IMG/VR virus record: IMGVR_UViG_3300031998_000057
Location: 8,532 to 72,531 of that record
From: a virus
Taxonomy: Duplodnaviria; Caudoviricetes
Length of the DNA stretch: 64,000 bases
Reading direction: 5' to 3' (one strand)
A program made the position numbers and the translations under genes. Numbering within the stretch: the first letter of the stretch is position 1; the number at the start of each line of letters is the position of its first letter. This document shows positions 1 through 64,000 of the stretch, in pieces. The notes beneath the pieces were generated by a model, which was given only the letters and a program-made list of their open reading frames with translations, was not told the DNA's origin and ran no database searches.

Positions 1-173
1 TTGCCTGTCTCTCCAGGCTGTCACGCTTCGTTCTCAGGCTCTCGAAGTCCTGTTGGTCGTCGCGTTCCACCGCCGCGCTCCTTATCGGCTTGCCGCTTTG
101 CTTACAGTGTTCAGGTTGGTCTATCGCGTTTTGCCTGCGTCCGGCTTTCACGGATGAGGCGTCCCCCAGCGTT

Positions 174-251
174 TGGTGGGCCGTCAGGGACTCGAACCCT
201 GATCTTCTCTGCTTTTGAGGCAGCTCCGTCTTCCCATTGCGGCAACGGCCC
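174..251 (-). tRNA. tRNA-Leu(CAA), 78 nt, CCA-encoded, short variable loop
   Basis: Reverse complement folds as a cloverleaf: acceptor GGGCCGT/ACGGCCC, D-arm CCG..CGG, anticodon loop CTCAAAA, T-arm CAGGG-TTCGAGT-CCCTG, discriminator A + CCA. Confidence 0.85.
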
Positions 252-318
252 ATATCAGGCGGTTATTGTTCCACTATCAACTACTTACAGGGTCCTCTTA
301 CCCAAGCCGCCGTATTTC

Positions 319-501
319 TTATGTGTGCGCCTCGCACGTTACCTTGTTGATCGTTCCCCATGTGGGCTGTATCGTCATAGGCACGAGCGGGCACATCCGC
401 CCCGTTACCATGCACACCCCACACGCCAAGCGTGAAAAACAGCCCTGTGAGTAATCAACCGATGTTACGGTCGATGCCTCCGTCGCCTTTGTGCTGTCCA
501 T
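319..501 (-). CDS. hypothetical protein (60 aa, CxxC)
   Basis: ORF track; GAGGTG RBS 6 nt upstream of ATG. Confidence 0.35.
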   Translation of the reverse strand: MDSTKATEASTVTSVDYSQGCFSRLACGVCMVTGRMCPLVPMTIQPTWGTINKVTCEAHT

Positions 502-542
502 TCATCTCACCTCTTTTCCTTAACCCATCTTCATTATACGGA

Positions 543-970
543 TTATTTTTTGGACGGCCTGAATACCACCACCATGCTCGGAAACGGCGCGGAATTGTCG
601 CTCCCGCCGAATTTCAGCCGCCCCTTGACGAATCGAACCTCCGCCTGCTTGTAGATGTAATCGTGGAACCACCGCGTATCCGTCCGCGCAGGAAGCAGCA
701 TGACCACCGTGGCCCCGTTCTTCGCCGCTTCCCACGCTTTCGCTACCCATCGGCCTACCTCACGACCATACGGGGGATTGCACCAACAGCACCCCCCCAA
801 TTTTTGGAAAGTCCGTCGTCCTTCGGCGTGTAGTACCGCGCACACTTCGCGTTCTCCGGCAGCGCGGCCACGTCAAGCGTGAAGTGAAACTCGGCGTCCA
901 GCTCGTCGAAAAACGCCTGCGGTGTTTCCCATAAGCCCGTCGCGCTCGAAAACATCAAATCCGTGTTCAC
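543..970 (-). pseudogene. phage Dam-family N6-adenine DNA methyltransferase, split by a frameshift in a G7 tract (792-798)
   Basis: N-half (755-970) WETPQAFFDELDAEFHFTLDVAA; C-half (543-845) WCNPPYGR..LLPARTDTRWFH..KGRLKFG..APFPS. One extra G joins them into a 142-aa ORF. Confidence 0.85.
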
Positions 971-1263
971 TTCTCGTGGCTCCGCTTCGCGCTGTGCAGG
1001 AAATCCATGATCTTGTCGCGCTCCTTCTCCAACACCTTGACCTGCTCCAACAGCTCGTCAGCACGGGAGTACAGAACCTCGCGCAGCCAACCAGGGATCT
1101 CTGCCGCACCCTCCAAAGACGGCACATAGCGTTTAAGTGACTTCAACGCCTGCCGGGTCACTACAAGGCCGTTGCAGCCTTCCACACGCCACCATTCGCT
1201 GCGTTCAGGATCACACTCGCCAAGCTCAATGATGAACTTGTCACCTTTCTTAAATTCTGCCAT
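967..1263 (-). CDS. hypothetical phage protein
   Basis: 98-aa ORF whose stop overlaps the dam start. Confidence 0.65.
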   Translation of the reverse strand: MAEFKKGDKFIIELGECDPERSEWWRVEGCNGLVVTRQALKSLKRYVPSLEGAAEIPGWLREVLYSRADELLEQVKVLEKERDKIMDFLHSAKRSHEK

Positions 1264-1267
1264 GCCA

Positions 1268-1579
1268 TCAATCCCCTTCCATCGTTACCAATCCGTCTTC
1301 GTCCACGCTCACACCGAAAATCGCGCCGCCGTCAAACCCTACCGCAGCCAGGGCGTTCCGCCCCCGTATCGCCGCGTTCCTGTCCTCAAATATGAACCGT
1401 ACCTCCGACGGACACTGCGCACCGATCAGGCCCTCCTGCTCCGTCATCAGCTCGATCATCACGCCCAACGCCAGCTTGTCCGCCCGACGCATCCGCAAGC
1501 CCTTCGCCGGAATACCTACCGCAAACGCAAAGCCTACACGCTCTCCATCCGCCAACCGCTTACCCCTCCTTCCTCTCAA
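1268..1579 (-). CDS. hypothetical phage protein
   Basis: 103-aa ORF in a tightly packed run of genes. Confidence 0.55.
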   Translation of the reverse strand: MRGRRGKRLADGERVGFAFAVGIPAKGLRMRRADKLALGVMIELMTEQEGLIGAQCPSEVRFIFEDRNAAIRGRNALAAVGFDGGAIFGVSVDEDGLVTMEGD

Positions 1580-1778
1580 ACGCCGCGCAACCAGTCATCC
1601 CGCCAACCTTCTTCACCCACTTGCACCGAAAGCAGCAGTAACGGCAGATGTAATGCCCGCGCTTCTTCGGACACTCCCGCACCAATCCCTCGTGCCATTC
1701 ATTCCCACACGCTTCACAGACCATCCGATGTGCGAAAACCTTCGCCTGCTTCTTCGCCATCCAATAGCCAACCCCCAT
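1560..1778 (-). CDS. small Cys-rich (zinc-finger-like) protein
   Basis: CEAC, CPKK, CRYCCFRC motifs; RBS AAGGGA; TATAAT at 1798-1803 upstream. Confidence 0.6.
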   Translation of the reverse strand: MGVGYWMAKKQAKVFAHRMVCEACGNEWHEGLVRECPKKRGHYICRYCCFRCKWVKKVGGMTGCAAFERKEG

Positions 1779-2747
1779 TTCCCTTGTCCTGTTATTGATT
1801 ATACTCAGCCTTTTTTACACACCCATAATCTGCCCCACACCTAACGCCCACCCGCTCCCTCGCCCCTATATACCTAAAAGCGCCCTGCCATCAACCCGGC
1901 AAGGCGCTCCTTTTCATCTGTAAACATACCCCCATACCCCACCAACTCAAAAAGGATATTTTTTATAAGCCCTAAAATCGGCTTTACACGCGCTTTGCAC
2001 TTTTCAGACGCTAAAACCCACGGCAGACAAATCGAAAACGCAGGAGGGCATTGAAAACCACACGACAGACGCTGCTGTAATGCAATGCGGCAACGCAAAT
2101 GCGATTGTGCGGAATGACGCAGGGAATTGAGCGCGGAAATGAGCTGCGAGGTGGCAGGCTATTTTGCGAATAATTGAGGATGGAAGCGGAAAGGCAAAAG
2201 CCGAATAATTGAGGAGCGGAATGAGCTACGCGCCGGAGGCGCGTCCTGGCGCGGCGGCTAACTGAAAAGGTGGGGGGCTGTGTTGCGATTATTGCCTATA
2301 ATCGAAACATGAGCGCGGCAAACGCGGAGCGGGAGCGGGAGCGGCGCGGCTGATGCTCTGCGGCTGAGCTGGGCGCGGCATGATGCGCGGCGTGGTATCA
2401 AGGGAACACCGGCGGTGGGGTGATGGTTTCCGTTTCGCGGGTTTCCGCCTCTTTCGGTTTTCTGGCAAAAGGGGCTGCGGGTTTTCGCTCTGCTGGCGGA
2501 TGGGCTGCGGGGCTGCGGCTGCTGATGCGGGTCCTGGCTCGGCTCGTTTTCGCTGGCTTCCGCTGCTTCACGGTTGCGGGGCTTCCGCTATAATCCGCGC
2601 TATTATAATATCGACGCCGGGAGCATATCGCGCGCGCGCGAGGGCGGAGCGGCTGCGGGGGCTTGGGCGGGGCTGCGGGCGGGCATAAAGCAAGCCCGCC
2701 GGGGTTTTATTCCGGCGGGCTGTGGTGGGCTGCTGCGTGGTGGGCGT

Positions 2748-3503
2748 TTATTTGGCGGCGGCGTATCTCTCGCGGATGGCCTTAATACGCTTGTCGACGG
2801 CCTGACGGCTGAGGTTGACGGCGGGCGCAATGCGGCGGGCGCTGTAGCCTGCGCCCAGGGCGGCGACGATCCGCAAGTCGATATCGTCACGGCAGGCGCG
2901 GGTGATGCTGTCGCGGATGATGGCGGCGGCCTCCGGGCCGGGGGCAATGGGTTCCGCCGTTCCGCGGGCGCTGATGTCGATTACATCAAGCTCTTGGCCT
3001 TCTTCCGTGACGGTGTGCCGCAGGGCGCTGGCGTTCCGCTTCTCCGCTTCCCTGATGGCCTTTGCCGCTGCGACGATGGCGCGGCTTGTCATTCGGGCCA
3101 GGCTCATGTGCTGCTTGTCGGGGTTATCAAAATAGGCGGTATACAGCCTGATATACGCTTCATGAGCGACGGCGGCGAGGTCGTCAGCAAGGCGGGCCGG
3201 GCAAACCCAGGTGAAAACGGGGGCCGCCGGGACCCGCTGACCGTTTTTAATGATCGTGCGGGCGTCGTCGATCCTGTACTCATGGCCGGTCATGCGCATG
3301 AGATAGTCATACCGCTCGTTTTCCGGCCAGCTTTCGAAAATCTCGCGGGGGCTGCGGCCGTCCTCCTCCCAGGCGAGGCGGAGCGCGGCGGCCAGGTTGA
3401 CGCGGTAGCAGTCGCCCGGATGGGCGGCGGTGATCCTGCGGGCGATGGTATGAGCGCGGGCCATAACGCGGGCGGCGCGGGCGGTGTTGGTAGTCTTTTC
3501 CAT
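2748..3503 (-). CDS. ECF-type sigma-70-like factor
   Basis: Region-2-like DDLAAVAHEAYIRLY..SLARMTSRAIVAAAKAIREAEKR; linker PGPEAAAIIRD; region-4 HTH DLRIVAALGAGYSARRIAPAVNLSRQAVDKRIKAIRERY; RBS AAAGGAG. Confidence 0.7.
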   Translation of the reverse strand: MEKTTNTARAARVMARAHTIARRITAAHPGDCYRVNLAAALRLAWEEDGRSPREIFESWPENERYDYLMRMTGHEYRIDDARTIIKNGQRVPAAPVFTWVCPARLADDLAAVAHEAYIRLYTAYFDNPDKQHMSLARMTSRAIVAAAKAIREAEKRNASALRHTVTEEGQELDVIDISARGTAEPIAPGPEAAAIIRDSITRACRDDIDLRIVAALGAGYSARRIAPAVNLSRQAVDKRIKAIRERYAAAK

Positions 3504-3569
3504 TTTTTATAACTCCTTTCGATGTGGGCGGCGGCGCTTCTGGCGCTGCCGTATCTTGATTACACTATG

Positions 3570-3598
3570 ATTATACCACGCTATCATTACATATTCAA
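3570..3598 (-). promoter_or_regulatory. sigmaA-type promoter of the sigma-like gene
   Basis: TTGAAT(3598-3593)-N17-TATAAT(3575-3570), preceded by TGG (extended -10). Confidence 0.8.
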
Positions 3599-3736
3599 GC
3601 ATTTTTTCGGCATTTTCCGAAAAAATTTTGCTCGGCGGTAGCCAAAACCGTTTTCCCCGGTTTGGTGTAGGCGAGGACGAAAAACGACGGGCGGCGGCTG
3701 CGGCCCGGAAACAAAAAATCGAACGGAGGCAATACA

Positions 3737-4075
3737 ATGAATAAAATCAACGGCGCGGAGCTTATCGAAAACACAAGCGCGGCGGGCCGGAGGGCGGCGC
3801 GGGCTGCGGCGGCTGCGGCTGGCGCGGGCGGCTGGTCCTCTATCTGGGGCGCGTACAAGGAGCCCAGCGCGGAAAAGGTCCGGGCCTGGCGTGGCCTGGA
3901 GGCGCTGGCGGAGGCGCTGAACGCGGACAGCCTGCGGATCACGGCGGCGAACACTTTCAATTTCTCGGCGCTGATCCGTTTCCGCGTTGACGGTCGGGCG
4001 GCTGTCGGCTATATCACGCGGGACCACCGGCGCTTCGCCTGGGCGGAGGATGCGCCCGCGGCGGCGGCGGCCTGA
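3737..4075 (+). CDS. hypothetical early protein, Ala-rich
   Basis: RBS GGAGG; directly after motif copy 1. Confidence 0.75.
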   Translation: MNKINGAELIENTSAAGRRAARAAAAAAGAGGWSSIWGAYKEPSAEKVRAWRGLEALAEALNADSLRITAANTFNFSALIRFRVDGRAAVGYITRDHRRFAWAEDAPAAAAA

Positions 4076-4246
4076 ACAGGCAACGGAGCCCTGGCGGGGA
4101 TCGGGATTTTTCCCGGTCCCCGTCTTTTTTTATTTGACGGGGCCGGGGCCGCGTGATAAAATATTTGAACAGGCGAAAAATTTTTTTCGGCGCTGGTAGC
4201 CAAAAGCCGCCGCGCCGGTTTGGTGATTGAAAAGGAGGCTGAACAC

Positions 4247-4525
4247 ATGGCGAAAGCGAGCGCGGCACGGATCAAGGCCAATCAGCGGTGGGACGCGCGA
4301 GCCTATGACAAGGCGCTGCTGCGGCTGCCGAAGGGAGCACTGGAACAGCTTAAAGCGGCGGCGTCTGAGGAGGGCGAAAGCCTGAACAGATATATTTTGA
4401 TTGCCCTGGAGCGGCGGAGCGGCTTAAAGCTCACGCTTGACGGGGAGCTGCCTGGGCCGGGGCCGCGCGGCCCGCGAAAAGACTACAGAACAGCGGCGAA
4501 AAAGACCGGGGACGGCGAAAGCTGA
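4247..4525 (+). CDS. ribbon-helix-helix (Arc-like) DNA-binding protein
   Basis: KANQRWDARAYDKALLRLPKGALEQLKAAASEEGESLNRYI pattern; RBS AAAGGAGG; ATG at 4247. Confidence 0.7.
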   Translation: MAKASAARIKANQRWDARAYDKALLRLPKGALEQLKAAASEEGESLNRYILIALERRSGLKLTLDGELPGPGPRGPRKDYRTAAKKTGDGES

Positions 4526-4628
4526 TCCCCGGAAATTTTTTTGTTTCGCGGTAGCCAAAACGAAAAACCCGTGTTTGGTGTAATCGGGAAAACAAAACCC
4601 GATAATAAATTGAAGGGAGCTATAAAAC

Positions 4629-4913
4629 ATGGCAATAACAAACAATATGATTATTGAAAATGCCCGCGCAAACCTTATTTCCGATGGGCTGCTTGATCCG
4701 GCGCATGAAATCCATACTTTCCAGCGTTGGAAAGCGCTGGGCTACAGCGTGAAAAAGGGAGAACACGCGATAGCAAAATTCTCGATCTGGAAGTACGGCG
4801 AGCGGCGGAAAAAGGCCGAGGACGGCGGCGAGGAGGAGATCGAGACCGGCGGCTGCTTTATGAAAACGAGCGCGTTCTTTTCGACGGCGCAAGTGGAGCC
4901 GCTGAAAGCGTGA
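4629..4913 (+). CDS. ArdC N-terminal-like (ssDNA-binding, anti-restriction family) protein
   Basis: HTFQRWKALGYSVKKGEHAI motif resembles the ArdC-N signature. Confidence 0.65.
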   Translation: MAITNNMIIENARANLISDGLLDPAHEIHTFQRWKALGYSVKKGEHAIAKFSIWKYGERRKKAEDGGEEEIETGGCFMKTSAFFSTAQVEPLKA

Positions 4914-5330
4914 GACGGAGACGGGGCCGGGGGAGCTTTCCCCTGGCCCTTTATTTTTTTGCCCTGACGCGGGGAAATTTTTTTCGGCGCTGGTAGCCGT
5001 TTTGAAAATTCCGCGTTTGGTGTAGGTGAAAGCAAACGAAAGAACAGGAGGCAATAACAATGAAGATTGAACAGACGCAGGCATTCCGTTTAACCGTGGA
5101 TCACATGGTTAAGCTGGGAAACGATCACAAATTTGACAAAGAGTTTCCATTTTCGGAGTTTTTGTCAAGGACTAAGACTCTGCGCGGCGCAGAGTTTGCG
5201 CGCAAGGCGGCTGCAAAAGCGAACCAACGTTTACGCTGCAAACTGTATGTTGCTTGATGCTGGAGACGGGGCTGGGGGATCATTCCCCAGCCCCTTTATT
5301 TTTTGCCCTGGCGCGGAAAATATTTTTCGG
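4914..5330 (+). repeat. near-duplicated ~75-bp terminator/promoter-upstream spacer (about 4914-4987 and 5260-5330)
   Basis: GAGACGGGGC[C/T]GGGGGA..TTCCCC[T/A]G[G/C]CCCTTTATTTTTT..GCCCTG[A/G]CGCGG..AA.T.TTTTTCGG in both; related spacer at about 4085-4190. Confidence 0.8.
5060..5257 (+). CDS. hypothetical early protein
   Basis: RBS AGGAGG; own promoter and terminator. Confidence 0.7.
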   Translation: MKIEQTQAFRLTVDHMVKLGNDHKFDKEFPFSEFLSRTKTLRGAEFARKAAAKANQRLRCKLYVA

Positions 5331-5397
5331 AACAGCTTAATTTTTACGCTTTCGCTGTTTGGTATAGACGAAAGCAAAAACAAGAAGGCAATACACA

Positions 5398-5640
5398 ATG
5401 AAAATGTTTGCAAAAGCCGTTGAGGGAAAAGAGTTTATTTACAGCCGTGAAAGCGCTCACCAGGTAAGCGAGAGAAGCGCAAATATGATTTGCGCGGCGC
5501 TGAACGAAAAGCGCTGGGGGCTAAAAGACGGGCAAATCTGGCACGTCTACGATTGCGAATGGTACGAACAGGAATACACCGGCGCGGCGTATCAATCTTT
5601 TGAACGGCGCAACGGCGGCCTGGTGGAGAGGATAATCTGA
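5398..5640 (+). CDS. hypothetical early protein
   Basis: 80-aa ORF after the degenerate motif copy. Confidence 0.7.
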   Translation: MKMFAKAVEGKEFIYSRESAHQVSERSANMICAALNEKRWGLKDGQIWHVYDCEWYEQEYTGAAYQSFERRNGGLVERII

Positions 5641-5719
5641 ACACACGGAGCGCGGCGGGCCGGGGCAATAATCCCGGCCGGGGCCGCGCCTGAACACAAA
5701 ACGAACGGAGGAACGAAAA

Positions 5720-5884
5720 ATGAAAAATCTGCTGAGCATGATCGGCTTTGTTGCGTTTCTGTCCCTGCTGCCCCTGGGCGGCTGGATTGAGAACGACGGC
5801 GGCCTGCCTGCGCTGCTGACGGCGGCGGCGGTGATCCTTGTGCTGGCCGTGACGGTCTACGCGGCGAACAGGACGAAAAAATAA
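5720..5884 (+). CDS. small two-helix membrane protein (54 aa)
   Basis: Translated by hand: MKNLLSMIGFVAFLSLLPLGGWIENDGGLPALLTAAAVILVLAVTVYAANRTKK; RBS GGAGG. Confidence 0.7.
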   Translation: MKNLLSMIGFVAFLSLLPLGGWIENDGGLPALLTAAAVILVLAVTVYAANRTKK

Positions 5885-5982
5885 TTTCCCGCGTTGGTAG
5901 CCAAAGGCGGCCGCGCCGGTTTGGTGTAATCGGGCGAGGCGATCCCCGCCTGAACACAATACATTGAATGGAGGAACACAAA

Positions 5983-6669
5983 ATGACGCACGAAAAGAGA
6001 TACGAGCTTGTCTGTGAAATGCTGAGAGCCTACGACATGGCGAACGGCTACGATGCCGCGGAGCAAGTAATCAAGAACGCGAGAGAATGGGCCGGGCATG
6101 GTACGCTTCCCTTTTATGGGGCTGCCGCTTCCCTGCTGGTGGAGGCGATGGAGGGCATGAACAAAACAAGGACTGGAACCGCACAGACCGCCGCACTGAA
6201 CAGGATTTACAAATCCGCTTGCAGCATAGCAAGGCGGGGCTTTGATGGCGTTTTCCCGTCTGCTGGGCGCTGGGCGCTCTGCGACGGATACCGCTTTGTG
6301 CGCCTGAACGTCAAGCCTGAGAGCTATCCCGAACGGGAGAGTACAATCAACCTGGAGCAGGCGATCCCGGTGGCGAGCCGCTATTCTGAGACCGTGGAGC
6401 TTCCCACCGTGGCGGAAATCAAGGCGCATCTGGCCGACGTAAAATCCCGCTTTGGGCGCAAGTGGCGCAACTATTCTGAGTCTCACATCGAGGCGCTTCC
6501 CGGCTGGTGGTGCAATCCCGAATACCTGCTGGACATGGTACAGGCGCTTCCCGGCGGAACGGCGCATCTTCCGAAGAACAGCATTTCCCCGCTCTACTAT
6601 GAGAGCCCGGACGGGGATGCCCTGCTGCTTCCCTGCCGTCATCCCGTCACGGCGGCGGCTGCCGCCTGA
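5983..6669 (+). CDS. protein with a C-terminal sliding-clamp (DnaN)-like segment
   Basis: CDGYRFVRL, CNPEYLLDMVQAL and ISPLYYES..DALLLPCR resemble beta-clamp motifs (TDGHRL, FNxxYLLD, LLMPxR). Confidence 0.5.
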   Translation: MTHEKRYELVCEMLRAYDMANGYDAAEQVIKNAREWAGHGTLPFYGAAASLLVEAMEGMNKTRTGTAQTAALNRIYKSACSIARRGFDGVFPSAGRWALCDGYRFVRLNVKPESYPERESTINLEQAIPVASRYSETVELPTVAEIKAHLADVKSRFGRKWRNYSESHIEALPGWWCNPEYLLDMVQALPGGTAHLPKNSISPLYYESPDGDALLLPCRHPVTAAAAA

Positions 6670-6756
6670 GAGAACGTACAAGCCGCGCCGGGCGGGTCCC
6701 GGCGCGGCTGCCCGTCCGAAAATCCAACGGTATAATTCAGAACAGGAGGAAAAGAA

Positions 6757-7167
6757 ATGTTTGAGAATTGGCAATGGGTAATCGGCCCTGAAGGGTATCA
6801 CGGCTTCGCAAAATCAGCGCTGAAGGACGGCGTATGCCCCTATACCGGCAAGACCGCCGCCGACTATGAGGCAGAGGGCTGCACAATCGTTTCGGAAGCG
6901 GAATTTGACCGCATTGCTGCCGAATATGAGCGCAGCTTGACCGATGACTGGAAGGAGATCACGGAGGAACAGTACGAGGACGCGCTGAACGTGCTTCCCC
7001 CGCTGCAATGGTACGGCGGCGGCTTTTTCTGCATGGAGGCATATTTCAGCACCCTGCACAGCTTTTATCAAGAGGTGGACGGTAAATACTTCACTTCCCT
7101 GCAATCCGTCACGACGCCCCGCGCCGATATTATGAACAACCTTATGAAATGGAGGGAAAGCGCATGA
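6757..7167 (+). CDS. DUF1419-like protein
   Basis: EITEEQYEDALNVLPPLQW..FFCME..YQEVDGKYF pattern. Confidence 0.55.
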   Translation: MFENWQWVIGPEGYHGFAKSALKDGVCPYTGKTAADYEAEGCTIVSEAEFDRIAAEYERSLTDDWKEITEEQYEDALNVLPPLQWYGGGFFCMEAYFSTLHSFYQEVDGKYFTSLQSVTTPRADIMNNLMKWRESA

Positions 7168-7340
7168 GCGGCAAACGCTTCCGCCTTTGGGCGCTGCTGC
7201 AAAGCAATTTGGCCCTGAGTGACAAGATAGATCATGCCCGCGATCCTGAACACAAGGCGCGGCTGCAACGGCACTATGACGAGATCGAGGCCGAAATCAA
7301 GATGATCCAAAACGTTTTACAGGAGGAGGTAAACACATGA
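7164..7340 (+). CDS. hypothetical small helical protein
   Basis: ATG at 7164 overlaps the upstream stop; RBS GGAGG. Confidence 0.6.
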   Translation: MSGKRFRLWALLQSNLALSDKIDHARDPEHKARLQRHYDEIEAEIKMIQNVLQEEVNT

Positions 7341-7718
7341 AAACGATCAACGTCAATCCCCCTGGGGGACTCGCAGCGGGAACAGTGGCACAGCGTCGTG
7401 AACATCCTGCGGCGCATGGGCGGCGATATGACCGCCGATGGCCGCGCCGGTCTCTGCGACGAGCTTGACCGCTATATCGACTATGCCGAGGATATGCGGG
7501 AGGAAATCAAGGAACAGCCGGAGCCGGACGGCGCGGAGCAGTGCATGACCGCCGAGGATGCGCTGGCGATCATGGAAAAGCACGTCGGCAACTGGCGCGG
7601 TTTGGAGCAGAAGGCCGCGCAGAACGGCGACTATCACGCCGCGCAGAGCTACGCGGATATGGCCTATGCTGGGGCCGCGCTGAAAGACGAGATCGAGCGC
7701 GAGCTTTATCACGGCTGA
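7337..7718 (+). CDS. hypothetical protein with an apparent +1 frameshift near 7355
   Basis: Strong RBS + ATG at 7337 (MKTINV); the coding frame resumes at 7356 (IPLGDSQREQWHSVVNILRR..). Confidence 0.55.
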
Positions 7719-7733
7719 ACAGGAGGCGACCGC

Positions 7734-7904
7734 ATGAGAATAATCAAGGCGAACATGGAAAACGGCGACTACATCATCACCCGCATCAACGTAGCGCCGG
7801 AAGAGATCGAAAAATACTATATAGGCAAGCCGTACATATACGAGGACCCGAACCGCGGTGAGACCGGGCGGACGCGCTTTGTGAGCGTTGAGTTTTTAGA
7901 TTGA
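7734..7904 (+). CDS. hypothetical protein (56 aa)
   Basis: MRIIKANMENGDYIITRINVAPEEIEKYYIGK..; RBS AGGAGG. Confidence 0.7.
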   Translation: MRIIKANMENGDYIITRINVAPEEIEKYYIGKPYIYEDPNRGETGRTRFVSVEFLD

Positions 7905-7920
7905 AGGAGGAACACAAAAA

Positions 7921-8238
7921 ATGACTATTACGAGAGAGATCAACGGCAGCCCCGTCACGTTCGAGCTTTCGAGCGCCGAGCTTCGCGCCGCCTACTGCGA
8001 ACAGCAAGCGCAGTTTGACCGTGAGGACGTGACGCTGATCCTGGACGAGTACGCCGACGATGGCGAGTCCGGGGAACAGGACTTCATCGACTACTACGGA
8101 GCGCCGATTGCCAAAGCCCACGAGCTTCTGCCGCAGATAGTCGAAAAATACCGCGATATCCGCGACGACGGCGAATGCGCCCTGTCCTGGCGCGAGGCCG
8201 TGGACATGGCATTGGAATATTGGCTGAAGGAGGCTTGA
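7921..8238 (+). CDS. acidic hypothetical protein
   Basis: RBS AAGGAGG; D/E-rich. Confidence 0.75.
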   Translation: MTITREINGSPVTFELSSAELRAAYCEQQAQFDREDVTLILDEYADDGESGEQDFIDYYGAPIAKAHELLPQIVEKYRDIRDDGECALSWREAVDMALEYWLKEA

Positions 8239-8245
8239 GAACACG

Positions 8246-8437
8246 ATGCCGCCTTATGAACAGCTTGCCGCGCAGCTTTGCGGCGCGATCCGAACCTTTT
8301 CCGAGCGCCCGGAGGCATTGGATAACTTTGAAAGCTATCTGTCGTACTGCTTCCCCTGCTGGTGGGAGAAGTGGGTGAACACGCCGGACGGCTTGGCCGC
8401 AGAGCTTGAGCACTTCGCAAACATGGAATTTTCGTGA
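8246..8437 (+). CDS. hypothetical protein
   Basis: 63-aa ORF, aromatic-rich. Confidence 0.65.
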   Translation: MPPYEQLAAQLCGAIRTFSERPEALDNFESYLSYCFPCWWEKWVNTPDGLAAELEHFANMEFS

Positions 8438-8556
8438 ACAGGAGGTAGCCAAAACGCCGCATTACAGTTTGGTGTATGCGGGGCTTGAAACACAGCCCCG
8501 CTTATGCTATGATACTTTATAGGACTTTTGAACACATCGAAAGGAGCAAAACACAC

Positions 8557-8784
8557 ATGAACCGCTACAGTTACAAAGAACTTCGCGCTGCTGCCGTTTC
8601 CCCTACGGCCACGCCGGAGGATATAAATGCCTTTGGGGAATGGTTTGAACTCTACGGCCACGAAAACCCCGACTTCTGGAACGGCGAATATTGGGACGCC
8701 GACGACGGCATGAGGCTTTTCCCCGTCTATACTGAGCCGGACGAGTATGGCGATATGGAGATCGTCGGCTATGAATTTAGATAG
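8557..8784 (+). CDS. acidic hypothetical protein (75 aa)
   Basis: RBS AAAGGAG, ATG 8557; 17 D/E vs 5 K/R. Confidence 0.75.
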   Translation: MNRYSYKELRAAAVSPTATPEDINAFGEWFELYGHENPDFWNGEYWDADDGMRLFPVYTEPDEYGDMEIVGYEFR

Positions 8785-8796
8785 GAGGCGCGAAGA

Positions 8797-9135
8797 ATGA
8801 CAATTTCGGAATTGAAGAGTGAACTTCGGATTGCCCCTGACGATTATTGGGAAGTTATGGAAGCGGAGCTTCCGCTGCCGGAAACGCTTGCACAATTCGC
8901 CGAGGCATGGAATAATCCCGCGCTGAACAGTGAAGGAACTTTTGCAGATAACCTTGCGGACGGCGCTGTGCAGGACGGAAAGCCCTTTTTCGGAGCCTAC
9001 ACATCGATCACGGTCGATTATGATGACTATGACAAGTATTTTTGCGACGGCTGTGCGCCTAATGAAATCAGAGACACATTTCCCAGGGCGTTAATTGCAA
9101 TAGAGCCGCAGAAATCGGAGGAGGCCGCCGAATGA
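8797..9135 (+). CDS. acidic hypothetical protein
   Basis: RBS AGGAGG; 24 D/E vs 7 K/R in 112 aa. Confidence 0.75.
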   Translation: MTISELKSELRIAPDDYWEVMEAELPLPETLAQFAEAWNNPALNSEGTFADNLADGAVQDGKPFFGAYTSITVDYDDYDKYFCDGCAPNEIRDTFPRALIAIEPQKSEEAAE

Positions 9136-9539
9136 CACACGAGAACAGTGGTATTATCGACTTCAACGCCAAGCGCGGCGTCCGGTCGGAGGACTTCGCG
9201 GACATCGGCGACTACGCCGCCGCGAAAGCGGAGGAGAACGCTGCCTTTTGCGGCAAGGCGCTGAACAGCGAAAACCTTGATCGTCTGAACACGATCCGCG
9301 ACTGCTGCGCGAAAATTGCCGAACTGGACGCGGACGTGCGTTTTATAAATTTCCCGCCGGACAGCAGGGAGCGCAACGGCATCATGCAGATCAACGTCCC
9401 CGGCCTGTATATGGCTTTCGACAAGCGCATTACGCGGCTTTTTTCCCGCATCTTCGCCGAGGCAGACGATTTTGGCGTCGTGGAAACGGACGACGGCCTG
9501 AACTTCACCTTCGGCGTGAGGGACATTTGGGACGATTAA
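9132..9539 (+). CDS. hypothetical protein
   Basis: ATGA overlap with the upstream gene. Confidence 0.7.
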   Translation: MTHENSGIIDFNAKRGVRSEDFADIGDYAAAKAEENAAFCGKALNSENLDRLNTIRDCCAKIAELDADVRFINFPPDSRERNGIMQINVPGLYMAFDKRITRLFSRIFAEADDFGVVETDDGLNFTFGVRDIWDD

Positions 9540-9655
9540 AAAAAGAACAGACCCGGTAGCCGTTTTCGGAAAAGCGGGTTTGGTGTATACAGAGGCAAGC
9601 GCGAGGCAAACGCCCCGCGCTTTTCTTGTGCCTAAAATTGAAAGGAGAATACACA

Positions 9656-10888
9656 ATGTACTATCAGATCAACCGCGAGACTCAAAAGCTGGAGCTTATC
9701 TTCGACAAGGCTGAATATCAGGCATTGCCCGACGCGGACAAGCGTGAGATCAAAAGCAATTTCCTTTTCGCCCGCAGCATCGGCGGCTGGGTGAGCCGCG
9801 CAAAGTGGCCGAACACGGGCCGAGCGGAGCGCGTGGCGCAGCGCCTGGGCGCTGAGAACAGGGGCAAGACCGGCGAGGCCCTGACCTTTGCCGAGCAGCA
9901 GGAGCGCAAGGCGGAACGCGCCGAGGCCCGCGCCGAACGCATGGACGCGAGATCGGACAGGGCCGCTGCCGAGGGGACGCGCCTGCAAAAGCCCATCGAG
10001 GATATGCGCGGCGATATTGCGTTCTTCACGCAGCCGAACATCAACAGCAGCGCGGGCCGCGCCTTTACGAACAGGCGGAACAGGATGTTTGCCGCCTATG
10101 AGCGCGGCTGGGAGGAGTTCAAGAAATCGGAATACTATGCGGAACGCGCTGAGACTGCCCGCCGCACCGCCGCCGAAGCGAAAATGCCCACCGACAAGGG
10201 CTTTTGCGAGCGCCGCATTGCCGAGGCGGAAAAGTCCATTCGGGAACAGAAGAAGCAGATCGACACCTACCGCAAGGCCATCGAGCAGACCGAAAAGGGT
10301 CTGGAATACGTCGGCGGCCCCGGCGAGTGGTACTGCCATTACACCCCCGACTACACCGACAAGCTCCGCGAGTGGCTTGAAAACGCCGAGGAGCGCATGG
10401 AACAGGCCATGAGCAAGGCCATTTACTACCGCGAGGCCCTTGAAGCCCTGGGCGGCATCCAGTACAGCCGCGAAAACGTCAAACCCGGCTACGTCGTCCT
10501 CGTCGGCTCCCACCTGGGCGAAGTCGATTCCTGCGGCCCGAAGAACATCACCTATAAGGTAACGACCTGCGGCACGACCTTTTACCTGAAGGCCAGCTAC
10601 GGTGAAATCACCGAGATCGTCAGTGCCGAGGAGCGCAAGCCTGAACAGCACCCGTTCAAGGTGGGCGAGGTTTTCGAGCCGATCCTGTGGGACGGCGACC
10701 GCTTCACAAAAACCCCCGTGGAGATCGTCAAGGCCACGGAGAAAAGCGTCACGGTTCAGAACAGGAACACCGGCGAGAAGTACGTCCGCAAGCCTCAGAA
10801 GTACGACGGAGGCCGCAGCGAAGCCGCCGAGTGGGTATTCTATATCGACTCCGACTCCTACCGTTCCCGCTGCGCCAAACCCGCCTGA
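9656..10888 (+). CDS. DUF3560-family protein
   Basis: ERKAERAEARAERM..GDIAFFTQPNINSSAGRAFTNRRNRM..YYAERA..ERRI pattern. Confidence 0.75.
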   Translation: MYYQINRETQKLELIFDKAEYQALPDADKREIKSNFLFARSIGGWVSRAKWPNTGRAERVAQRLGAENRGKTGEALTFAEQQERKAERAEARAERMDARSDRAAAEGTRLQKPIEDMRGDIAFFTQPNINSSAGRAFTNRRNRMFAAYERGWEEFKKSEYYAERAETARRTAAEAKMPTDKGFCERRIAEAEKSIREQKKQIDTYRKAIEQTEKGLEYVGGPGEWYCHYTPDYTDKLREWLENAEERMEQAMSKAIYYREALEALGGIQYSRENVKPGYVVLVGSHLGEVDSCGPKNITYKVTTCGTTFYLKASYGEITEIVSAEERKPEQHPFKVGEVFEPILWDGDRFTKTPVEIVKATEKSVTVQNRNTGEKYVRKPQKYDGGRSEAAEWVFYIDSDSYRSRCAKPA

Positions 10889-11000
10889 CCCGTCCAAAAA
10901 AGAAAAATGATAATAAATTGCTGGAGCGGTAGCCATATCCCGCTCCCGCGGTTTGGTAACAGTGACCGCGCAAGCGGAACACATTGAAAGGAGTTACAGC

Positions 11001-11213
11001 ATGAACACGACGACAAAACTGACCTACATCGGCATGGATTCCTGGTCGCGCCCCGTCTACAAGGACGAAGCCGGGACCCTTTGGAAAGACACAGACCCCC
11101 GTCGAGACCGCGCTCCCGACCTTTGCTCCGCTATGTTCAACGCCTTCGACGGCGAGCCGAACAATCCTTTTCACGGCATCCCCGAATTTATCCCCGAACG
11201 GATCACATGGTAA
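11001..11213 (+). CDS. hypothetical protein
   Basis: YIGMDSWSRPVYKDEAGTLWKD..FDGEP; RBS AAAGGAG. Confidence 0.75.
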   Translation: MNTTTKLTYIGMDSWSRPVYKDEAGTLWKDTDPRRDRAPDLCSAMFNAFDGEPNNPFHGIPEFIPERITW

Positions 11214-11230
11214 ATTGAAAGGAGAACACA

Positions 11231-11602
11231 ATGAGCACCATCACTTTTACAGCGAAGCCCCTCACGAAGCCGGAGGGCATGACGATCAAGGCCGAGCTTG
11301 CCTGGGCCTATTTCGATTTCAATAACGGCGGTTGGCTGGCCGCGAAGATGGGCGACGATTCCATCGTCATCACCGACGAATCCGCCGATTTTTTCAACGG
11401 GCAGACTTTCCCCGACGAGGACGCCTTTGCCGAGTGGTTGGAACAGGACGCCGCCATGCAGCTTGACGATCATCCCTATGAGTTTTTGTCAGACAGCGGC
11501 GCGATCCTGCCCGCCCTGCTGACCGAGGCCGTCCAGCGTGAAATCCTGAACGCCATCAATCAAATCGACGACACGAGAAAGGAGAACACCCCCGATGCTT
11601 AA
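11231..11602 (+). CDS. acidic hypothetical protein
   Basis: 24 D/E vs 7 K/R in 123 aa; RBS AAAGGAG. Confidence 0.75.
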   Translation: MSTITFTAKPLTKPEGMTIKAELAWAYFDFNNGGWLAAKMGDDSIVITDESADFFNGQTFPDEDAFAEWLEQDAAMQLDDHPYEFLSDSGAILPALLTEAVQREILNAINQIDDTRKENTPDA

Positions 11603-12143
11603 CGACAACACGCTCCACGACGAAATCGCCTTTCAGGGCAAAGCCCTCACGGTGGACACCTGCTTCCTGGGCGAATACATGAACAATCCCTATGAGACCA
11701 TGGCCCTGCTGCCCGGCGGCAAAGAGATCGAGTGCGTCCGCTCCGCCACGGAGGAGGACGCCCGCCGCGTCCACGCCATCATGCTCAAAAAGTACAGGGA
11801 ACAGGCCGCGCCCCTCACGGGGAAGTATTTGAAGCTGAAGCTGGACCTGCTGGCCGCCTATGCCGAGACGGAACACATCGAACAGACCGAGGACGGCGGC
11901 ACCTGCAACTTTGATGCGCCGGTCCTGCACCTGAACCGCTGGGACGGGAACAAGATCAAACAGGCGGCAAAGGAGGCGGGCGGCAGCGCTTTCAAATGGA
12001 CATGGGGCAGCCGCGTCATGGGCTGGGTATTCTCCCCGCGCAGCTCCGGCCAGGGCAACCGCCGCAGCCGCCGCGCCGAGGCCATCAGTGCCGCTCTCAA
12101 AGCCAAAGGCTACAACACCGGTATGTATTACGCTATGGACTGA
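11595..12143 (+). CDS. hypothetical phage protein
   Basis: 182 aa; DGGTCNFD and GQGNRRSRRAEA motifs. Confidence 0.75.
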   Translation: MLNDNTLHDEIAFQGKALTVDTCFLGEYMNNPYETMALLPGGKEIECVRSATEEDARRVHAIMLKKYREQAAPLTGKYLKLKLDLLAAYAETEHIEQTEDGGTCNFDAPVLHLNRWDGNKIKQAAKEAGGSAFKWTWGSRVMGWVFSPRSSGQGNRRSRRAEAISAALKAKGYNTGMYYAMD

Positions 12144-12247
12144 ACATAAAAAAGCCGAACGCTCGGTAGCCATTCCCCCTATCGGGCGTTTGGTATAACT
12201 GAACGCGGCGGCGACTGCCGCACATACATTGAAAGGAGTAAAACATA

Positions 12248-12874
12248 ATGAACAGAACCATCAAACTGAGCGACAAGCTCACGGGCGCTCTCGAAGCCCA
12301 CGACATCTACGTTACGTCCGCTGACGAATACAACGGCGGCATCGACGTAGAATTGGAATGGTACAGCCCCGCAGGAGAGGATTTTGTTTTCACCTTCCAC
12401 TTTGACGGCTCCGCTTCCGATTTCGTTGACAACTTCCGCAGCTACGCGGAGGACTTCGACCCCGACGAACACGCCGAAATGTGGGTTGAACACCGCGGCA
12501 AAAATGGCTGCCCGAACTCTATCCGTGACCTGATCGACGACGCGGACGCCATCAATGACTTTCTGAACAGCGTCGCCCACGATCTGATTGACGCATTGGA
12601 GCGTGGCGAGCTGTCCAACGCCTACCTGCTGACCGAGGAACAGATCAGGGACGATTGGGAAGCCGCGCTCGAAAGCGATATGGACTACAGCGAGATCGCC
12701 CAGGCTATCGAATGGGGCTTCACCCGCGAGGACATTATCACGCTCATGGAGCTGCACCGTGAGAACAAGCACCGCCGCAAGATCGAGGACCTTTTGACCG
12801 ACTGCAACTATCACACGGAATGTAAAGCCTGGTCCGCGGGCGATTACACGTTCCGCGACGTATGGGAGGAGTGA
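12248..12874 (+). CDS. acidic hypothetical protein
   Basis: 208 aa, D/E-rich; RBS AAAGGAG. Confidence 0.75.
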   Translation: MNRTIKLSDKLTGALEAHDIYVTSADEYNGGIDVELEWYSPAGEDFVFTFHFDGSASDFVDNFRSYAEDFDPDEHAEMWVEHRGKNGCPNSIRDLIDDADAINDFLNSVAHDLIDALERGELSNAYLLTEEQIRDDWEAALESDMDYSEIAQAIEWGFTREDIITLMELHRENKHRRKIEDLLTDCNYHTECKAWSAGDYTFRDVWEE

Positions 12875-12962
12875 CCGCTGGGGCGGCCTTTGGCCGCCCG
12901 TCCCCCGTCCGAAAAATCACTGCTATAATCAAAACACAAACACATGAAAGGAGCTATAACCA

Positions 12963-13352
12963 ATGCCATTCACGCAAGATGAGCTTTTCATTCTTTCCGA
13001 CGCGCTTCTTCTCACCATCAGCGAAAACAGCGAAGCCATGAAGCATATCACGAGCCAGGACGCAATCGAAGCGCTGAAAAAATACCTGACCGTCCTGCGC
13101 GACCTCAACAGCAAGGTTTGTTCTCTCAGCGAGTCTCAGCTTGCCGCCGACTTCCGTGCGCAGGAACAGCCCCGCAAAACGCCCCGCGTCGTCATTCACG
13201 TTGAGGACGGCATGGTGCAGAACGTTTACGCCGATGCCGACGTGGAAGTGGACGTCTGCGATTTGGACGATGACACCCCGGATGGTTTTGACAGCAGCCG
13301 CACACGGCTCCACGCGGTTGTTACCTGTGGCGTGTACAAGCCCGTGTATTGA
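12963..13352 (+). CDS. hypothetical protein
   Basis: RBS AAAGGAG; TATAAT at 12924. Confidence 0.7.
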   Translation: MPFTQDELFILSDALLLTISENSEAMKHITSQDAIEALKKYLTVLRDLNSKVCSLSESQLAADFRAQEQPRKTPRVVIHVEDGMVQNVYADADVEVDVCDLDDDTPDGFDSSRTRLHAVVTCGVYKPVY

Positions 13353-13371
13353 GAAAGGATGAACAGACCGC

Positions 13372-13761
13372 ATGAACACCTATATGGAAGTCTATGAGCT
13401 TTTTAGCTCGGACGGTCTGCGTCCCTGCTGCGGTGAAACTCCGCTTTTTAAGGCGTTCGATTTTTCGAGCGGCACACTGTTTGCCGTAGAATGCCGCAAA
13501 AACGGCCACATCCACAACACGGGGCTTCACAAGACCCGCGAGGCCGCCGTCAAACTCTGGAACAGCGCGAAAGAAACGACCCACGGACTGCTTCTCCCGA
13601 CGACGGCTCTTGTGACCGAGGACGATTACGGCGTTACCCGCTGTGGAGCCTGCGGCGGCGAAATTCTCTGCGGAGACACCGGCGATATGCCGAACTTTTG
13701 CCCCGCCTGCGGGAAAGAATTGGACTATGCACTTTACGAACAGGAGGAACAGCCCACATGA
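13372..13761 (+). CDS. Lar-like (restriction alleviation) zinc-finger protein with an extra zinc ribbon
   Basis: LRPCCGE..VEC..TREAAVKLWN resembles Lar; followed by CGACGG..FCPACG. Confidence 0.55.
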   Translation: MNTYMEVYELFSSDGLRPCCGETPLFKAFDFSSGTLFAVECRKNGHIHNTGLHKTREAAVKLWNSAKETTHGLLLPTTALVTEDDYGVTRCGACGGEILCGDTGDMPNFCPACGKELDYALYEQEEQPT

Positions 13762-13976
13762 TCGACACGAACACCACCTACGGCGTATCTTTTCGCTGCT
13801 ATTTCCCCGATGATGGCGGCACGGCGACGCGCTACAACAGCCATTATCAGTGTCTCCCACTCGACGAGCTGCCGACATGGATCGAGGCGTACCGCTTCAC
13901 GCATCCGAACTGCCTCTCCGTGACGGCAAAGGTCTGGTTCAGCGACTGCGCCGCAAAGCGCGGCGGCGAGGACTGA
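13758..13976 (+). CDS. hypothetical protein (72 aa)
   Basis: Translated by hand MIDTNTTYGVSFRCYF..; RBS AGGAGG; ATGA overlap. Confidence 0.65.
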   Translation: MIDTNTTYGVSFRCYFPDDGGTATRYNSHYQCLPLDELPTWIEAYRFTHPNCLSVTAKVWFSDCAAKRGGED

Positions 13977-14001
13977 ACACGCACATAGAAAGGAGAACAG
14001 C

Positions 14002-14304
14002 ATGGAACAGAACAGGCTTTACACAAGCACGATGTACAAGGCCGTTTCCCCGAAAGATGACTGCGGCCTTGAAAGCCCCCGTGACACCCTCGGGGAGCTG
14101 GTGGACATGATCTCCCGCTTAGAGAGCCGCGCCCAGGAGCAGGGCTATCCCCCGCAGGAATGGCTGATCGTGCGCGTCCGCACGAACACGATCTTCGATG
14201 GGGGCCGCTTCCACTACCGCAGTACGATTGAGGAAGCCGTCGCTCTCTACGGCAAGGACGGCAAGCTGCGCTATTTGAACGGCGAGGAATGGAAAATTGG
14301 CTGA
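14002..14304 (+). CDS. hypothetical protein
   Basis: RBS AAGGAG. Confidence 0.7.
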   Translation: MEQNRLYTSTMYKAVSPKDDCGLESPRDTLGELVDMISRLESRAQEQGYPPQEWLIVRVRTNTIFDGGRFHYRSTIEEAVALYGKDGKLRYLNGEEWKIG

Positions 14305-14323
14305 ACAAAACCGAAAATTCCCC

Positions 14324-14352
14324 TTGCAATATCACTTGATCCGTGGTATACT
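14324..14352 (+). promoter_or_regulatory. sigmaA-type promoter upstream of the second Rep gene
   Basis: TTGCAA(14324)-N17-TATACT(14347), preceded by TGG. Confidence 0.75.
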
Positions 14353-14531
14353 TTTCATAGTGAGTGTTGCAGCACTCGCTTACAAAGCAGTATCGCGGAC
14401 ACGGTACGGCATTATTATCGCCTTTTATGCCCCTGCAAGGGCATTTTAGGGCTATGCTTTGCATAGCAGCAACCGCCGCCTCATGTGTCCGCATGGGGCG
14501 GCGTGTCTTTTATGCAAGGGAGGCAAACAAG

Positions 14532-15500
14532 ATGCCATTTATCCGTGTACCGCAAGACAAAGACTTCTCAATCGTTCCGAACAGCATTTACCGCGACAAT
14601 CGGCTAAATCTTAGGGACATTGGTTTGCTGACCTATCTCCTGCATCTCCCGAATGATTGGGATTTTTCAATCAAAGGCTTGGAGAGCATCATCCCTAACG
14701 ATGGGAGGGACGGCATAGCCGCCAGTTTGAAGAGGATTGAGAACGCCGGGTATCTTCGCCGTGAGCAGATGCGAAACAAGGGCGGCACTCTGGGCGAGGT
14801 CATCTGGACGATTTCAAACGCTCCTTTACCGAAAACGGATTTTCCGTATACGGCTAATCCGAATACGGCTGAACCGAATACGGTTAATCCGACACAACAT
14901 AGAACTAACGGAACAAATAACGAAATTAACCGAGAACAAAAGGACGGCGTATTGCGCTCCGACGAGCGGAGCGACGACGCGGCCCATGATTTGAGTCCCA
15001 TTGTAGTTTCTGAGAGCAAGAAGCGCGGGAAGAAGCGGAACAACTCGTTCACGCCTATCGGGTATACGGAGCAGCTTTTCGGCAAGGACTTTGCCGCCGA
15101 TGCGCTTTCCTTTGTGAATGACTATGTGGAGAAATACTACCCGCAGTACCGTAAAGAACCGCATCCCGTAGTAGACGATGAAGAAAAAGCCGAATGTGCT
15201 TTCAGGGTCCTTTGCTGTGCCGCAGAGCTTGGCGTGAGAACGGCTTTTGTTGAGCAGAGGCTATATCAGGCTGCCATGCGCGAAGCAACGTACAAGCCGC
15301 TCATAAGCAAGGTCACAAGCCCCCGTTCCCTTGGCTATTGGCTTATCAATGACGGTGATATGCAATCCGACAAACTGAACAGCACCCGCTACAGCTTGGA
15401 GATTGGGCCACCGCCGATGGGCAAGCCTATCAACTCGATCACCGTGGCGGCATGGAAAGAAAACACACAGCCGCAAAGCACCCGATACAGACCACAATAA
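14532..15500 (+). CDS. HTH replication initiator (replisome-organiser type)
   Basis: DFSIVPNSIYRDNRLNLRDIGLLTYLLHLPNDWDFS..DGRDGIAASLKRIENAGYLRR; internal P-x-T-x-N repeats. Confidence 0.75.
   Translation: MPFIRVPQDKDFSIVPNSIYRDNRLNLRDIGLLTYLLHLPNDWDFSIKGLESIIPNDGRDGIAASLKRIENAGYLRREQMRNKGGTLGEVIWTISNAPLPKTDFPYTANPNTAEPNTVNPTQHRTNGTNNEINREQKDGVLRSDERSDDAAHDLSPIVVSESKKRGKKRNNSFTPIGYTEQLFGKDFAADALSFVNDYVEKYYPQYRKEPHPVVDDEEKAECAFRVLCCAAELGVRTAFVEQRLYQAAMREATYKPLISKVTSPRSLGYWLINDGDMQSDKLNSTRYSLEIGPPPMGKPINSITVAAWKENTQPQSTRYRPQ
14829..14898 (+). repeat. 15-bp-period iteron-like repeats inside the Rep gene
   Basis: CCGAAAACGG 14829, CCGTATACGG 14844, CCGAATACGG 14859 and 14874, CCGACACAAC 14889. 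Confidence 0.7.
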
Positions 15501-15755
15501 GCAAAGCGCACAACTATCAGTAATTATTAGTCACTGACAGTTACCATCACCATCAGCACCAGCATCAGCATACCCATCAGCAACCACACCCCCAAAAGCA
15601 ACAGCAAACCCAGCGCCACCGCCAACCGAAAGAGGATAGGCAAGGGGATGCAAGGGGGAAGGAAAGGGGAAAGCAAGCGCCGACGCCTTTTTTCGGCGGT
15701 TGGTAGCCGTTTCCGCATCTTCCCCGTTTGGTATAATCGAAAGGAGGCACACACT

Positions 15756-16820
15756 ATGAACACCATCGACCGTTACGACGCTCTGCGCGACCGTTGGCTC
15801 CGCATGGCGAAGCGAAACAACCTCACCGGCACCACGCTCCGCGCTTATGAGTCCGTCACGGGCCTGCTGCGGGACTTCTTGCAATCCCGCATGGAACAGG
15901 GTATAATCAAGGAAGAACAGGAATACGTCAGCTTCGACGATATTCAAGCGTGGATCGACGCGATGACCGATGCGGGGAACAAGGTCAGCAGCATCAAGCA
16001 GCGCCTTGTCACGGCGAACCAGTTTTTCACCTTCGCCACGAAGCCCTACGTCCCCGCAGAACTGCGTTATGAGCTGTCCCCCGTATCTCCCGACTTCTAT
16101 CCGAAAGTCCCCACAGAGAACATCCCGGAAGCCCTGACGGACGAGGAAATCACCGAGCTTTGGAAGTATGAGCGGAAGTACAAGGCCACGGACGCAGGCT
16201 TCGCCCGTAACTATGCCATCGTCGCCCTCATCCTCACCACGGGTCTGCGGAACAAGGAAGTGCTCGATCTCAACCTGGACAGCATCGACCTTGCCAACGG
16301 CGAGGTTTGGGTACACAACGGCAAGGGCCGCAAGGACCGCGTCGTGGATATGGACTCCGGCGGTCTCTGCGCCGCCGCCCTGGAAAACTATCTCCTGCAC
16401 GGAGACAGACCGCAGAACATCCCAAACTCCGCTCCCCTCTTCGGCACGACAGCGGAACACAGCTTTGGCAAGCCTCAGACCACCGAGGGCGCGGAGAAAT
16501 GGCACAGAGGCACGGGCGCATGGCTGTCCGCCCTGATCGAACGCCACGTTTTCAATCAGACGGGACGGCACGACTGCCGCAGCCATGACCTCCGGCACAC
16601 CTACGCCCGCTTGATGCTGAACAGCACGGGCAACCTTGCCGAGCTGCAAAGCTCCCTTGGACATTCCGATCCCAAGATTTCCGAGCGCTACTCTGGTAGA
16701 CTGCTTCAGCGTCGGAGGAGGGAACAGACCCGCGCCGTCCTCGCCGCCCGCGACGAAGCCGCCGCCCGACTCCGCGCCAGGAACAGGCAGGAACAGACCG
16801 TCATCGAACTTTACGCTTAA
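15756..16820 (+). CDS. XerC/D-like tyrosine recombinase (second recombinase)
   Basis: Full catalytic set: GLRNKE, GKGRK, HDLRH, LGH, ERY; RBS AAAGGAGG. Confidence 0.9.
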   Translation: MNTIDRYDALRDRWLRMAKRNNLTGTTLRAYESVTGLLRDFLQSRMEQGIIKEEQEYVSFDDIQAWIDAMTDAGNKVSSIKQRLVTANQFFTFATKPYVPAELRYELSPVSPDFYPKVPTENIPEALTDEEITELWKYERKYKATDAGFARNYAIVALILTTGLRNKEVLDLNLDSIDLANGEVWVHNGKGRKDRVVDMDSGGLCAAALENYLLHGDRPQNIPNSAPLFGTTAEHSFGKPQTTEGAEKWHRGTGAWLSALIERHVFNQTGRHDCRSHDLRHTYARLMLNSTGNLAELQSSLGHSDPKISERYSGRLLQRRRREQTRAVLAARDEAAARLRARNRQEQTVIELYA

Positions 16821-16835
16821 AGGAGGAGGAACACA

Positions 16836-17177
16836 ATGGCAAAAGAATTTAAGCAAATGTGGATAACCCAGCTCGGCTCCGTATTCCCCGCAATGGTTAA
16901 GCCGTGGAAGCAAAGCTGGCGCTCGCAGAACAGCGATCTGATATACCGTCCTGAGTGCGTCCACGCTTGGGACGATTTGACAGACGAGCAGAAAAAGAAA
17001 GCATTGGAGGCCGTCTACGCCATCAGATTGGACGCCGCGAATATGACCGAGGGCAAAGACCCCGGCCTCGCGGAACAGGTCAAAAATTGGAAGCGTCAGG
17101 CAGCGGAAAATTTCACCCTCGCCCGTGAACGCATCGACAACGGCGAACCCATAGACGAGCCGAACCCTTACGATTGA
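16836..17177 (+). CDS. hypothetical protein
   Basis: RBS AAAGGAGG. Confidence 0.7.
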   Translation: MAKEFKQMWITQLGSVFPAMVKPWKQSWRSQNSDLIYRPECVHAWDDLTDEQKKKALEAVYAIRLDAANMTEGKDPGLAEQVKNWKRQAAENFTLARERIDNGEPIDEPNPYD

Positions 17178-17205
17178 AGCATTGACTTGAAAAGGAGGAA
17201 CACAC

Positions 17206-17532
17206 ATGAAAGAACACACGCCCGAGCAGCGCCGTGAGCTGGCGCAGAAGCTCCGCGACATTGCCGACCTGCTGGAAGAAGTCACCGACGAATCCTTTGA
17301 CCCCGAATGGTCCTGCACCATCGACGCGGCCATCGCCATCGTCTGCCCCGGCTTCCTCGAAGAAGAGGACGCCGCCCTCGAAGCCGAGCTGAACAGCCCA
17401 GAAATGGACGCCTTCATGGACGAGATGAAAAAAGACCCCGCCTACCAGCAGGGCCTCGAAGAGTTCAAAAAGCTCACTGAAAAGGTTGTCCCGATCAGCA
17501 AGGGCAAGCCGAAAGGCGGTGACAAGCGCTGA
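17206..17532 (+). CDS. acidic hypothetical protein
   Basis: RBS AAAGGAGG. Confidence 0.7.
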   Translation: MKEHTPEQRRELAQKLRDIADLLEEVTDESFDPEWSCTIDAAIAIVCPGFLEEEDAALEAELNSPEMDAFMDEMKKDPAYQQGLEEFKKLTEKVVPISKGKPKGGDKR

Positions 17533-17716
17533 AAGTCAAGCCGAAGCTCGTCACGAACGTCGTAAAGCGCCCTTACAAATTCCGCGTCACGTTCAAAAGC
17601 GGGAACAAGGAAACCTTAACGGTATACGCCGAAAGTTATGCCGCCGCCGTTCTGCGGCTCCCCCCTAACGTCGCGGAATACGAATGCGAAGCCCCGAAAA
17701 CGGAATGAAAAACGGA

Positions 17717-17768
17717 CAAGCCCCCGACCGCCGCATCTTCGCGGCTGTCGGGGGCCTTTTTTTGTTTT
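17717..17768 (+). terminator. intrinsic terminator ending the plus-strand block
   Basis: GCCCCCGAC..GTCGGGGGC stem followed by a T tract. Confidence 0.75.
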
Positions 17769-17795
17769 CTCCCGCGTTTTCCGCGCCGCCGCGCC

Positions 17796-18089
17796 TTAAA
17801 GCGTACTCAGCCGCCCGTCGCTCACGACCGCGGCGTTGCTGCTCTCTCCGAGGATGAACACGACGCACTGATCCCCCGCGGAAAGCGCAGACGCGCCGCT
17901 CGTATAGGGGAGCGTCACGGTGCTGTCATACGGCTTCTGAACGGTCATCGTGCTGTTCGCCGAGTCCACAGATACGACAGTCGCACGGTAGGTCTGCACG
18001 ACGCCGTGCTCCGTCATCCACGGCAGGACGAAATTCTTCATGCAGTAGTCGCAGAGCTTTCGGGCAAAGCGCTCAAAATAGCCGTCCAT
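17796..18089 (-). CDS. small tail/baseplate-associated protein
   Basis: Last gene of the tail operon; beta-rich OB-like pattern. Confidence 0.5.
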   Translation of the reverse strand: MDGYFERFARKLCDYCMKNFVLPWMTEHGVVQTYRATVVSVDSANSTMTVQKPYDSTVTLPYTSGASALSAGDQCVVFILGESSNAAVVSDGRLSTL

Positions 18090-18095
18090 GCGCCG

Positions 18096-18830
18096 TCACT
18101 CCCCGATGGCGATCCAGTAATAGGTCTTGCCGCTCGTGTTGAAGCCCTGCGCCGCGCCGCCCGTTCCGCCCACGGGGTCCTGAACAGACCAGGAGACGTA
18201 ATAATCGCCCCAGGTCAGGTTGAGCTGCGTGGCGGAATAAGCGCCGTTGTGCTCGCCGTAGTAGCTCGTGCTTGCGGCGGGCCGCGCCGCCATGAAGGAT
18301 TTGGCGGGCGAGTTCAGAACACCGCCGCCCTCGCCGTCGCCGAACAGCGTCCCCATGTCGATCTCGAAAACGAGCAGGAGAACGGGGCGGAAGGTCATGT
18401 TTACGGTCACGGTTCCGACGACGCCGTTGCCCGTATAGCTGCCGCTCTCGATCTTCGCGGAGCTTCCGCCGCTCACGACCCAATTTGTGCCGTCGTAAAC
18501 GAGCGTCAGAATTTCGCCGTCGTCCCAGCTCTCCTTCGGCTTCGCATCGTCGCGCATGATGGCCTTGGCTCCCGTCCCGTTCACGTTCAGCGTCGGATTT
18601 GCCGACACGTTGCGAACGGCGAAGCAGACGCGCACCGTAAGCCCCTCGAACAGGCTCAGAGTCCCCGAATAATCGATCGTGACCGTCTTGGCCGCGACCG
18701 CCGCGTTCGTGGAACATACGCCGTAGGGATGCTGCGCCAGCTCGATCCCCTGCCCCATCGCCGTAAGCGCCGCCGCGTTGATGTCCGGCGCGGTTCCGTC
18801 CGTCCACGCGGGAGTGTCATATCCTGCCAT
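18096..18830 (-). CDS. tail fibre/receptor-binding-like protein
   Basis: NPTLNVNGTGAKAI..LVYDGTNWVV fibre-type motif; C-terminal ESGSYTGNG module. Confidence 0.6.
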   Translation of the reverse strand: MAGYDTPAWTDGTAPDINAAALTAMGQGIELAQHPYGVCSTNAAVAAKTVTIDYSGTLSLFEGLTVRVCFAVRNVSANPTLNVNGTGAKAIMRDDAKPKESWDDGEILTLVYDGTNWVVSGGSSAKIESGSYTGNGVVGTVTVNMTFRPVLLLVFEIDMGTLFGDGEGGGVLNSPAKSFMAARPAASTSYYGEHNGAYSATQLNLTWGDYYVSWSVQDPVGGTGGAAQGFNTSGKTYYWIAIGE

Positions 18831-18832
18831 GC

Positions 18833-19072
18833 TTATCCCTCCTTCTCTTCCGCGTCAGCCGCCGGAGCGCTCACCGTCGGAACGGCCTCCTCCACGATCA
18901 CGCCGCGCTTTGCGGCCTTGCGGAACTGTACGCCGCCTTCGCAGAAGAAATAGACGCCGTTCTCACCGACCACGTTATAGCGGCCCCCGTCCTCAAGAAC
19001 GTAAACGAGCCTCTTTTTGCTCTTCTTTTTGCTCATGGGTTTCTCTCCCCTTCTTTCATAAAATCTTCTCAC
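18833..19072 (-). CDS. hypothetical protein
   Basis: ORF in the tail operon; start uncertain. Confidence 0.5.
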   Translation of the reverse strand: MRRFYERRGEKPMSKKKSKKRLVYVLEDGGRYNVVGENGVYFFCEGGVQFRKAAKRGVIVEEAVPTVSAPAADAEEKEG

Positions 19073-19109
19073 GCGCCCGATTTTCGGCGTCGGGCGCGTT
19101 GTTTTGCTT

Positions 19110-22100
19110 TTACCACGGTTGTGTAGTGCGCCCCCACACGGTATTCACTTCCGCCGAGGTCGTCTTGTAGTTGAAGCCCTCATGCCAGCCGCTCGGTCTG
19201 CTCGCCGGTTCGCAGTAGAGTGTGAACGAAGCGCTTGTCCCGTAGAAGATTGAATGCGACCACTTCTGACTGCCGCCGCTGTTCATGGAAATGGACAGGA
19301 CGCTGCTCCGCAGCCAAACCTTTTCAAGTCCCTCGCAGTCGGAAAACGCTTCTTGCTCTATCGTCTGAGCGGCAAGCATAAGGTTGCCGCTTATGCCGCT
19401 TCCCCAAAAAGCATATTTATCAATAAGTTTGAGACTTGTCGGGAAGCTGACGGACGTGACAAGAGTAGTTTCCGACGCGGCGCTTCTTTCGATCCGCTCC
19501 ACGCCGTCGGGAACGGTGAGAGCGCCCGCGTAGCCTCGCGGCACGAAGGCGAGCGAAGTCCCGCTCTTGTTGAGCAGCAGGCCGCCGTCGCTTTTGTAGG
19601 CGGGATTTCCTTCGGACACGGAAATGCTTGCGAGATTTGGACAAGCTTCAAAGGCGTACATGGCAACGCTTGTCACGCTGTCTGGGATCGTGACGCTTTG
19701 GATCGACTTGCAGTGTGCGAAAACATAGCGCTTGATCTTCGTGACGCCGTAGGGGATCTCAAGGTCTGTGACAAGCTCTCCGCCAGAGTAGAGCGCCCCT
19801 GCGCCGCTGCAGAACGGCGTATTGCTGCTGTTGCCGAGTTCGACCCCGCACCATGCGGCGATATCGTCTATATTCACGCGGGTCAGGGTGTTGCAGTATT
19901 CAAAAGCGGACACCCCGATTCTCACCAGGCTCGGCGGCAGCGTGATCTCGGTCATTGAGGAATTGTACGAGAAGGCAAGGCCGCGGATCACCGTCACGCT
20001 GCTGTCGAGCACGACCTTCGCAACGTCCCGACTGTGCCCGTAGCCGGAGCCGATAAAGCCCGACCAGCCGCCCTCGTCGCCGACGGCGTATTTCGTTCCG
20101 TTCACCGCCTGCAAGCGGACGCGGTAAGTGCCTGCGGCGGCGTAAGTGTGGGATATCCTCGCTTCAAGGTTCTCGTCGGAGTCGAGGGAGCTGCCGTCGC
20201 CCCAATCGACGAATACGCCTCTGCTCTGCGTCTGCGCGAAGTTGACGTTCTGTTCAAGGCGGTTTGCAGGGACGTTGATGACTACTTCGGTACAGTTATC
20301 CGCAAAAACGACCGGCGTGTAATACGTCGTGTTCATGCTCGGCGTCCCCACGAACGTGCCGCCCGTGCTGCCAAACATATAGGAGAGAGCGCTTCCTCCG
20401 TCAATTCCCATCCCGCTTTCCGGGACGCGGTAGGCGATCTGATAATCGCCCGTCCGAGAAGCGGAGAGTTTCAGAGAAGTACAGCCGGAGCACATCATTA
20501 TGCAGCTCCCACGCCCGAAAGTTTTTTGCCGCAGAACAGGAAATTCGGTAAGGGCGGTGCATCCCCAATAAAACTGCACAAGGCAGCCTTCGGTCAGAAT
20601 AACGGTGGAAACGTCAGGCCCGGAAACGAGATTGTCACAGCTCTCAAACAGGCTTCGCAAGGCGTAATTCGCGGGCTGCGGATGGCCTCCTTCCTCAAAC
20701 GTCCGATAATCGAGCAGGCTTTCGACGTTGCCGGAGCAGCGGATGTCGGAGCCGGTAAAGCGGAAGAAAGCGACCTGACCTGTTATTTTCGTGTTTCCGC
20801 TTCCGCGCATCAGCACGGTATTGTCGTCCCCGCTCTGAACGCTGTCACCGCGGCTGAACTCCGTCCACGTTGCGCCGCCGTCCGTGCTCGTTTCAAGCGT
20901 CCCATCCCACGGTTTTACCGTCGGGAAAGCGGTTGTCAGCGTAAACGCTTCGGGGCTTGAGAACTTCAGGTATGCGTTCTGTTTCGGCGTGACCGCCGCG
21001 GTATAAAAGTCGTTCACGCTCGTCGCCGTGATCCGCATGGCCCCGTTTGCCGCGAGCGGCCTTGAAAAGCCCTGCACCAGATGGCGCTCGACGGGGCTTC
21101 CCTCCTTGTCCGTGCGCTCAAGCGTCAAGAGCTTGTTGCCGCGAATGTGGAACATCTGCGAGCAGGAGATTTCCACGGCCCTCTGCAAAACGCTTGTGCG
21201 CTTAACCTGCCACTCCGCATAGTCGCGGCATTGCGTGTCCGTGGCGAAGCCCGCCTTCTGTATGCGTATCGTCTTTCTGCCGATGGCGTTGATATCCACG
21301 GGGGAACGTGCGTCGAATATCTCAGCGCGGCCCTTCGGCTGCCTGTTGTCGCTCATGGCGTCGCCGACAACGATCACGTCGTTGTAAACGTCGGTGTTCT
21401 TCACCGTGTAGCTCATGCCGCAAAGCTCGGCCTCGTCCGTGGAAAACGCCCACAAAACAGGCTTGTCCGTATCTAAGATATCGTCCTGCGACGGGTCGAG
21501 CCGCAGCGCCCCGCTTTCGTCGTAGCCTACCCATGCGTTCACCATTGCGGCCAGCCCCGCGATCACGTCCCACTTCGTCTGTCCCGCGTCCACCGTCAGC
21601 GTATAAGGGGAAAGCACCATACTCACGGTGGAACCGTCGGGGAGCGCCTGCGTCATGCCGTTGTAGTATTCCGTAAAAACGGGCTGAACGCGGTCTGTCG
21701 GCTGGCCGTTCCCCCTGTCCTCCGCAAGCAGCGCCGCGATGGGCGCGAAGATATTCGTTCCGACGGAAACTTGGTATGTCCCGTCAAGCTTGCCGCCGAG
21801 CGAGCCGTCGAGAAAAGCCGCCTTGTCCACAAGGGAATAGACCGCCGTGCGCTCCGTAGGCTGCACGTTCTCCTCCGGCGTCTCGATCAGGAAGATGCCC
21901 TGTTGGATGTAAAATTCCGTTTCCCCGTCAGAGAGGATAAGCCCCTCGTCGAGCGCGATCTCCTGCCCGAACCATATATGGTTAAAGGCGTAGTCGTATT
22001 CGCCGTCCACGTTGTCGAGCCTGACCGTAACGCTCGTCCGCCGCCCGTTCTGCCAGTTGTGCGTGATCGTGCCGTCGGCGATGAACGTGCCTGACCGCGT

Positions 22101-22229
22101 GTTCTTCGGGTTGTTGTCCACGAGGAACGCCGTGGAGCCGTCCGGCTGCAAAAAACGCAGGCGGCAAAGCTTCTGAAAGGGCTTGCGCAGCATTTCTAAA
22201 TAATCCGCGTATTTTTCCTGCTCGGTCAC
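19110..22229 (-). CDS. tail/baseplate protein with PKD-like and BspA-type LRR C-terminal domains
   Basis: N-terminal ~410-aa tail domain; VDWGDGS..HTYAAAGTYRV (PKD); IPDSVTSV/IGVSAFEYC-type LRR repeats. Confidence 0.8.
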   Translation of the reverse strand: MTEQEKYADYLEMLRKPFQKLCRLRFLQPDGSTAFLVDNNPKNTRSGTFIADGTITHNWQNGRRTSVTVRLDNVDGEYDYAFNHIWFGQEIALDEGLILSDGETEFYIQQGIFLIETPEENVQPTERTAVYSLVDKAAFLDGSLGGKLDGTYQVSVGTNIFAPIAALLAEDRGNGQPTDRVQPVFTEYYNGMTQALPDGSTVSMVLSPYTLTVDAGQTKWDVIAGLAAMVNAWVGYDESGALRLDPSQDDILDTDKPVLWAFSTDEAELCGMSYTVKNTDVYNDVIVVGDAMSDNRQPKGRAEIFDARSPVDINAIGRKTIRIQKAGFATDTQCRDYAEWQVKRTSVLQRAVEISCSQMFHIRGNKLLTLERTDKEGSPVERHLVQGFSRPLAANGAMRITATSVNDFYTAAVTPKQNAYLKFSSPEAFTLTTAFPTVKPWDGTLETSTDGGATWTEFSRGDSVQSGDDNTVLMRGSGNTKITGQVAFFRFTGSDIRCSGNVESLLDYRTFEEGGHPQPANYALRSLFESCDNLVSGPDVSTVILTEGCLVQFYWGCTALTEFPVLRQKTFGRGSCIMMCSGCTSLKLSASRTGDYQIAYRVPESGMGIDGGSALSYMFGSTGGTFVGTPSMNTTYYTPVVFADNCTEVVINVPANRLEQNVNFAQTQSRGVFVDWGDGSSLDSDENLEARISHTYAAAGTYRVRLQAVNGTKYAVGDEGGWSGFIGSGYGHSRDVAKVVLDSSVTVIRGLAFSYNSSMTEITLPPSLVRIGVSAFEYCNTLTRVNIDDIAAWCGVELGNSSNTPFCSGAGALYSGGELVTDLEIPYGVTKIKRYVFAHCKSIQSVTIPDSVTSVAMYAFEACPNLASISVSEGNPAYKSDGGLLLNKSGTSLAFVPRGYAGALTVPDGVERIERSAASETTLVTSVSFPTSLKLIDKYAFWGSGISGNLMLAAQTIEQEAFSDCEGLEKVWLRSSVLSISMNSGGSQKWSHSIFYGTSASFTLYCEPASRPSGWHEGFNYKTTSAEVNTVWGRTTQPW

Positions 22230-22249
22230 GCGCTTTCACCTCCCGCGTT

Positions 22250-24379
22250 TCAATCTTCTTTCAGGACGGGTGCGGGAGCCTGCCCCTGCGCCTCCGCCCA
22301 TGCCGTTGCGTAAAGGCTTGCCCTTTTCGCGTCCCCCACCTCGGCCCAGGGCAGCGTCATGGTCTGCATCTGCTCCGCGGTCGCGTCCGCCGTCTGCATG
22401 GAGACCGCGCCCGCGAGCCTGACGCGCAGAAGGTCGCCTTTCCGCGATTTTAAAAACAGCGGGTTCTTCGTCAGCGAAAGCGCCATGATGCTGTCCCTGA
22501 TGTGCAGGGTATCAACGTATTCGGGCTGCCCGCTCGTCCAATCCACAATGCCGATCAGGCTGCTCAGTGAAGCGCTTTTATAGTTCTGCGGAACGAGCTG
22601 GATCTTTGGATAGGGCGTGAAGTTGTGAAGAATGTTCGGCGCGTTGTTGTTCGACATTGCGCCCGTCTCGATGTTGTAGCGGAAGCGGAACGCCTTGATG
22701 ACGCGGAAGATATCTGCATCCGCCGTTTCCTCGCATTCCATCAGCGTCCAGTTCCACCAGCAGGGAGAGATCGGTTCGCTCACAGCCGCCTCGGAAATGT
22801 ATGTGGTCTCGCCCACGGGGAAGAGGTAATAGATATACGGCCCCTGCTGGCTTCGCGCCCCGTAGTCGTACAGTACGCCCTCGTCCTCCCCTGTCTCGCC
22901 GATCTTCACGAAAGCGCCGCCGCTTCCCGTGCGGCGGTAGAGCGCCCAGCCGATCACGCGGTCGTCGGAAACAAACTGACCCGCGCTCGTCCCGTGCGTC
23001 CAGTCCGCCATCATATAGTCCGGCTCCGTCTTTCCAGGCACATAGTCGCCGTCCGTAATGGCGGCGGTCACAGTGTCGGCGCTCGCCGTCCCGTTCACGA
23101 TCTCAAAGAAATCGCAGAGCTGATAGCCTCCGACCTCCGCGAAGCTGATATCGTCCTGCGTATACGAGGGCGAAAGCGTGAACGTGTCCACCGTCTCAAC
23201 GGTCGAGGATGCGGGATAAAGACCCGTGGCCGGATAAAGACCCGTGTGCGGGTAAAGACCTCCGCTCAGATATTCGCTTCTGAGGTAGAGCGCCGTCGCC
23301 GTGAGGACGGCGGTAACGGTCGGCGTGTTGATGATGCCGCTCTGTAAGGCAAGCGTCGTGCCGCCCTTGGAAAGCGTCAGCGTGTGCGTTGGATAGTCGT
23401 AAGCGAGCGTGATGTCGCCGCCGCTTTGCCCTATCGTGAAGAGCGTGCCCGAAACGTAGCCGAGCGTCCCCTTCCACAAAACGCTCCACGGCGCGGCGAA
23501 GCTCATGGCTTTCGTCCCCACCCTGTCCCAGCGCACGGAGGAGCCGAGCGGCAGCGTGAGGATGTGGTCGTCACTGATGGAATACGGCCCCGTCGCCGCC
23601 CCCTGGATAAGACCGATCCCGTCCCATTCCACCTTTACGGCGTCCGTGCCGTTCGCGCAGGAGGCGCTGAAATCTCCGGCGGTCTCTATCGTCTTGTATT
23701 CGGCGGAGAAATACACCCAGCCGGTATCGGCCTCTATGCCGTTCTCCGTCTGACAGTTCAGCCGCACGGCGTAGTTTACGCCCGTGAAAAAGCCGTCGTA
23801 ATAGCAGGAAATGTCCATCGTGCCGCTGACGTTCCCACTGTCGAAAAACGGCTCGTCCGTATCGTCCGCATAGGCGATGCGCCAGCGGAACCAGTTGAGA
23901 ACGTCACCCTGCGCCTGCGAGTAGCTGCCTGAAAAGGTATAGAAGCGCGTGTCGATCACGCCGCCCGTGCCGATGCTCACGACGGAAAGCGACGGAGCCG
24001 CCCGCGTGATGAAAACGCTGGCGCTCGTCTGCGTCACGCTTTCCTCCGTTTCCCACCACTGCCGGATGATGAGCTTGTACTCGTTCCCGTTGCTGATCCC
24101 CGCTGCGGCAAGCGCGGCGGCGCTGACGGTATAGCTGAAAAACCTCGGCTTTCCCGTGCTGCTCGTCCCGTAGGCGGGGCATCCGTCCGTGATCTTGCCC
24201 GTGGTAAACAGTTCCGTACTCACCGCGTCGTTCTCGCAGATGGTTATGGAAAACGCGGTCATGGCGCTGCTGCCTGTTATTCGCCACGACACGGGCATAT
24301 CCTGCGCGGCGTCAACCGTTCCGTTGCCGATCCCCGATCTCACGTCAGGCAGCACAAAAACGGGCTGGAAAAGTGCCAT
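22250..24379 (-). CDS. minor tail protein
   Basis: 709 aa, beta-rich; GLYPxT x3 repeat. Confidence 0.65.
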   Translation of the reverse strand: MALFQPVFVLPDVRSGIGNGTVDAAQDMPVSWRITGSSAMTAFSITICENDAVSTELFTTGKITDGCPAYGTSSTGKPRFFSYTVSAAALAAAGISNGNEYKLIIRQWWETEESVTQTSASVFITRAAPSLSVVSIGTGGVIDTRFYTFSGSYSQAQGDVLNWFRWRIAYADDTDEPFFDSGNVSGTMDISCYYDGFFTGVNYAVRLNCQTENGIEADTGWVYFSAEYKTIETAGDFSASCANGTDAVKVEWDGIGLIQGAATGPYSISDDHILTLPLGSSVRWDRVGTKAMSFAAPWSVLWKGTLGYVSGTLFTIGQSGGDITLAYDYPTHTLTLSKGGTTLALQSGIINTPTVTAVLTATALYLRSEYLSGGLYPHTGLYPATGLYPASSTVETVDTFTLSPSYTQDDISFAEVGGYQLCDFFEIVNGTASADTVTAAITDGDYVPGKTEPDYMMADWTHGTSAGQFVSDDRVIGWALYRRTGSGGAFVKIGETGEDEGVLYDYGARSQQGPYIYYLFPVGETTYISEAAVSEPISPCWWNWTLMECEETADADIFRVIKAFRFRYNIETGAMSNNNAPNILHNFTPYPKIQLVPQNYKSASLSSLIGIVDWTSGQPEYVDTLHIRDSIMALSLTKNPLFLKSRKGDLLRVRLAGAVSMQTADATAEQMQTMTLPWAEVGDAKRASLYATAWAEAQGQAPAPVLKED

Positions 24380-24418
24380 TTTCTGGTCCTCCTTTTAAGG
24401 TGAGGTATAAGCGCCGCG

Positions 24419-25174
24419 TCAGGCTCCGCCTCCAATCGTGGGAATATAGATCGTCGTCGTGATTAACGACGCATAAGGCGAGATGTCCGTGATCGTGCCG
24501 TTCTGCTCCATGTAGGCGCTGACGAGGCCGTTGGCGTCCCAGATCATCGTAAACGCCGAAGAGGACGAGTTTGCGCCGTCTACAAGAGCGCCGACAGCCC
24601 ACAGTTCATAGTTGTCGCTGTCATAGAAAACAGATCCAAAGCCAGTGCCGGCCGAAATGGCGGATGCGTCGTAATCGCTCCTCGCAAACCCTCCGGTATC
24701 ATACGCAAAACCTTGCAGCGCGGAACTGATATCCGCGAACGAATACGTTCCCAACGGATTGGCCAGCGTACCTGTAATCGTCTCGTAGCTGTCGTAGCCG
24801 CTGCCTCCGCCTTGGGGTACTTGCACCGTGAGCGAGTTGATGAGCGTGGTGTCGTAGGTGTCGTTGGTCGTCACCGTGTTGCTGCCCTGCGAGACAAGCT
24901 GACCGCCGAGTACGACCTTGCCCTCGTCTTCGGAGTCGTAGCTGTTCGGGACTCCTACCGACACTTGGTCGTAAGCTTCCCCCTGCGGCGCTGCATAGTC
25001 GCCGTTCGCGGTTACTTCAAGGGAGGTAATATTCGGCCCCGGCGCAAAGTCGCACACGACAGGGTTGAACGCATGGCCCTCCTCCGCGAATACCGTACCT
25101 TTCCCCTCCACGTTCAGCGGGTCGATCTTCACGGGCCGTCCGCCAACCAATTCATAGCTTTTGTACTTGCTCAT
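24419..25174 (-). CDS. virion adhesin/fibre-like protein
   Basis: SLEVTANGDY and TVTTNDTYDTT repeats; GGGSG hinge, then a distinct C-terminal domain. Confidence 0.55.
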   Translation of the reverse strand: MSKYKSYELVGGRPVKIDPLNVEGKGTVFAEEGHAFNPVVCDFAPGPNITSLEVTANGDYAAPQGEAYDQVSVGVPNSYDSEDEGKVVLGGQLVSQGSNTVTTNDTYDTTLINSLTVQVPQGGGSGYDSYETITGTLANPLGTYSFADISSALQGFAYDTGGFARSDYDASAISAGTGFGSVFYDSDNYELWAVGALVDGANSSSSAFTMIWDANGLVSAYMEQNGTITDISPYASLITTTIYIPTIGGGA

Positions 25175-25217
25175 TTTCTTTTCCTCCGTTCGTTGTTTGT
25201 TTCCGTTTGCCGCGGTC

Positions 25218-28200
25218 TCAGCCCCCGTGCAGGGCCAGCGTACCGGCCATCTGCGCGAGGTCGTAGACCGTCATGCCTCTTGCCTGCTGTTCGTTCAGCG
25301 TAATGCTTCCGAATTGATAGACGTTTCCGTTGTGCTGTGTCCCGATGCCGATCCGCGTAGAGCCTCCTTCGAGCGCGGACGCCTGCTCGGCGGCGGCGGT
25401 AACGATGCCCATGTGCCGCAGGAGGGCATTGAAAGCGCCCGTTTCCTCCGCCCGCAGCATCCGCTCTGTCACGTTCGGGGGCAGGATCATTTCAGCCGCG
25501 CCCGTCGCCTTGAGGCCGCCGCGCCCGGACAAAATGCCGCCGCCGTCGTATACGGGCCTTCCGTTCGCGTCGTACCATGTGCCGTCGGATCGATGCCAGC
25601 CCATCGCCGTGCCAAGCAGCAGATTTTCGTCTTCAAGCCGCTTTCGTGTCTCGCCGTCTGCGCTGTGCCACGCGGCGCTGTTGGCCTTCATGCGCTCGGT
25701 CAGGCCGTTCGCGGAAGCGCCGCTCAGACCGGCGGACGAAATGCCGCCCGCCGCAAGCGCGTAAGCGTTCGACAGGTTCACGCCGCCCTCCGCACCGTAG
25801 ATGAGCATGGCGCTTTCGATCACGGCAAAGGCTTCCGCGAGCGTTTTCTCACCTTTCTTCACCGCTTCCGTCATGTCGTCCCAAACGCTCTTGAAGCTCT
25901 TGAACGCCTGCTCCGTGTTCTCGATCTGTTTCTCGATCTCAGCCGCCGCCTTTTTATAGGCCGCGTCGGCGTAAAACTCGTCGAGACCCGCCTGCGCCTT
26001 TTGCAGATCTTCCCGTGCCTTTTCCACGGTCTGCGCGTTGCTCGTCCATTCCCACCGCCCCGTCGCCGCGTTGTAATGGCGCACGGGGCGCTCGTTCTGC
26101 GCGTTTTCAAGCGCAATGCGGGCCTTTTCCACGGCGAGCAGCTTTTCCGCTTCGTCCGTTTCCTCCTTGCGGAGGTCACGGGCCGTCTGCAAGGCTTCGA
26201 GCTGCGCTTTCAGGGGTGCGGTCGCCGCGTCCGCCTGCTCGGAGAGCGCGTCGCCGATGTCCTTCATCGTGGCCGCAATGTCTTCCCGCAGCGCCTTCGC
26301 GGTCTCCTCCGCGCTCTTTTCGATCTTGCTCTGATAGTTCCACCATTCGGTCGAAAGAGCGACGACGTTTTTGCTCTCGCCCTCTATCGCGCGAAGATAC
26401 TCGGCCTCGTCGTGCAGCGCGTCCTGGATAACGCGCATCTGCTCCGCCTGCTCCTCCGCGCTCGCGCCCGACGCTTCCATATAGGCGAGCCGCTGCTTTT
26501 CAAGCGCGACGGTCTCCTTCAGCGCCTCCAGCTTCTCGTCCGTCTTGCTCTCGCCCGTGCCGGACGAAGAGACCGTTTCCGTCTCTATCGGCTCCGGGGC
26601 GCTGTTCAGCGCCGCCAGCAGCGCTTTCAGCCGCGTAAGTTCTTCGTCGGCCTCCACGTTGATCCCCAGCGCCGTGCCGCCCTTCGTTCTTACGGAAAGG
26701 ACGCTTTCGGCCTCCAACGCAGCGATACGCGCCGTCAGGTTCTTCTTGATCTCCGCCGTATTCGCCGCCCACGCCGTGCTTTCGCTGTTCAGCGCGAGGA
26801 TCTGCACGAAGCTCGCCGCCGCCGCGTTTCCGTTTATGGCCGCGTATTCCGCCCACAGAGCGCTGACGTTGTCCGTGATCGCCTTGGTGTTCAGCACGAA
26901 GCCGTCCTTCGTCACGACAATGGAATTGGCAAGCTCCGGGTACTTCTCGATCAGGGCCTGCATGGTCTTTTCGGTCATGTAGCCCTGCTCGGTAAGCTCC
27001 GTCATCGCCGCGTTCAGCGGGTCAAGCTTTGCTTTCAGTTCGGTATACAATGCGACCTGAGTGGTAATCGCGGCGTTGAGGTCGTCGGTTGTATCGCTTT
27101 GCTCTTTAAGTGCTTTCTCTTCGCTCTTCCTCGCTCCGACAAGCGATATAAGCAGGGAAAGCGCGTCTTGCTGTTCAGCGGTCAGAGCGCCGTTGAGGTC
27201 TTTGTAAAGATAAAGTGCGTCACGCGCCCGTATCAGGTTATTTGTAAGATCATTAAAGCTGTCGGCGTATTCCTCGTTGCCTTTTATGGCATTGTAGTAT
27301 GCCTCCAAACCCATGAGGGCGGGGGACATACCCATTCCGTAGTCGAAAGAATAAGTGCCGTTTACAACGCCAATCGCTTCCGTAGCGGCCTCAAAAGCGT
27401 TGGATTTTTGCCGCTGCCTCAGAAGAAAGATTTGGTCTTTCAGCGCTTCGTTTTCGCTTTCGAGGCGCGTTTGATAAGCGTCGTCTCCGCCAGCCTTGTT
27501 GCTTTCCTCGATCAGGCGATTGTTTGTTTCTATCTTTTGGTTCAGCTTGTCGAGTTCACTTGTGGCGTTTTCGTATTCACTGACCGCCGCAGACATCTTT
27601 TCAAGATGTTCGTCAACGGTTTTATTTCCAAGCGCGTGATAAACACCGTTAATAGCGGCGGTGAGCGCGTAGACCGTTCCGATTGCAACGGAAATCACCA
27701 AAAACGGACTTGCGGCCCAAACCGCGCTGAATACCTCCGTCGCGGTGGTAGCGCTTCCGATGGCTGTAATCAGTGCGCTTATTCCTTTGATAAGGCCGCC
27801 GCCCATAATGGTAGCCGCAAGCTTCGGGATATTCGTAATCAGTGCGGCAATAGCGCCCGAAAACGCAAGCACCGTAATGGTAGTACGCCCAAAATCGTTG
27901 TCGAGGATTTTCAGCACTTCGGTAAGTACATCGACAGCCGTTTTGAAAAGGTCGGTATCTACAATGTGAGAGATAAGCTGCGTCCATGTATTTTGAAGAA
28001 TTTGCGTTTTGGCGTTCCAGGAGTCGAGCATCGTGCCGATTTCCTTGTCCGCCGTACCCGCCGCGTTTGCCGTGTCCGCAAGCATGGATTGGTACATATC
28101 CATGTTGTTGACAAGCGCGGTAAGCTGCGTCGTGCGGAGCTTACCGCCGAGGCCAGAAAGCACCTCAAAAAGTTCGGCTTCGTTCAGGAGACCGTCTTGC

Positions 28201-29660
28201 GCCGCCTGTGCGAGCGCTGCGATTGCCTCCATCGGGTCAACGATTGTTCCCGTTGCCTTTGCCGCTTTTACCGCGTCTTCGGCATAAGTCAGCATTACCT
28301 TGTCCAAAGCGTCGATGCTTTCCGAAGTCACTTCAAGCCCGTCGTCAAGCTCGCCCGTCTCACCGACAAGGTTCATAATAATAGCGCGTAACGCCGTCGC
28401 GGCCTTTGTCGCGCTTTGGCCCGTCGAGGCGACGATGGTGGAAATAGCCGCCATCGTCTGTTCCGCACTCATGCCGACCTGTGCCGCCGTCGCGCCGACG
28501 ATAGGAAGGCCCTCTGCGATATCGGACAGGGAGACGGCGTAGCTGTTGTTCAGCTTGTCAGCCTCGTCTACAATAGCGGACAGAGCTTTTACATCGCCGC
28601 CGAGCTTCCACGCCGCATTTGCGGAAATAAGGAATTGCGAAGCGACCTCCGCCGTTGTATCGCCGACGAGCATGGTCTTGGTTGCCAACTCTGCCATTGC
28701 CGTCGCGCTGTCACCAAGCCCCGCCTTTTGGAACGTGTAAACGGCTTTCAGATACTCGTCAGCCGCAATGCCGTATTTGGACGCGGTATCATAGGCCGCG
28801 TCGCCGATTTGTTTGATTTCCACCGCCGTCAGGTCGCTTACCTTTTGGATGTTGATAAGCTCCTGATCCACGGCTTTCATTGTTTCAAGGGCTTCGCGGA
28901 ACGAGCGAATTACAGACGCCACCGCCGCATTTATCACTTGCCATGCTATGATTTTTGCAATGATGCGGTCAAGTGAGTCTCCAAGCAGCGTGTTTTTCTT
29001 TGCGGCAAGCTCCGCTGCGTCAGCCTGTTTTTTCATCTGCTCGGAGTTCTCACGGGTGACGGTCGATACTTCTACCGTTTCCCCTTTAAGTTTTGCCGTA
29101 ACTGTCGTTACGTTTCCGAGGCTGTCCCTATATTTGTTGACCGCCTGCACAACCTGGCCGTCAACCATTTTTTCCTGCGTGTCGATAAGCTCACCGTAAG
29201 CGTCGTTCGCTGCTTTTGCGCGTACAGCGCTTGTGTGCATAGATTTCTCTTCGTCGGAAAGAACTTTTGCAAATTTTTCGGTAGACTGGATAACGGTTTT
29301 GTTCCCTTGCTCAGTTACCGTTACCATTTTGTTTACGTCATCGGTATACTGTTTTGCCGTTTTGGTTTCTGCGTCGCTGAACTCAGTAATGGTCTGCTTG
29401 GCAATGCGCATCCCGGCAGTGAGTTCATCAACTCTATCCGTCAAATCGTTTACCGCTTCAGCCGCACCGTCTTTTCCGCTGCTTTTTTGCAATACAGCGG
29501 ACATTTCTTTTAGCGTCTGATTGACGGCATCTAACCCCGAAGCTTCGACTTTTATCTGTATCGGCTTTGAAAAAGCGCTTTCTATATTGTTTTTGAGCGT
29601 GTTGATCTGAGTTTCCGCCGTTTTGGTTTCGGCGATTACTTTCAGTTGGATCTTAGCCAT
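25218..29660 (-). CDS. tape measure protein
   Basis: 1480 aa, helical, Ala-rich; TP901-type core ETMKAVDQELINIQKVSD..IVDEADKLNN. Confidence 0.92.
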   Translation of the reverse strand: MAKIQLKVIAETKTAETQINTLKNNIESAFSKPIQIKVEASGLDAVNQTLKEMSAVLQKSSGKDGAAEAVNDLTDRVDELTAGMRIAKQTITEFSDAETKTAKQYTDDVNKMVTVTEQGNKTVIQSTEKFAKVLSDEEKSMHTSAVRAKAANDAYGELIDTQEKMVDGQVVQAVNKYRDSLGNVTTVTAKLKGETVEVSTVTRENSEQMKKQADAAELAAKKNTLLGDSLDRIIAKIIAWQVINAAVASVIRSFREALETMKAVDQELINIQKVSDLTAVEIKQIGDAAYDTASKYGIAADEYLKAVYTFQKAGLGDSATAMAELATKTMLVGDTTAEVASQFLISANAAWKLGGDVKALSAIVDEADKLNNSYAVSLSDIAEGLPIVGATAAQVGMSAEQTMAAISTIVASTGQSATKAATALRAIIMNLVGETGELDDGLEVTSESIDALDKVMLTYAEDAVKAAKATGTIVDPMEAIAALAQAAQDGLLNEAELFEVLSGLGGKLRTTQLTALVNNMDMYQSMLADTANAAGTADKEIGTMLDSWNAKTQILQNTWTQLISHIVDTDLFKTAVDVLTEVLKILDNDFGRTTITVLAFSGAIAALITNIPKLAATIMGGGLIKGISALITAIGSATTATEVFSAVWAASPFLVISVAIGTVYALTAAINGVYHALGNKTVDEHLEKMSAAVSEYENATSELDKLNQKIETNNRLIEESNKAGGDDAYQTRLESENEALKDQIFLLRQRQKSNAFEAATEAIGVVNGTYSFDYGMGMSPALMGLEAYYNAIKGNEEYADSFNDLTNNLIRARDALYLYKDLNGALTAEQQDALSLLISLVGARKSEEKALKEQSDTTDDLNAAITTQVALYTELKAKLDPLNAAMTELTEQGYMTEKTMQALIEKYPELANSIVVTKDGFVLNTKAITDNVSALWAEYAAINGNAAAASFVQILALNSESTAWAANTAEIKKNLTARIAALEAESVLSVRTKGGTALGINVEADEELTRLKALLAALNSAPEPIETETVSSSGTGESKTDEKLEALKETVALEKQRLAYMEASGASAEEQAEQMRVIQDALHDEAEYLRAIEGESKNVVALSTEWWNYQSKIEKSAEETAKALREDIAATMKDIGDALSEQADAATAPLKAQLEALQTARDLRKEETDEAEKLLAVEKARIALENAQNERPVRHYNAATGRWEWTSNAQTVEKAREDLQKAQAGLDEFYADAAYKKAAAEIEKQIENTEQAFKSFKSVWDDMTEAVKKGEKTLAEAFAVIESAMLIYGAEGGVNLSNAYALAAGGISSAGLSGASANGLTERMKANSAAWHSADGETRKRLEDENLLLGTAMGWHRSDGTWYDANGRPVYDGGGILSGRGGLKATGAAEMILPPNVTERMLRAEETGAFNALLRHMGIVTAAAEQASALEGGSTRIGIGTQHNGNVYQFGSITLNEQQARGMTVYDLAQMAGTLALHGG

Positions 29661-29676
29661 TTCTCAGTCTCACCCC

Positions 29677-30261
29677 TCAATAAGTTCCGTCGTTCGGTTC
29701 TCTTATGATGCTCCCGTCCGCTTCAAGCTCAAGCGTCGGAGCCATAAGCGTCATAGCGCGTTCAAACATTTCCGCAGCTTCTCCCTCATCGACCATTTCA
29801 TCCACGAAATTCTGCCAAAACGGACGTTCCGGCACGGAGTTGTTTCCCCATGTATAGGGTGGGCTTTTGTGCTCGATCCTGCCGATCAGCTCATTCCCGT
29901 CCGCTGTGTGCCATTTGGAAACGGTATGCTCGCCCGTCGGGATGAAATGAAACTGCGTCATTGCTCCAACGCCCTGCGGCTCGACCGACGCCTGTGTGTC
30001 CGAAAAGCCGACGTTCGTTTTCATGTCAGAAAGCGGAGCACCCATTCCACTGTGTTCGCTTCTGCGCTTATAGACCTTTGGTTTATAAACCGAGGCCGCG
30101 TAAACGTCGCGCTCGATGTGCCGTTTCAAGGCTTCCTGCATTTCCGTGTTGACCTGTTCCAAGGCTTTCTTCATAGACATGGCAAGCAGCGCCTTAAATC
30201 CGCGAAATTCCGCGTCCAGGCTGTCCTGACCCGTGACTTCAAAATCAAGTTGGATATCCAC
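29677..30261 (-). CDS. tail completion protein (HK97 gp10-like)
   Basis: VPERPFWQNFVDEM motif; GTG start after GGAGGTG. Confidence 0.55.
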   Translation of the reverse strand: MDIQLDFEVTGQDSLDAEFRGFKALLAMSMKKALEQVNTEMQEALKRHIERDVYAASVYKPKVYKRRSEHSGMGAPLSDMKTNVGFSDTQASVEPQGVGAMTQFHFIPTGEHTVSKWHTADGNELIGRIEHKSPPYTWGNNSVPERPFWQNFVDEMVDEGEAAEMFERAMTLMAPTLELEADGSIIREPNDGTY

Positions 30262-30363
30262 GCCGCTCACCTCCCATACACCAGCCCGCAAACACGAGCT
30301 TGCGGGTTCGTGTATGCCCCCGTCCGATTTTCGGACGGGGGCGGTTCACGTTTCGTTTGCCTG

Positions 30364-31485
30364 TCAGGTCGAAGACACTTCAACGTCGATGGTGTCCTGA
30401 TAGGTGGCGTCGCCCACCGCGTAAGAGACGGTGATCTGAGTCGATCCCGTTCCGGCGGCTGCGATCAGGCCGGTAGCCGCGCCGACGGTGGCGATGGAAG
30501 TGCTTGCGGACTCATAGGTGAAGTCGCTGGCGGGGACGCTGTAGGACAGCTTGCCGCCCACGATCACGGCGGGGTCGAGCTGGAAGGTCTCGCCCGTCTT
30601 GAGGCTCACAGTTCCGCCCACAATGCCGATGATACCGTCGATGCCGCTACTCGCGTCGCAGGGGACGATCACGCGGTACATGAGGGGAGAGCCAGGAGCG
30701 CCGCACTCGCCGCAGTCACCCGCGACGGTCTGCGCGTCAAAGGTGATCGCCCTGCCGCTGATTCCCGTCGTGGTATACGCCGTCTGCGAGCCGCTGTTGG
30801 AAGCGCCGTCCGGCATGAGCTGGAGCGCCGGGATGATCTCGTGCAGCCAGCCGTACATATCGCCGCTCTTGGTGGCGGGATCGTAGTTGACGTAGATAGG
30901 GCGGGAGAGGACGAAGCGCACGACCTTGCCCTTCATGTTGGTGGTATAGGTGGTGATGGTGGCGTTCGCCTGCGAGACGTAGTAATACACGAGGTATTCC
31001 TTGCCGCTCGCCGCGACGAAGCCCGCGATGTCGCCCGTGGTGGGATCGATCTCGTAGGCCGTGCCGCCCACCGCGACGGGGCTGCCCGCGCCGACCTCCT
31101 GCACATAGGCGACAGGCGTTTTCATGCCGGGTCCGGCGACGGGAGTGCCGCCGTCCGTACCGACCGAAATGCTCGTGCCGCTCGCGGTGATCTTCTTGCA
31201 GGTCATGGCGGGAGCGCCGGGAACGACGCCCGCGCCTGCGGATGCCGCTTTGACGAACTCACTGTAATCAGCCGCCGTCACGTTCACGCCGATGTTCGGG
31301 TCGGTCTCGGTGATGATGACGGGGCCGTTGCCGATACCGGCGTTCAGCACGTTGTCGGACGCCGCAATGGTGATGTTGCCCTCCTGCATCTTGTCAGACC
31401 AATAGAGGATATCACCCGTTACGGGGTCGGTCATATAGCCCGTGCCGACGCCCATAACGTAAAGTCTGGGATCTGTGAAAAGCAT
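30364..31485 (-). CDS. major tail protein with C-terminal Ig-like domain
   Basis: Position; C-terminal TYESASTSIATVGAATGLIAAAGTGSTQITV (Big_2-like). Confidence 0.75.
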   Translation of the reverse strand: MLFTDPRLYVMGVGTGYMTDPVTGDILYWSDKMQEGNITIAASDNVLNAGIGNGPVIITETDPNIGVNVTAADYSEFVKAASAGAGVVPGAPAMTCKKITASGTSISVGTDGGTPVAGPGMKTPVAYVQEVGAGSPVAVGGTAYEIDPTTGDIAGFVAASGKEYLVYYYVSQANATITTYTTNMKGKVVRFVLSRPIYVNYDPATKSGDMYGWLHEIIPALQLMPDGASNSGSQTAYTTTGISGRAITFDAQTVAGDCGECGAPGSPLMYRVIVPCDASSGIDGIIGIVGGTVSLKTGETFQLDPAVIVGGKLSYSVPASDFTYESASTSIATVGAATGLIAAAGTGSTQITVSYAVGDATYQDTIDVEVSST

Positions 31486-31506
31486 TTGTTTTCACTCCTT
31501 TTGTTT

Positions 31507-32343
31507 TCAAAGATTTTTGCTTTCCTGAATAAGCTGTTTGACCGCAGACGGCATTTGTTTCTGTTCGCTGTCGAGCGGTCTCATCAGTCCGTCCCCGCCC
31601 TGCATCCGCTTAAAAAACGGGTGTGGGGCGGGATTTCCGTTTTTCCACGTCGCGCCGCTCAATTCTCCGATGCCGCACACGAGATAGCTTAATACCCTCC
31701 TGTACGACTCTGCGCGTTTTTCAAGCTTCAGGATCGGCCATTCGTCGATCTTCGCCTCGTCCGTGCCGGACAGCGCGGCGACCGCGCAGATCAGGTCGTC
31801 CTCGTCTCCTTCGAGCTGAATACCGCCCGAAGCCATATCCTTCTGAGCCTGCACGATATCGGGGTTCGCCTTGTCGCTTTCAAGCCGTACTCCGTTCTGC
31901 GCGGCAATGATGCGGCGCAGGGTCTGGAATTGAGCGGGCGCAATCTCCTTCGATGTTCCGCTCTCGTCCGTGAAGTGCAGGCGCAAAAGCTTTTCCGGCT
32001 GTTCGCGGTCAAACTCGATGCGAAACATCCTTATGCGTTCCTCCGCGGGTTCCCCCGCTCCAAGCCGCAGAGCGAGGGCAAGCGCGAGAAGGGCGCGTAA
32101 GAAAAGTCCCGCAGCGGGCGTTCCGCTCATCGCCGCGTCGTAATCCATCCTGTACATAGCCGCCAGCAGAGGCATACGGAGCAAGGCCACAGGGAAGCTT
32201 TGCTGCAAGACCTCGATTGCCGGACGCGCAAGGGCAAAATCACGGTATTCCTTCACCAGTACGGGATAGAGCGTCAGCCCGTTCGTTGTGATCGGCTGAT
32301 ATTTCCGGGCCGCTTGATATATCGCAATCGGAAGTTCGTTCAA
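31507..32343 (-). CDS. tail assembly-associated protein
   Basis: Position in the tail module. Confidence 0.5.
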   Translation of the reverse strand: MNELPIAIYQAARKYQPITTNGLTLYPVLVKEYRDFALARPAIEVLQQSFPVALLRMPLLAAMYRMDYDAAMSGTPAAGLFLRALLALALALRLGAGEPAEERIRMFRIEFDREQPEKLLRLHFTDESGTSKEIAPAQFQTLRRIIAAQNGVRLESDKANPDIVQAQKDMASGGIQLEGDEDDLICAVAALSGTDEAKIDEWPILKLEKRAESYRRVLSYLVCGIGELSGATWKNGNPAPHPFFKRMQGGDGLMRPLDSEQKQMPSAVKQLIQESKNL

Positions 32344-32374
32344 TGTGTCGTTCTCCTTCCGTTTTTGCCTTAAC

Positions 32375-33079
32375 TCAGTATGCAGTGCCGCTGCTTACCA
32401 CGCCGCCGCCTCCCTCGCTCCAGGAGGTCGAAAAATACACCATGCGGCCAACCATGTCGGCGTCCGTGTAAAGCACCTCCGAGCCGTTAAAGCTGCTTTC
32501 CTGCCGAGAAAAGCGGCAGCAGCCGACGCCCGCGATGTCCACGCCCGCAAGCGCCTCGCGGAGGCACTGCTCAATATCGAAAACGCGGTCATAGGCGCTC
32601 GTGCGGGTATTGGTGACGAAGTTCACGTTCGACCATATCTCCGCCTGCAAGCCGATGACCGTACGGAAATCCGTCGGGTCGATGACGCGCCCCACATACA
32701 CCTTGAGCATCGTCTTCGCGTCTAAAACGCTCTGCCCGATGTTCCGCTGGGCGAAAATGCGGTAGCCCTTCGGATGCTTCGCCTTGTCCTCGTCGGTGTT
32801 GATGTCGGGGCGATCCCCGTCAAAAAGCATCGAAAGCTTCTGCTCCGGCGTCGGCAGCGGGCCGTCGAGCGGGCGCGGGCCGTCGTTCCACAGATAGCGC
32901 ATCAGCCGCGCCCTCGGATTGTCGTTGCTTTGGAAGGGGACGTGGCCCTTTGCGTCAGGCAGATCGAGGAGATACAGGAGGATCTTCTGCGGGATCAGCT
33001 CAGCGCCCTTTATCGTATTCGCCGCAATGATCTTTTTGTACGGATAGAAGGGGTTCTCAGTTTCCGCCATCCGCCTCAC
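32375..33079 (-). CDS. putative tail terminator/head-tail joining protein
   Basis: Position only; 234 aa. Confidence 0.45.
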   Translation of the reverse strand: MRRMAETENPFYPYKKIIAANTIKGAELIPQKILLYLLDLPDAKGHVPFQSNDNPRARLMRYLWNDGPRPLDGPLPTPEQKLSMLFDGDRPDINTDEDKAKHPKGYRIFAQRNIGQSVLDAKTMLKVYVGRVIDPTDFRTVIGLQAEIWSNVNFVTNTRTSAYDRVFDIEQCLREALAGVDIAGVGCCRFSRQESSFNGSEVLYTDADMVGRMVYFSTSWSEGGGGVVSSGTAY

Positions 33080-33602
33080 TCCTTTTGTCAGCGAGCGTTT
33101 TCAGTTCGTTCAGCAGCGCGGGAAGCTCCTTCATCTGCGACGCGGTAAGCTGGCTCTGCCGGATCACGGCGTCGTTCTGCACGGTGAGCAGCCCCGCGAG
33201 CTGCGCGGAGAGCTTCTTTTCCAACTCACGGAAATCACTCAGAAGGTCGAAGCATTTGTCGCGCACCGCCGAGTCGTGCTTCAAACGCTCAAGCTGATTG
33301 AAAACATGGCTTCCCGCCCACAGATCGTAGGCGGCCACGCTCATCATGTCGGCGTCCCTTTCGTCCCTTTTGACTTCCTGCCCCATGTAGAAGGCGGCGA
33401 ACGCCGTCATAAGCAAGCGGCGTTTCAGCCCGTCGTTCACCATGTACATGGGCGGCAGCTCCTCGTCTCCGAAGCTGATGGCGAGACGGTCAAAGCATTT
33501 CCCCGCGCCGTCCGCGGCAAAGCGCTCCTTGTCCTCAAGCGGCATATAGTCCCTTGCCGCTTCGATCATTTCCCTTGTGATCGTGATTTTGCTGTCGTTC
33601 AT
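33057..33602 (-). CDS. hypothetical structural-region protein
   Basis: 181-aa ORF with RBS AAAGGAG. Confidence 0.6.
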   Translation of the reverse strand: MNDSKITITREMIEAARDYMPLEDKERFAADGAGKCFDRLAISFGDEELPPMYMVNDGLKRRLLMTAFAAFYMGQEVKRDERDADMMSVAAYDLWAGSHVFNQLERLKHDSAVRDKCFDLLSDFRELEKKLSAQLAGLLTVQNDAVIRQSQLTASQMKELPALLNELKTLADKRSEADGGN

Positions 33603-33660
33603 GCGTCTTTTACTCCTTTCGGTATCTCCGCACGAAAATACGGCCTCTCTCCCTTGGCGG

Positions 33661-33984
33661 TCAGCCGTTTACTTTCTTTTCAAGGTTCTCGTAAAAAGCT
33701 TTCACGTCGCCGTTCCCGCCGCGTGACATATATTCCCTGCCCGCGATCAGGCGCTCCGACATCGGCATATCGCTGTCCATCACGGTCAGCCGCAGGAGGG
33801 ACAGATATTGCAGATCGTTGTGGGCGGAAAGCTTGTCCACCTTGCCCTCGATGTTGTCCAACCGCACCTGTATGCCGCTTTTCTTCTGCGCCCTGCGCTG
33901 CACCCACGCGATAACGGCGTTGACGAGCGCAAGGAGCAGGGACGTTGCGGACGTGATAATGGCGATCACAACGCCGTCACTCAT
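33661..33984 (-). CDS. membrane protein of the lysis cassette (holin-like)
   Basis: N-terminal TM helix followed by a coiled segment. Confidence 0.6.
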   Translation of the reverse strand: MSDGVVIAIITSATSLLLALVNAVIAWVQRRAQKKSGIQVRLDNIEGKVDKLSAHNDLQYLSLLRLTVMDSDMPMSERLIAGREYMSRGGNGDVKAFYENLEKKVNG

Positions 33985-34192
33985 GCAGCTTCGCCTCTTC
34001 CCGGTAGTATTTGCTTGAGCTTACCTCCAGCGTGGCCGCGAGCAGCGTCGTCAGCGCCACGATGGTGTCGTTGACCTGTGAGCCGTAGGCAAGCCCCCAT
34101 ATCTTCGCCACGGCGAGATAAAACAGGCCGAGCGCGGGAAGCCAGCGCTGGATTTTGCTGAGAATGTCATAAAGGCTGTTCGTCATCTTCAC
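33977..34192 (-). CDS. holin (Dp-1 type)
   Basis: NSLYDILSKIQRWLPALGLFYLAVAKIWGLAYGSQVNDTIVALTTLLAATLEVSSSKY. Confidence 0.8.
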   Translation of the reverse strand: MKMTNSLYDILSKIQRWLPALGLFYLAVAKIWGLAYGSQVNDTIVALTTLLAATLEVSSSKYYREEAKLHE

Positions 34193-34911
34193 GGGTCTTT
34201 GTCCCCTTTCCTGTTGTTGTCGCTGCCGTTGCCGTTCTTCCGTGCGCTCCGGCAGGCCATGATTGCCGCCTGATAGCGCGGGATAAGCTGCATCGGCGTT
34301 TCTCCGTCCGTAATGCCGAGCGCTTCTGCCTCGGCTATTTCTGCCGCCGCCCACGCGGGCGCTTTCAGCGAAGCCGCGTACCGCTGCGCCTTTTCCACGA
34401 GCGCGTAAGCCTCCGCGTCGGTCAGCTTGTCCAAAAGCTCCTGAACTGTCATTTCATCCTCGCTTTTCTCGGAAAACGGACGCAGAAATACGAGCGTTTC
34501 CGTTATCCTGCGTGTCCGCCGCATGACCTCGCCGCCGTCGCTGTTGTTCCCGACAGCGGTGTTGCCCTCGATCACCGTCATGCTCTTGCCTTTTACGCTT
34601 TCCACGATGCCTGTGTGTCCGTAAGCGTAAACGACGATATCCCCCGTCTGCGGCTCTTTCACGACGGCCTGCGGCTGATTGGCTTTGTACCAGCTTACAA
34701 GCGCCGAGCAGCTTGCGGTTTTGTAAGGCAGCGGCGTCCCTGCACGGTCGAAGCACCACTGCACGAAAGCCATGCACCACGGGAATTTCGTACCCCACAG
34801 CCCGTCGTATACCGCCTGCCCGTAAAACCAGGTGTTGTATTTTACGTTGTTGCTGTTCTGAGGGTTTTCCCGCGTCCCGATTTCCGCAGCGGCGATCTTA
34901 ACGACCGTCAT
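34189..34911 (-). CDS. CHAP-domain endolysin with an SLH-like C-terminus
   Basis: PWCMAFVQWCF, GHTGIV, IEGN; C-terminal PAWAAAEIAEAEALGITDG..RYQAAIM. Confidence 0.88.
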   Translation of the reverse strand: MTVVKIAAAEIGTRENPQNSNNVKYNTWFYGQAVYDGLWGTKFPWCMAFVQWCFDRAGTPLPYKTASCSALVSWYKANQPQAVVKEPQTGDIVVYAYGHTGIVESVKGKSMTVIEGNTAVGNNSDGGEVMRRTRRITETLVFLRPFSEKSEDEMTVQELLDKLTDAEAYALVEKAQRYAASLKAPAWAAAEIAEAEALGITDGETPMQLIPRYQAAIMACRSARKNGNGSDNNRKGDKDP

Positions 34912-35093
34912 AAGCTCTCCTCCTCCGGCAGCACGTCCACCGGCTCGTCGGTCTCCTCATAGGTATACCGACACGGCAGCACGTCCACCGCGTCGTCGTA
35001 CACGCGCCCGGTCTCGGTCTGCCGGATTTTATACCCCGCGTCGCTCCAGTGCCGGATGCGGGTGTTGTTGTCAACATATTCTGATACGATCAT
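34908..35093 (-). CDS. small phage protein
   Basis: HWSDAGYKIRQTETGRVYDDAVDVLPCRYTYEETDEP. Confidence 0.75.
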   Translation of the reverse strand: MIVSEYVDNNTRIRHWSDAGYKIRQTETGRVYDDAVDVLPCRYTYEETDEPVDVLPEEESL

Positions 35094-35108
35094 GGTTGTG
35101 GCCTCCTC

Positions 35109-35840
35109 TCAGGTCGGAAGCGGATGGTGGATGATGGTGAGGGTGCAGGGGATATTGATTAGCGATGCGCTTAGTGTTACAGATCCAAACAGGCAACGCG
35201 CTGATTGCAAAAAGCTTCCATCCGAATAATCGTAAAAATACGAGTCCGCTGCATAATATGACGGATTTGTAATTGGAATTTCTTCCATTCCGCCGTCACT
35301 GGTTCCGTCAATGACAATCGCATAATCTGCGATTGCTCGCACATACATTTTACCGAGTGTGCTGGCAACAGGGTCTGTTTGGTTCTCCGCATACGCAGTA
35401 ATAGAGCCATCAAGAATGCCTGCTTTTATTTCGGCAAACCGATTGCCCCACGGATTTGAGAGCGTTCCATTGATCGTTTCCACGGTCACGCCGCTTCCGC
35501 CGGAGTACGACCCGGCAACTCCGAAGATACTCACGCCGTCCTTGATATTCCCAGCGATAAGATTTGCGTCGCCCTTGATGGTCTGCGCCCCAGCAAGCCA
35601 TTGATTTGCGGCGATCACCTGATCCGTCGTCGTCGGTGTGTAAGTCTGCGCGGCTTTCGTCGGCGACGGCTGCACAGCCACCGTCCCGCTGACGGCACTC
35701 AGCCCGTCATAGCCCGCGTCGGGGGTAAATGAAAACTGCCCGTTCTGCGTGATCGACAGGCCGGTTTTGTCCTGAAGACGGACCGAGCCGCCTCCGCCCG
35801 CCTTCTGCCCCATTGCATAAGATACGGGATCAAACGCCAT
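35109..35840 (-). CDS. tail-fibre-like adhesin
   Basis: TPTTTDQVIAANQWLAGAQTIKGDANLIAGNIKDGVSIFGVAG fibre repeat; lower-GC C-terminal domain. Confidence 0.65.
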   Translation of the reverse strand: MAFDPVSYAMGQKAGGGGSVRLQDKTGLSITQNGQFSFTPDAGYDGLSAVSGTVAVQPSPTKAAQTYTPTTTDQVIAANQWLAGAQTIKGDANLIAGNIKDGVSIFGVAGSYSGGSGVTVETINGTLSNPWGNRFAEIKAGILDGSITAYAENQTDPVASTLGKMYVRAIADYAIVIDGTSDGGMEEIPITNPSYYAADSYFYDYSDGSFLQSARCLFGSVTLSASLINIPCTLTIIHHPLPT

Positions 35841-36009
35841 CAGACTCACCGCCCCATTCCTGCCACGTTTCGGTCTCCGCGTCGTAGAAGTAGAGCGCGG
35901 AAGCGTCCATTTCGATGAATACAGACCCGTTCTGGACGTACTGCGTGGGTTTCTCGTCCGTTGTCAGCCCGTAATAGGTGGGCGGCGTCGTTCCGACAAA
36001 AGTAACCAT
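35830..36009 (-). CDS. small fibre-associated protein (59 aa)
   Basis: Translated by hand: YYGLTTDEKPTQYVQNGSVFIEMDASALYFYDAETETWQEW; RBS AGGAGGAG. Confidence 0.75.
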   Translation of the reverse strand: MVTFVGTTPPTYYGLTTDEKPTQYVQNGSVFIEMDASALYFYDAETETWQEWGGESDGV

Positions 36010-36012
36010 TGT

Positions 36013-36207
36013 TTACTCCTCCTCTTTTATGTCTCGCAGCGGGCATTTGAGCGCCTGTTCCTTGAGCTTGTAGCTCCCGGAAACCGCGCAAAAATACTGA
36101 TGCCCGCAAAAGTCCCATTTCGCTCCGCGTTCCAGCTCTACGCGGCAGTGGAAAGCGCCCTGCTTCATAAAAGCGTAGGGGCAGCTCCCCTGCTTTACTC
36201 CCGCCAT
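36013..36207 (-). CDS. small Cys-rich protein (64 aa)
   Basis: MAGVKQGSCPY..CRVE..CGHQYFC..CPLR; RBS GGAGGG. Confidence 0.6.
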   Translation of the reverse strand: MAGVKQGSCPYAFMKQGAFHCRVELERGAKWDFCGHQYFCAVSGSYKLKEQALKCPLRDIKEEE

Positions 36208-36208
36208 A

Positions 36209-37528
36209 TCAAACGCCCTCCAGCACGATCTCCGCGCTCGCGGAATATCCGCCGTACTCCGCAGTGATCCGCAGCAAGGCCGCACTGTAGCCGCAGCACG
36301 TCACGGTCACGGCGTTGCCGTCCGTTTCAGCAGAATACGCGCTTGCGTCCGCTCCGTCTAAGGAGAACGCCACGGCCTCGCCCGTTTCCTCTCCGTCCTC
36401 GAAATATGCCGCCTCAAGCGTCGTGCTTTCGTAGGGCGAAAGGCGCTTTTGCGGCTCTTTCGTAAAGAAAACGCCGTCCTCGCTTCCCGTAACGGCCACG
36501 GGGAAAGCCCCGCTGTAAGCGCCGTTCTGCGCGAGTGTCGCGGTTATCACAGCGCTTCCCTCCGCGATTGCCGTCACAAGGCCGTTTTCGTCCACCGTGA
36601 CAACGCTTTCGTCCGAGCTTGCGTAGACATAGCTCACGGGCTTGTCTGCGTCCTGTTCAACGGTTTGCCCGTTCCTGACGGACGTTACGGAAAGCTGCTG
36701 CGACGCGCCGAGCCTCATGCTTTGCTGACCCGAAATGTTCACAGTCCACGAGAAGAGCTTGCCGCCCGCAACGTGATTTTCCATATCGTCTATTACGTCG
36801 TTCGCGTCCTCATACCTCGCCGTGAAGCTGAGAAGCCGCACCGTGGAATAATCGCCCGTAAACTCCGTCTCAAAATCGGAATAGCCCGTAATGCGGTAGG
36901 CAGCGCTTCCGAGGATCATGCGCGTATTCGTGTCGATCTGCCGCGTCTCTTCGTTGTACTGGCAGATGATGTTGAAATAGCCCTTGGTGATAAGCTGGCT
37001 GTTCTGCGCGTCGCTGTCGTTTGCGTTCGCCCGCTCGTTCTCCGCAATGATCGGTTCGGAAATCACGTTCCCGTACCAATCCAGGTGGTTCCATACCGCG
37101 TTGCAGCGGCGGCAGAGGCCGCTTCCGCTCGCGCCGGACACGTTCTGCGGGTTCAGGACGAGCCAAATGCTTCCCATCGTGTCGATCTTCGTTCCGGGGC
37201 GTACATACTCGATCTTCGGGCTTTCAAACAAAAACTGCTTGTAATCGTCAAAATGCCTTTGGATCGCCGCCGAGGGGCGCACAACGTCGGCAAAGCGCAG
37301 GCGGTAATTCCCCCATGCCTTTCCGTCGCTTCCAAGCCCTTCGACCCGCGCCTCAAGGAAATCCGAGGCATACCGCGCCGTCATTTTGGTAAAGGCGCGG
37401 GTCTCAGGGTCGAAAAACTGCCGCTGCCTGTCCGCGTACTGCGTCGGATTGTTGGTCTGCACGGGCCGCACGGCGATCCCGCCCATCAGCGCCGCCGTCT
37501 TCACGTTCTGACTCAGTGATGCGCTCAT
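36209..37528 (-). CDS. head-closure/neck protein with Ig-like domain
   Basis: Position; YASSDESVVTVDENGLVTAIAEGSAVITA (Big_2-like). Confidence 0.7.
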   Translation of the reverse strand: MSASLSQNVKTAALMGGIAVRPVQTNNPTQYADRQRQFFDPETRAFTKMTARYASDFLEARVEGLGSDGKAWGNYRLRFADVVRPSAAIQRHFDDYKQFLFESPKIEYVRPGTKIDTMGSIWLVLNPQNVSGASGSGLCRRCNAVWNHLDWYGNVISEPIIAENERANANDSDAQNSQLITKGYFNIICQYNEETRQIDTNTRMILGSAAYRITGYSDFETEFTGDYSTVRLLSFTARYEDANDVIDDMENHVAGGKLFSWTVNISGQQSMRLGASQQLSVTSVRNGQTVEQDADKPVSYVYASSDESVVTVDENGLVTAIAEGSAVITATLAQNGAYSGAFPVAVTGSEDGVFFTKEPQKRLSPYESTTLEAAYFEDGEETGEAVAFSLDGADASAYSAETDGNAVTVTCCGYSAALLRITAEYGGYSASAEIVLEGV

Positions 37529-38226
37529 ACAAGCACCACCTTCGGCGGGTTTTTCCGCACGGTCTTCGTGTAGGCGCAGACCTGTTCATAGTCCCGCAGG
37601 GCGTCGTAAAACGCGATCCTTGTGCGTCCGAGCGCCTGCGAGGTCTTTTCCGTATAGTTTGCCTCGTTCACGGTGGTAAACGAGGAGTCGTGGATTTTCG
37701 GCTGTCTGTTGATCCAAGTTCCGTAGAAGCGCTCCTCCCACACGAGCGCGACGGCAAGCGCAAAGAGCCGCATCTGACTTTCGCTCAGATCGGCAAAGCT
37801 GCCGTCTGTGTAGAAGTCGAGCTGATAGCTGATGCCCGCCTGCGTCTGCACGGGGAAGATCACGATCCCCGCTTCCGCGTCGTATTCGACGGCGTAAGGC
37901 GTCTGCAATACGCGCCCGTCGTCCAGCACTTCAACGCTCACGCAGGAGCAGATGTCGAAGCCCGTCTGCTCCGTGGCGACCGCGGTTTCCACTACGGTGC
38001 TTTCCGCCGTGCTCGTCCAGTAAAATTCGCCGAAGGATGGGTCTTCCTTCTCGCTGAGAAGATAGTCCAAAAGTTCCGGCGGCTTATTCAGCATCGGAAC
38101 GGCAGAGGAGACGAAAAGCGCCATCCGTCGGTAATAGAGCGCCGGAGAAACGCTCAGCTCCTCCGTCAGCCGCAGATCGTCGATCCAGACCATCGCGGCG
38201 GAGCAGATATCAGCCCACGTTGTCAT
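37525..38226 (-). CDS. head-tail adaptor protein
   Basis: Position after the capsid genes. Confidence 0.55.
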   Translation of the reverse strand: MTTWADICSAAMVWIDDLRLTEELSVSPALYYRRMALFVSSAVPMLNKPPELLDYLLSEKEDPSFGEFYWTSTAESTVVETAVATEQTGFDICSCVSVEVLDDGRVLQTPYAVEYDAEAGIVIFPVQTQAGISYQLDFYTDGSFADLSESQMRLFALAVALVWEERFYGTWINRQPKIHDSSFTTVNEANYTEKTSQALGRTRIAFYDALRDYEQVCAYTKTVRKNPPKVVLV

Positions 38227-38257
38227 CTTTTCGCCTCCCTGAAATCCGAAAGCCTGT

Positions 38258-38974
38258 TTACTTCTTCTTGCGCCTCCTGTCGGCCTCGTTCATGGCCTCC
38301 AGGATGGCGTCAAAGTCCCCGTTCTCGCTCCCCAGCTCAATGCTGATGTCGTTGAGCCTCGTCACAACGTCGCGCCTGACGTGCGGGTTCTTGGCGATAA
38401 ACGCCTCATAATAGCGCTTCGCCACCATTTCCCGATGTCCGGGGCAGAGCTTCGGGTAGATGTCGATGATCTTGTCCTCAAGTTCGACCATCTTGGCGAA
38501 GGCCATCTTGTCCAGCAGCTCGCCGTCCTTGTAGGCCACGCCGTAGATCTCGCGCTCCTCATCCGTCATGCCGTCCACGACGATGATCCAACGCCTTCGC
38601 ATCCACTCGCGGAATTGTCCGTCCATCACGCGGGAAAGCTCCGTCTTCGGGATCACGAACTCGCCGTATTTCCCGATGATCGGCGCATAGCCGCTCGACG
38701 CGCCGCCGATGGAGAGCCGGTTGTCGGGGGCGACCTCCGCCTGCCACAGAAAATGCACCTTCTCAACGTCCGCTGAGATTTGGACGACCTGCGGGGCTGC
38801 CTTCTGCGCCGCCAGCGCTTCCGCCACGGCCTGCGCCACCATCGCCCGAACTTCTTCCTCGTTGAACGTCTTCGCGGCGGTATCGGCTGCCACGGGGCGT
38901 TCTGCCGCCGCTTCCGGCGCGGTCTCCGCCTTTTTCGGCCTTCCGCCGCCCGTCTTTTTCTTCGTCTCAGCCAT
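38258..38974 (-). CDS. hypothetical head-region protein
   Basis: 238 aa; RBS AAAGGAG. Confidence 0.7.
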   Translation of the reverse strand: MAETKKKTGGGRPKKAETAPEAAAERPVAADTAAKTFNEEEVRAMVAQAVAEALAAQKAAPQVVQISADVEKVHFLWQAEVAPDNRLSIGGASSGYAPIIGKYGEFVIPKTELSRVMDGQFREWMRRRWIIVVDGMTDEEREIYGVAYKDGELLDKMAFAKMVELEDKIIDIYPKLCPGHREMVAKRYYEAFIAKNPHVRRDVVTRLNDISIELGSENGDFDAILEAMNEADRRRKKK

Positions 38975-39126
38975 TTCAAAAACTCCTTTCGGTTCTTCTG
39001 ACTATCGACTATTGACTTTCGACTATATAAACCCGCCCGCCGGTGCTGCCCCGGCGCTCACGGCCTGCCCGCGGGATGCTGGGGCGGCGGAAAGCCGCCC
39101 CTTTTGCGCTGATGCGCGGGATTTGC

Positions 39127-40365
39127 TCAGATATTGATGAGACCCACCTTGCTGGAAAATACCGCCACCGCGTCCGTTGCAAACGTGATGTTGTAGACCA
39201 GCTCCAGGGAAGCGACCTCCGAAGGCGTCCACTCCAGGGTAATGGGGGTGTCCTCGTTGAAAGCGATCACGAGCGGCTTTCTGCCGTTGCCGGAGAGCAT
39301 CCAGATCTTGGTCGGGTCGAGGATGGTCTCGACGGAGCCGTACTGTGTGCCGGGAACGATGGCGTCAACAAGCGGCATGAGCATGACGCCCATGTACTGA
39401 CCGAGATAGCCCTGACGGGTGAAGTCCGCGCCCAGCATGGTCGCAATGGCCGCGTCCATGTTCACGTTGGTCGAGCCGGTCACGTCGGTGGGGAGCACCT
39501 TGGAGAGCGCCACGGCGTTGCCGAAAGCGTAGATGTTGCCCCAGAAGGTGTTCTGCACGGCGGAGAGCTTGGTTGCCAGCGTGACCCAGTTGGTCTGATC
39601 GAAGGTGTAGGTCAGGCCGGAGGGGATCTTCGTGGTGTCGGAGGCAGCCGCGTTCATCATCTTCGACCACATACCCATGACGTAGGCGTACATACCGGCG
39701 GCAACGTTGGCATAGTATCTGCCGAAATCGGTGTCGTTGCCGACTACCTGGGTCCATTTGGCACGAATCTCAGCCGTTTTCGGCGTCGGGTTGAGGGTGT
39801 AGTCCTTCGTATAGAAGCGGTTGGCGGGAACGCTGCGGGACGCCCCCCATGCCGAATCCTGGAATACGACAATCTCCGAGCTTTCCACGGTGATGGCCTT
39901 GGTCTCGCCGAAGCCCACGTTCTCCATGTCGGCAAAGACGCTTACGGCCTCGCTGAAGACGCGGGGCAGGATGGGGTTGATAACGTCCTGATCGATGCCC
40001 TGGAGGACACGGTGGAAGATCGGGTCGCTGCGGAAGTTCTGCTGCATGGCGCGGAACTCCTCGTCGGTTTCGGGAGCGCATCTGCCGGTCACTTCGCAGG
40101 CTTTCTTCGCGGCGTACATACGGCGGGCGCGGAGGAACCGGCGGTTCATCTCCGTATACTCGTCGGCGGTCATGCGGGGCTTCACTTCGGGGTTGACGCT
40201 CTTGGCGGCGAGCCGGACGGCGTTCTGTCCGCGGGCGGTGAAGTCATAGAAGAGGCTGCGGCCAGCCGCCACGATGCGGGCGCGGTCAAGGCTGCGATCC
40301 TGGTCTTTATCGGCGCACACCCGGAAAACGTCGGGGTTCAGGGTGCAGAGGGTCAGATTAGCCAT
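39127..40365 (-). CDS. major capsid protein
   Basis: 412 aa, strongly biased codons, downstream of the protease/scaffold gene, followed by a terminator. Confidence 0.8.
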   Translation of the reverse strand: MANLTLCTLNPDVFRVCADKDQDRSLDRARIVAAGRSLFYDFTARGQNAVRLAAKSVNPEVKPRMTADEYTEMNRRFLRARRMYAAKKACEVTGRCAPETDEEFRAMQQNFRSDPIFHRVLQGIDQDVINPILPRVFSEAVSVFADMENVGFGETKAITVESSEIVVFQDSAWGASRSVPANRFYTKDYTLNPTPKTAEIRAKWTQVVGNDTDFGRYYANVAAGMYAYVMGMWSKMMNAAASDTTKIPSGLTYTFDQTNWVTLATKLSAVQNTFWGNIYAFGNAVALSKVLPTDVTGSTNVNMDAAIATMLGADFTRQGYLGQYMGVMLMPLVDAIVPGTQYGSVETILDPTKIWMLSGNGRKPLVIAFNEDTPITLEWTPSEVASLELVYNITFATDAVAVFSSKVGLINI

Positions 40366-40392
40366 TGTCTTTCACTCCTTTCTTTTCGCGGG

Positions 40393-40992
40393 TCAGGCCG
40401 TGACCTTGTGGCCGATCACGTCCACATAGTCGTAGGCCGCGCCGTTTCCGGCGACGAAAGTGCCGGTCACGTGCAGCTCAAAGTACACGCTTCCTGCGGT
40501 TGCGGGAGCGGAAGCTGCGGGAACGAGCAGGCCGTCGTCGATGGTGAAATAGGTATTGGTGCTGAGACTGGCGCTCAGATTGCCGATGCCGAAGCGGTAG
40601 ATGCTCTGACCGTCGAAATCGACGCGGCAGAAATTGCCGAAGCGTCCGGCGGGGATGCCGAGGCCGAGGGTTTCCGTGCCGACGGCGTAGACGTTGCCGT
40701 TCGGGGCAGTGATAAGCGGCCAGTCGTGCGGGTCGCAGGCATAGATCACATCGTCAGCCGTCACGCTGTCGGGGGCGGCCTCGAAGTACCAGGTGTTCTC
40801 GTTGTACACGCGGGTCCCGTTGGGATCGTCGAACGCCTGATTGGGGATCAGCCCCCTTCTCACGCAGAGGATACCGGCGGAGCAGTCAGCCGCGGCGCCG
40901 AGGACCTGATACTGACCGGCTACGTTGGCCCGCTGATCGTACATATGGTTGGTAAGCCGCGCCTCAAACGCGGTATTTGCGATAAAAGCCAT
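40393..40992 (-). CDS. head decoration/structural protein
   Basis: Located between scaffold and capsid genes. Confidence 0.55.
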   Translation of the reverse strand: MAFIANTAFEARLTNHMYDQRANVAGQYQVLGAAADCSAGILCVRRGLIPNQAFDDPNGTRVYNENTWYFEAAPDSVTADDVIYACDPHDWPLITAPNGNVYAVGTETLGLGIPAGRFGNFCRVDFDGQSIYRFGIGNLSASLSTNTYFTIDDGLLVPAASAPATAGSVYFELHVTGTFVAGNGAAYDYVDVIGHKVTA

Positions 40993-41015
40993 TGTTTTTC
41001 ACTCCTTTTCCGTTA

Positions 41016-42413
41016 TTACAGGGAGGCGAGCAGGGCGGCGGGGGAACCGTCGTCCGCGCCGTTTCCTTCGCTCAGACGCGCCCACACGAACTGCGTCTTG
41101 CCGTTCTGCTTGGCGTCCAGCTTCATCTGCTCGTCGGCGCAGAGGGCTTTTACGTCCTTCTCCACGGCGGCAAGGCCGATCCAGTTGCCGTCTGCGTCCA
41201 TAGCGGCGTTGTAAGCGCCGCTCTCGGCGTTGGCAACCACGGCGGAGATCACGCTGTCCGCGACCTTCTCACTGCGGTTGGCGTTGTAGGCGGCAAGGAT
41301 GCTGCGGGCGTGCTCGGCGGCGGCGGTCTTCCGGCGCTTGGTCTCGAACTCGCGCATGGCGTTGAGCTGGTTCTTCGTCTCCTCAAGCTCGGAGGACAGG
41401 CGGGTGTTTTCGGCACAGAGCGCGTCCTTCTCGCAGTTGGCGGAGGAAACTTCTTCGCAGATCACGTCCCCGGCCTCGGCGCACATCTCTTCATCGCCCT
41501 CGGCGGCCTCCATGCGGATGGTCGCGGAGCAGGCCGTGAACTTTTCGGGATATACGTTCTCTTCGCCGACGCCCATCTCGTAGGAGCAGAACGTGAAGTC
41601 GCTCTTGCGCATGAGCATCACACGGGTCACGCCGTCCTTGCGGGAAGCGGCCAGCACCCGGTAATCACCGCCGACCTTTTCCTGAAGCTCCTTGAGCTGT
41701 GCCTTGGAAAAAATCATGGTTTTTTCAACTCCTTTTTTCGTTGAATCGTTTTGCGGCTTGTTATGGCTGTCGTTGTTCAGATAGGAAGCGGCTCTCAATT
41801 TCAATTCATTCAGCTCGCTTCCGATCTCTGTAAGCATCGCAATGTGCGCGTCCGCCACTGCGGGCGCAGCGCCGTGTCCGAGGATCGTTACTCCGAGAGG
41901 TTCATACGACTCCTCAACTTCCACGCCGTCTTCCATGCGGCTTTTTGTGACAAGCGCTTCTATGCTCACGCTCATGCTGCGCCCCTGTCGCGCATCATCA
42001 GCGATTTGCAAGCAGAGTTCGTGCGAATACCACGCCCACAGGAACCCGCTCCCCACTGTCCAAAGAGCGCCGTCCCTTTCTTCAAGGCGAATATCGCTTT
42101 CTTTATCGCTCAACGCGCCGCAAATCCGCTCTGCGGTCGCGTCTGTAAAGGACTGATACTCTTTTCCGTTCCTGTCGATCCGCGTCGCCTGATTGTGACC
42201 GTCTCCGGGCGTTCTGCCGCCGTTGACGTAAGCAACCAGAATAGGCTTTCCTGCCCACTTTGCCCTGTGCTGTTCAAGATTGACGAACTGCCAGTTGTTG
42301 CGGTTCACCTTATCGTTCAGAAGCCAAAGCTCCACGGGAAAGATGAAATCGTTGTCGCTTTGCAGGACTTTCAGTTCTCCCTGTATGCTTCTGTATTCCG
42401 GCACGTTGCTCAC
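41016..42413 (-). CDS. prohead protease/scaffold protein
   Basis: N-terminal LLNDKVNRNNWQF..SMSVSIEA..GVTILG..PAVADA; coiled-coil C-terminus. Confidence 0.7.
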   Translation of the reverse strand: MSNVPEYRSIQGELKVLQSDNDFIFPVELWLLNDKVNRNNWQFVNLEQHRAKWAGKPILVAYVNGGRTPGDGHNQATRIDRNGKEYQSFTDATAERICGALSDKESDIRLEERDGALWTVGSGFLWAWYSHELCLQIADDARQGRSMSVSIEALVTKSRMEDGVEVEESYEPLGVTILGHGAAPAVADAHIAMLTEIGSELNELKLRAASYLNNDSHNKPQNDSTKKGVEKTMIFSKAQLKELQEKVGGDYRVLAASRKDGVTRVMLMRKSDFTFCSYEMGVGEENVYPEKFTACSATIRMEAAEGDEEMCAEAGDVICEEVSSANCEKDALCAENTRLSSELEETKNQLNAMREFETKRRKTAAAEHARSILAAYNANRSEKVADSVISAVVANAESGAYNAAMDADGNWIGLAAVEKDVKALCADEQMKLDAKQNGKTQFVWARLSEGNGADDGSPAALLASL

Positions 42414-42423
42414 TTCCTTTCCC

Positions 42424-44211
42424 CTATTGCGTCGGGCTGTCCATGTCCTGCTCCTGGCCGTCCGAGGTCACGCCCTCGCTCTTCGGTCTGCCGCCCTTCG
42501 GGGGGAGGCCGCTGTCCGCCTGTTTCGCGGAATAAGAACTGACAAGAGGGATTCTGCGGTCAAGCAATTCGCTTTCCACAACGGCGTCGCTCCATGCGAT
42601 ATCGTCCAGGATGGAACGATCCTTGAGCGCGTTGTACTCGATTGTCGCGGGCAGGATGCCGAGGGTCATATCTTCGCGCAGGCTCTTTTCCAGCTTCTCG
42701 TCGTCCGCGAGCGATCCAAACATGGCAAACCGCCATTCATAGCGGAGGTTCAGCTCGTAAATGACGACGTTCATCATGCGCTCGAAGCCGCGGTACACCG
42801 TCTGCGGCATACGGCTTTCGATTGCGAGGCTCACCTGCACGGCTCCGGCTCTTGCCTCGGACGTGGAGGGGATGATCGCCGAAAGGCCCGTTTTCGCGCC
42901 GAGGTCTTCCATGCCCCTGGAGATGATCTCCGTGGCGTTCGGCGCTTCATTCAGGCTTTCCAAGCGCATATTTTCAAACGGACCCGCGAAGAAGCCGATG
43001 CCGCCCGTATTGTTCGCCGCGAGCATCTGATACCACAGCGACTCAAAGAGAAGCCGTCCCGCGTTGGAAAGCTTGTATTGATCGGCCTCGTTGCTGTTCT
43101 GATTGTCCCAGTACGGTATGGACCCGACGAGACACGAGATCAAAGGATTTTGCAGAAGATTGAGCTGGATGTCTTGCATCTGCGAAAGCTGGATGAGGTC
43201 GATAAACATTCCGGCAAACGGGGGAATGACGTTGCGCTCCGTATCGTCCGCTTCGATGACGAATACCTTGTCCACGGGCAGCGTGACCCAATAGAACCAG
43301 CGCCCGTTTTCGGCGTAAGCCTCAACACCGTCCAGCGCCGCCGCCCTTACGCGACTGAGATCCAGCCCCGTGTGCTTCGCGTAAACGACCTTGCGCCTGT
43401 CGATCCCCAGCTTCGGAGCGGGCGTCAGAGCATCGTAAAAAGCGCCGACGTAAGGCTCCAGCAAATCGCCGAATTGCCGCCAATCCGTCCCAATCTGACA
43501 GAAATACATGAGGTTGAAGGCCACCGTGTATTTGCTCACGTTGTTGTAGCCGACGATCTTGCACCAATCGGACGGAAGCTGCTGCAAGAAAGCGTAATTC
43601 ACGCTGTTGTGCGCCTTGTCCACGCTCACGCGGGGCGTTACGAATACTTTGCCCTGCTGCAAGGCGAGGCCGCAAAGCTCATGGCACTTGTCCTTCGGGT
43701 TCACGGTCTGCCGCAGCTTCTCCACGAGCTTCCATTCGCGCCAGAAGTCGTCGCGCTTCGCGTCCTCTTTGTCCGTGAGGTTCGGCGCAACGTAGGAATG
43801 GTAGGTGAGAAGGTTCTGATACATCGTGCGGATGTGGAGCATCGGATAGGCGAAGTATTCAAGGCCCTTCTCCACAGCCCGCAGTTCGCGCTCACTGCTG
43901 TCCGGCTTCTTGATAAACTCCGCCACCTGATCCTTGGAGTAGTCGGCGGGTCTCGTCTCTATGGCCTTGACGCGGCGGTTCTGCACATAGGGATTAGGCG
44001 TGTACATATTGCCGATCCCGCCAATGCCTCCGAAGCCGCCCGCCTCATTGAAAGCGGAGAGCAGCTTTGCCGCGCTCATGTTTCCGTACTTCTGCGACAG
44101 CTCACGGAATTTGCCAAATATCTCAGGGAAAGAGCCTGCCGCGACGCTGTTGAGTTGTGCGTAGAGGTCTGTTCTTGCCATCCGCAGATTTCGCTCCTTC
44201 CCGTTTTGCAA
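42424..44211 (-). CDS. portal protein
   Basis: 595 aa, located between terminase and protease genes. Confidence 0.75.
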   Translation of the reverse strand: MQNGKERNLRMARTDLYAQLNSVAAGSFPEIFGKFRELSQKYGNMSAAKLLSAFNEAGGFGGIGGIGNMYTPNPYVQNRRVKAIETRPADYSKDQVAEFIKKPDSSERELRAVEKGLEYFAYPMLHIRTMYQNLLTYHSYVAPNLTDKEDAKRDDFWREWKLVEKLRQTVNPKDKCHELCGLALQQGKVFVTPRVSVDKAHNSVNYAFLQQLPSDWCKIVGYNNVSKYTVAFNLMYFCQIGTDWRQFGDLLEPYVGAFYDALTPAPKLGIDRRKVVYAKHTGLDLSRVRAAALDGVEAYAENGRWFYWVTLPVDKVFVIEADDTERNVIPPFAGMFIDLIQLSQMQDIQLNLLQNPLISCLVGSIPYWDNQNSNEADQYKLSNAGRLLFESLWYQMLAANNTGGIGFFAGPFENMRLESLNEAPNATEIISRGMEDLGAKTGLSAIIPSTSEARAGAVQVSLAIESRMPQTVYRGFERMMNVVIYELNLRYEWRFAMFGSLADDEKLEKSLREDMTLGILPATIEYNALKDRSILDDIAWSDAVVESELLDRRIPLVSSYSAKQADSGLPPKGGRPKSEGVTSDGQEQDMDSPTQ

Positions 44212-44261
44212 ACATAGTTTTTCAGTTTACATTTTTTGGATAGCATAAAAAAAGCGGCATT

Positions 44262-44279
44262 TTCCCAATATAATGGGAA
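44262..44279. promoter_or_regulatory. 18-bp inverted repeat TTCCCA-ATATAA-TGGGAA, copy 1 (upstream of portal)
   Basis: Identical to 48606-48623. Confidence 0.7.
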
Positions 44280-44314
44280 AAAACCGCTGTTTTTTGCGTT
44301 TTGTCCTGTTTTTT

Positions 44315-44635
44315 TCAGGCGTTTTCCTGTTTTTTCAGTTCTTCCTCAAGCGCTTTGATGCGCTCCGCAAGGTTTTTGCGTATCTCGTCCTGCCGCTTCT
44401 GCGCGTCCTCGAAAAGCAGCTCCACGTTACAGGCGGCAAGCCATTCGGTCTCGCTCCGGCTCAGACGCCAAAGGTCGTTTTCCCCGATCTCAACGCCCTT
44501 TTCAACGGGCTTATCGCTGTAGATTAGGGCGTATTTCCCGTTTGCCCGCGAAAACCGCGCTTTCCCCGCCGCCATGATGCCGTCCGAGTCCGGCTTCAGC
44601 ACATAAAGCCGCCACGTCGTCTTTTCCCCGCTCAA
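44315..44635 (-). CDS. hypothetical protein
   Basis: Start overlaps the terL stop. Confidence 0.65.
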   Translation of the reverse strand: MSGEKTTWRLYVLKPDSDGIMAAGKARFSRANGKYALIYSDKPVEKGVEIGENDLWRLSRSETEWLAACNVELLFEDAQKRQDEIRKNLAERIKALEEELKKQENA

Positions 44636-46473
44636 TAGATACGACCTCCCCTTCTTCCCGTAAGCCGTCCGCTTCCCGCGTTCGGCGCGACCACGACGCC
44701 CATCTTGCGGAAGTCCTTCAAAAGCTCTTCGTAGTCGCTACGATTGTGCCTCGGCTGCAAATTGATGCGTTCCAATAGCTGGGCAAAGCGCAGGGCGTAT
44801 TTAAGCGCGGACCAGCTATCGCGCTGAATACGCTGTGATATGCGCTTTTCGCGTATTCCCTGACCGCTCGGCTCTTCCCGCAGATTTTGTATCTGCCCGA
44901 TCAGTTCGTTCGTTTTCAGATACGGTCTTGCTATCTTGTAGTTCATCGAGTCGTCCTTGATGCGGTGGTATTTTTTGTACGCCTCAACGCCGTCGTTGGT
45001 GTTCCCCGTCAGAAGCTGCACGTTGGAATGCTCGAATTGCAGTTCTGCGTTCAGCACCATATCGCTTTCTTTGTCTGCTCCATAACTGCTTGCGCGGACC
45101 GGATATATTACCGGGATTGCACCCTGCAATTCCAGTCCCGTATAATCAAGGTGGTTGTAGCAGCAGAGCGGAACGCCCCCTCCGATGGGCTGCCCCATCA
45201 GGCTTGTGAGTACGCCGTCGCCGTAAGAGTTTGCGTCGATGACGATAAAGGTCTGGCTGTTGTCGAAGCAGAAACGGTTCCATATCCGCCGCAGCCTCTG
45301 CGCCTGTGCGATGGGCGTCGGCGTTTCGGCGGGAGACCAGTCTTCCAGCCATACAAGCTGTTTGAGATACTTGTCCCGATGGTAGTAATCGTCCTGCTTC
45401 GTGCATTTCACCACCACGCAGGCGCATTTCGCGTTGGCCTTCGCGTCGCGGTAGCTCACGTCGTAGGCGACGATATAGATCACTTCTTCGGGCTTCAGCT
45501 TATTATCCCTGTCCTTGCAGCAGTGATGTTCCTCCATGAGAAGGAGGGAGCGGCTTTCCGTCAGCACCTCGTCGCGGATGATGGGGTTCTTGTCCGAGCC
45601 GGAGTAGATGCTTTCCATCTCGCGCATCCACTGCGCCGCCGTCAGTTCGTTCCGTATGCTTTCCGCCCAGGCAACAGGGCGCATCTGCTCCAAAAGGATC
45701 ACGTCGTAGGGCACGTCGATGACGTAAGCGCTCTTCCCCCTCGCCATCATGCGTCTGTGCTCCTTGCGCGTCTCGTAGGCGTACTGCTGCCTGCGTCCGG
45801 CGGACGTGATGCTGTCCTTTCGGAAATAGTGATAGGCGGGGCTTTGCAGGCCGTTCACACGGTATTCGCCTCGCACGGCGGGAATAACGACCTTCGCGTA
45901 GTTTTCCGCGTCGAAGGGCGGCGGCTCCTCCTGCGCCGTTTCCTCCGCCGTAGCGCGGTAAACCGTAGAACCGCGCTTGTTGTCTATGCTGATTCGGCTC
46001 CCGTAGCTCGTGGAGACAACGAAGCGATCCGCGCCGTCAGACTCGACGGTATAAAGCGCCGTCAGCCCAGGATAGTTGTTTTCAAGCTGCTTGTGGATGT
46101 CGCTTGCGATCTTTGCCGTCTGTTTCAGACTTGGCCCCGCCACCGCCGTCGTTTCCCCCGGCCACATAAGCCCGTCCGTATAGCCGCCCGCCTGTCGGCA
46201 GTAGGATTTCGTCGCGCCGCGGCAGGCCGTAATGTCAACGCTGTCGTAATTGGCGTTGATCCGCAGGAAAACGCGCTGGATAAAGCTGAGATCAAAGTCC
46301 GCGCTTTCGGAGTGAAACAGATCGAGGAGGAAGTCGGGGAAAAAGCGGAAAAGGGCGATCAGATAAGGAAGCCCGTCACCAAAATTGTCATATTCCGCGT
46401 CGCGCTGGCTGCGCTTTTTTTGCCATCCGGTGTCTGCCCCCGTCCACACATAGTCCCGTCTATGAGCGCCCAT
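44632..46473 (-). CDS. terL: terminase large subunit
   Basis: Atypical Walker A ACRGATKS, Walker B-like ATAEETA, nuclease YIVAYDVS..VIDANSYGDGV..RDSWSALKYA; ATG overlaps the upstream TAA. Confidence 0.85.
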   Translation of the reverse strand: MGAHRRDYVWTGADTGWQKKRSQRDAEYDNFGDGLPYLIALFRFFPDFLLDLFHSESADFDLSFIQRVFLRINANYDSVDITACRGATKSYCRQAGGYTDGLMWPGETTAVAGPSLKQTAKIASDIHKQLENNYPGLTALYTVESDGADRFVVSTSYGSRISIDNKRGSTVYRATAEETAQEEPPPFDAENYAKVVIPAVRGEYRVNGLQSPAYHYFRKDSITSAGRRQQYAYETRKEHRRMMARGKSAYVIDVPYDVILLEQMRPVAWAESIRNELTAAQWMREMESIYSGSDKNPIIRDEVLTESRSLLLMEEHHCCKDRDNKLKPEEVIYIVAYDVSYRDAKANAKCACVVVKCTKQDDYYHRDKYLKQLVWLEDWSPAETPTPIAQAQRLRRIWNRFCFDNSQTFIVIDANSYGDGVLTSLMGQPIGGGVPLCCYNHLDYTGLELQGAIPVIYPVRASSYGADKESDMVLNAELQFEHSNVQLLTGNTNDGVEAYKKYHRIKDDSMNYKIARPYLKTNELIGQIQNLREEPSGQGIREKRISQRIQRDSWSALKYALRFAQLLERINLQPRHNRSDYEELLKDFRKMGVVVAPNAGSGRLTGRRGGRIY

Positions 46474-47642
46474 TATTCCATCACCTCTTCGGCATACCTC
46501 CAGTGAAAGCCCCCGGCAGTATAGTGGTGATTTACACAACACTTTCCAATATTACGCCGTTGGATGCCCGTTGCTTTCGCCGCCTCACTAACGCTCTCGT
46601 ATCGTTCCAATGTTTCTACATTGATAACAGCACGCGGAATCCCAGCGTTTTGTATAGGCTTGTGACTAATTCCTGTATTAACATCGGCATCTTTCAAATC
46701 AACATATTCCCATACATCGCCATGAACCGTTTTGCGTATCCCCTTGCAGACTCTTGCGATTGATGTATCGCTGTACCCGTACTTCCTCGCTGCTTCTGTT
46801 GCACTGGCAAATTCTTCTCCTGTTTTCTTGTTCCTAACAGGTTTCCGCCTTTTATACTTTTTCATCGGCACGAAAGTCCCGTATTCTTCTTCGTAACAAA
46901 AGGCATATCCACCTGACCTCCTGCGCTTACCCTCGCACGTCAGAACTATCCCTGCGGCATTTACCCCAGTATCTCTTGCTGCCTCGTTAATACTGATGTA
47001 TTTTTTGCCGGTATCTATGTTTATTACAGGTCGATATGCCCTGTTGATTTCCGGCTCAAACGATTCAGCGTCTTCCAAATAGCACCAATGATAACCGGCG
47101 GCTGTGTGAGACGGATTCCTAATCGCCAATATTATCGGTGTACACCCCGTCAGTCCCATTTGTCTTGCCGCTTCAGAAAGGCTCGGATAAATCACTCCCG
47201 TTTCATAGCAAAGAATCGGCTTTATAATTCCAACTTTCACCTTTGTTTCAAGCGCCTTTGCTATGGACTCAGGTGTTTGCTCTCTCCCCACTTTTGTGCG
47301 TTCTACTGTTGCACGGTCTCTGACTTCCTTTGGAACGTCTTTACATTTTGCTATATTCCCATACGGAAGAATGTTATACCCGTGATTTTTGTCTGTAGTC
47401 TTGTACTCCGCAATCAGAGTACGTTCTATGCTTTCTGCCTCTTCTTTTGTTAGGTCCTCGTACAGCACGATGTGTTCGATGTTATCCCAACCGTATTTGT
47501 CTATCGCCTTTTTGAATGCGGAGCAAGTCTCATATCCTCGTCCATAAGCCCACCGCTCAGACACTTTTTTGCCTGTTATTCCGAAATACCTTTTACCGCT
47601 CGGGGTCTTATGACAATAAACGGTATATTTTTTCTCGCCCAT
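46473..47642 (-). CDS. GIY-YIG homing endonuclease with four NUMOD1-like repeats
   Basis: YTVYCHKTPSGKRYFGIT..R..E..GYN; four KP(V/I)..TG..Y.S..EAAR repeats; lower GC than flanks. Confidence 0.88.
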   Translation of the reverse strand: MGEKKYTVYCHKTPSGKRYFGITGKKVSERWAYGRGYETCSAFKKAIDKYGWDNIEHIVLYEDLTKEEAESIERTLIAEYKTTDKNHGYNILPYGNIAKCKDVPKEVRDRATVERTKVGREQTPESIAKALETKVKVGIIKPILCYETGVIYPSLSEAARQMGLTGCTPIILAIRNPSHTAAGYHWCYLEDAESFEPEINRAYRPVINIDTGKKYISINEAARDTGVNAAGIVLTCEGKRRRSGGYAFCYEEEYGTFVPMKKYKRRKPVRNKKTGEEFASATEAARKYGYSDTSIARVCKGIRKTVHGDVWEYVDLKDADVNTGISHKPIQNAGIPRAVINVETLERYESVSEAAKATGIQRRNIGKCCVNHHYTAGGFHWRYAEEVME

Positions 47643-48478
47643 CAGTTCTCACCGTCCCCGTGATACTCACCGCGCACAAGGCCGAGATAGTCATACACGT
47701 CCGTTTCCGTCTGATTAGGCTCTTTCTCGAACTGCGCTTCATAAGGCCCGAAGTCGAAGTCTTCCGGCAGCTCCGTGGACTCCGGCAGATCGTCGTTTTT
47801 CTGCATCGTGCGGAGTATCGCCATCATCGCGTGTTCCTCCGCGTCCACGGTCTCAGGGTAATGCTTGCTTCTGCACCAGGTAAAAAACGCCTGCATCACG
47901 TCGTCCTTCGTCATTTCCATCGTGAGACCGAACTTTTTCCGCAGCGCGTCCACGAAGCCGTCCGGTCTCTGCTGCGCCGAGGGAAGGATATCGGCCTTCC
48001 GCATATTAGAGTCCTTGAGGTTGTCGCGGATCATGGCGTCAAGCTGCTTTGCCATCGCCACAGAGTCCTTGTCCGCCTTGCGGATGAGCTTGTTGCGCTG
48101 CAAGGCCATCATCGCGCAGGTACGGGCCGTATCGTCCTGCTGCCTGTCGATGCCTCCCGTGGCGTCGAGCTGTGAGGTCATTGTGCGGTACAGATCGTCA
48201 AGCTGTCGGTAGTCGCTCTCCGTGTAATCGTCGCCCCACAGCGTCGCCCAACGCTCCTGAGACGGAAGCCCCGCCAATATAGCAGCGTTCACGTCCTTCT
48301 CTCCGTCCGCGAATGTGCTTTCCCCAATGGCGTCGGCATAGACCGTCCAGCTTCCCGCGTCGCTCTCAGGCTCGTAAGCAACGTCAAAAACGGCGCACAT
48401 ACAGTAAAGCGCCAGGTCGGGGCCGATTGTCTGCGCGAGCCTGCCGTAGCATATTTCTCTGCTGATTTTATCGTCCAT
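47642..48478 (-). CDS. putative terminase small subunit / packaging protein
   Basis: Position at the start of the packaging operon; helical. Confidence 0.5.
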   Translation of the reverse strand: MDDKISREICYGRLAQTIGPDLALYCMCAVFDVAYEPESDAGSWTVYADAIGESTFADGEKDVNAAILAGLPSQERWATLWGDDYTESDYRQLDDLYRTMTSQLDATGGIDRQQDDTARTCAMMALQRNKLIRKADKDSVAMAKQLDAMIRDNLKDSNMRKADILPSAQQRPDGFVDALRKKFGLTMEMTKDDVMQAFFTWCRSKHYPETVDAEEHAMMAILRTMQKNDDLPESTELPEDFDFGPYEAQFEKEPNQTETDVYDYLGLVRGEYHGDGEN

Positions 48479-48605
48479 GTATTCACCGCCTGAAAAAAAG
48501 AAATCGCCGCGCCGTGTTCAGCGGCGCGACGGTTTCTGGGGTAAAGGGTATTGAGGAAGGAAGCCTAACACAGCATCGTAATGATACCCCGTTTATCGGC
48601 AGCAA

Positions 48606-48623
48606 TTCCCAATATAATGGGAA
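48606..48623. promoter_or_regulatory. 18-bp inverted repeat TTCCCA-ATATAA-TGGGAA, copy 2 (upstream of terS)
   Basis: Identical to 44262-44279. Confidence 0.7.
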
Positions 48624-48631
48624 TACGTCAT

Positions 48632-48859
48632 CTATTTTGTGTTTTCGCGGCAGATCAGGAAATCAACGGTAACTTCAAAGAAATCGGCAAGCGCAAGGAG
48701 TGAGGACATGGTGGGATTGCCCTCGCCCCTTTCATAGAGCGCGATCACGTTTTTGGACAGGCCGCAAAGCTCGCCGAGGACAAGCCTGCTGATGCCGCGT
48801 TTCTCTCTCAGATATTGCAGTCTTGCCGGAAACGTGTCCGGCGGTTTTCTCGTCCCCAT
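48632..48859 (-). CDS. XRE-family HTH regulator
   Basis: RLQYLREKRGISRLVLGELCGLSKNVIALYERGEGNP..LADFFEVTVDFL. Confidence 0.88.
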   Translation of the reverse strand: MGTRKPPDTFPARLQYLREKRGISRLVLGELCGLSKNVIALYERGEGNPTMSSLLALADFFEVTVDFLICRENTK

Positions 48860-48916
48860 GCGCGTCTTTCTCCCCTTTTTGTCGTTGCGCAGACCGCAGG
48901 CCCGCGGCAATCCGTC

Positions 48917-49384
48917 TCAGACCTCCGTGATCTCTATGCCGTATTTGTCCCGCATCTGTTTCTTCTTGATCTCATAAGTTTTCGTCTTTGTCGCAGAACC
49001 TCCCTTTATGTCCTCGACGACATACTGCCCGTCACGGGTATAGTAGGTGAAATCCGCTCGGTAGCGCTCCGCCCGCACCCGCTTCCCGTCTGGCGTCGTG
49101 TATGCCTCGATCAGCGTAAAGTCCTGCTGCAAGCGGAGATCGCGTATTTCTCCGGCAGTCAGCAGCAGCTTCAAGGTCTCATAGCGTTCCGCCTCTTTCC
49201 GGCTGTCGAAGTGAAGCTCGCCCTCACCGCTTTTCACGGTCGTTGGCACGTTGCGGTATTTCCTCTTTTTTGCCTGCTTCTCTCTTGGCGCTTCCGCTGC
49301 GGCTCTCTTGGCCTGCTGTTCAGCCAGCTTCCGAAGGATCTGTTTCTGCGCCCACTCCGGCAAGTCCTTCGTCTGTATCGCCAT
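48917..49384 (-). CDS. DUF1064-family nuclease
   Basis: FDSRKEAERY..LQQDFTL..YRADFTY..VEDIKG. Confidence 0.8.
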   Translation of the reverse strand: MAIQTKDLPEWAQKQILRKLAEQQAKRAAAEAPREKQAKKRKYRNVPTTVKSGEGELHFDSRKEAERYETLKLLLTAGEIRDLRLQQDFTLIEAYTTPDGKRVRAERYRADFTYYTRDGQYVVEDIKGGSATKTKTYEIKKKQMRDKYGIEITEV

Positions 49385-49691
49385 ACGCACCGCCCCCTTC
49401 CGTGGACGTATTCTTGGCCGCTCCACGCGGAAAGCGGAGCCGCTGTATTCCGTTCGGCTTATAAACCATTTTCCCGGTTTCAGGGTCTTTGACGGAATAT
49501 ACGGTCTCCGTATACCCCTCATGGAAGCGCCTCTCGATTTCCGCTGGGTTCCATCCGCAGGAGGCGCAGTTGTAGCCGCAGATAACGTCCGGCTTGCACC
49601 ACTTCATTTTCCGCGCTGCGTTGTCGAAGTGCTCAAAGCGGCAGGGTGACTTCTCGGCGGGAAGGCGCGTAAGGCTGCGCCTTTCGATCAT
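49320..49691 (-). CDS. hypothetical Cys-containing protein
   Basis: CGYNCASCGWNP motif; overlaps the next gene. Confidence 0.5.
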   Translation of the reverse strand: MIERRSLTRLPAEKSPCRFEHFDNAARKMKWCKPDVICGYNCASCGWNPAEIERRFHEGYTETVYSVKDPETGKMVYKPNGIQRLRFPRGAAKNTSTEGGGAYGDTDEGLAGVGAETDPSEAG

Positions 49692-49695
49692 GTAA

Positions 49696-50580
49696 TCACG
49701 CACGGCTCTTCCCTCCCAGGATTTCCCTTGCCAACTCGCGCCTCCGCTCTGCAAGGCCGTTTCTGCGGCTTTCGCCCACGACCTCAAGCGGTATGGCGCA
49801 CATTTCCAAAACCCTGTCATAGATGCGGCTGCGCATCGGGTCCTCCTCGCGCTCCATGTCTTTCACGTCCATGTTGGTCGTCACGATCAGCGGCAGGCCG
49901 GAGCGGTAGCGGGCGTCGATCACGCTGTAAAGCACTTCGCCGCCGTAACTCGTTTCACGCTCCGCACCAAGATCGTCCAACACAAGCAGGGAGAAACGGT
50001 TCAAATGCTCGATGATCTCCGCCCTTGCCTGTTTCCCCTGCATGGCCTCCACAAGCGTCGCCGTCGTAACGACGAGCGTATAAACCGTCTCCGTTTCCGT
50101 GATCTCGTTGGCGATGCAGGCCGCGTAAAAGGTCTTTCCCGTCCCCTTGTTCCCGAAAAAGACGATCCCGACGCCGCCCTGCTTCATTTCGTCCCATTTG
50201 GCCGCGTATTTTCGGCAAGTCCGCGCAATTGGCGTATTCGGCGCGTCGTCCTGCGAAAACCGTATGCTCTCCGTACCGACGGCGGAAAGGCCGTAAGCCT
50301 CGCGCATGGCGCGAAGCTTCATCCTGAACTGCTCTCTGCGAAACGTCTCTTTCTCAGTCTCGTAGCGCTCCTGCTCACAGCGGCACATCACGGGGACGAG
50401 CCGCTTTTCCGAAACGCCGTTCTCGTCAGGGAGCCAATCGATCCACGCCTGCCGCGGTTCACCGCATTCGCCGCAGAAAAGGATGCCGTCTTTCTCGAAA
50501 TCGTTTTCCTGCCTCTCCGGGACGCGGCTCGCAAGCGCCTCTATCTGCTCAGAGACGAGGCTGCTATACTGCGTCATCAT
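49696..50580 (-). CDS. DnaC/IstB-like helicase loader ATPase
   Basis: GNKGTGKT Walker A; LLVLDDLGAE; PLIVTTN. Confidence 0.9.
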   Translation of the reverse strand: MMTQYSSLVSEQIEALASRVPERQENDFEKDGILFCGECGEPRQAWIDWLPDENGVSEKRLVPVMCRCEQERYETEKETFRREQFRMKLRAMREAYGLSAVGTESIRFSQDDAPNTPIARTCRKYAAKWDEMKQGGVGIVFFGNKGTGKTFYAACIANEITETETVYTLVVTTATLVEAMQGKQARAEIIEHLNRFSLLVLDDLGAERETSYGGEVLYSVIDARYRSGLPLIVTTNMDVKDMEREEDPMRSRIYDRVLEMCAIPLEVVGESRRNGLAERRRELAREILGGKSRA

Positions 50581-51469
50581 CGAGAAATCCCCCCTTACTG
50601 TACTCCTCCGGCTTCTTCACGCTCCTTGACGCCGCAGTGCCGCCGCCTTTCCCGCGCCGCTGCTGGTCTCGCTCAAACTGCCGTTCCGAGCGTTCCACCT
50701 TCTCCAACGTGTCCAAGCCCTCCTGCTCATAACGGCGAAGGATGGCGAGGATATACTTCGGCGTCGTTTTCCCCTCGTTGAAAGCCGCTTCAATGCCGTG
50801 CTTCACGACATCATAGCCAAGCAAGCCCTCAAAATGCGTCAGGGACTCTCCGAAGTACGGCGTTGCGAAGGTTCCCGCCCCCTGTTCGTAAAACGAGACA
50901 AGGGATAATAACTCCTCCCGCACAGGCGCGGGCGCGTTGCTGCTGTTTTCTTTCGTTTTGTTTTCTTTTGTTTTATTTACTTTTGTTTTAGGGGAATTAT
51001 TGTCGCTGTTATAGGGGTTATTGCATACATTTAAGGTATTATTGTATACATTAACCTCGGAAACGTCCTCGTCGTCCCCTAAAAGCCAAAGGGTTTCGTC
51101 AAAATCATGCGGTTTTCTTCGCCCTGTCGCACTCATGTATCGGCGTTGGATTCCCTTACTCGTCAACACGCCCGCCTCGTCGAATAGCCTTTTATCAAAA
51201 AGCCCAATTCGCAAGCAGACGGAAACAACCTGCTTCACAGTTTCGGACCCGATGCCACCGCCCATCCTACGCGCTGTAGTGGCCGCATTGGCATAGCTCC
51301 AACGGTAAAAGAACCCGTCCGACGCATAAGCTTTCTGACAAAGATAAAAGTAAACGGCAAATCCAGACCATCCCTGTGCGTCGATCAGTTCATCAATCTT
51401 CGTGTCATTCTCAAAGATATTCGTGTCCCAAGGCGAATAATCAAGTCCTTTCTTTTTCGGCCTCGGCAT
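50564..51469 (-). CDS. replication initiator, DUF4373 N-terminus + DnaD-like C-terminus
   Basis: MPRPKKKGLDYSPWD..TSKGIQRRY; TPKYILAILRRYEQEGLDTLE. Confidence 0.85.
   Translation of the reverse strand: MPRPKKKGLDYSPWDTNIFENDTKIDELIDAQGWSGFAVYFYLCQKAYASDGFFYRWSYANAATTARRMGGGIGSETVKQVVSVCLRIGLFDKRLFDEAGVLTSKGIQRRYMSATGRRKPHDFDETLWLLGDDEDVSEVNVYNNTLNVCNNPYNSDNNSPKTKVNKTKENKTKENSSNAPAPVREELLSLVSFYEQGAGTFATPYFGESLTHFEGLLGYDVVKHGIEAAFNEGKTTPKYILAILRRYEQEGLDTLEKVERSERQFERDQQRRGKGGGTAASRSVKKPEEYSKGGFLDDDAV
50950..51052. repeat. AT-rich tract and 21-bp-period repeats inside the initiator gene (probable origin)
   Basis: TTATTG at 50997, 51018, 51039; TTATTG(C/T)ATACATT twice; adjacent T-rich run. Confidence 0.6.
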
Positions 51470-51490
51470 AGCGTTCTCCCTTCAGTTCCT

Positions 51491-51955
51491 TCAATCGTCA
51501 CTCTCCCACACGTCGGCGTCCTCGTTTGCCCGTTCCGTAATCATTTCCTGCAACTGCGGCAGGGCGGACAAGTCGAAGAGGAAGCCGACAAGCGCCTGCG
51601 GGACGATGAAATTCACGCGGCATTCGTAGGTGGGATGGATGCCCTTTTTCGTTTTGCTGACTTTTTCCGTCCACGTCCCGAAAACGAGCACCACATCCCC
51701 CTTCTCCATCGCCTGCATAACGATGGTGTTGATCGTGTCGCCGTACCCGGCGCATACAAGGTGCTTTTCGTTTCGGCCTGCGCCGCGCCCCGTCTTGATG
51801 ACGAATTTGACGCAGCGCAGGTCCTTGAAGCTGTCCTTCGGCTGCTTGACGATGTTGCCCCATGCGATCACGAAGCAGCGCCGCGTCTTTTCATCGTCGC
51901 CCTCCTGATACCGCCACCACGGGCCGCGGATATACCCGCCCAGGTTTGCCCCCAT
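51491..51955 (-). CDS. SSB-like OB-fold protein
   Basis: WGNIVKQP..VKFVIKT..MEKGDVVLVFGTW; acidic tail. Confidence 0.55.
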   Translation of the reverse strand: MGANLGGYIRGPWWRYQEGDDEKTRRCFVIAWGNIVKQPKDSFKDLRCVKFVIKTGRGAGRNEKHLVCAGYGDTINTIVMQAMEKGDVVLVFGTWTEKVSKTKKGIHPTYECRVNFIVPQALVGFLFDLSALPQLQEMITERANEDADVWESDD

Positions 51956-51992
51956 CGTTTCACCGCCTTTTGCCGCACGGGATTATAAAAAA

Positions 51993-52450
51993 TCAGCGCA
52001 AAACAACCACACAGCCGCTTTCGATGAGATCACACAGTTTCTCCTCAAAATAAGCGGCAATGCGGTCTTTTGCAGTCAGCGCCCACATACCGCCGTCGGC
52101 CTCAAAAAGTCCAACCTCTCCTTCGTCGTTGAGCCGAAGAAGAAATTCGCTTGTCGGCTGTTCAACTTCGAGGAATGTTCGATAGGGCGTCAGCATAACG
52201 CGGGGCTTGATCGCCACCATCGTTTTAAGACTTACGCCACGAGGGTACTCTTGGCCGTAGTGTGAACCATGATGGTGCGCCGCTCGTCATCCGGCGTCAG
52301 TTCCAAGGTCACGGTCAGCTTGCGCTTGGCCGCCGCCTTTGTGTTCACGTCCATGATGTTGTCGATGATACGGCGCATTTCGTAGTTCACGCGCTCCAAA
52401 ATCGCGCCTTGGCTCATTTCCAGAATGCTTGTTTCAGTCATTTTGTCCAC
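51993..52450 (-). pseudogene. deletion-joined remnants of two conserved phage genes
   Basis: 52232-52450 is an N-terminal part (GAILERVNYEMRRIIDNIMDVNT..RKLTVTLEL); 51993-52220 is a C-terminal part (PYRTFLEVEQP..LFEADGG). Confidence 0.55.
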
Positions 52451-52463
52451 TCCTTTTTTTATA

Positions 52464-52868
52464 TCAGAACGGAAGTTCCGAGTCGTCCGCTTCTTCCCAA
52501 GCCTCTCCGGGCTTCGGGGCCTGCGCCTGTTCCACGGACGGGCTTGTGGAGGAAGCGGTGGGCATCATATGAGACATAACGGTGATAAAATCGGCCTCCA
52601 CGTTCTCGTAGGTCTTTCCGTTGTACTCATGGGTGCGAAAAACGCCCGCCACAAGGACGTGATCGCCCTTTTCGAGATATCCGGCCATCCTGCCCGCGCC
52701 GCTGTCCGCCCAGGTTTCCACGTTCATGTACTTGCTTTTCCCGTAAGCGACAGAAAAGCGCACTTTATCGCCCGTTGCCGTTTCCCGAAGTTCAGGGTCA
52801 CGCGGAAGCTTGCCCGTAAAAAGGATGTTCAGCGTCCCGTCCTTCTCTTTCGTCGAAAAGATGCTCAT
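52464..52868 (-). CDS. ssb: single-stranded DNA-binding protein
   Basis: GKLPRDPELR..LEKGDHVLVAG; C-terminal DDSELPF. Confidence 0.85.
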   Translation of the reverse strand: MSIFSTKEKDGTLNILFTGKLPRDPELRETATGDKVRFSVAYGKSKYMNVETWADSGAGRMAGYLEKGDHVLVAGVFRTHEYNGKTYENVEADFITVMSHMMPTASSTSPSVEQAQAPKPGEAWEEADDSELPF

Positions 52869-52874
52869 ACCGCG

Positions 52875-53885
52875 TCACTCTCCGAAAAAGCTGGCAACGG
52901 GATCGTCCTCGTCAGGCGTCACGTCGATGGCCTTTGCGGGTCTGCCTCTGCGCACGGACTCCTTTTCGGGTGCAGGCTTCTCGGTTTCTGCGCTCGCGGG
53001 CGTGTTTTCTGGGGCCTCGGCGGCTTCGGTCACTTCCGACGCCGTTACTTCAATGACCTCCTCACGCCCTGCGGCGGCGGGCACGTCGGGAATGAAAATA
53101 TCCCCTTCGCCGGCCTCGCCGTCCTCGTCGAGAGCGCGGCGGAGCTGGGCGTTGTTGGCCAAGGGTACAAAGCCGCTGTTCAGCAGCTTGCGGATCACGG
53201 TCTTTTTCGCCATAAGATCAAAGTTTCCGTACCACGGGGACTTTTCCTTCAGGTGCTCGGCCTCTTGGGGGGTCAGCTCACCGCTGTTGAACTTGCGGTA
53301 ATCGTCGATGTCGAAGCTCTTGGAATACCGCTGCGCGTGGAGTACGATGTCACCGACGCGCATAAACTCGCTGGCGGAATAGCCGTTTTTGAGGTCAACG
53401 TAGAAGTAATAGCCGACGATGGGGTGGTTCTCTTCCTCGTCCTCCGTCTCGTAAACGGAGAAATCGAACTCAGGTCTCTTGGTCCGCTTATTCCGCCCCT
53501 TGTATTCGCCCTCGCGCACGACGATGGCGTTGGTGTCCGCGACCTCGCCCGTGGCGATCAGCAGGTGAAGCAGACCTTTGTAACCGATAATGTAACTTGC
53601 CCTGTCCCCAAAGGGAACAAGGTGATAGTCCACCCCGTAGGTCAGCCCCATGCCCTCCCCGCGCAGAGCGGCGGCAACGGTGGTGAATGGGTCGCACTCC
53701 CGCAGCTTTTCGTTGGTCGAGACCGCGGAGATCAGCGTCGCGGTCAGCCTCGCGGCGTCCGCCGCCGTAGGGACGGAGGCGCGGATAAGGGATTGTAGCG
53801 CGTTCCCGCGGATCTGCACGGAAAAAGGCTTCTTGTCATCTTTGCTGTTGTTTTTGCTTTTCGTCAGGGTATTCGTTACTTTCAT
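52875..53885 (-). CDS. recT: RecT-family single-strand annealing protein
   Basis: YHLVPFG..IIGYKGLLHL..SPWYGNFDLMAKKTVIRKLL. Confidence 0.88.
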   Translation of the reverse strand: MKVTNTLTKSKNNSKDDKKPFSVQIRGNALQSLIRASVPTAADAARLTATLISAVSTNEKLRECDPFTTVAAALRGEGMGLTYGVDYHLVPFGDRASYIIGYKGLLHLLIATGEVADTNAIVVREGEYKGRNKRTKRPEFDFSVYETEDEEENHPIVGYYFYVDLKNGYSASEFMRVGDIVLHAQRYSKSFDIDDYRKFNSGELTPQEAEHLKEKSPWYGNFDLMAKKTVIRKLLNSGFVPLANNAQLRRALDEDGEAGEGDIFIPDVPAAAGREEVIEVTASEVTEAAEAPENTPASAETEKPAPEKESVRRGRPAKAIDVTPDEDDPVASFFGE

Positions 53886-54196
53886 GCTGTGGTTTCCTCC
53901 ATTTCCTTTTTGTATTTAATCAATGTCCCGCGGCTCACGTTCAGAGCCGCGCACATTTCACGGTTGCATCTTCTGAGCTTCATGGCTTCCCGCAGCAGCT
54001 CGCGGTCGATCTCCTTGCGCGGTCTGCCGCGCTTTTTGGCGTTCCAATCACCGCAAACGTCGCAATACGCCGCGCTGTGCTCGCACATCAGGCAGATTTC
54101 GATTTTCTGCTGTGGAAGCCTCTCAAAGAGGTCGGTTTCCGCGTCGATGCTGTCCCACGGCATCACAGCCCCCCGTGCGCTCTCCGCAAGCGTCAT
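53882..54196 (-). CDS. hypothetical protein, Cys cluster + C-terminal HTH
   Basis: CLMCEH..CDVC; MCAALNVSRGTLIKY. Confidence 0.6.
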   Translation of the reverse strand: MTLAESARGAVMPWDSIDAETDLFERLPQQKIEICLMCEHSAAYCDVCGDWNAKKRGRPRKEIDRELLREAMKLRRCNREMCAALNVSRGTLIKYKKEMEETTA

Positions 54197-54201
54197 AGAA
54201 G

Positions 54202-55098
54202 TCACACCGCCCTTCCGTAGCGTATACCGTTCGCCCGCAGAAACGCGGCAAGCGCCGAAAGCTGCGCCCTTGTGCATTCCACGCGGAAGCTGACGGTCAG
54301 CAGTTCTTCGCTCTCCGGCTCCGCGCTTTCCTCCGGCTCCGCCCAGCTTTCCGAGGTATGCGCCCGCGCCGCTTCCTCCTCGCGCCTGCGCCGTTCCTCT
54401 TCAATCCGCGGCCGCCGCGCAGCTTCTTCCACGCGCCGCCGTTCCTCGCGTTCGCGGGCTTCCTTCAGTTCTCCGGCCTTCCGCATCACGCGCCCAATGT
54501 TGTGGCTGTCCTTGTAATAGTCCAACAGATAGGCCGTGTCCTCGCCGCCCATCGTGCGGATGGAAAGCAAGCTGTCGGCGGTCTCGTCGAGCGCGTAGTG
54601 GATCTCACCAACGGCGGTCTCAAAGGAAAATCCCTTGTTCGCCCACTTCGGATTGACGATGCGCTCCCAGGGGCAGTAGTCCCGCGCCTCGCCGCTTCCG
54701 TAGCGCTCGTACTCCTCGCGGAGCTTCGCAAGTTTCTCGTCGGCCTCGCGCTGCTCAAAAGCCTTCACCTGTGCGTCAAGGTTGTCACTGCCCTCCTTGC
54801 AGATGGCGACCAGCTCCTTGCACTTCGCCTCAAACGCGGCAAGCGGCTCCGTGTAGGCTTTCTTCACGGTCTTGCGCATTTCGTCAACGCGATCCGCGAC
54901 CTTGCGGATTTTCGCTCTGTCCTTCTTCGCCTCGGCAATGCCGTCCTCCGTGACGATGACCGACGTGTAGGGCGCGATCATTTCCGTCAGCGCGGCGCGG
55001 CATTCGTCGAAGTTCGCCGTGATTTCCGTGTTCCGCACCACGGCAAGCGCTTCCTGCGCGACCTCAAAGTTGACCTCATTCTTCATCGCCAATGACAT
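54202..55098 (-). CDS. DUF1351-family protein
   Basis: NFDE..VTEDGIAEAKKDRAKIRK..RKTVKKAYTEPL..LDAQVKAFE. Confidence 0.8.
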   Translation of the reverse strand: MSLAMKNEVNFEVAQEALAVVRNTEITANFDECRAALTEMIAPYTSVIVTEDGIAEAKKDRAKIRKVADRVDEMRKTVKKAYTEPLAAFEAKCKELVAICKEGSDNLDAQVKAFEQREADEKLAKLREEYERYGSGEARDYCPWERIVNPKWANKGFSFETAVGEIHYALDETADSLLSIRTMGGEDTAYLLDYYKDSHNIGRVMRKAGELKEAREREERRRVEEAARRPRIEEERRRREEEAARAHTSESWAEPEESAEPESEELLTVSFRVECTRAQLSALAAFLRANGIRYGRAV

Positions 55099-55381
55099 CG
55101 GCCTCCCATTCGTAATAAACTTTCTTCCCGCAATAGCGGGCGATCTGCACCTCAATAAGCGCCCCAGGCGACTTGTCCCAGCCGTCGAGCAGATAAATGC
55201 CGTCAGCCGCGAGCAACATCGGTACGCAGACGCCCATGTACTGCGTGTTGTTCATGTCACCTGGCAGAAAGGCCGGGTTGAGAACCGTATGTCCCTGCCT
55301 GATAAGCTTCACGGTCGCGCTGATAAACTGCTTTTTGTACTTTTCGTTCCCCGTGATCTTCCCCGCAACGTAAAGTCTCAT
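55076..55381 (-). CDS. DUF4406-family protein
   Basis: LYVAGKITG..VLNPA..MLLAADGIYLLDGWDKSPGALIE. Confidence 0.82.
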   Translation of the reverse strand: MRLYVAGKITGNEKYKKQFISATVKLIRQGHTVLNPAFLPGDMNNTQYMGVCVPMLLAADGIYLLDGWDKSPGALIEVQIARYCGKKVYYEWEADVIGDEE

Positions 55382-55406
55382 GTTCCTCTGAATATCCTCC
55401 TTCCGA

Positions 55407-56045
55407 TTACAGCACCAAACGCATCGGCGGCATGACGCCGCGATCAACGTAGCCCTTCCAAAACTGCTGTTCCTCGTTCAGCAGCCAGTTCATGTCATCG
55501 ATCACGTCCGTCCGTTCGATCTCGCGTTCCGTCAGCGTCATATCGCCGTTCTGTGAGTAGAGGCAGGCGTACAACCGCACGAAGTCGTAGCCCGTGGCAA
55601 GCAGGGCATGAAGCACTTGGCAATAATAGTTCTGTGGCATGGCTCCGTCCTTCCATTGGCTCCACTTCGCCCCCGGCGTCGCGGTCTTGATCTCCAGGAT
55701 GCCGCGCCTCCCAGCCTCGGCAAGCAATTCACCGTCAAGCGTCACGCACAGCCAAGGCCGCTCTTCCTGAAACAAAATGTCGAATTGGTGGTATTCTATG
55801 CGGTATTCTGGATGCAGCTTCGCGTACAGCTCGCGCAGTATCGGCTCCATGCGGGTCCCCTGCTCCACGGCGGCGTTGCCCGTGAGGTCTTTCTGCCGCG
55901 CCATACCCATCTTGATCTTCCACAGCTCGACGGGACTCATCCACGGGGACATACCCACGACGGCGGCGGCATCGGAGCCTCCGATGCCCTGCCCGCGTCC
56001 GGCAAGCCAACTTTCACGGTCTTCGAAGTGCAGCCGTTTCAGCAT
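55407..56045 (-). CDS. YqaJ-like exonuclease (RecE partner of RecT)
   Basis: WLAGRGQGIGGSDAA..TLDG..LEIKT..YYCQVLH. Confidence 0.9.
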   Translation of the reverse strand: MLKRLHFEDRESWLAGRGQGIGGSDAAAVVGMSPWMSPVELWKIKMGMARQKDLTGNAAVEQGTRMEPILRELYAKLHPEYRIEYHQFDILFQEERPWLCVTLDGELLAEAGRRGILEIKTATPGAKWSQWKDGAMPQNYYCQVLHALLATGYDFVRLYACLYSQNGDMTLTEREIERTDVIDDMNWLLNEEQQFWKGYVDRGVMPPMRLVL

Positions 56046-56047
56046 TT

Positions 56048-56569
56048 TCAGTCCTCCCCGTTCGGCGCGTAGCGCCAGCGAAAGCCCGCGGGGGCCTTGT
56101 CCGCAGATGCCGCGTTTGCCAAAGCGGCCGTCTTTTTCCTGTAGTAGACACAGGCTGCCGTGATGCTCGACGCGGGCGTTCCGACTGTCCGTGATGCGTC
56201 GGAGACGCTATCATAGGTCGCAAGGATCTCGCCGTCCGCGCCGAGCCGCTGCACCCTGACAGGCGGCTTGCCGCCCTTGTGCGGTCTTGCGTTTGTCCCC
56301 TTTGACTTCGGAGACCGTACCCCGCGCATCCCGGCGCGGCTTGCCCTGAGACACGCCTCCATCCGCTTATCGTAGGCGGCGATCTCACGCCTGCGCTTTT
56401 TGGCACGTTCGATGTCGTCCTTCGTGACGTGTACGCCGTAGACGTACTTGCCGTAGCTCAGCCCCAGCTCCCGCGCTTCCTTCTCGACCTGCGGAATGCT
56501 CTTCGGAAGCCCGAAGCTCTCATCGGGGTCGGCCTTGCAGAAAACGAGTTTATTCTTCTTGTTCGCCAA
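56048..56569 (-). CDS. protein with a C-terminal NUMOD1-like DNA-binding domain
   Basis: VQRLGADGEILATYDSVSDASRTVG..AGFRWRY; TTG start after GGAGGG. Confidence 0.6.
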   Translation of the reverse strand: MANKKNKLVFCKADPDESFGLPKSIPQVEKEARELGLSYGKYVYGVHVTKDDIERAKKRRREIAAYDKRMEACLRASRAGMRGVRSPKSKGTNARPHKGGKPPVRVQRLGADGEILATYDSVSDASRTVGTPASSITAACVYYRKKTAALANAASADKAPAGFRWRYAPNGED

Positions 56570-56798
56570 TGATTTCCCTCCAATCGTCCAGATTATCGAC
56601 TTCCTCAAAAGCCCCTCCGCAGGCGGGGCAGCCAGCCCTGCGCTCATACGGCCCCGTTTTAAAGCCGTGCGCTTCCACCCACTCAACGGGTGTTTGGAAT
56701 ACTTCTCCGCAGTCCAAGCACTTGAAAGCGGGAGCCGCGAGCGCCCAAAACGCGGGTCGGAAGAAATACCCGTTCATGCTTCTGCTCTCACGCTTCAT
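56550..56798 (-). CDS. small zinc-finger protein
   Basis: CLDC..CPACG. Confidence 0.6.
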   Translation of the reverse strand: MKRESRSMNGYFFRPAFWALAAPAFKCLDCGEVFQTPVEWVEAHGFKTGPYERRAGCPACGGAFEEVDNLDDWREIIGEQEE

Positions 56799-57315
56799 CT
56801 TCTCCGCTCCCGATCAGATATACGTCGTACTGCCCCGTGATCGCGTAGCACTCCGCATGATCCGCGCAGAGCACGTCGATATGCTGCCCGGTCATGCCGC
56901 CTCTGTCTTCTACCACGCGCTCGCCCAGGCCCTCGATCCAGAGCCGGGTGCCAAACGGCAGCCCGTTCGCGGCGCACGTCCGTCCTACCGTCGCCTCCGC
57001 GCCGGAGGCCGTGATGCCGTCCGTCTTTCCGCAGCACTCCGCGCAGATATCGTAGCCCGAAACACGGTAGCGCCCCAGGTACGTCCATCCGTCCGCTGCA
57101 TCCTTCGGCGGCTCCGGCAGCCTCGGCGTCGGCGCTGTCGCTACGCGCTCGATGGTAGGCAGCCGCCCTGCGTCCGCGTCCTCCAAACGCACGTCGCTCA
57201 GAGGCTCCATTGCCGGGTACGCCCGTGTCACTGCGGTGCAGACGAGTGCGCCGAGTATCACCACCAGGATCATGGCCGCCAGATCCTCAAGAGCGTGAAG
57301 TAATCGGTCACTCAT
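56788..57315 (-). CDS. 3D-domain protein with N-terminal membrane anchor
   Basis: GITASG..GRTCAA..LPFGTRLWIEGLGERVVEDRGG..IDV. Confidence 0.85.
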   Translation of the reverse strand: MSDRLLHALEDLAAMILVVILGALVCTAVTRAYPAMEPLSDVRLEDADAGRLPTIERVATAPTPRLPEPPKDAADGWTYLGRYRVSGYDICAECCGKTDGITASGAEATVGRTCAANGLPFGTRLWIEGLGERVVEDRGGMTGQHIDVLCADHAECYAITGQYDVYLIGSGEDEA

Positions 57316-58145
57316 TCCTGTGCCTCCACGAACTCGCCGTCTTTGAGCGTGTACCAGGTGTCGGCCTTAATCGTCTCGCCGTCAACGATGGCGGCCTTAA
57401 ATTCCTTAATGGCGCCGTCGCGGTTTCTGACGTAATGCACGACGAGGCTTCCCAACCCAGCCTTAAATTTGCTCTTATTACCGGCGAGCATAATAGCATT
57501 TTTCCCACCGACCTGCTTGGTCCAGTCGCCACCGACCTGCTTGGCCCCGTTGCCACCGACCTGATTGGCCCCGTTGCCACCGACCTGCTTGGCCCCGTTG
57601 CCACCGACCTGATTGGCCCCGTCGCCACCGACCTGCTTGGTCCAGTCGCCACCGACCTGCTTGGTCCAGTCGCCACCGACCTGATTGGCCCCGTTGCCAC
57701 CGACCTGATTGGCCCTGTATCCACCGACCTGATTGGCCCTGTATCCACCGACCTGATTGGCCCCGTCGCCACCGACCTGATTGGCCCAGTCGCCACCGAC
57801 CTGCTTGGCCCCGTTGCCACCGTTGGATCTTTCAATATCGCACTGCTCCTTGACCCATTCCACATGGGCCTTCACAAGCCCTGGAATCCCGATTTCCGCG
57901 CCGATGGTGATCTTCTTCCCAACGCGCTTGCTGTCGCCGGATCTCTCCTCGCTCACGTCCTCCAGCTCTGCCTCGCAGTAGCGCCCCTCTGTCGGTGGAT
58001 AGTATGTGAATACGTCCAGCGGAGCCTCGCAGGCGTGGAAGCCCGTCTCGCACAACTCCGCTTTGTCTGTCTCATAGGTCTTTCCGACCTCATACTGGAA
58101 CCCTCGGCATTTCAGATCTTTGTCAAACCCCTTGTATGCTTTCAT
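57312..58145 (-). CDS. phage protein with conserved N/C domains and 13 octapeptide repeats
   Basis: MKAYKGFDKDLKCRGFQYEVGKTY..GFHACE..; C-terminal IVDGETIKADTWYTLKDGEFVE. Confidence 0.88.
   Translation of the reverse strand: MKAYKGFDKDLKCRGFQYEVGKTYETDKAELCETGFHACEAPLDVFTYYPPTEGRYCEAELEDVSEERSGDSKRVGKKITIGAEIGIPGLVKAHVEWVKEQCDIERSNGGNGAKQVGGDWANQVGGDGANQVGGYRANQVGGYRANQVGGNGANQVGGDWTKQVGGDWTKQVGGDGANQVGGNGAKQVGGNGANQVGGNGAKQVGGDWTKQVGGKNAIMLAGNKSKFKAGLGSLVVHYVRNRDGAIKEFKAAIVDGETIKADTWYTLKDGEFVEAQE
57505..57822 (-). repeat. 24-bp tandem coding repeat (xxxxQVGG x13)
   Basis: CCACCGACCTG(A/C)TTGG.. units in frame within the ORF. Confidence 0.95.
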
Positions 58146-58768
58146 TGTTCCTCCTTTAACTTGTCTTTTTGGGAACCGTGCCGGATAAAGTTTTCATATT
58201 CATAAGCAAAAGTTCCGTAGCTCATACCATGCTGTTTCATAAAGTTTTTGCGCCCTTTGGCAAGTCCTTCGGCGCTCTCGCAGTAGCACTTTTCGCACAG
58301 CTCGATCTCCTTGTCCACACACGAAAGCCACCCGTGCATTCGCGGAGCGCCGCAGCGCATACACAGGCCGAGTTCCCGCCATTCGGAGCGCGGGATCACG
58401 CCATGCTCCCGCCGGAGCCGTTCGCGTTTCCGACGGTTCGCCGCTCGGCAGCCCTCACAGGTTGCAAAAGAATAAGTCGGAGAAAGCGGTCTGCCGCATT
58501 CGGTACAAAGATGGTTTTCACGGCGGTAGCTCCGAAGCGCTTTCCGATTGCCGAGGATGCCGTCGGCGTTTCGCTTGTAATAGTCGCTGTTGTACTCGTT
58601 CGCTTTCTCGGCGCACTCGGCACAGCGCCAGCGCCCGTTCATCGTAAAGGCGTCCTTCGCCCCGCACTCCGTACAGCGTTCCATGCCTCGGAAGAAAGCC
58701 CTGTTTTCGCGCCGATATAAGGTGTTCTCCGCCTGCCTGGATGCTTTCGCCTCTGCCGCGCCGTTCAT
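58142..58768 (-). CDS. multi-CxxC zinc-binding protein
   Basis: Six CxxC pairs. Confidence 0.7.
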   Translation of the reverse strand: MNGAAEAKASRQAENTLYRRENRAFFRGMERCTECGAKDAFTMNGRWRCAECAEKANEYNSDYYKRNADGILGNRKALRSYRRENHLCTECGRPLSPTYSFATCEGCRAANRRKRERLRREHGVIPRSEWRELGLCMRCGAPRMHGWLSCVDKEIELCEKCYCESAEGLAKGRKNFMKQHGMSYGTFAYEYENFIRHGSQKDKLKEEQ

Positions 58769-58977
58769 TCCTTTTCACCGCTTTCCCCGATGAAAGCAAG
58801 AAACGGCTTGCGGGGGATCAGCACCCTCGACCCAAGCACGGTCACGGGGAAACCCAACAGCTCCTGCCGTTCCCGTGCCGCACAGCGGATGAAATGCGGG
58901 TTGCAGCCGAGGACGGGAGCCACGTCGGATGCCAACAGAAAAACCGCGTCCGATGCTTTGATTTCTTCAAGCGTCAT
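58765..58977 (-). CDS. excisionase-like HTH protein
   Basis: DVAPVLGCNP..FPVTVLGSRVLIPRKPFL. Confidence 0.65.
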   Translation of the reverse strand: MTLEEIKASDAVFLLASDVAPVLGCNPHFIRCAARERQELLGFPVTVLGSRVLIPRKPFLAFIGESGEKE

Positions 58978-59180
58978 TGACCCGCCACCTTCCCGTTGTC
59001 CTCCGCAAGCAGTTCTTCGGGGGTGCAGCCATACAGCTCACAGAGCTTGCGTCTATGCTTTGCCACAGGCTTCGTCCGTCCACTCTCCCAACCACTCACG
59101 GCGCTCTGATCTACGTCGAGCTTCTTGGCGACCTCGCTCTGCGTCATATCAAGAGCCATTCTTCTTTCGATAAGTGTCAC
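58974..59180 (-). CDS. Cro-like XRE regulator
   Basis: MTQSEVAKKLDVDQSAVSGWESGRTKP; GTG start after AAGGAG. Confidence 0.85.
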   Translation of the reverse strand: MTLIERRMALDMTQSEVAKKLDVDQSAVSGWESGRTKPVAKHRRKLCELYGCTPEELLAEDNGKVAGQ

Positions 59181-59235
59181 ATTCTCAACTCCTTTCGCGG
59201 CGAATACTCCATAATGATTTGTCAAGGACAAATCA

Positions 59236-59319
59236 TTCGTTTTGAGCGTAGCACAAAACGAGAATTTCACCTTTATATGAGTTTTCATTCTTGACACCTC
59301 ACAAGAGCGGTGTTACAAT
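59236..59319 (+). promoter_or_regulatory. genetic-switch region: operator-like palindrome and sigmaA promoter
   Basis: TCGTTTTG-N9-CAAAACGA palindrome; TTGACA(59291)-N17-TACAAT(59314). Confidence 0.7.
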
Positions 59320-59509
59320 GAGTTTGCCACAACACATTTTGAAAAACCGCTCTTGGAGGGGTCGGCTTTTTGTTGCCAAAATCAGCCTGCGTCTATATTA
59401 AAGCACATGAATTTGCGATTTGCAATAGTAAAAATCATATTTGTGTGTTTTTGTATATTTGCACAAAAAAACACCCTGCCATTTGGCAGGGTTTGTGAGG
59501 TGAAAATAA

Positions 59510-59728
59510 TTGTTCGGATGGAATAATGACGTAACGACGGCGGCTGACAGGGCAGAAGCTCAGTCAAAGGCTCAGATTGAGCGGCTGGAAAAACTGTTGT
59601 TAGAAGTGCAAAAGCAAAGCCAAGATACACAAAAAGGTGCTAAAACAAGCTTACTGATAGCAGTTTTCACTCTTGCTGTCGCGCTTTTAACGCTTATCGC
59701 AACGGTTTTGACGCTTTTTCTTAAATAA
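59510..59728 (+). CDS. small protein with C-terminal TM helix
   Basis: 72 aa; hydrophobic LLIAVFTLAVALLTLIATVLTLFL. Confidence 0.6.
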   Translation: MFGWNNDVTTAADRAEAQSKAQIERLEKLLLEVQKQSQDTQKGAKTSLLIAVFTLAVALLTLIATVLTLFLK

Positions 59729-59836
59729 GGCTTTTCGATAATTTAAAAAAGCCCAAAGGAAATTGCATAGGGCAAAGCCGAAGCTGATGCAAGCGATCCC
59801 AAGCACAACTATATGGATGATTTTGACTTCAATCAT
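59687..59836 (-). CDS. small membrane peptide (49 aa)
   Basis: Translated by hand: MIEVKIIHIVVLGIACISFGFALCNFLWAFLNYRKALFKKKRQNRCDKR; RBS GAGGGG. Confidence 0.45.
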   Translation of the reverse strand: MIEVKIIHIVVLGIACISFGFALCNFLWAFLNYRKALFKKKRQNRCDKR

Positions 59837-59928
59837 CTTCTGTCCCCCTCTTTTGTGGTGCAATTATGTGTTTATAAAAGATTAGCACACAATCACACGA
59901 ATTTCAAGGCATAAGGGAGGACTATACT

Positions 59929-60627
59929 ATGGATATTTTGTTGGAGCGTATCTTATCACTGATCCCACGCAAACCTAACGGTGATTATGTTCACGGGGCA
60001 AAAAAGGATTTTGCTCAAAAGATCGGGCTGAAAAGCGGTAATGTCGTTTCGGATTGGATCGCTGGGCGCAACCGCAGCTATGAAGATTATGATTATAAGA
60101 TTGCAAGCGTGTTTAATGTTGCGTTGGAATGGCTTCACGGTGAGACCGATGATCCGACGCCGCCTCCAACCGTGGGCCGCAACTATTTTATTACCCCTGA
60201 GATAGCCGACGATACCGTGCAGATGCCTGTCATCGGAGGCGTTGCCGCAGGATATGAGCGCATAGCCTACGAGGATTGGACGGGGGACAGCATCGAGATC
60301 CCGCGCTCGTATCTTCGCGGACATGAACCGCAGGAATATTTCGTCCTCCGCGTAAAAGGCAACAGTATGTACCCGGATTATCAGGAGGGCGATCACGTTC
60401 TCGTATTCCGGCAGGACACGATGGATCGTAGCGGTCAGGTCGGCGTTGTGATCTACGGGGACGAATGCGGCACGTTGAAGCGTGTAGAATACGTCCAAGG
60501 TGAGGATTGGATGACCCTCCGCCCGATAAACCCAAATTTCCCACCCGTCACGATCCGCGGGGAAGAGCTGGAGCATTGCAAGGTTTTAGGCATAGCCAAA
60601 ATGGTTATCCGCGAACTCGACCAATAA
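59929..60627 (+). CDS. CI/LexA-like repressor (HTH + S24 peptidase)
   Basis: N-terminal HTH; VAAG cleavage site, VKGNSMYP, TLKR. Confidence 0.92.
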   Translation: MDILLERILSLIPRKPNGDYVHGAKKDFAQKIGLKSGNVVSDWIAGRNRSYEDYDYKIASVFNVALEWLHGETDDPTPPPTVGRNYFITPEIADDTVQMPVIGGVAAGYERIAYEDWTGDSIEIPRSYLRGHEPQEYFVLRVKGNSMYPDYQEGDHVLVFRQDTMDRSGQVGVVIYGDECGTLKRVEYVQGEDWMTLRPINPNFPPVTIRGEELEHCKVLGIAKMVIRELDQ

Positions 60628-60662
60628 AAAAAGCCGCCACGAATGGCGGCGGAAAGGACGAT

Positions 60663-61811
60663 ATGATCTGCGTCAAATGCAACAAGGAAGCGCCGGACGC
60701 GCCCTATTGCGCCCTCTGCGGGTGGAAGCAAAGCGCAAAGCCCGTTACCCGTACAAAGCGTGGAAACGGGCAGGGAAGCGTCTACAAGCTCCCAAGTGGG
60801 AAGTACAAGGCCGTTGTGATAAAGGGCTACTATTTCGATGAGGATGGCAAGCAGCACAAGCTGACGGCCTCCCGCGTCTGCGAGAAGAAGAAGGACGCCG
60901 TGGCCGCCATTGCCGAGCTTCAGCAGACTACAACCAGGAAGCGCGAGACCATCACGTTCAAGGCGCTGTATGACCGTTGGCTCCCCACGCATCGGGCAGG
61001 CAAGGGGACGCTTAACTGCTACAAGGCGGCATTCAAGGGCTTTCGCCCATTGTGGGGTCTGAAGATGGAGGATATCGATATAGATGATCTTCAAGAATGC
61101 GTGGACGAATGCGGCAAGGGCAAGCGCACAAGGCAGAATATGAAAGCTGTCTGCGGTTTGGTCTATAAGTACGGCATCCCGCGAAAGGTGGTTCCCGAAA
61201 ACCTCAATCTCGCTCAGTTCCTTATCGTAGAGGGTGACGCCGCCGCCGCCCGTGAGTCCTTCACGCCCGCGCAGATCGATCAGATACGAGAAGCCATCGG
61301 TACGGTGGACTACGCCGATTATATCTACTGCATGATCTACCTCGGCTTTCGCCCGACGGAGTTCTGCGAGCTGGACGTGACGGATTATGATGCGGAGCGT
61401 GGCTGCATCATCGGCGGGAGCAAGACGGAGGCAGGCACAAACCGTACCGTGACGATATCGCCGAAGATAGCCACGATCATCAGAGACTTGGCGGAAAACA
61501 AAAAAAGCGGCCCCCTGTTTCCCAACAAAGAAACAGGGAACCGCCTCAATAATCACTCGTTGAATAAAGCCATGTGCGCCGCCTTGGAAGAGATAGGCAT
61601 AGAAAATCCCGTTGTCACAATCGGAGGCGGCGTTCAGCGCCGCAAATTCACACCACATAGCTGCCGCCACACCTTCGCCACGCTGATGAAGCGCGTCGAG
61701 GCTCCGTCCAAGGACAAGCAGGAGCTGATAGGCCACGCCTCGGAGCAGATGCTCGCCTACTATCAGGACGTAGACCTTACAGACCTCAAAAAGATCACAA
61801 ACGCCATCTAA
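60663..61811 (+). CDS. int: tyrosine integrase with N-terminal zinc ribbon
   Basis: CVKC..CALC; RGNGQGSVYK arm-binding domain; GFRPTE, GSKT, HSCRH, IGH, YY. Confidence 0.95.
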   Translation: MICVKCNKEAPDAPYCALCGWKQSAKPVTRTKRGNGQGSVYKLPSGKYKAVVIKGYYFDEDGKQHKLTASRVCEKKKDAVAAIAELQQTTTRKRETITFKALYDRWLPTHRAGKGTLNCYKAAFKGFRPLWGLKMEDIDIDDLQECVDECGKGKRTRQNMKAVCGLVYKYGIPRKVVPENLNLAQFLIVEGDAAAARESFTPAQIDQIREAIGTVDYADYIYCMIYLGFRPTEFCELDVTDYDAERGCIIGGSKTEAGTNRTVTISPKIATIIRDLAENKKSGPLFPNKETGNRLNNHSLNKAMCAALEEIGIENPVVTIGGGVQRRKFTPHSCRHTFATLMKRVEAPSKDKQELIGHASEQMLAYYQDVDLTDLKKITNAI

Positions 61812-61899
61812 AAATATTTTCAGTCTCCGGGTTCGCGTTCCGAAAATCTATTGAAAAATTCTTGAGCGGCGCTTACGTCACCCAAAAACCAAAAATCAC

Positions 61900-62162
61900 G
61901 TTGCTACTCCGTTGCCACTCGATCACAATTCCAATCATCGAAAAGGCAAAGAAAAAACCTTGAAACCCGCACAGTTTCAAGGTTTTTTCTTGGTGGAGAT
62001 AAGCGGGATCGAACCGCTGACCTCTTGAATGCCATTCTTTTCAAGATTGCCTTTCTATGTGCGTGAAACGCTAAAAATGCGCTAAATTAGGGCATTTTCG
62101 TCAGATTAAAGTATTCTGAAATATCTAAAAAAACCGCCGCGTTGCTACTCCTGTTGCTACTC
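61900..62162. mobile_element. attP: core plus arm-type sites
   Basis: Core 61991-62036 is the reverse complement of the tRNA-Ala(GGC) 3' half (AATGGCATTCAAGAGGTCAGCGGTTCGATCCCGCTTATCTCCACCA); GTTGC(T/C)ACTC at 61900, 61911, 62141, 62153. Confidence 0.88.
61949..61991. terminator. bidirectional terminator next to the att core
   Basis: AAGAAAAAACCTTGAAAC-N7-GTTTCAAGGTTTTTTCTT. Confidence 0.85.
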
Positions 62163-62227
62163 GTAATTTCCATTTTCGGCTATTGAAAAAAATGTTGACA
62201 AGCCCCTTATGTTATTGTATCGTGAAT

Positions 62228-62870
62228 GCGGTCGAAAGGCTGCTGTATGTAGCAGTACAGCAAAAACAGCAACGGCACGACGGTTGCGGCTATAAAGTCT
62301 ACTACGCTTGCTACAGCGTTTTAGAAGGGCTGAATAAGTCCTACGCCGATCTCCTGTTCGTGCCAGGGATCGGCGTTTAATTTTACTCTGATTTCCCATA
62401 AAGCAAGTCGAGCGAGAACGAAAGTCATGTTGAAGCGGACTTGTGCTGGGGGCAAGGCGTGAGGAGTGCCTTGCTCTGATGCACATATCGTTGCAGATGT
62501 GGCTACCGTGTCTCGCTTTTTTGTTCCTCAACGGTCAGGTGGGGTAGAGCCGCTGCATAGAGTCTACTCGTGGGGCAAGGTCAAGCTCCCCGTCAAACCG
62601 CTAAAGCTGACGCGGAATAAAAGTGATGTTAGGTGGATTCGTTGCAGAGCAATCTGCGGACGTTTGCCGATACGGTTCCTTGTGGGAACGAAGCAGGATG
62701 AATAAGCCGTATTGGACATTGAGCGACGGGCGGCTCCGAAGAGCCAATCAGAGCAAAATGGTCGCCCCTCACCAAAGGGACGACCATCTCGCTCTGGGAC
62801 CCACCAAAAAGCCAACAAGCGCTTAAACAGAGCGAAAAAAGTGAGGAAAAGGCTTGCACCTCTTCCTCAC
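62228..62870 (+). ncRNA. candidate large structured non-coding RNA (about 640 nt)
   Basis: TTGACA(62195)-N17-TATCGT(62218); no credible ORF; dense hairpins with GNRA loops; ends at a hairpin at 62841-62870. Confidence 0.6.
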
Positions 62871-62872
62871 CG

Positions 62873-63229
62873 TTATTTCCATCCGTCCTTCGCCAATATA
62901 AACAGCGCCCTGCGGATCGTATCGCCGTCGCCCAGCTTCATTTCCTCGTGTACACGTTCATGGCACGTCCGGCAAAGCGTTATCAGGTCACGCATCTGCT
63001 CGTTTCCTAAATGCCGATATGTTATGTGGTGTACGGTGAGATAGTCCGTCGCTCCGCACAGGCGGCAGTGAAAGTTGTCAAATTCCAAGCGCTGATATCG
63101 CTTCTCCTTCCATTCGGGTGAGACGATATACTTGCTGTACTTCGGGAAATGCTGCTTTGATTGCCGGTTATAATTCGCCTTGTACTTGTTTCTGCCTCGC
63201 GGCTTGCTTCGCTTCTTCTGCTTCGCCAT
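62873..63229 (-). CDS. HNH endonuclease
   Basis: CRLCG..VHHITY..LITLCRTCHERVH. Confidence 0.9.
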   Translation of the reverse strand: MAKQKKRSKPRGRNKYKANYNRQSKQHFPKYSKYIVSPEWKEKRYQRLEFDNFHCRLCGATDYLTVHHITYRHLGNEQMRDLITLCRTCHERVHEEMKLGDGDTIRRALFILAKDGWK

Positions 63230-64000
63230 AAGCGGTCATCACCACGCTTCCGTGTTTATACTGGCGGCAAGCGGCGGCAGAGCAGCGCCACGGTTGAAGG
63301 CCGTGAACCGTGAGCTGTCTGACGGCTGCCCTTTCACCGCCGCAAGCCATAAAGTCCGCGCCGACGCCCACTATGAAAAACGTCGGCGTTTCAATTGTGA
63401 AATGCGGAGATATACCATTCAAAGCACTCCTCCGCGCTGTTGAAGTCTGCTACACGGGGGTTTGTATCGTAGGTTTTGGCTCCTCGTCCGACGGATTGCT
63501 CCTGCAACGTCACAGCCAATAATTCATAAACGTCTCTCCCGCGATCTTTTTGGTGTGAGCCTGTGCGGGGCTGGCTCCGATCTGTCGCTTCTGAGACTCC
63601 AAATCCATAGGTCGAAGATTTGTACTCCTGTCCACTCGTCGAATCGCGGCCCTCGAATTTCCGTGCGGGGGGCTACTTGTTGATTGGATTCGGTTCCGTT
63701 CGTTCTCCGCTCCCTCTGAGCATCCACATCCACCAGCCGAGCATCTGTTCCCCGATTGTGTGTGTGTGTAGAAGCCGCGTCGGTCAGCAGTTGCTTATCC
63801 AATACTCCAAGTTCTGCTCCCCCGTCATCGTCAGCCACCATTGCACCGGCAGACCGTGCTTGTTCATTGTTCGATCCACCACAAGAGGGCTTCCGTCCCG
63901 CCCCCCCGAGCCAAGCTTGCCGCCGCTTCGGGTCTCTCTCTCTCTCTGTCTCTCTCTCTACGTGTATAATCTGTGAAGTCATCGCGTGTGTCGGGTCTCC

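Follow-up and report, generated by a model that had tools for sequence, protein, structure and literature searches.

A probable phage-encoded ECF-like sigma factor and its candidate array of private promoters in a temperate gut phage

In a temperate phage from the cattle gut, ten copies of one bipartite motif, GGTAGCC-N16/17-GTTTGGT, precede a run of mostly small genes, and the gene divergent from the first copy encodes a sigma-like protein, which raises the question of what reads the motif and for the benefit of which genes. The original prediction took the divergent gene to encode an ECF-like sigma factor for this promoter type, a core reading that Pfam and PDB profiles, predicted folds and covariation across 13 phages uphold. 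The stretch that was analysed, below called the window, comprises 64,000 nucleotides of a 72,531-bp virus record that carries terminase, portal, tail, integrase and RecT modules; the host of these gut and rumen phages is probably a member of the Firmicutes.

A scan of the window recovers ten perfect copies of the motif, all on the plus strand within 3637-15732 and exactly where they had been placed, nine with an N16 spacer (starting at 3637, 4195, 4550, 4992, 5896, 8444, 9555, 10928 and 12165) and one with N17 (15702), compared with none in 100 dinucleotide-preserving shuffles. The confinement to a block at 3.6-15.8 kb also holds, as both strands of the whole virus record contain no further copy. 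Copies with one or two mismatches are absent from the 72.5-kb record, and sites with three mismatches are about as many as in the shuffles (17-35). As predicted, every copy is intergenic, and an ATG preceded by a GGAGG-type ribosome-binding site follows 23-105 nt downstream. The invariant bases of the array are those of GTTTGGT and not those of a hexamer, and the sequence upstream of the boxes forms an A/T-rich, UP-like tract (69% A/T against a background of 46%) that is common to all phages compared. The distance from the downstream box to the Shine-Dalgarno (SD) sequence is always at least 6 nt, and 6-8 nt in many sites of the window and the relatives. This spacing fits a start site just past an RTAAG stretch, with the two boxes at about -35 to -29 and -12 to -6.

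Promoter 1 (3637-3666) would serve gene 3737-4075, promoter 2 (4195-4224), where the SD begins 7 nt past the downstream box, gene 4247-4525, promoter 3 (4550-4579) the faintly ArdC-N-like gene 4629-4913, and promoter 4 (4992-5021), which follows a strong terminator at 4923-4950, gene 5060-5257. Promoter 5 (5896-5925) would serve the genes from 5983-6669 on, promoter 6 (8444-8473) genes 8557-9539, and promoter 7 (9555-9584), with a conserved hairpin in the leader downstream of it, the gene at 9656-10888, assigned to DUF3560 by domain search. Promoters 8 (10928-10957) and 9 (12165-12194) stand before genes 11001-12143 and gene 12248-12874, respectively, and promoter 10 (15702-15732, with the N17 spacer) before an Xer-like tyrosine recombinase (15756-16820; Pfam, PHROG and NCBIfam matches) and gene 16836-17177. 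All ten promoters lie on the plus strand, as does an orphan, degenerate eleventh copy, GCTTAAT-N15-GTTTGGT (5335-5363), 5′ of gene 5398-5640; in box and spacing this copy matches the promoters of a related phage, L127 (GGTTAAT-N15), and not those of this phage's own sigma.

Gene calls give the putatively regulated arm about 27 mostly small genes between 3737 and 17177 on the plus strand, among them a DnaD/replication-initiator-like gene (14364-15500; Pfam, PHROG and NCBIfam). Its content is mosaic among relatives and its homology to them is patchy, and a tyrosine recombinase is kept in the distal block of the relatives. The prediction had spoken of some 30 small accessory or anti-defence genes; the accessory mosaic stands, and an anti-defence role is only hinted at by the ArdC-N-like gene, a weak Lar-like match and the DUF3560 gene, with PADLOC giving no match on the arm genes. 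The arm also carries sigmaA-like promoters and promoters of the form CCGTCC-N13-TATAAT, so the phage sigma would not be its sole driver.

The sigma-like gene itself (2748-3503, minus strand; identified by Pfam, profile and structure matches) encodes a protein of 251 amino acids, P0001. As had been described, it diverges from the first copy of the motif and has a sigmaA-type promoter (3570-3598, minus strand), TTGAAT-N17-TATAAT with an extended -10 TG, that matches 10 of 12 consensus positions; the relatives have TTGACT-N17-TATAAT or TAGTAT in the same place. A probable terminator, a hairpin with 10/10 complementary bases followed by a T-rich tail, lies just past the stop codon (2693-2721, minus strand), which would make the gene monocistronic. 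No conserved neighbouring reading frame that could be an anti-sigma candidate was found beside it, and no site of the array is directed at the sigma gene in this phage, as autoregulation would require, while relative L140 has one. The sigma gene lies in the phage genome behind a host-type promoter and its presumed motif is confined to one arm, as in a phage-encoded private promoter class, and a bipartite, apparently cognate promoter with the 16-17 bp spacer of a group 4 sigma is present ten times over.

P0001 consists of an N-terminal helical hairpin (residues 1-48), a sigma2-like domain with a beta-hairpin insert (about 50-160), a linker and a sigma4 helix-turn-helix (HTH) domain (188-251), so that the sigma2 and sigma4 folds expected from 2748-3503 are recovered. 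It matches Pfam Sigma70_ECF over the cut-off (E 4.2e-6, profile positions 50-180 on residues 110-248), as do 43 of 80 family members, and 26 of the 80 match Sigma70_r4_2. The family profile aligns with AlgU, CnrH and sigmaE across both domains (regions 2 and 4; E 2e-4 to 9e-4), the alignment to AlgU and sigmaE beginning in region 2.1-2.2, where the region 2.2-like helix AVAHEAYIRLY is matched to DVAQEAFIKAY of AlgU; the aromatic F/W-rich region 2.3 motif of AlgU type is missing from the family in this alignment. In the AlphaFold2 model (pLDDT 93) the sigma4 domain superposes on region 4 of CnrH, SigK, SigW and sigmaE (Z 7.3-9.0, rmsd 1.6-2.9 Å), with the ECF sigma4 match at Z 8-9 and 1.6-2 Å. 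When the sigma2 domain is modelled alone and compared with 48,161 chains, the ten best matches are without exception region-2 domains of sigma factors, at Z of only 5.2-6.3, and a Foldseek search with this domain alone gives no match; the structural support for a sigma2 domain in P0001 is thus moderate. The structural matches to P0001 include the phiEco32 gp36 complex (9m7y_F), and LuxR/NarL-type HTH proteins are also found among the profile and structure matches of the C-terminal domain. P0001 has no PHROG family, no NCBIfam match and no tblastn match in 50,697 GenBank phage records, and a pattern and tblastn search of limited sensitivity found no relatives in 185,579 species genomes. The family comprises about 120 clusters at 50% identity, all metagenomic and none of them named, and has no Pfam model of its own.

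The strongest evidence on what reads the array comes from 12 related phage contigs, which together with this phage form a set of 13. In all 12 the sigma gene points away from a long run of small genes, and each contig has a fixed-spacing array of its own; with promoter patterns picked by eye and then counted, the relatives hold 70 sites on the strand of the block, 1 on the other strand and 0 in shuffles. The sequence of the upstream box follows that of the recognition helix in sigma4. Six sigmas with the helix [HR]TA[IV]NKR go with GGTTTCC, even though the sigma2 identity among the six is only 28-57%; SRQAVDKR and SHQAVDKR go with GGTAGCC and GGTAGTC, SHQALSKR with GGTTGCC, SAPAVTKR with GGTTAAT, SRKTVNAR with GGTTACA, TRSNVAQR with TGTAACA and IQSTVSRR with TGCATAA. 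In the case of the sigma P0006, GGTTTCC was predicted from the helix before the DNA of its phage was seen, and was then found. The downstream box in turn tracks the sigma2 helix, changing with the sigma2-like domain between GGGACTAC, GGCGTATA and GGTATATATA. In sigma2, P0004 shares 89-91% identity with P0002 and P0003, but in sigma4 the identity is only 44-53%, and the phage of P0004 retains GTTTGGT with a different -35 box. Likewise, AV[LM]RAARY is the sigma2 motif in both phages with GGCG(T)TATA, yet their -35 boxes differ, so that boxes and domains assort together. The correlation of sigma2 and box is imperfect: in L131 a GATTACT box accompanies an SRAV-type sigma2.

The observed motif array, fold and family of the protein, conserved layout, and covariation of both boxes with two sigma domains together argue that P0001 is, quite probably, a phage group-4 (ECF-like) sigma factor that is transcribed by sigmaA and steers the host core RNA polymerase to ten private promoters. 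The host sigmaA holoenzyme would transcribe the monocistronic sigma gene from its canonical promoter, whereupon P0001, we infer, binds the host core polymerase and directs it to the array; this order, host sigmaA first and then the phage sigma, is suggested by consensus matches in the DNA. In each promoter an A/T-rich UP-like tract would be followed by the -35 heptamer GGTAGCC, contacted by sigma4, a spacer of constant length (16 bp), the -10 heptamer GTTTGGT, contacted by sigma2, and an A/T-rich RTAAG-like stretch, with transcription predicted to start about 5-7 nt past GTTTGGT. With the promoters all directed one way, the divergent arm of 14 kb would be transcribed as about ten short units, some of which end at terminators or begin after them. 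The arm is a fast-evolving accessory region set apart from the lysogeny, replication and structural modules.

The same array could also be read by sigmaA itself if P0001 were an activator, either of class II or a MotA-like substitute for the -35 contact, whose HTH sits on the upstream box at about -41 to -35 and recruits sigmaA, with TGGTRTAAT serving as its extended -10. The stretch TGGTATAA does look like such an element in most relatives, several copies in the window likewise read TGGTATAA(G/T), and the sigmaA promoter of the sigma gene itself has TGGTATAAT. That the upstream box covaries with the HTH would suit an activator equally well, as would the LuxR/NarL-type matches of the C-terminal domain. 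However, seven of the ten window sites have G in place of the near-invariant A at -11, all sites of L139 have G at -7 and lack the TG, and the bases that are invariant belong to GTTTGGT rather than to the hexamer. In the tightest sites TATATG or TATAAG ends 1-2 nt before GGAGG, and transcription by sigmaA from 7 nt beyond the hexamer would exclude the SD from the transcript; of the bases that a working sigmaA -10 hexamer needs, either the A at -11 or the T at -7 is usually absent. Finally, the shift of the downstream box with the sigma2-like domain and the region 2.2-like helix in P0001 count against an activator. Base content and promoter-to-SD geometry thus disfavour the alternative raised along with the prediction, in which GGTAGCC is the box of an activator and sigmaA reads an extended -10, and we regard it as unlikely.

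Very improbable is the reading in which a host ECF sigma recognises the promoters and the phage gene is unrelated or a copy of the host factor. The general ECF-like architecture would agree with it, as would the promoters of L141 (TGTAAC-N16-GGTATAT), which come near common bacterial ECF promoters. Against it, the boxes follow the helix of each phage's own sigma in 13 phages, even between close sigmas that differ only in sigma4, and P0001 has neither an NCBIfam match nor, within the limited sensitivity of the search, a relative in the species genomes. Scarcely to be expected, too, is a main role of the repeats as repressor operators, or as recombination sites or cassette borders used by the Xer-like recombinase or in homologous exchange, since the 14 perfectly conserved positions, the mosaic cargo, the orphan promoter of another phage's type and the recombinase conserved in the distal block are set against a bipartite structure with a spacer of free sequence and fixed length, gene-wise orientation, fixed placement relative to the SD, an UP-like tract upstream, and halves that each covary with a different sigma domain. 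Any exchange between phages at such promoters may be a by-product and not a competing function.

If P0001 and its relatives are sigma factors, they add an uncharacterised family to the short list of those encoded by phages, with a regulon that would be a 14-kb mosaic arm of small genes in place of an essential middle/late programme. Tentatively, sigma4 and sigma2 may have diversified, in part by domain swaps, among otherwise related phages into specificities of at least seven kinds for the -35 and about five for the -10 element, which provide each hypervariable arm with an orthogonal private channel, where a cassette that moves takes its promoter along and is not expressed until it meets a sigma that fits its box. 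Were this true, the sigma-promoter code would block or filter the exchange of genes and insulate each phage from relatives that infect the same cell, and would constitute a natural, readable code of sigma4 helix-to-DNA recognition. The matched series of helices and boxes is in effect a specificity table, which could yield orthogonal sigma-promoter pairs for Gram-positive synthetic biology. Such arms are the usual place to seek anti-defence and host-takeover genes, and the promoters could serve as a sequence-based marker of the cargo region in related phages.

The proposed system is of a known kind, although its sigma family is undescribed. In phiEco32 (gp36, with gp79) and the related phage 7-11, a distant sigma homologue is made after early transcription by host sigma70 and redirects the host core polymerase to private promoters, with the -10 region read by the N-terminal and the -35 region by the C-terminal domain (PMC12276001; PMC4331800). 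P0001 would likewise be a phage sigma homologue with a private promoter class. In contrast, phiEco32 gp36 serves middle and late genes that are essential to a lytic phage, not the mosaic accessory arm of a temperate one; it needs gp79, and the main defining feature of its promoters is one AATGTA element centred at about -11.5, whereas those described here have two boxes and no gp79-like partner was identified in this phage. A cascade from host sigmaA through a phage sigma to private promoters in a Firmicute phage is represented by SPO1 gp28/gp34 (as summarised in PMC9429907). The SPO1 sigmas drive the essential middle/late programme of a lytic phage, and as the PHROG and GenBank phage searches (50,697 records) detected no homology of P0001 to gp36 or gp28, the likeness to both is one of mechanism only. 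The closest profile and structure matches are the group-4 ECF sigmas (E. coli sigmaE, P. aeruginosa AlgU, M. tuberculosis SigH and B. subtilis SigW), which share with P0001 a sigma2 and a sigma4 without sigma3, and with its array the bipartite promoter and the spacer of about 16 bp. The P0001 family differs from them in an additional N-terminal extension of about 50-100 amino acids and the beta-hairpin insert in sigma2, and P0001 in having neither an adjacent anti-sigma gene nor an autoregulatory promoter. The usual ECF signatures (AAC for the -35, CGT for the -10 element), typical but not obligatory, are absent from the boxes of this phage and of the other phages in the set, L141 and L139 excepted.

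The suggestion that a sigma dedicated to an accessory block would be unusual was overstated, as genes that need a new sigma are delayed-early or middle by definition and accessory sigmas of mobile elements are known. TcdR, BotR, TetR and UviA are small divergent sigmas on clostridial phages, plasmids and pathogenicity loci that serve accessory and not core genes; searches of Pfam and NCBIfam gave P0001 no match to them, and they act on a few toxin or bacteriocin promoters, as opposed to an array of ten or more cassettes. The arm itself resembles the hyperplastic regions of T4-type phages, where small open reading frames each have a conserved promoter and a stem-loop or terminator, an arrangement that favours modular shuffling. 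The T4-type cassettes are read by host sigma70, whereas the promoters here would be private to the phage sigma, so that a cassette moved between phages may arrive with a mismatched box, as the orphan copy at 5335-5363 appears to have done.

A scan for GGTAGCC-N(15-18)-GTTTGGT finds the bipartite motif ten times in the window, on the + strand only and within 3637-15732, with spacers of 16 nt in nine copies and 17 nt in the remaining one, in exact, copy-by-copy agreement with the original prediction. No copy appears in 100 dinucleotide-preserving shuffles of the window, and none beyond the ten was found on either strand of the entire virus record (72,531 bp, estimated to be 92% complete, the window being bases 8532-72531 thereof), so the claimed confinement to a block at 3.6-15.8 kb holds for the whole record. 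Sites with one or two mismatches are absent and those with three are not commoner than in the shuffles, thus the array consists of ten perfect sites without a graded tail. As had been proposed, every copy is intergenic and precedes a ribosome-binding site and start codon, an ATG with a GGAGG-type Shine-Dalgarno (SD) sequence lying 23-105 nt downstream. Alignment of the ten copies also reveals an A/T-rich tract approximately 8-20 nt 5′ of GGTAGCC and a weaker RTA 3′ of GTTTGGT, and the invariant bases are those of GTTTGGT, not of a -10 hexamer. A degenerate eleventh site, GCTTAAT-N15-GTTTGGT at 5335-5363 (+), agrees in box and spacing with the sigma type in the related phage contig L127, and its leader resembles that of an L127 cassette, which suggests a cassette imported with a foreign promoter.

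The gene divergent from the array, 2748-3503 (-), encodes the 251-aa protein P0001, and its proposed nature as a sigma-like gene under a sigmaA-type promoter stood up to profile searches and structure modelling. The protein passes the curated threshold of Pfam Sigma70_ECF (E 4.2e-6), with residues 110-248 aligned to profile positions 50-180, and the gene has the sigmaA-type promoter TTGAAT-N17-TATAAT with TG, as well as a hairpin terminator-like element directly past its stop codon. PHROGs and NCBIfam give no family assignment, neither DNA nor protein searches of 50,697 GenBank phage records give a match, and in IMG/VR the single protein retrieves nothing, an alignment of the family retrieves one locus, and an exact motif scan gives only single chance matches among the matches listed. 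At E<=1e-3, an exhaustive search places P0001 in a family of 122 representative clusters, none of them named and every one from metagenomes. A profile built from 80 of these clusters matches solved structures of AlgU, CnrH and sigmaE (E 2e-4 to 9e-4), with the alignment to solved ECF sigmas running from region 2.1-2.2 through region 4 and the AVAHEAYIRLY helix of the family falling on the region 2.2 helix of AlgU.

The full-length AlphaFold model of P0001 has a pLDDT of 93, and nearly all of its Foldseek matches are sigma factors, with weak E-values. On superposition, residues 188-251 of the model fit ECF sigma4 domains with Z of 7.3-9 and rmsd of 1.6-2.9 Å. The sigma2 part, residues 45-165 modelled separately (pLDDT 92.5), gives no Foldseek match below E 0.29 by itself, while sigma region-2 domains take all ten top places among 48,161 chains, at Z of just 5.2-6.3; the region-2 matches include T4 gp55, Mtb SigH, SigI6, SigB, RpoE, pro-sigmaK, ShbA, AlgU and sigmaE. 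In the model, residues 45-165 are therefore read as a divergent yet real sigma2 domain into which a beta-hairpin is inserted, with what appears to be an extra helical hairpin ahead of it at residues 1-48. The family's helical-hairpin motif AH..TR...PGD.YR..FAAAL is duplicated in the homologue P0013 (L129:10001-10789) and missing from P0014, hence it seems to act as a separable module.

The related phages retain the same organization, in that all homologue contigs with enough flank carry the sigma gene divergent from a block of at least 10 kb of small genes, mostly without family, and wherever an array is present, the gaps between the block genes hold a bipartite motif particular to that phage, at a spacing constant within it. 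With one fixed pattern per locus, picked by eye ahead of counting, 70 sites lie on the block strand and 1 on the opposite strand, and 100 shuffles of each locus contain none. Dyad enumeration in L132 and L134 returned only compositional noise, the L132 sites being spotted later by eye. L134 and L137, whose sigmas are 32-33% identical, yielded no array; L137 has little upstream DNA. The boxes differ among phages, GGTAGCC and GTTTGGT in the window being replaced by GGTAGTC and GTTTGGT in L135, GGTTAAT and GTTTGGT in L127, GGTTTCC and G-N-TTGGT in L129, L138, L140 and L142, GGTTTCC and GATTACT in L131, GGTTTCC and GGCGTTATA in L133, GGTTGCC and GGCGTATA in L139, GGTTACA and GTTAGGT in L132, TGTAACA and GGTATATATA in L141, and TGCATAA and GGGACTAC in L136.

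In these sequences, the upstream box varies together with the recognition helix of sigma4. Six sigmas with the helix [HR]TA[IV]NKR are paired with GGTTTCC, their sigma2 domains being just 28-57% and their N-terminal parts 33-49% identical; SRQAVDKR and SHQAVDKR accompany GGTAGCC and GGTAGTC, SHQALSKR GGTTGCC, SAPAVTKR GGTTAAT, SRKTVNAR GGTTACA, TRSNVAQR TGTAACA and IQSTVSRR TGCATAA. In sigma2, the homologue P0004 shares 89-91% identity with P0002 and P0003, as against only 44-53% in sigma4, and its phage retains GTTTGGT with a changed -35 box. For P0006, GGTTTCC was predicted from the helix ahead of fetching the contig, in which GGTTTCC-N16-GATTGGT was then found, and two further GGTTTCC cases, L131 and L133, were added afterwards. 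The sequences are related and the counts hence not fully independent, a concern that the advance prediction and the exchange of sigma4 within a single clade reduce. It is very likely that P0001 is the source of the upstream-box specificity. All phages share the A/T-rich UP-like tract (69% A+T against a background of 46%) and an A/T-rich RTAAG 3′ of the -10 heptamer, as would be expected if host components, and not the variable sigma, recognise these elements.

The downstream box appears to follow sigma2. Among the eight sigmas carrying an SRA[VI] helix, seven use a TTGGT or TAGGT downstream box, the exception being L131 with SRAV and GATTACT; both GGCG(T)TATA phages have AV[LM]RAARY in common and unlike -35 boxes, and the GGTATATATA and GGGACTAC phages likewise have sigmas without the SRA[VI] helix. 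P0001 probably serves as the sigma for the array promoters, in which case GTTTGGT would lie at about -12 to -6 and GGTAGCC at -35 to -29, with transcription in the tightest cassettes starting just before the SD. That P0001 is instead an activator, its upstream box placed on extended -10 sigmaA promoters as the original prediction had allowed, deserves weight because TGGTATAA resembles an extended -10 and TGGTATAAT occurs in the promoter of the sigma gene itself. It is nevertheless unlikely, since in the sigmaA register G would occupy -11 in 7 of the 10 window sites, and -7 (without TG) in all L139 sites, and conservation falls on GTTTGGT whereas the hexamer varies. Moreover, the tightest cassettes (L127, L138, L129 and L140) have TATATG or TATAAG 1-2 nt 5′ of GGAGG, where the mRNA would lack its SD if sigmaA started transcription ~7 nt beyond the hexamer, and the downstream box varies in step with the sigma2-like domain. 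Reading of the promoters by a host ECF sigma is highly improbable, as the boxes match each phage's own helix, close relatives included, and an alignment-based scan of limited sensitivity found no P0001 homologue in 185,579 species genomes.

In L140, GGTTTCC-N16-GGTTGGT at 9891-9920 (+) is aimed at the sigma gene from inside the divergent first gene, which suggests that the sigma activates its own gene in that phage; in the window phage no sigma-type site is so directed. Small ORFs predicted in relatives to converge on the sigma gene align neither with one another nor with window ORF 2380-2688, so no conserved anti-sigma candidate emerged. For ~970 nt 3′ of the sigma gene (1780-2747) there is no credible ORF, the + strand being G-rich with degenerate GCGG/CTGCGG-type repeats, and relatives have a comparable gene-free stretch after their sigma gene. 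Within it, a patch conserved in L135, L142, L133 and L138 holds the palindrome TGTTGCGATTAT-N5-ATAATCGAAACA (2281-2309), which may be an operator or an origin, or may belong to the promoter region from which the leftward operon is transcribed.

The arm probably controlled by the array promoters, 3737-17177, contains about 27 genes. Family matches are few, namely DUF3560 (9656-10888) and a DnaD/replication-initiator-like protein (14364-15500), with a weak Lar-like match (13372-13761), a faint ArdC-N-like one (4629-4913) and, under promoter 10 and well below family cut-offs, a Xer/integron-integrase-like tyrosine recombinase (15756-16820); no PADLOC model matches any of the ten block proteins screened, and Rfam finds nothing but a tRNA in window positions 1-18500. 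Most genes lack a homologue in any related block and common ones are scattered, so the arm is a mosaic, and three cassettes end in a strong terminator immediately 5′ of the next promoter. L129 and L136 likewise carry a recombinase in the distal block; for the window protein, dimer resolution, cassette exchange or inversion are candidate roles. The DUF3560 leader (9585-9655) has a conserved hairpin that is rich in GC and runs into a stretch of T (GCGCGAGGC-AAAC-GCCCCGCGC-TTTT), and similar leaders recur in L127:3444-3554 (- strand), L138, L141 and L132. Most other arm leaders also have a stem-loop starting a few nt past the predicted start site; such stem-loops could be 5′ stabilisers or attenuators.

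The classical module for lysogeny and replication (integrase 60507-61811, separate from the recombinase, with YqaJ, RecT, DnaB_2/Lin1244 and an IstB-like loader) maps outside the arm on the opposite strand, as do the structural genes, which makes the arm a separate accessory region. The phage sigma is not its sole driver, as it also holds several sigmaA-like sites and promoter-like CCGTCC-N13-TATAAT sites at 6712-6736 (+) and 12905-12929 (+); with 533-557 (-), three exact copies are observed against 0.02 expected. A second sigma-related gene (238 aa; Pfam Sigma70_r4 and RNA_pol_A_CTD) lies ~1.3 kb left of the window start, in a leftward operon that also encodes an SNF2 helicase, methyltransferases, Mom, Lar and dUTPase, and a similar gene is present in L137. 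A tie of the sigma promoters to its alpha-CTD-like domain is conceivable because all carry the UP-like tract. ARAGORN and Rfam agree on a tRNA-Leu(CAA) gene at 174-251 (-) in the leftward operon. The source sample is probably a bovine gut metagenome.

At the level of mechanism, the window phage resembles phiEco32 with gp36 (PMC12276001), phage 7-11 (PMC4331800) and SPO1 with gp28/gp34 (PMC9429907), in that it probably brings its own sigma, although P0001 has no sequence homology to these proteins and differs in its N-terminal extension. In contrast to those systems, the phage is temperate, with a bipartite promoter and a mosaic accessory regulon, and its relatives display a clear diversification of sigma-promoter pairs.

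Follow-up and report, generated by a model that had tools for sequence, protein, structure and literature searches.

The window analysed here, a stretch of 64,000 nucleotides, makes up the final 64 kb of an IMG/VR phage record of 72.5 kb, whose completeness is rated at 92%. Its end holds a lysogeny module with an XRE-type gene, an S24 peptidase-type repressor gene and a tyrosine integrase gene (60507..61811, plus strand; Pfam PF00589, E 5.5e-21), the last of these having more than 2500 homologues that, where named, belong to Oscillospiraceae/Clostridia. Downstream of the integrase gene lies the attP site, whose core is made up of the 3' part of tRNA-Ala(GGC), starting in the anticodon loop and running through the CCA (61993..62037, minus strand). 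Four copies of a 12-nt arm-type repeat (family D1), at 61899, 61910, 62140 and 62152, flank this core: two of them, CGTTGCTACTCC-like, occupy the integrase side of attP (61899..61921, plus strand), and the other two (62140..62163, plus strand) form the end of the attP arm and the left boundary of the segment studied here. This arrangement agrees with the original prediction, which had placed that segment beside attP. The 43-nt tRNA piece has a single copy in the 72.5-kb record and exact matches in more than 120 genomes, mostly from Oscillospiraceae, Acutalibacteraceae and other Clostridia where named; in one of these sequences, L073, the match falls within tRNA-Ala(ggc). A perfect 18-bp hairpin followed by a T-run (61949..61991, minus strand; 19 pairs in the terminator scan) is kept beside the tRNA piece in many host genomes, as the terminator of a tRNA gene that would be restored by integration.

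Between the attP arm and a convergent HNH endonuclease gene (62873..63229, minus strand; Pfam PF01844, E 1.6e-7) lies an ORF-free cassette of 709 bp (62164..62872, plus strand) with a putative RNA gene. Elsewhere the window has a high coding density when read in the standard code, and an alternative genetic code is therefore not the explanation for the ORF-free stretch.

Boundaries of the cassette and its absence from related phages

Relatives of the phage were fetched through the proteins encoded on either side of the cassette, the integrase and the HNH endonuclease, the homologues of the latter including P0121 (79% identical) and its cluster. In three integrase relatives (L007-L009, 73-87% identity) and one HNH relative (L012, 79%), all four of which carry the 12-nt arm repeats, attP lies directly between both genes, which are separated by about 360 bp in total. 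The arm repeats, the hairpin and the tRNA piece follow the HNH stop codon of L012 after 36 nt; the contigs of the close integrase relatives break at the tRNA core, so that the att arm is visible and the sequence beyond it is not covered. Two other HNH relatives, L010 and L011, have a different tRNA-type att site 100-150 nt past the HNH gene. Nothing like 62164-62872 occurs in the fetched phage relatives, including L010, L011 and L012, and the HNH relatives in IMG/VR are without the RNA element.

A contig from the source sample agrees with the window across the arm repeats as far as 62162, beyond which it runs into unrelated sequence, a divergence that marks the same left boundary of the cassette. 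Imperfect 24-nt direct repeats (D2), 75% identical and ending in T[AT]ATTTCCAT, are found at the cassette edges (62150-62173 and 62859-62882). Since close phage relatives are without it, the cassette is an acquired module, taken up by this phage lineage as 709 bp of DNA at the attP-proximal end. The segment had also been considered as captured host flank, a candidate that was rejected: it does not lie beside the tRNA-Ala gene in 120 genome stretches with the exact att core.

The only sequencing runs in which the cassette region occurs are two DNA runs from a bovine gut metagenome that is probably the source sample; no RNA run was among them. Read depth at the tRNA core is 466-649, against 14-17 on either side, and each arm beside the core, taken by itself, is covered by a Logan contig. 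Because these Logan contigs break inside the core, support for the join across it comes from the IMG/VR assembly and from another phage contig that is not identical to it (50,987 bp, ENA sample ERZ27257204), in which the gene-free gap between the HNH and integrase genes is of equal size, 1061 nt, the comparison being one of gap length only.

Search for known RNA families and for homologues

Whether the RNA belongs to ROOL, to GOLLD or to a new class was the choice posed in the original prediction, which named an Rfam search as one of its checks. The 4227 families of Rfam 15 were searched at gathering score over the whole window and at E<=10 over 61800-63000. A tRNA-Leu at 177-251 was the sole gathering-score hit in the window, and what the permissive scan of 61800-63000 brought up was confined to miRNA and sRNA models, whose scores of 12-21 bits fall well short of the cut-offs; ROOL, GOLLD, HEARO, OLE, raiA and T-box were absent from that list, and the cassette has no match to ROOL, GOLLD or another family even at E<=10. 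ROOL (RF03087), GOLLD (RF01998) and the other Rfam models were likewise not found at E<=1 in four of the contigs carrying related regions (L133, L168, L151 and L172), and ARAGORN detected no tRNA or tmRNA in the cassette region. The new-class branch is favoured by this blank in Rfam 15 together with the compensatory covariation in three lineages and the lack of a conserved reading frame described below; the sequence evidence thus supports assigning the window RNA to a new class of large structured RNA, and not to ROOL or GOLLD.

Homologues were few. No DNA match was obtained in GenBank phages for the window or for the homologue L133, and none in a plasmid collection. In IMG/VR an exact-motif scan and two pseudo-ORF scans across the region were empty, and two motif scans gave chance hits in coding DNA only. 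BLAST against 401 genomes of the host's order yielded one real hit, L133 (74% identity over 62536-62665, E 3e-12), a 1868-nt contig of an Oscillospirales-type genome. Among 32 searched genomes of its family only L133 itself matched, and a covariance-model search of 151 genomes recovered only L133 and one chance hit at 17 bits. A motif common to the window and L133, scanned through JGI metagenome contigs, led to L151, a contig of 2362 nt whose first and last 141 nt are identical. This overlap implies a 2221-bp circle, or a tandem array that would assemble alike, and is a sign of circularity seen in this one contig only. The five closest relatives (59-99% identity) of a small RHH-like ORF of L151 lie on contigs of 1-1.6 kb (L163-L172), in which a region like the RNA region of L151 stands upstream of the RHH-like ORF; more distant relatives of this ORF (L173, L174) have no such region. 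We refer to these ~2.2-kb elements (L151, L163-L172) as the circle clade.

The phage, L133 and L151 share the RNA region and nothing else. L133 and L151 have a common layout, namely a G+C-rich stretch, a promoter, the RNA region and one or two tiny ORFs, which are HTH-like in L133 and comprise the RHH-like ORF and a 46-codon ORF in L151. ORFs of the G+C-rich stretch (70-86% G+C) match no Pfam family, and no recognisable replication gene was found on L133 or L151. In L151-type elements the ORFs lie downstream of the RNA and share its strand, and the ORFs of L133 carry a promoter of their own (TTGACT-N17-TACAAT) after the RNA. The RNA is rare, being present in a single phage record and in one genome among the 401 references for the host order, and for this reason it was missed by catalogue-based searches.

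A covarying core without a conserved reading frame

Positions 62226-62875 fold far better than random expectation whichever strand is taken (z = -5.35 for plus, -5.51 for minus). The part that can be compared between lineages begins with a CAUAUCG motif, the hairpin P1 and a pseudoknot (62482..62536, plus strand; alignment A3). In the window, P1 is formed by 62495-97 with 62511-13, and its loop, UGUGGCUACCGUG, pairs with 62531-62535, the consensus being a loop CUACCGW paired with WCGGU 20 nt downstream. P1 and the pseudoknot are 92% paired in the alignment, and three of their pairs are changed on both sides, including an A-U to U-A exchange in the pseudoknot.

The conserved multi-helix core that follows (62537..62813, plus strand; model R2) contains helices P2 to P9. 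P3 (62544-48/62563-67), P4 (62572-75/62588-91) and P5 (62598-601/62612-15) lie outside the junction closed by P2 (62632-36/62801-05), which holds P6 (62644-48/62653-57), P7 (62667-75/62707-15), P8 (62732-36/62741-45) and P9 (62758-69/62776-87), all on the plus strand. Several stems that had been picked out by eye in this 3' part recur here, namely GCAGA-GCAA-TCTGC (62644-62657), GGCTC/GAGCC (62732-62745) and ATGGTCG/CGACCAT (62758-62787). The helices differ in sequence between lineages: P5 is CCGC/GCGG or GCCC/GGGC, and P6 is GCAGA-GCAA-TCTGC, GCAGA-GAAA-TCTGC or GCCCC-TGCG-GGGGC. P7, of 9 bp in the window, has seven of its eight counted pairs changed on both sides between lineages with pairing kept. 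Variation in P2 (GGUGG/CCACC) is limited to G-C to G-U changes, and P8 of the window was treated by the model as an insertion, though a hairpin forms at the same place.

Because MAFFT misaligned P7-P9, and a first model (R1) built on that alignment repeated the error with weaker counts, model R2 was built from five circle-clade sequences only, with the structure set by hand and with the window and L133 excluded. R2 has a full-length match to the window at plus-strand 62537-62813 (model positions 1-263 of 263; 47 bits, E 4e-14), and another to L133 (63 bits, E 2e-19). Seven sequences were aligned to it, five of them from one clade and the whole representing three deep lineages. Standard pairs are formed in 95.1% of the cells, against 81.7 +/- 1.4 in shuffles, a figure to be read in the knowledge that an alignment fitted to the model structure favours pairing. 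Changes on both sides affect 23 of 48 pairs (8.0 +/- 2.2 in shuffles, none of 500 shuffles reaching that number) and the covariation score is 0.337, against 0.111 in shuffles; when the partners are slid by 1-3 columns, pairing drops to 35-47% and the score to 0.029-0.052.

Covariation among homologues, which the original prediction had named as a check, thus appears as strong compensatory changes in ten helices among homologues from three lineages, and the comparative support covers the 3' half (62482-62813) of the predicted RNA and not its 5' half. Judged from these alignments, the compensatory substitutions show that the core fold 62482-62813 has been maintained across three lineages. Covariation is a record of past selection, and says nothing on the present function of the phage copy. 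Pfam gave no match for six ORFs drawn in the cassette region, no frame is stop-free in all seven core sequences, and the indels of the core are mostly not multiples of three (1, 1, 1 and 2 nt between L166 and L168).

The folding energy does not choose a strand, since both strands fold equally well, and the 8 helix cells with G-U against 5 with A-C do not discriminate either. The plus strand is favoured by the orientation of promoter and terminator-like elements and by the tetraloop types that it would carry: its loops include GNRA and UNCG types (GCAA, GAAA and UGCG in P6), and the circle clade has a UUCG or UCCG loop after the core.

Promoter, variable 5' domain and terminator-like hairpins

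The TTGACA-N17-TATCGT promoter of the original prediction was recovered at 62195..62223 (plus strand) as a sigma-70-type site with 10 of 12 matches, and it is the sole plus-strand promoter-like site in 61700-63300. Corresponding sites are TTGACA-N18-TATGGT in L168 and TTGACA-N17-TACAAT in L133, both with TG, and in all three lineages the core is preceded on its own strand, at 215-285 nt, by a TTGACA-type promoter. The layout common to the three lineages runs from this promoter through a variable 5' segment ending in a strong terminator-like hairpin to the conserved pseudoknotted core of ~330 nt.

The 5' domain of the window (62228..62481, plus strand) contains two terminator-like structures and cannot be aligned between lineages. 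Its first hairpin, GCGGTC-GAAA-GGCTGC with two G-U pairs, is present at 62228-62243 as described earlier. In the first terminator-like structure (62343-62386), ACGCCGATC (62343-62351) pairs with GATCGGCGT (62368-62376), followed by a T-rich run; the loop of this stem, TCGTGCC, is complementary to GGCACGA at 62274-62280, the basis on which a 62274/62358 pseudoknot had been proposed. The second structure is formed by 62411-62417 with 62511-62517 (AGCGAGA with TCTCGCT, a pairing already listed in the earlier reading) and is followed by a U-run, its 3' arm overlapping P1. All stems of the earlier proposal, in both halves, can be found at their positions, and the complementarity behind the pseudoknot is real; neither the 5' stems nor the pseudoknot sequence is conserved, so that they stand as single-sequence predictions. 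L168 and L133 have a terminator-like hairpin of 14 pairs with a U-run between promoter and core.

A single transcript of 640 nt, as originally proposed, is not supported in that form, since a terminator-like hairpin lies between promoter and core in all lineages. The conservation of this hairpin suggests gated read-through, which would yield a short 5' RNA of ~150 nt and a longer RNA containing the core, and the overlap with P1 suggests that in the window the terminator competes with the P1/pseudoknot fold. With such hairpins upstream, the core may be poorly transcribed. The terminal hairpin of the earlier proposal exists as a 14-bp stem with a T-run (62840..62871, minus strand; terminator scan), which directly follows the stop codon of the convergent HNH gene. 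Having its T-run on the minus strand, it is a textbook terminator of the HNH gene, shared at best, and is possibly also a weak 3' end for the plus-strand RNA.

Possible roles of the RNA

We consider it likely that 62164-62872 makes up an entire gene under its own promoter, and that its product is a large structured non-coding RNA from a family absent from Rfam 15. The plus strand would be transcribed from 62195-62223, and the terminator-like hairpin would gate the transcription that reaches the core, giving the short RNA of ~150 nt and a read-through RNA of ~600 nt. The RNA would act as an RNA and not as a leader, because only a convergent gene lies downstream of it in the phage, and it would work in its own right, because the downstream ORFs of L133 have their own promoter.

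As to what such an RNA does, we tentatively favour, with more doubt than confidence, the possibility that it serves the propagation of its carrier. This idea follows from its other homes, which are ~2-kb elements without a recognisable replication protein and in which the RNA is the largest conserved feature. An RNA gene, a stretch of ~80% G+C and one or two tiny ORFs of DNA-binding type are together the layout to be expected if replication were primed or controlled by an RNA, as it is by RNA II in ColE1. Of such a replicon the phage would have taken over just the RNA gene, at its attP-proximal end, the usual place of prophage accessory genes. Against the replicon idea, a simple consensus scan, which is a weak test, revealed no RNA I-type antisense promoter in the window; the sole minus-strand promoter-like site (62201-62172) is directed away from the RNA. 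Circularity, moreover, is seen in one contig only, where a tandem array would look alike, and the phage, for its part, has no evident need for an RNA-primed origin.

A more specific version, which we regard as unlikely, holds that the RNA is the replicator of the ~2.2-kb circles of gut Clostridia that appear to have no replication protein, which would be a Firmicute counterpart of RNA-primed plasmids, and that the phage captured the gene at its attP end. A pseudoknotted RNA of ~600 nt, gated by its own attenuator, would then be the only sizeable gene of these circles, and the phage would have taken it up perhaps for plasmid replication of its own, or for interfering with or exploiting the ~2.2-kb elements. 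A different kind of role, no less speculative, would follow from the conserved motifs GGCUACC and CACCAAA, which are complementary to the two halves of a promoter-like sequence, GGTAGCC-N18-GTTTGGTG, repeated ten times in the early region of the phage; this complementarity would make the RNA a regulator of phage transcription.

Carrier propagation has to be weighed against its main rival, the view that this is an ornate RNA acting in trans in the way of ROOL or GOLLD, for instance as a self-assembling RNA particle or as an effector directed at host or phage, and that the phage carries it as an accessory gene expressed in lysogeny and unrelated to the replication of its carrier. We hold this view to be somewhat unlikely, while recognising that the lifestyle is that of ROOL and GOLLD, with a prophage, an adjoining tRNA-derived site, the bovine gut and a size of ~0.6 kb (PMC5737381). 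The phage has moreover kept the RNA gene alone, with no other part of the small elements, and the most conserved loop, UAAAGCUGA, has a self-complementary AGCU that would allow a kissing contact. It is weakened by the absence of any sequence or structure match to ROOL or GOLLD and by the function of these RNAs being itself unknown, so that it predicts little, and it leaves unexplained why the ~2-kb elements carry almost only the RNA.

The remaining explanations are progressively less likely than a trans-acting RNA. Under one of them, which we judge improbable, the RNA works in cis as a leader, its attenuator lying in a long 5' UTR and controlling the small ORFs downstream on the circular elements, and the phage copy is an orphaned, functionless fragment moved by illegitimate recombination. 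The same-strand position upstream of the ORFs on L151-type elements, the conserved terminator-like hairpin, typical of attenuators, and the short imperfect direct repeats at the cassette edges would all fit such a leader. It accords poorly with the separate promoter of the L133 ORFs, with downstream ORFs that are unrelated (HTH in L133, RHH-like in L151) while the RNA is conserved, and with a terminator placed before the conserved structure, the reverse of the order in riboswitches; a functionless fragment, in turn, is hard to reconcile with a phage copy that retains the promoter, all helices and a full-length model match, and with the equal ORF-free gap of the 50,987-bp phage contig, as far as gap length alone can tell. 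That the structure is used as single-stranded DNA, e.g. as a single-strand origin or a replication or packaging signal of small elements of rolling-circle type, appears highly improbable. Its carriers are indeed tiny circles, and covariation is blind to the difference between RNA and single-stranded DNA, the G-U and A-C counts being uninformative and both strands folding well; nonetheless every lineage has kept a strong promoter at the same distance and on one and the same strand, GNRA and UNCG tetraloops are hallmarks of RNA, and the elements have no recognisable Rep gene. At ~330 nt with a pseudoknot, the core is also larger and more complex than single-strand origins generally are. We find it scarcely credible that the segment has no function and owes its good folding to chance, whether as ordinary spacer or attP-arm DNA or as a protein gene that is small or in decay. 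Phage att regions are often long and poor in ORFs, and the region accommodates ORFs as long as 124 codons, but chance folding would have to account for 23 compensatory pairs in homologues from unrelated contexts, no frame is conserved, and the att arms stop at 62163, with relatives having a functional-looking attP without the segment.

Comparison with known systems

Large, intricately folded bacterial RNAs are few, and most have proved to perform unusual chemistry or to form unusual assemblies. The RNA described here adds a case in which a gene for a non-coding RNA, not for a protein, moves as a discrete cassette between mobile elements. With only the RNA gene present at the attP end of the prophage, its deletion in a lysogen would be a clean test, and small elements that encode little else, one of them a 2.2-kb circle, lend themselves to testing whether the RNA alone maintains DNA in Clostridia.

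ROOL and GOLLD are large, ornate RNAs found in prophages and near tRNAs, ROOL having been first found in cow rumen data and occurring in Firmicutes, and only ribosomal RNAs, GOLLD and group II introns rank above ROOL in length and structural complexity (Weinberg et al. 2017, PMC5737381). An abundant megaplasmid-borne lncRNA of Lactobacillus salivarius (PMC5643018) was identified with ROOL in a note added in proof (PMC5737381). The window RNA is like ROOL (RF03087) in its size of ~0.6 kb, its predicted multistem junctions and at least one pseudoknot, and its own promoter, and the setting is similar too, a temperate phage with a tRNA-Ala attP of Oscillospiraceae-type hosts in the bovine gut, a setting that does not by itself amount to membership. 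It differs in failing the ROOL covariance model even at E<=10, in having a core of ~330 nt preceded by a variable segment with a terminator-like hairpin, and in being far rarer, with other carriers that are ~2-kb elements, whereas those of ROOL are chromosomes or megaplasmids. With GOLLD (RF01998) it has in common that it is a phage-borne large structured RNA near tRNAs; there is no model match and no common motif, and it is shorter than the ~0.8 kb of GOLLD.

A likeness to the T-box (RF00230) is confined mainly to the circle clade, in which the segment GGGUGGUAUCGUGG presumably resembles the T-box sequence (12/14) and a GGUGG pairs with a CCACCA-like 3' tail, recalling the pairing of the T-box bulge with the tRNA acceptor. 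The motif is weaker in the window and L133, and the RNA differs from a T-box in having no model match, no specifier stem and no downstream aminoacyl-tRNA synthetase or amino-acid gene, the sole downstream gene in the phage being convergent.

RNA II of ColE1 is a structured RNA of ~550-600 nt that is transcribed from a strong promoter and dominates very small circles encoding no replication protein. The window RNA has no sequence relation to it, belongs to Clostridia whereas ColE1 belongs to Proteobacteria, contains an internal sense-strand terminator and has no antisense promoter seen in the window. The likeness lies in the organisation, that of a structured, promoter-driven RNA dominating tiny elements that also carry tiny ORFs of helical or DNA-binding type.

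Orientation of the attP unit and host copies of its core

Comparison with the closest relatives, namely three integrase-bearing loci (L007-L009) and one HNH-bearing locus (L012), all of them devoid of the RNA cassette, revealed that the attP unit of the window (61847-62163), which comprises arm repeats, a hairpin, the tRNA core and further arm repeats, is inverted relative to its counterparts. The hairpin-side arm follows the integrase gene in the window, whereas it follows the HNH gene in all four relatives. Because a separate contig covers each arm, the inversion is not an assembly join, and it would lead to a flipped orientation of the prophage at the tRNA-Ala gene.

The exact 43-nt 3' piece of tRNA-Ala was found in three host genome loci (L049, L028 and L014), and a full tRNA gene was not detectable at this piece in any of them. 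The similarity between L049 and the phage continues through the hairpin, with 90% identity over window positions 61939-62037. All three loci probably hold the termini of integrated elements that reside there and belong to the same att family. The complete tRNA-Leu(CAA) gene at 174-251 (- strand) is a phage-borne tRNA with no relation to the att core.

Promoter-like sites and complementary RNA motifs

The sequence GGTAGCC-N18-GTTTGGT(G/A)TA, preceded by an A/T-rich tract, occurs ten times in the window, always on the + strand (3637, 4195, 4550, 4992, 5896, 8444, 9555, 10928, 12165 and 15702), in most cases with a ribosome-binding site a little downstream. These sites look like a phage-specific class of promoters. 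Both site halves are complementary to conserved motifs of the RNA, GGCUACC (62501-62507) and CACCAAA (62802-62808); this complementarity could be due to chance, since the pseudoknot (the P1 loop paired with 62531-62535) and the core helix P2 also account for the two motifs.

Among other repeats, 13 tandem 24-nt units (57433-57864) lie within a 277-codon ORF (57312-58145, - strand), where they encode an 8-residue GGNGANQV-like repeat. A CT dinucleotide run of about 35 nt (63928-63962) is found close to the record end, and positions 63927-64000 were handled as a repeat in read mapping.

Small RNA-bearing elements and the T-box-like motif

The whole loci L151 and L133 are elements of about 2 kb, each of which holds, besides the RNA gene, only a stretch of 70-86% G+C and one or two very small ORFs, with no recognisable replication gene on either. 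The termini of L151 overlap by 141 nt, and a circle of 2221 bp is therefore implied. Distant relatives of its RHH-like ORF lie directly upstream of a 102-residue HNH gene in L173 and L174 (147-1214 in both), which are phage-like contigs without the RNA.

Another of the small RNA-bearing contigs, L168, contains GGGUGGUAUCGUGG at 535-548, and the motif occupies the same place in L151, L170 and L163; it is weaker in the window copy (62632-62645). The T-box model gave no match for the RNA bearing it. The GGUGG within the motif pairs with a CCACCA-like 3' tail, and the motif resembles the T-box consensus, with agreement at 12 of 14 positions.
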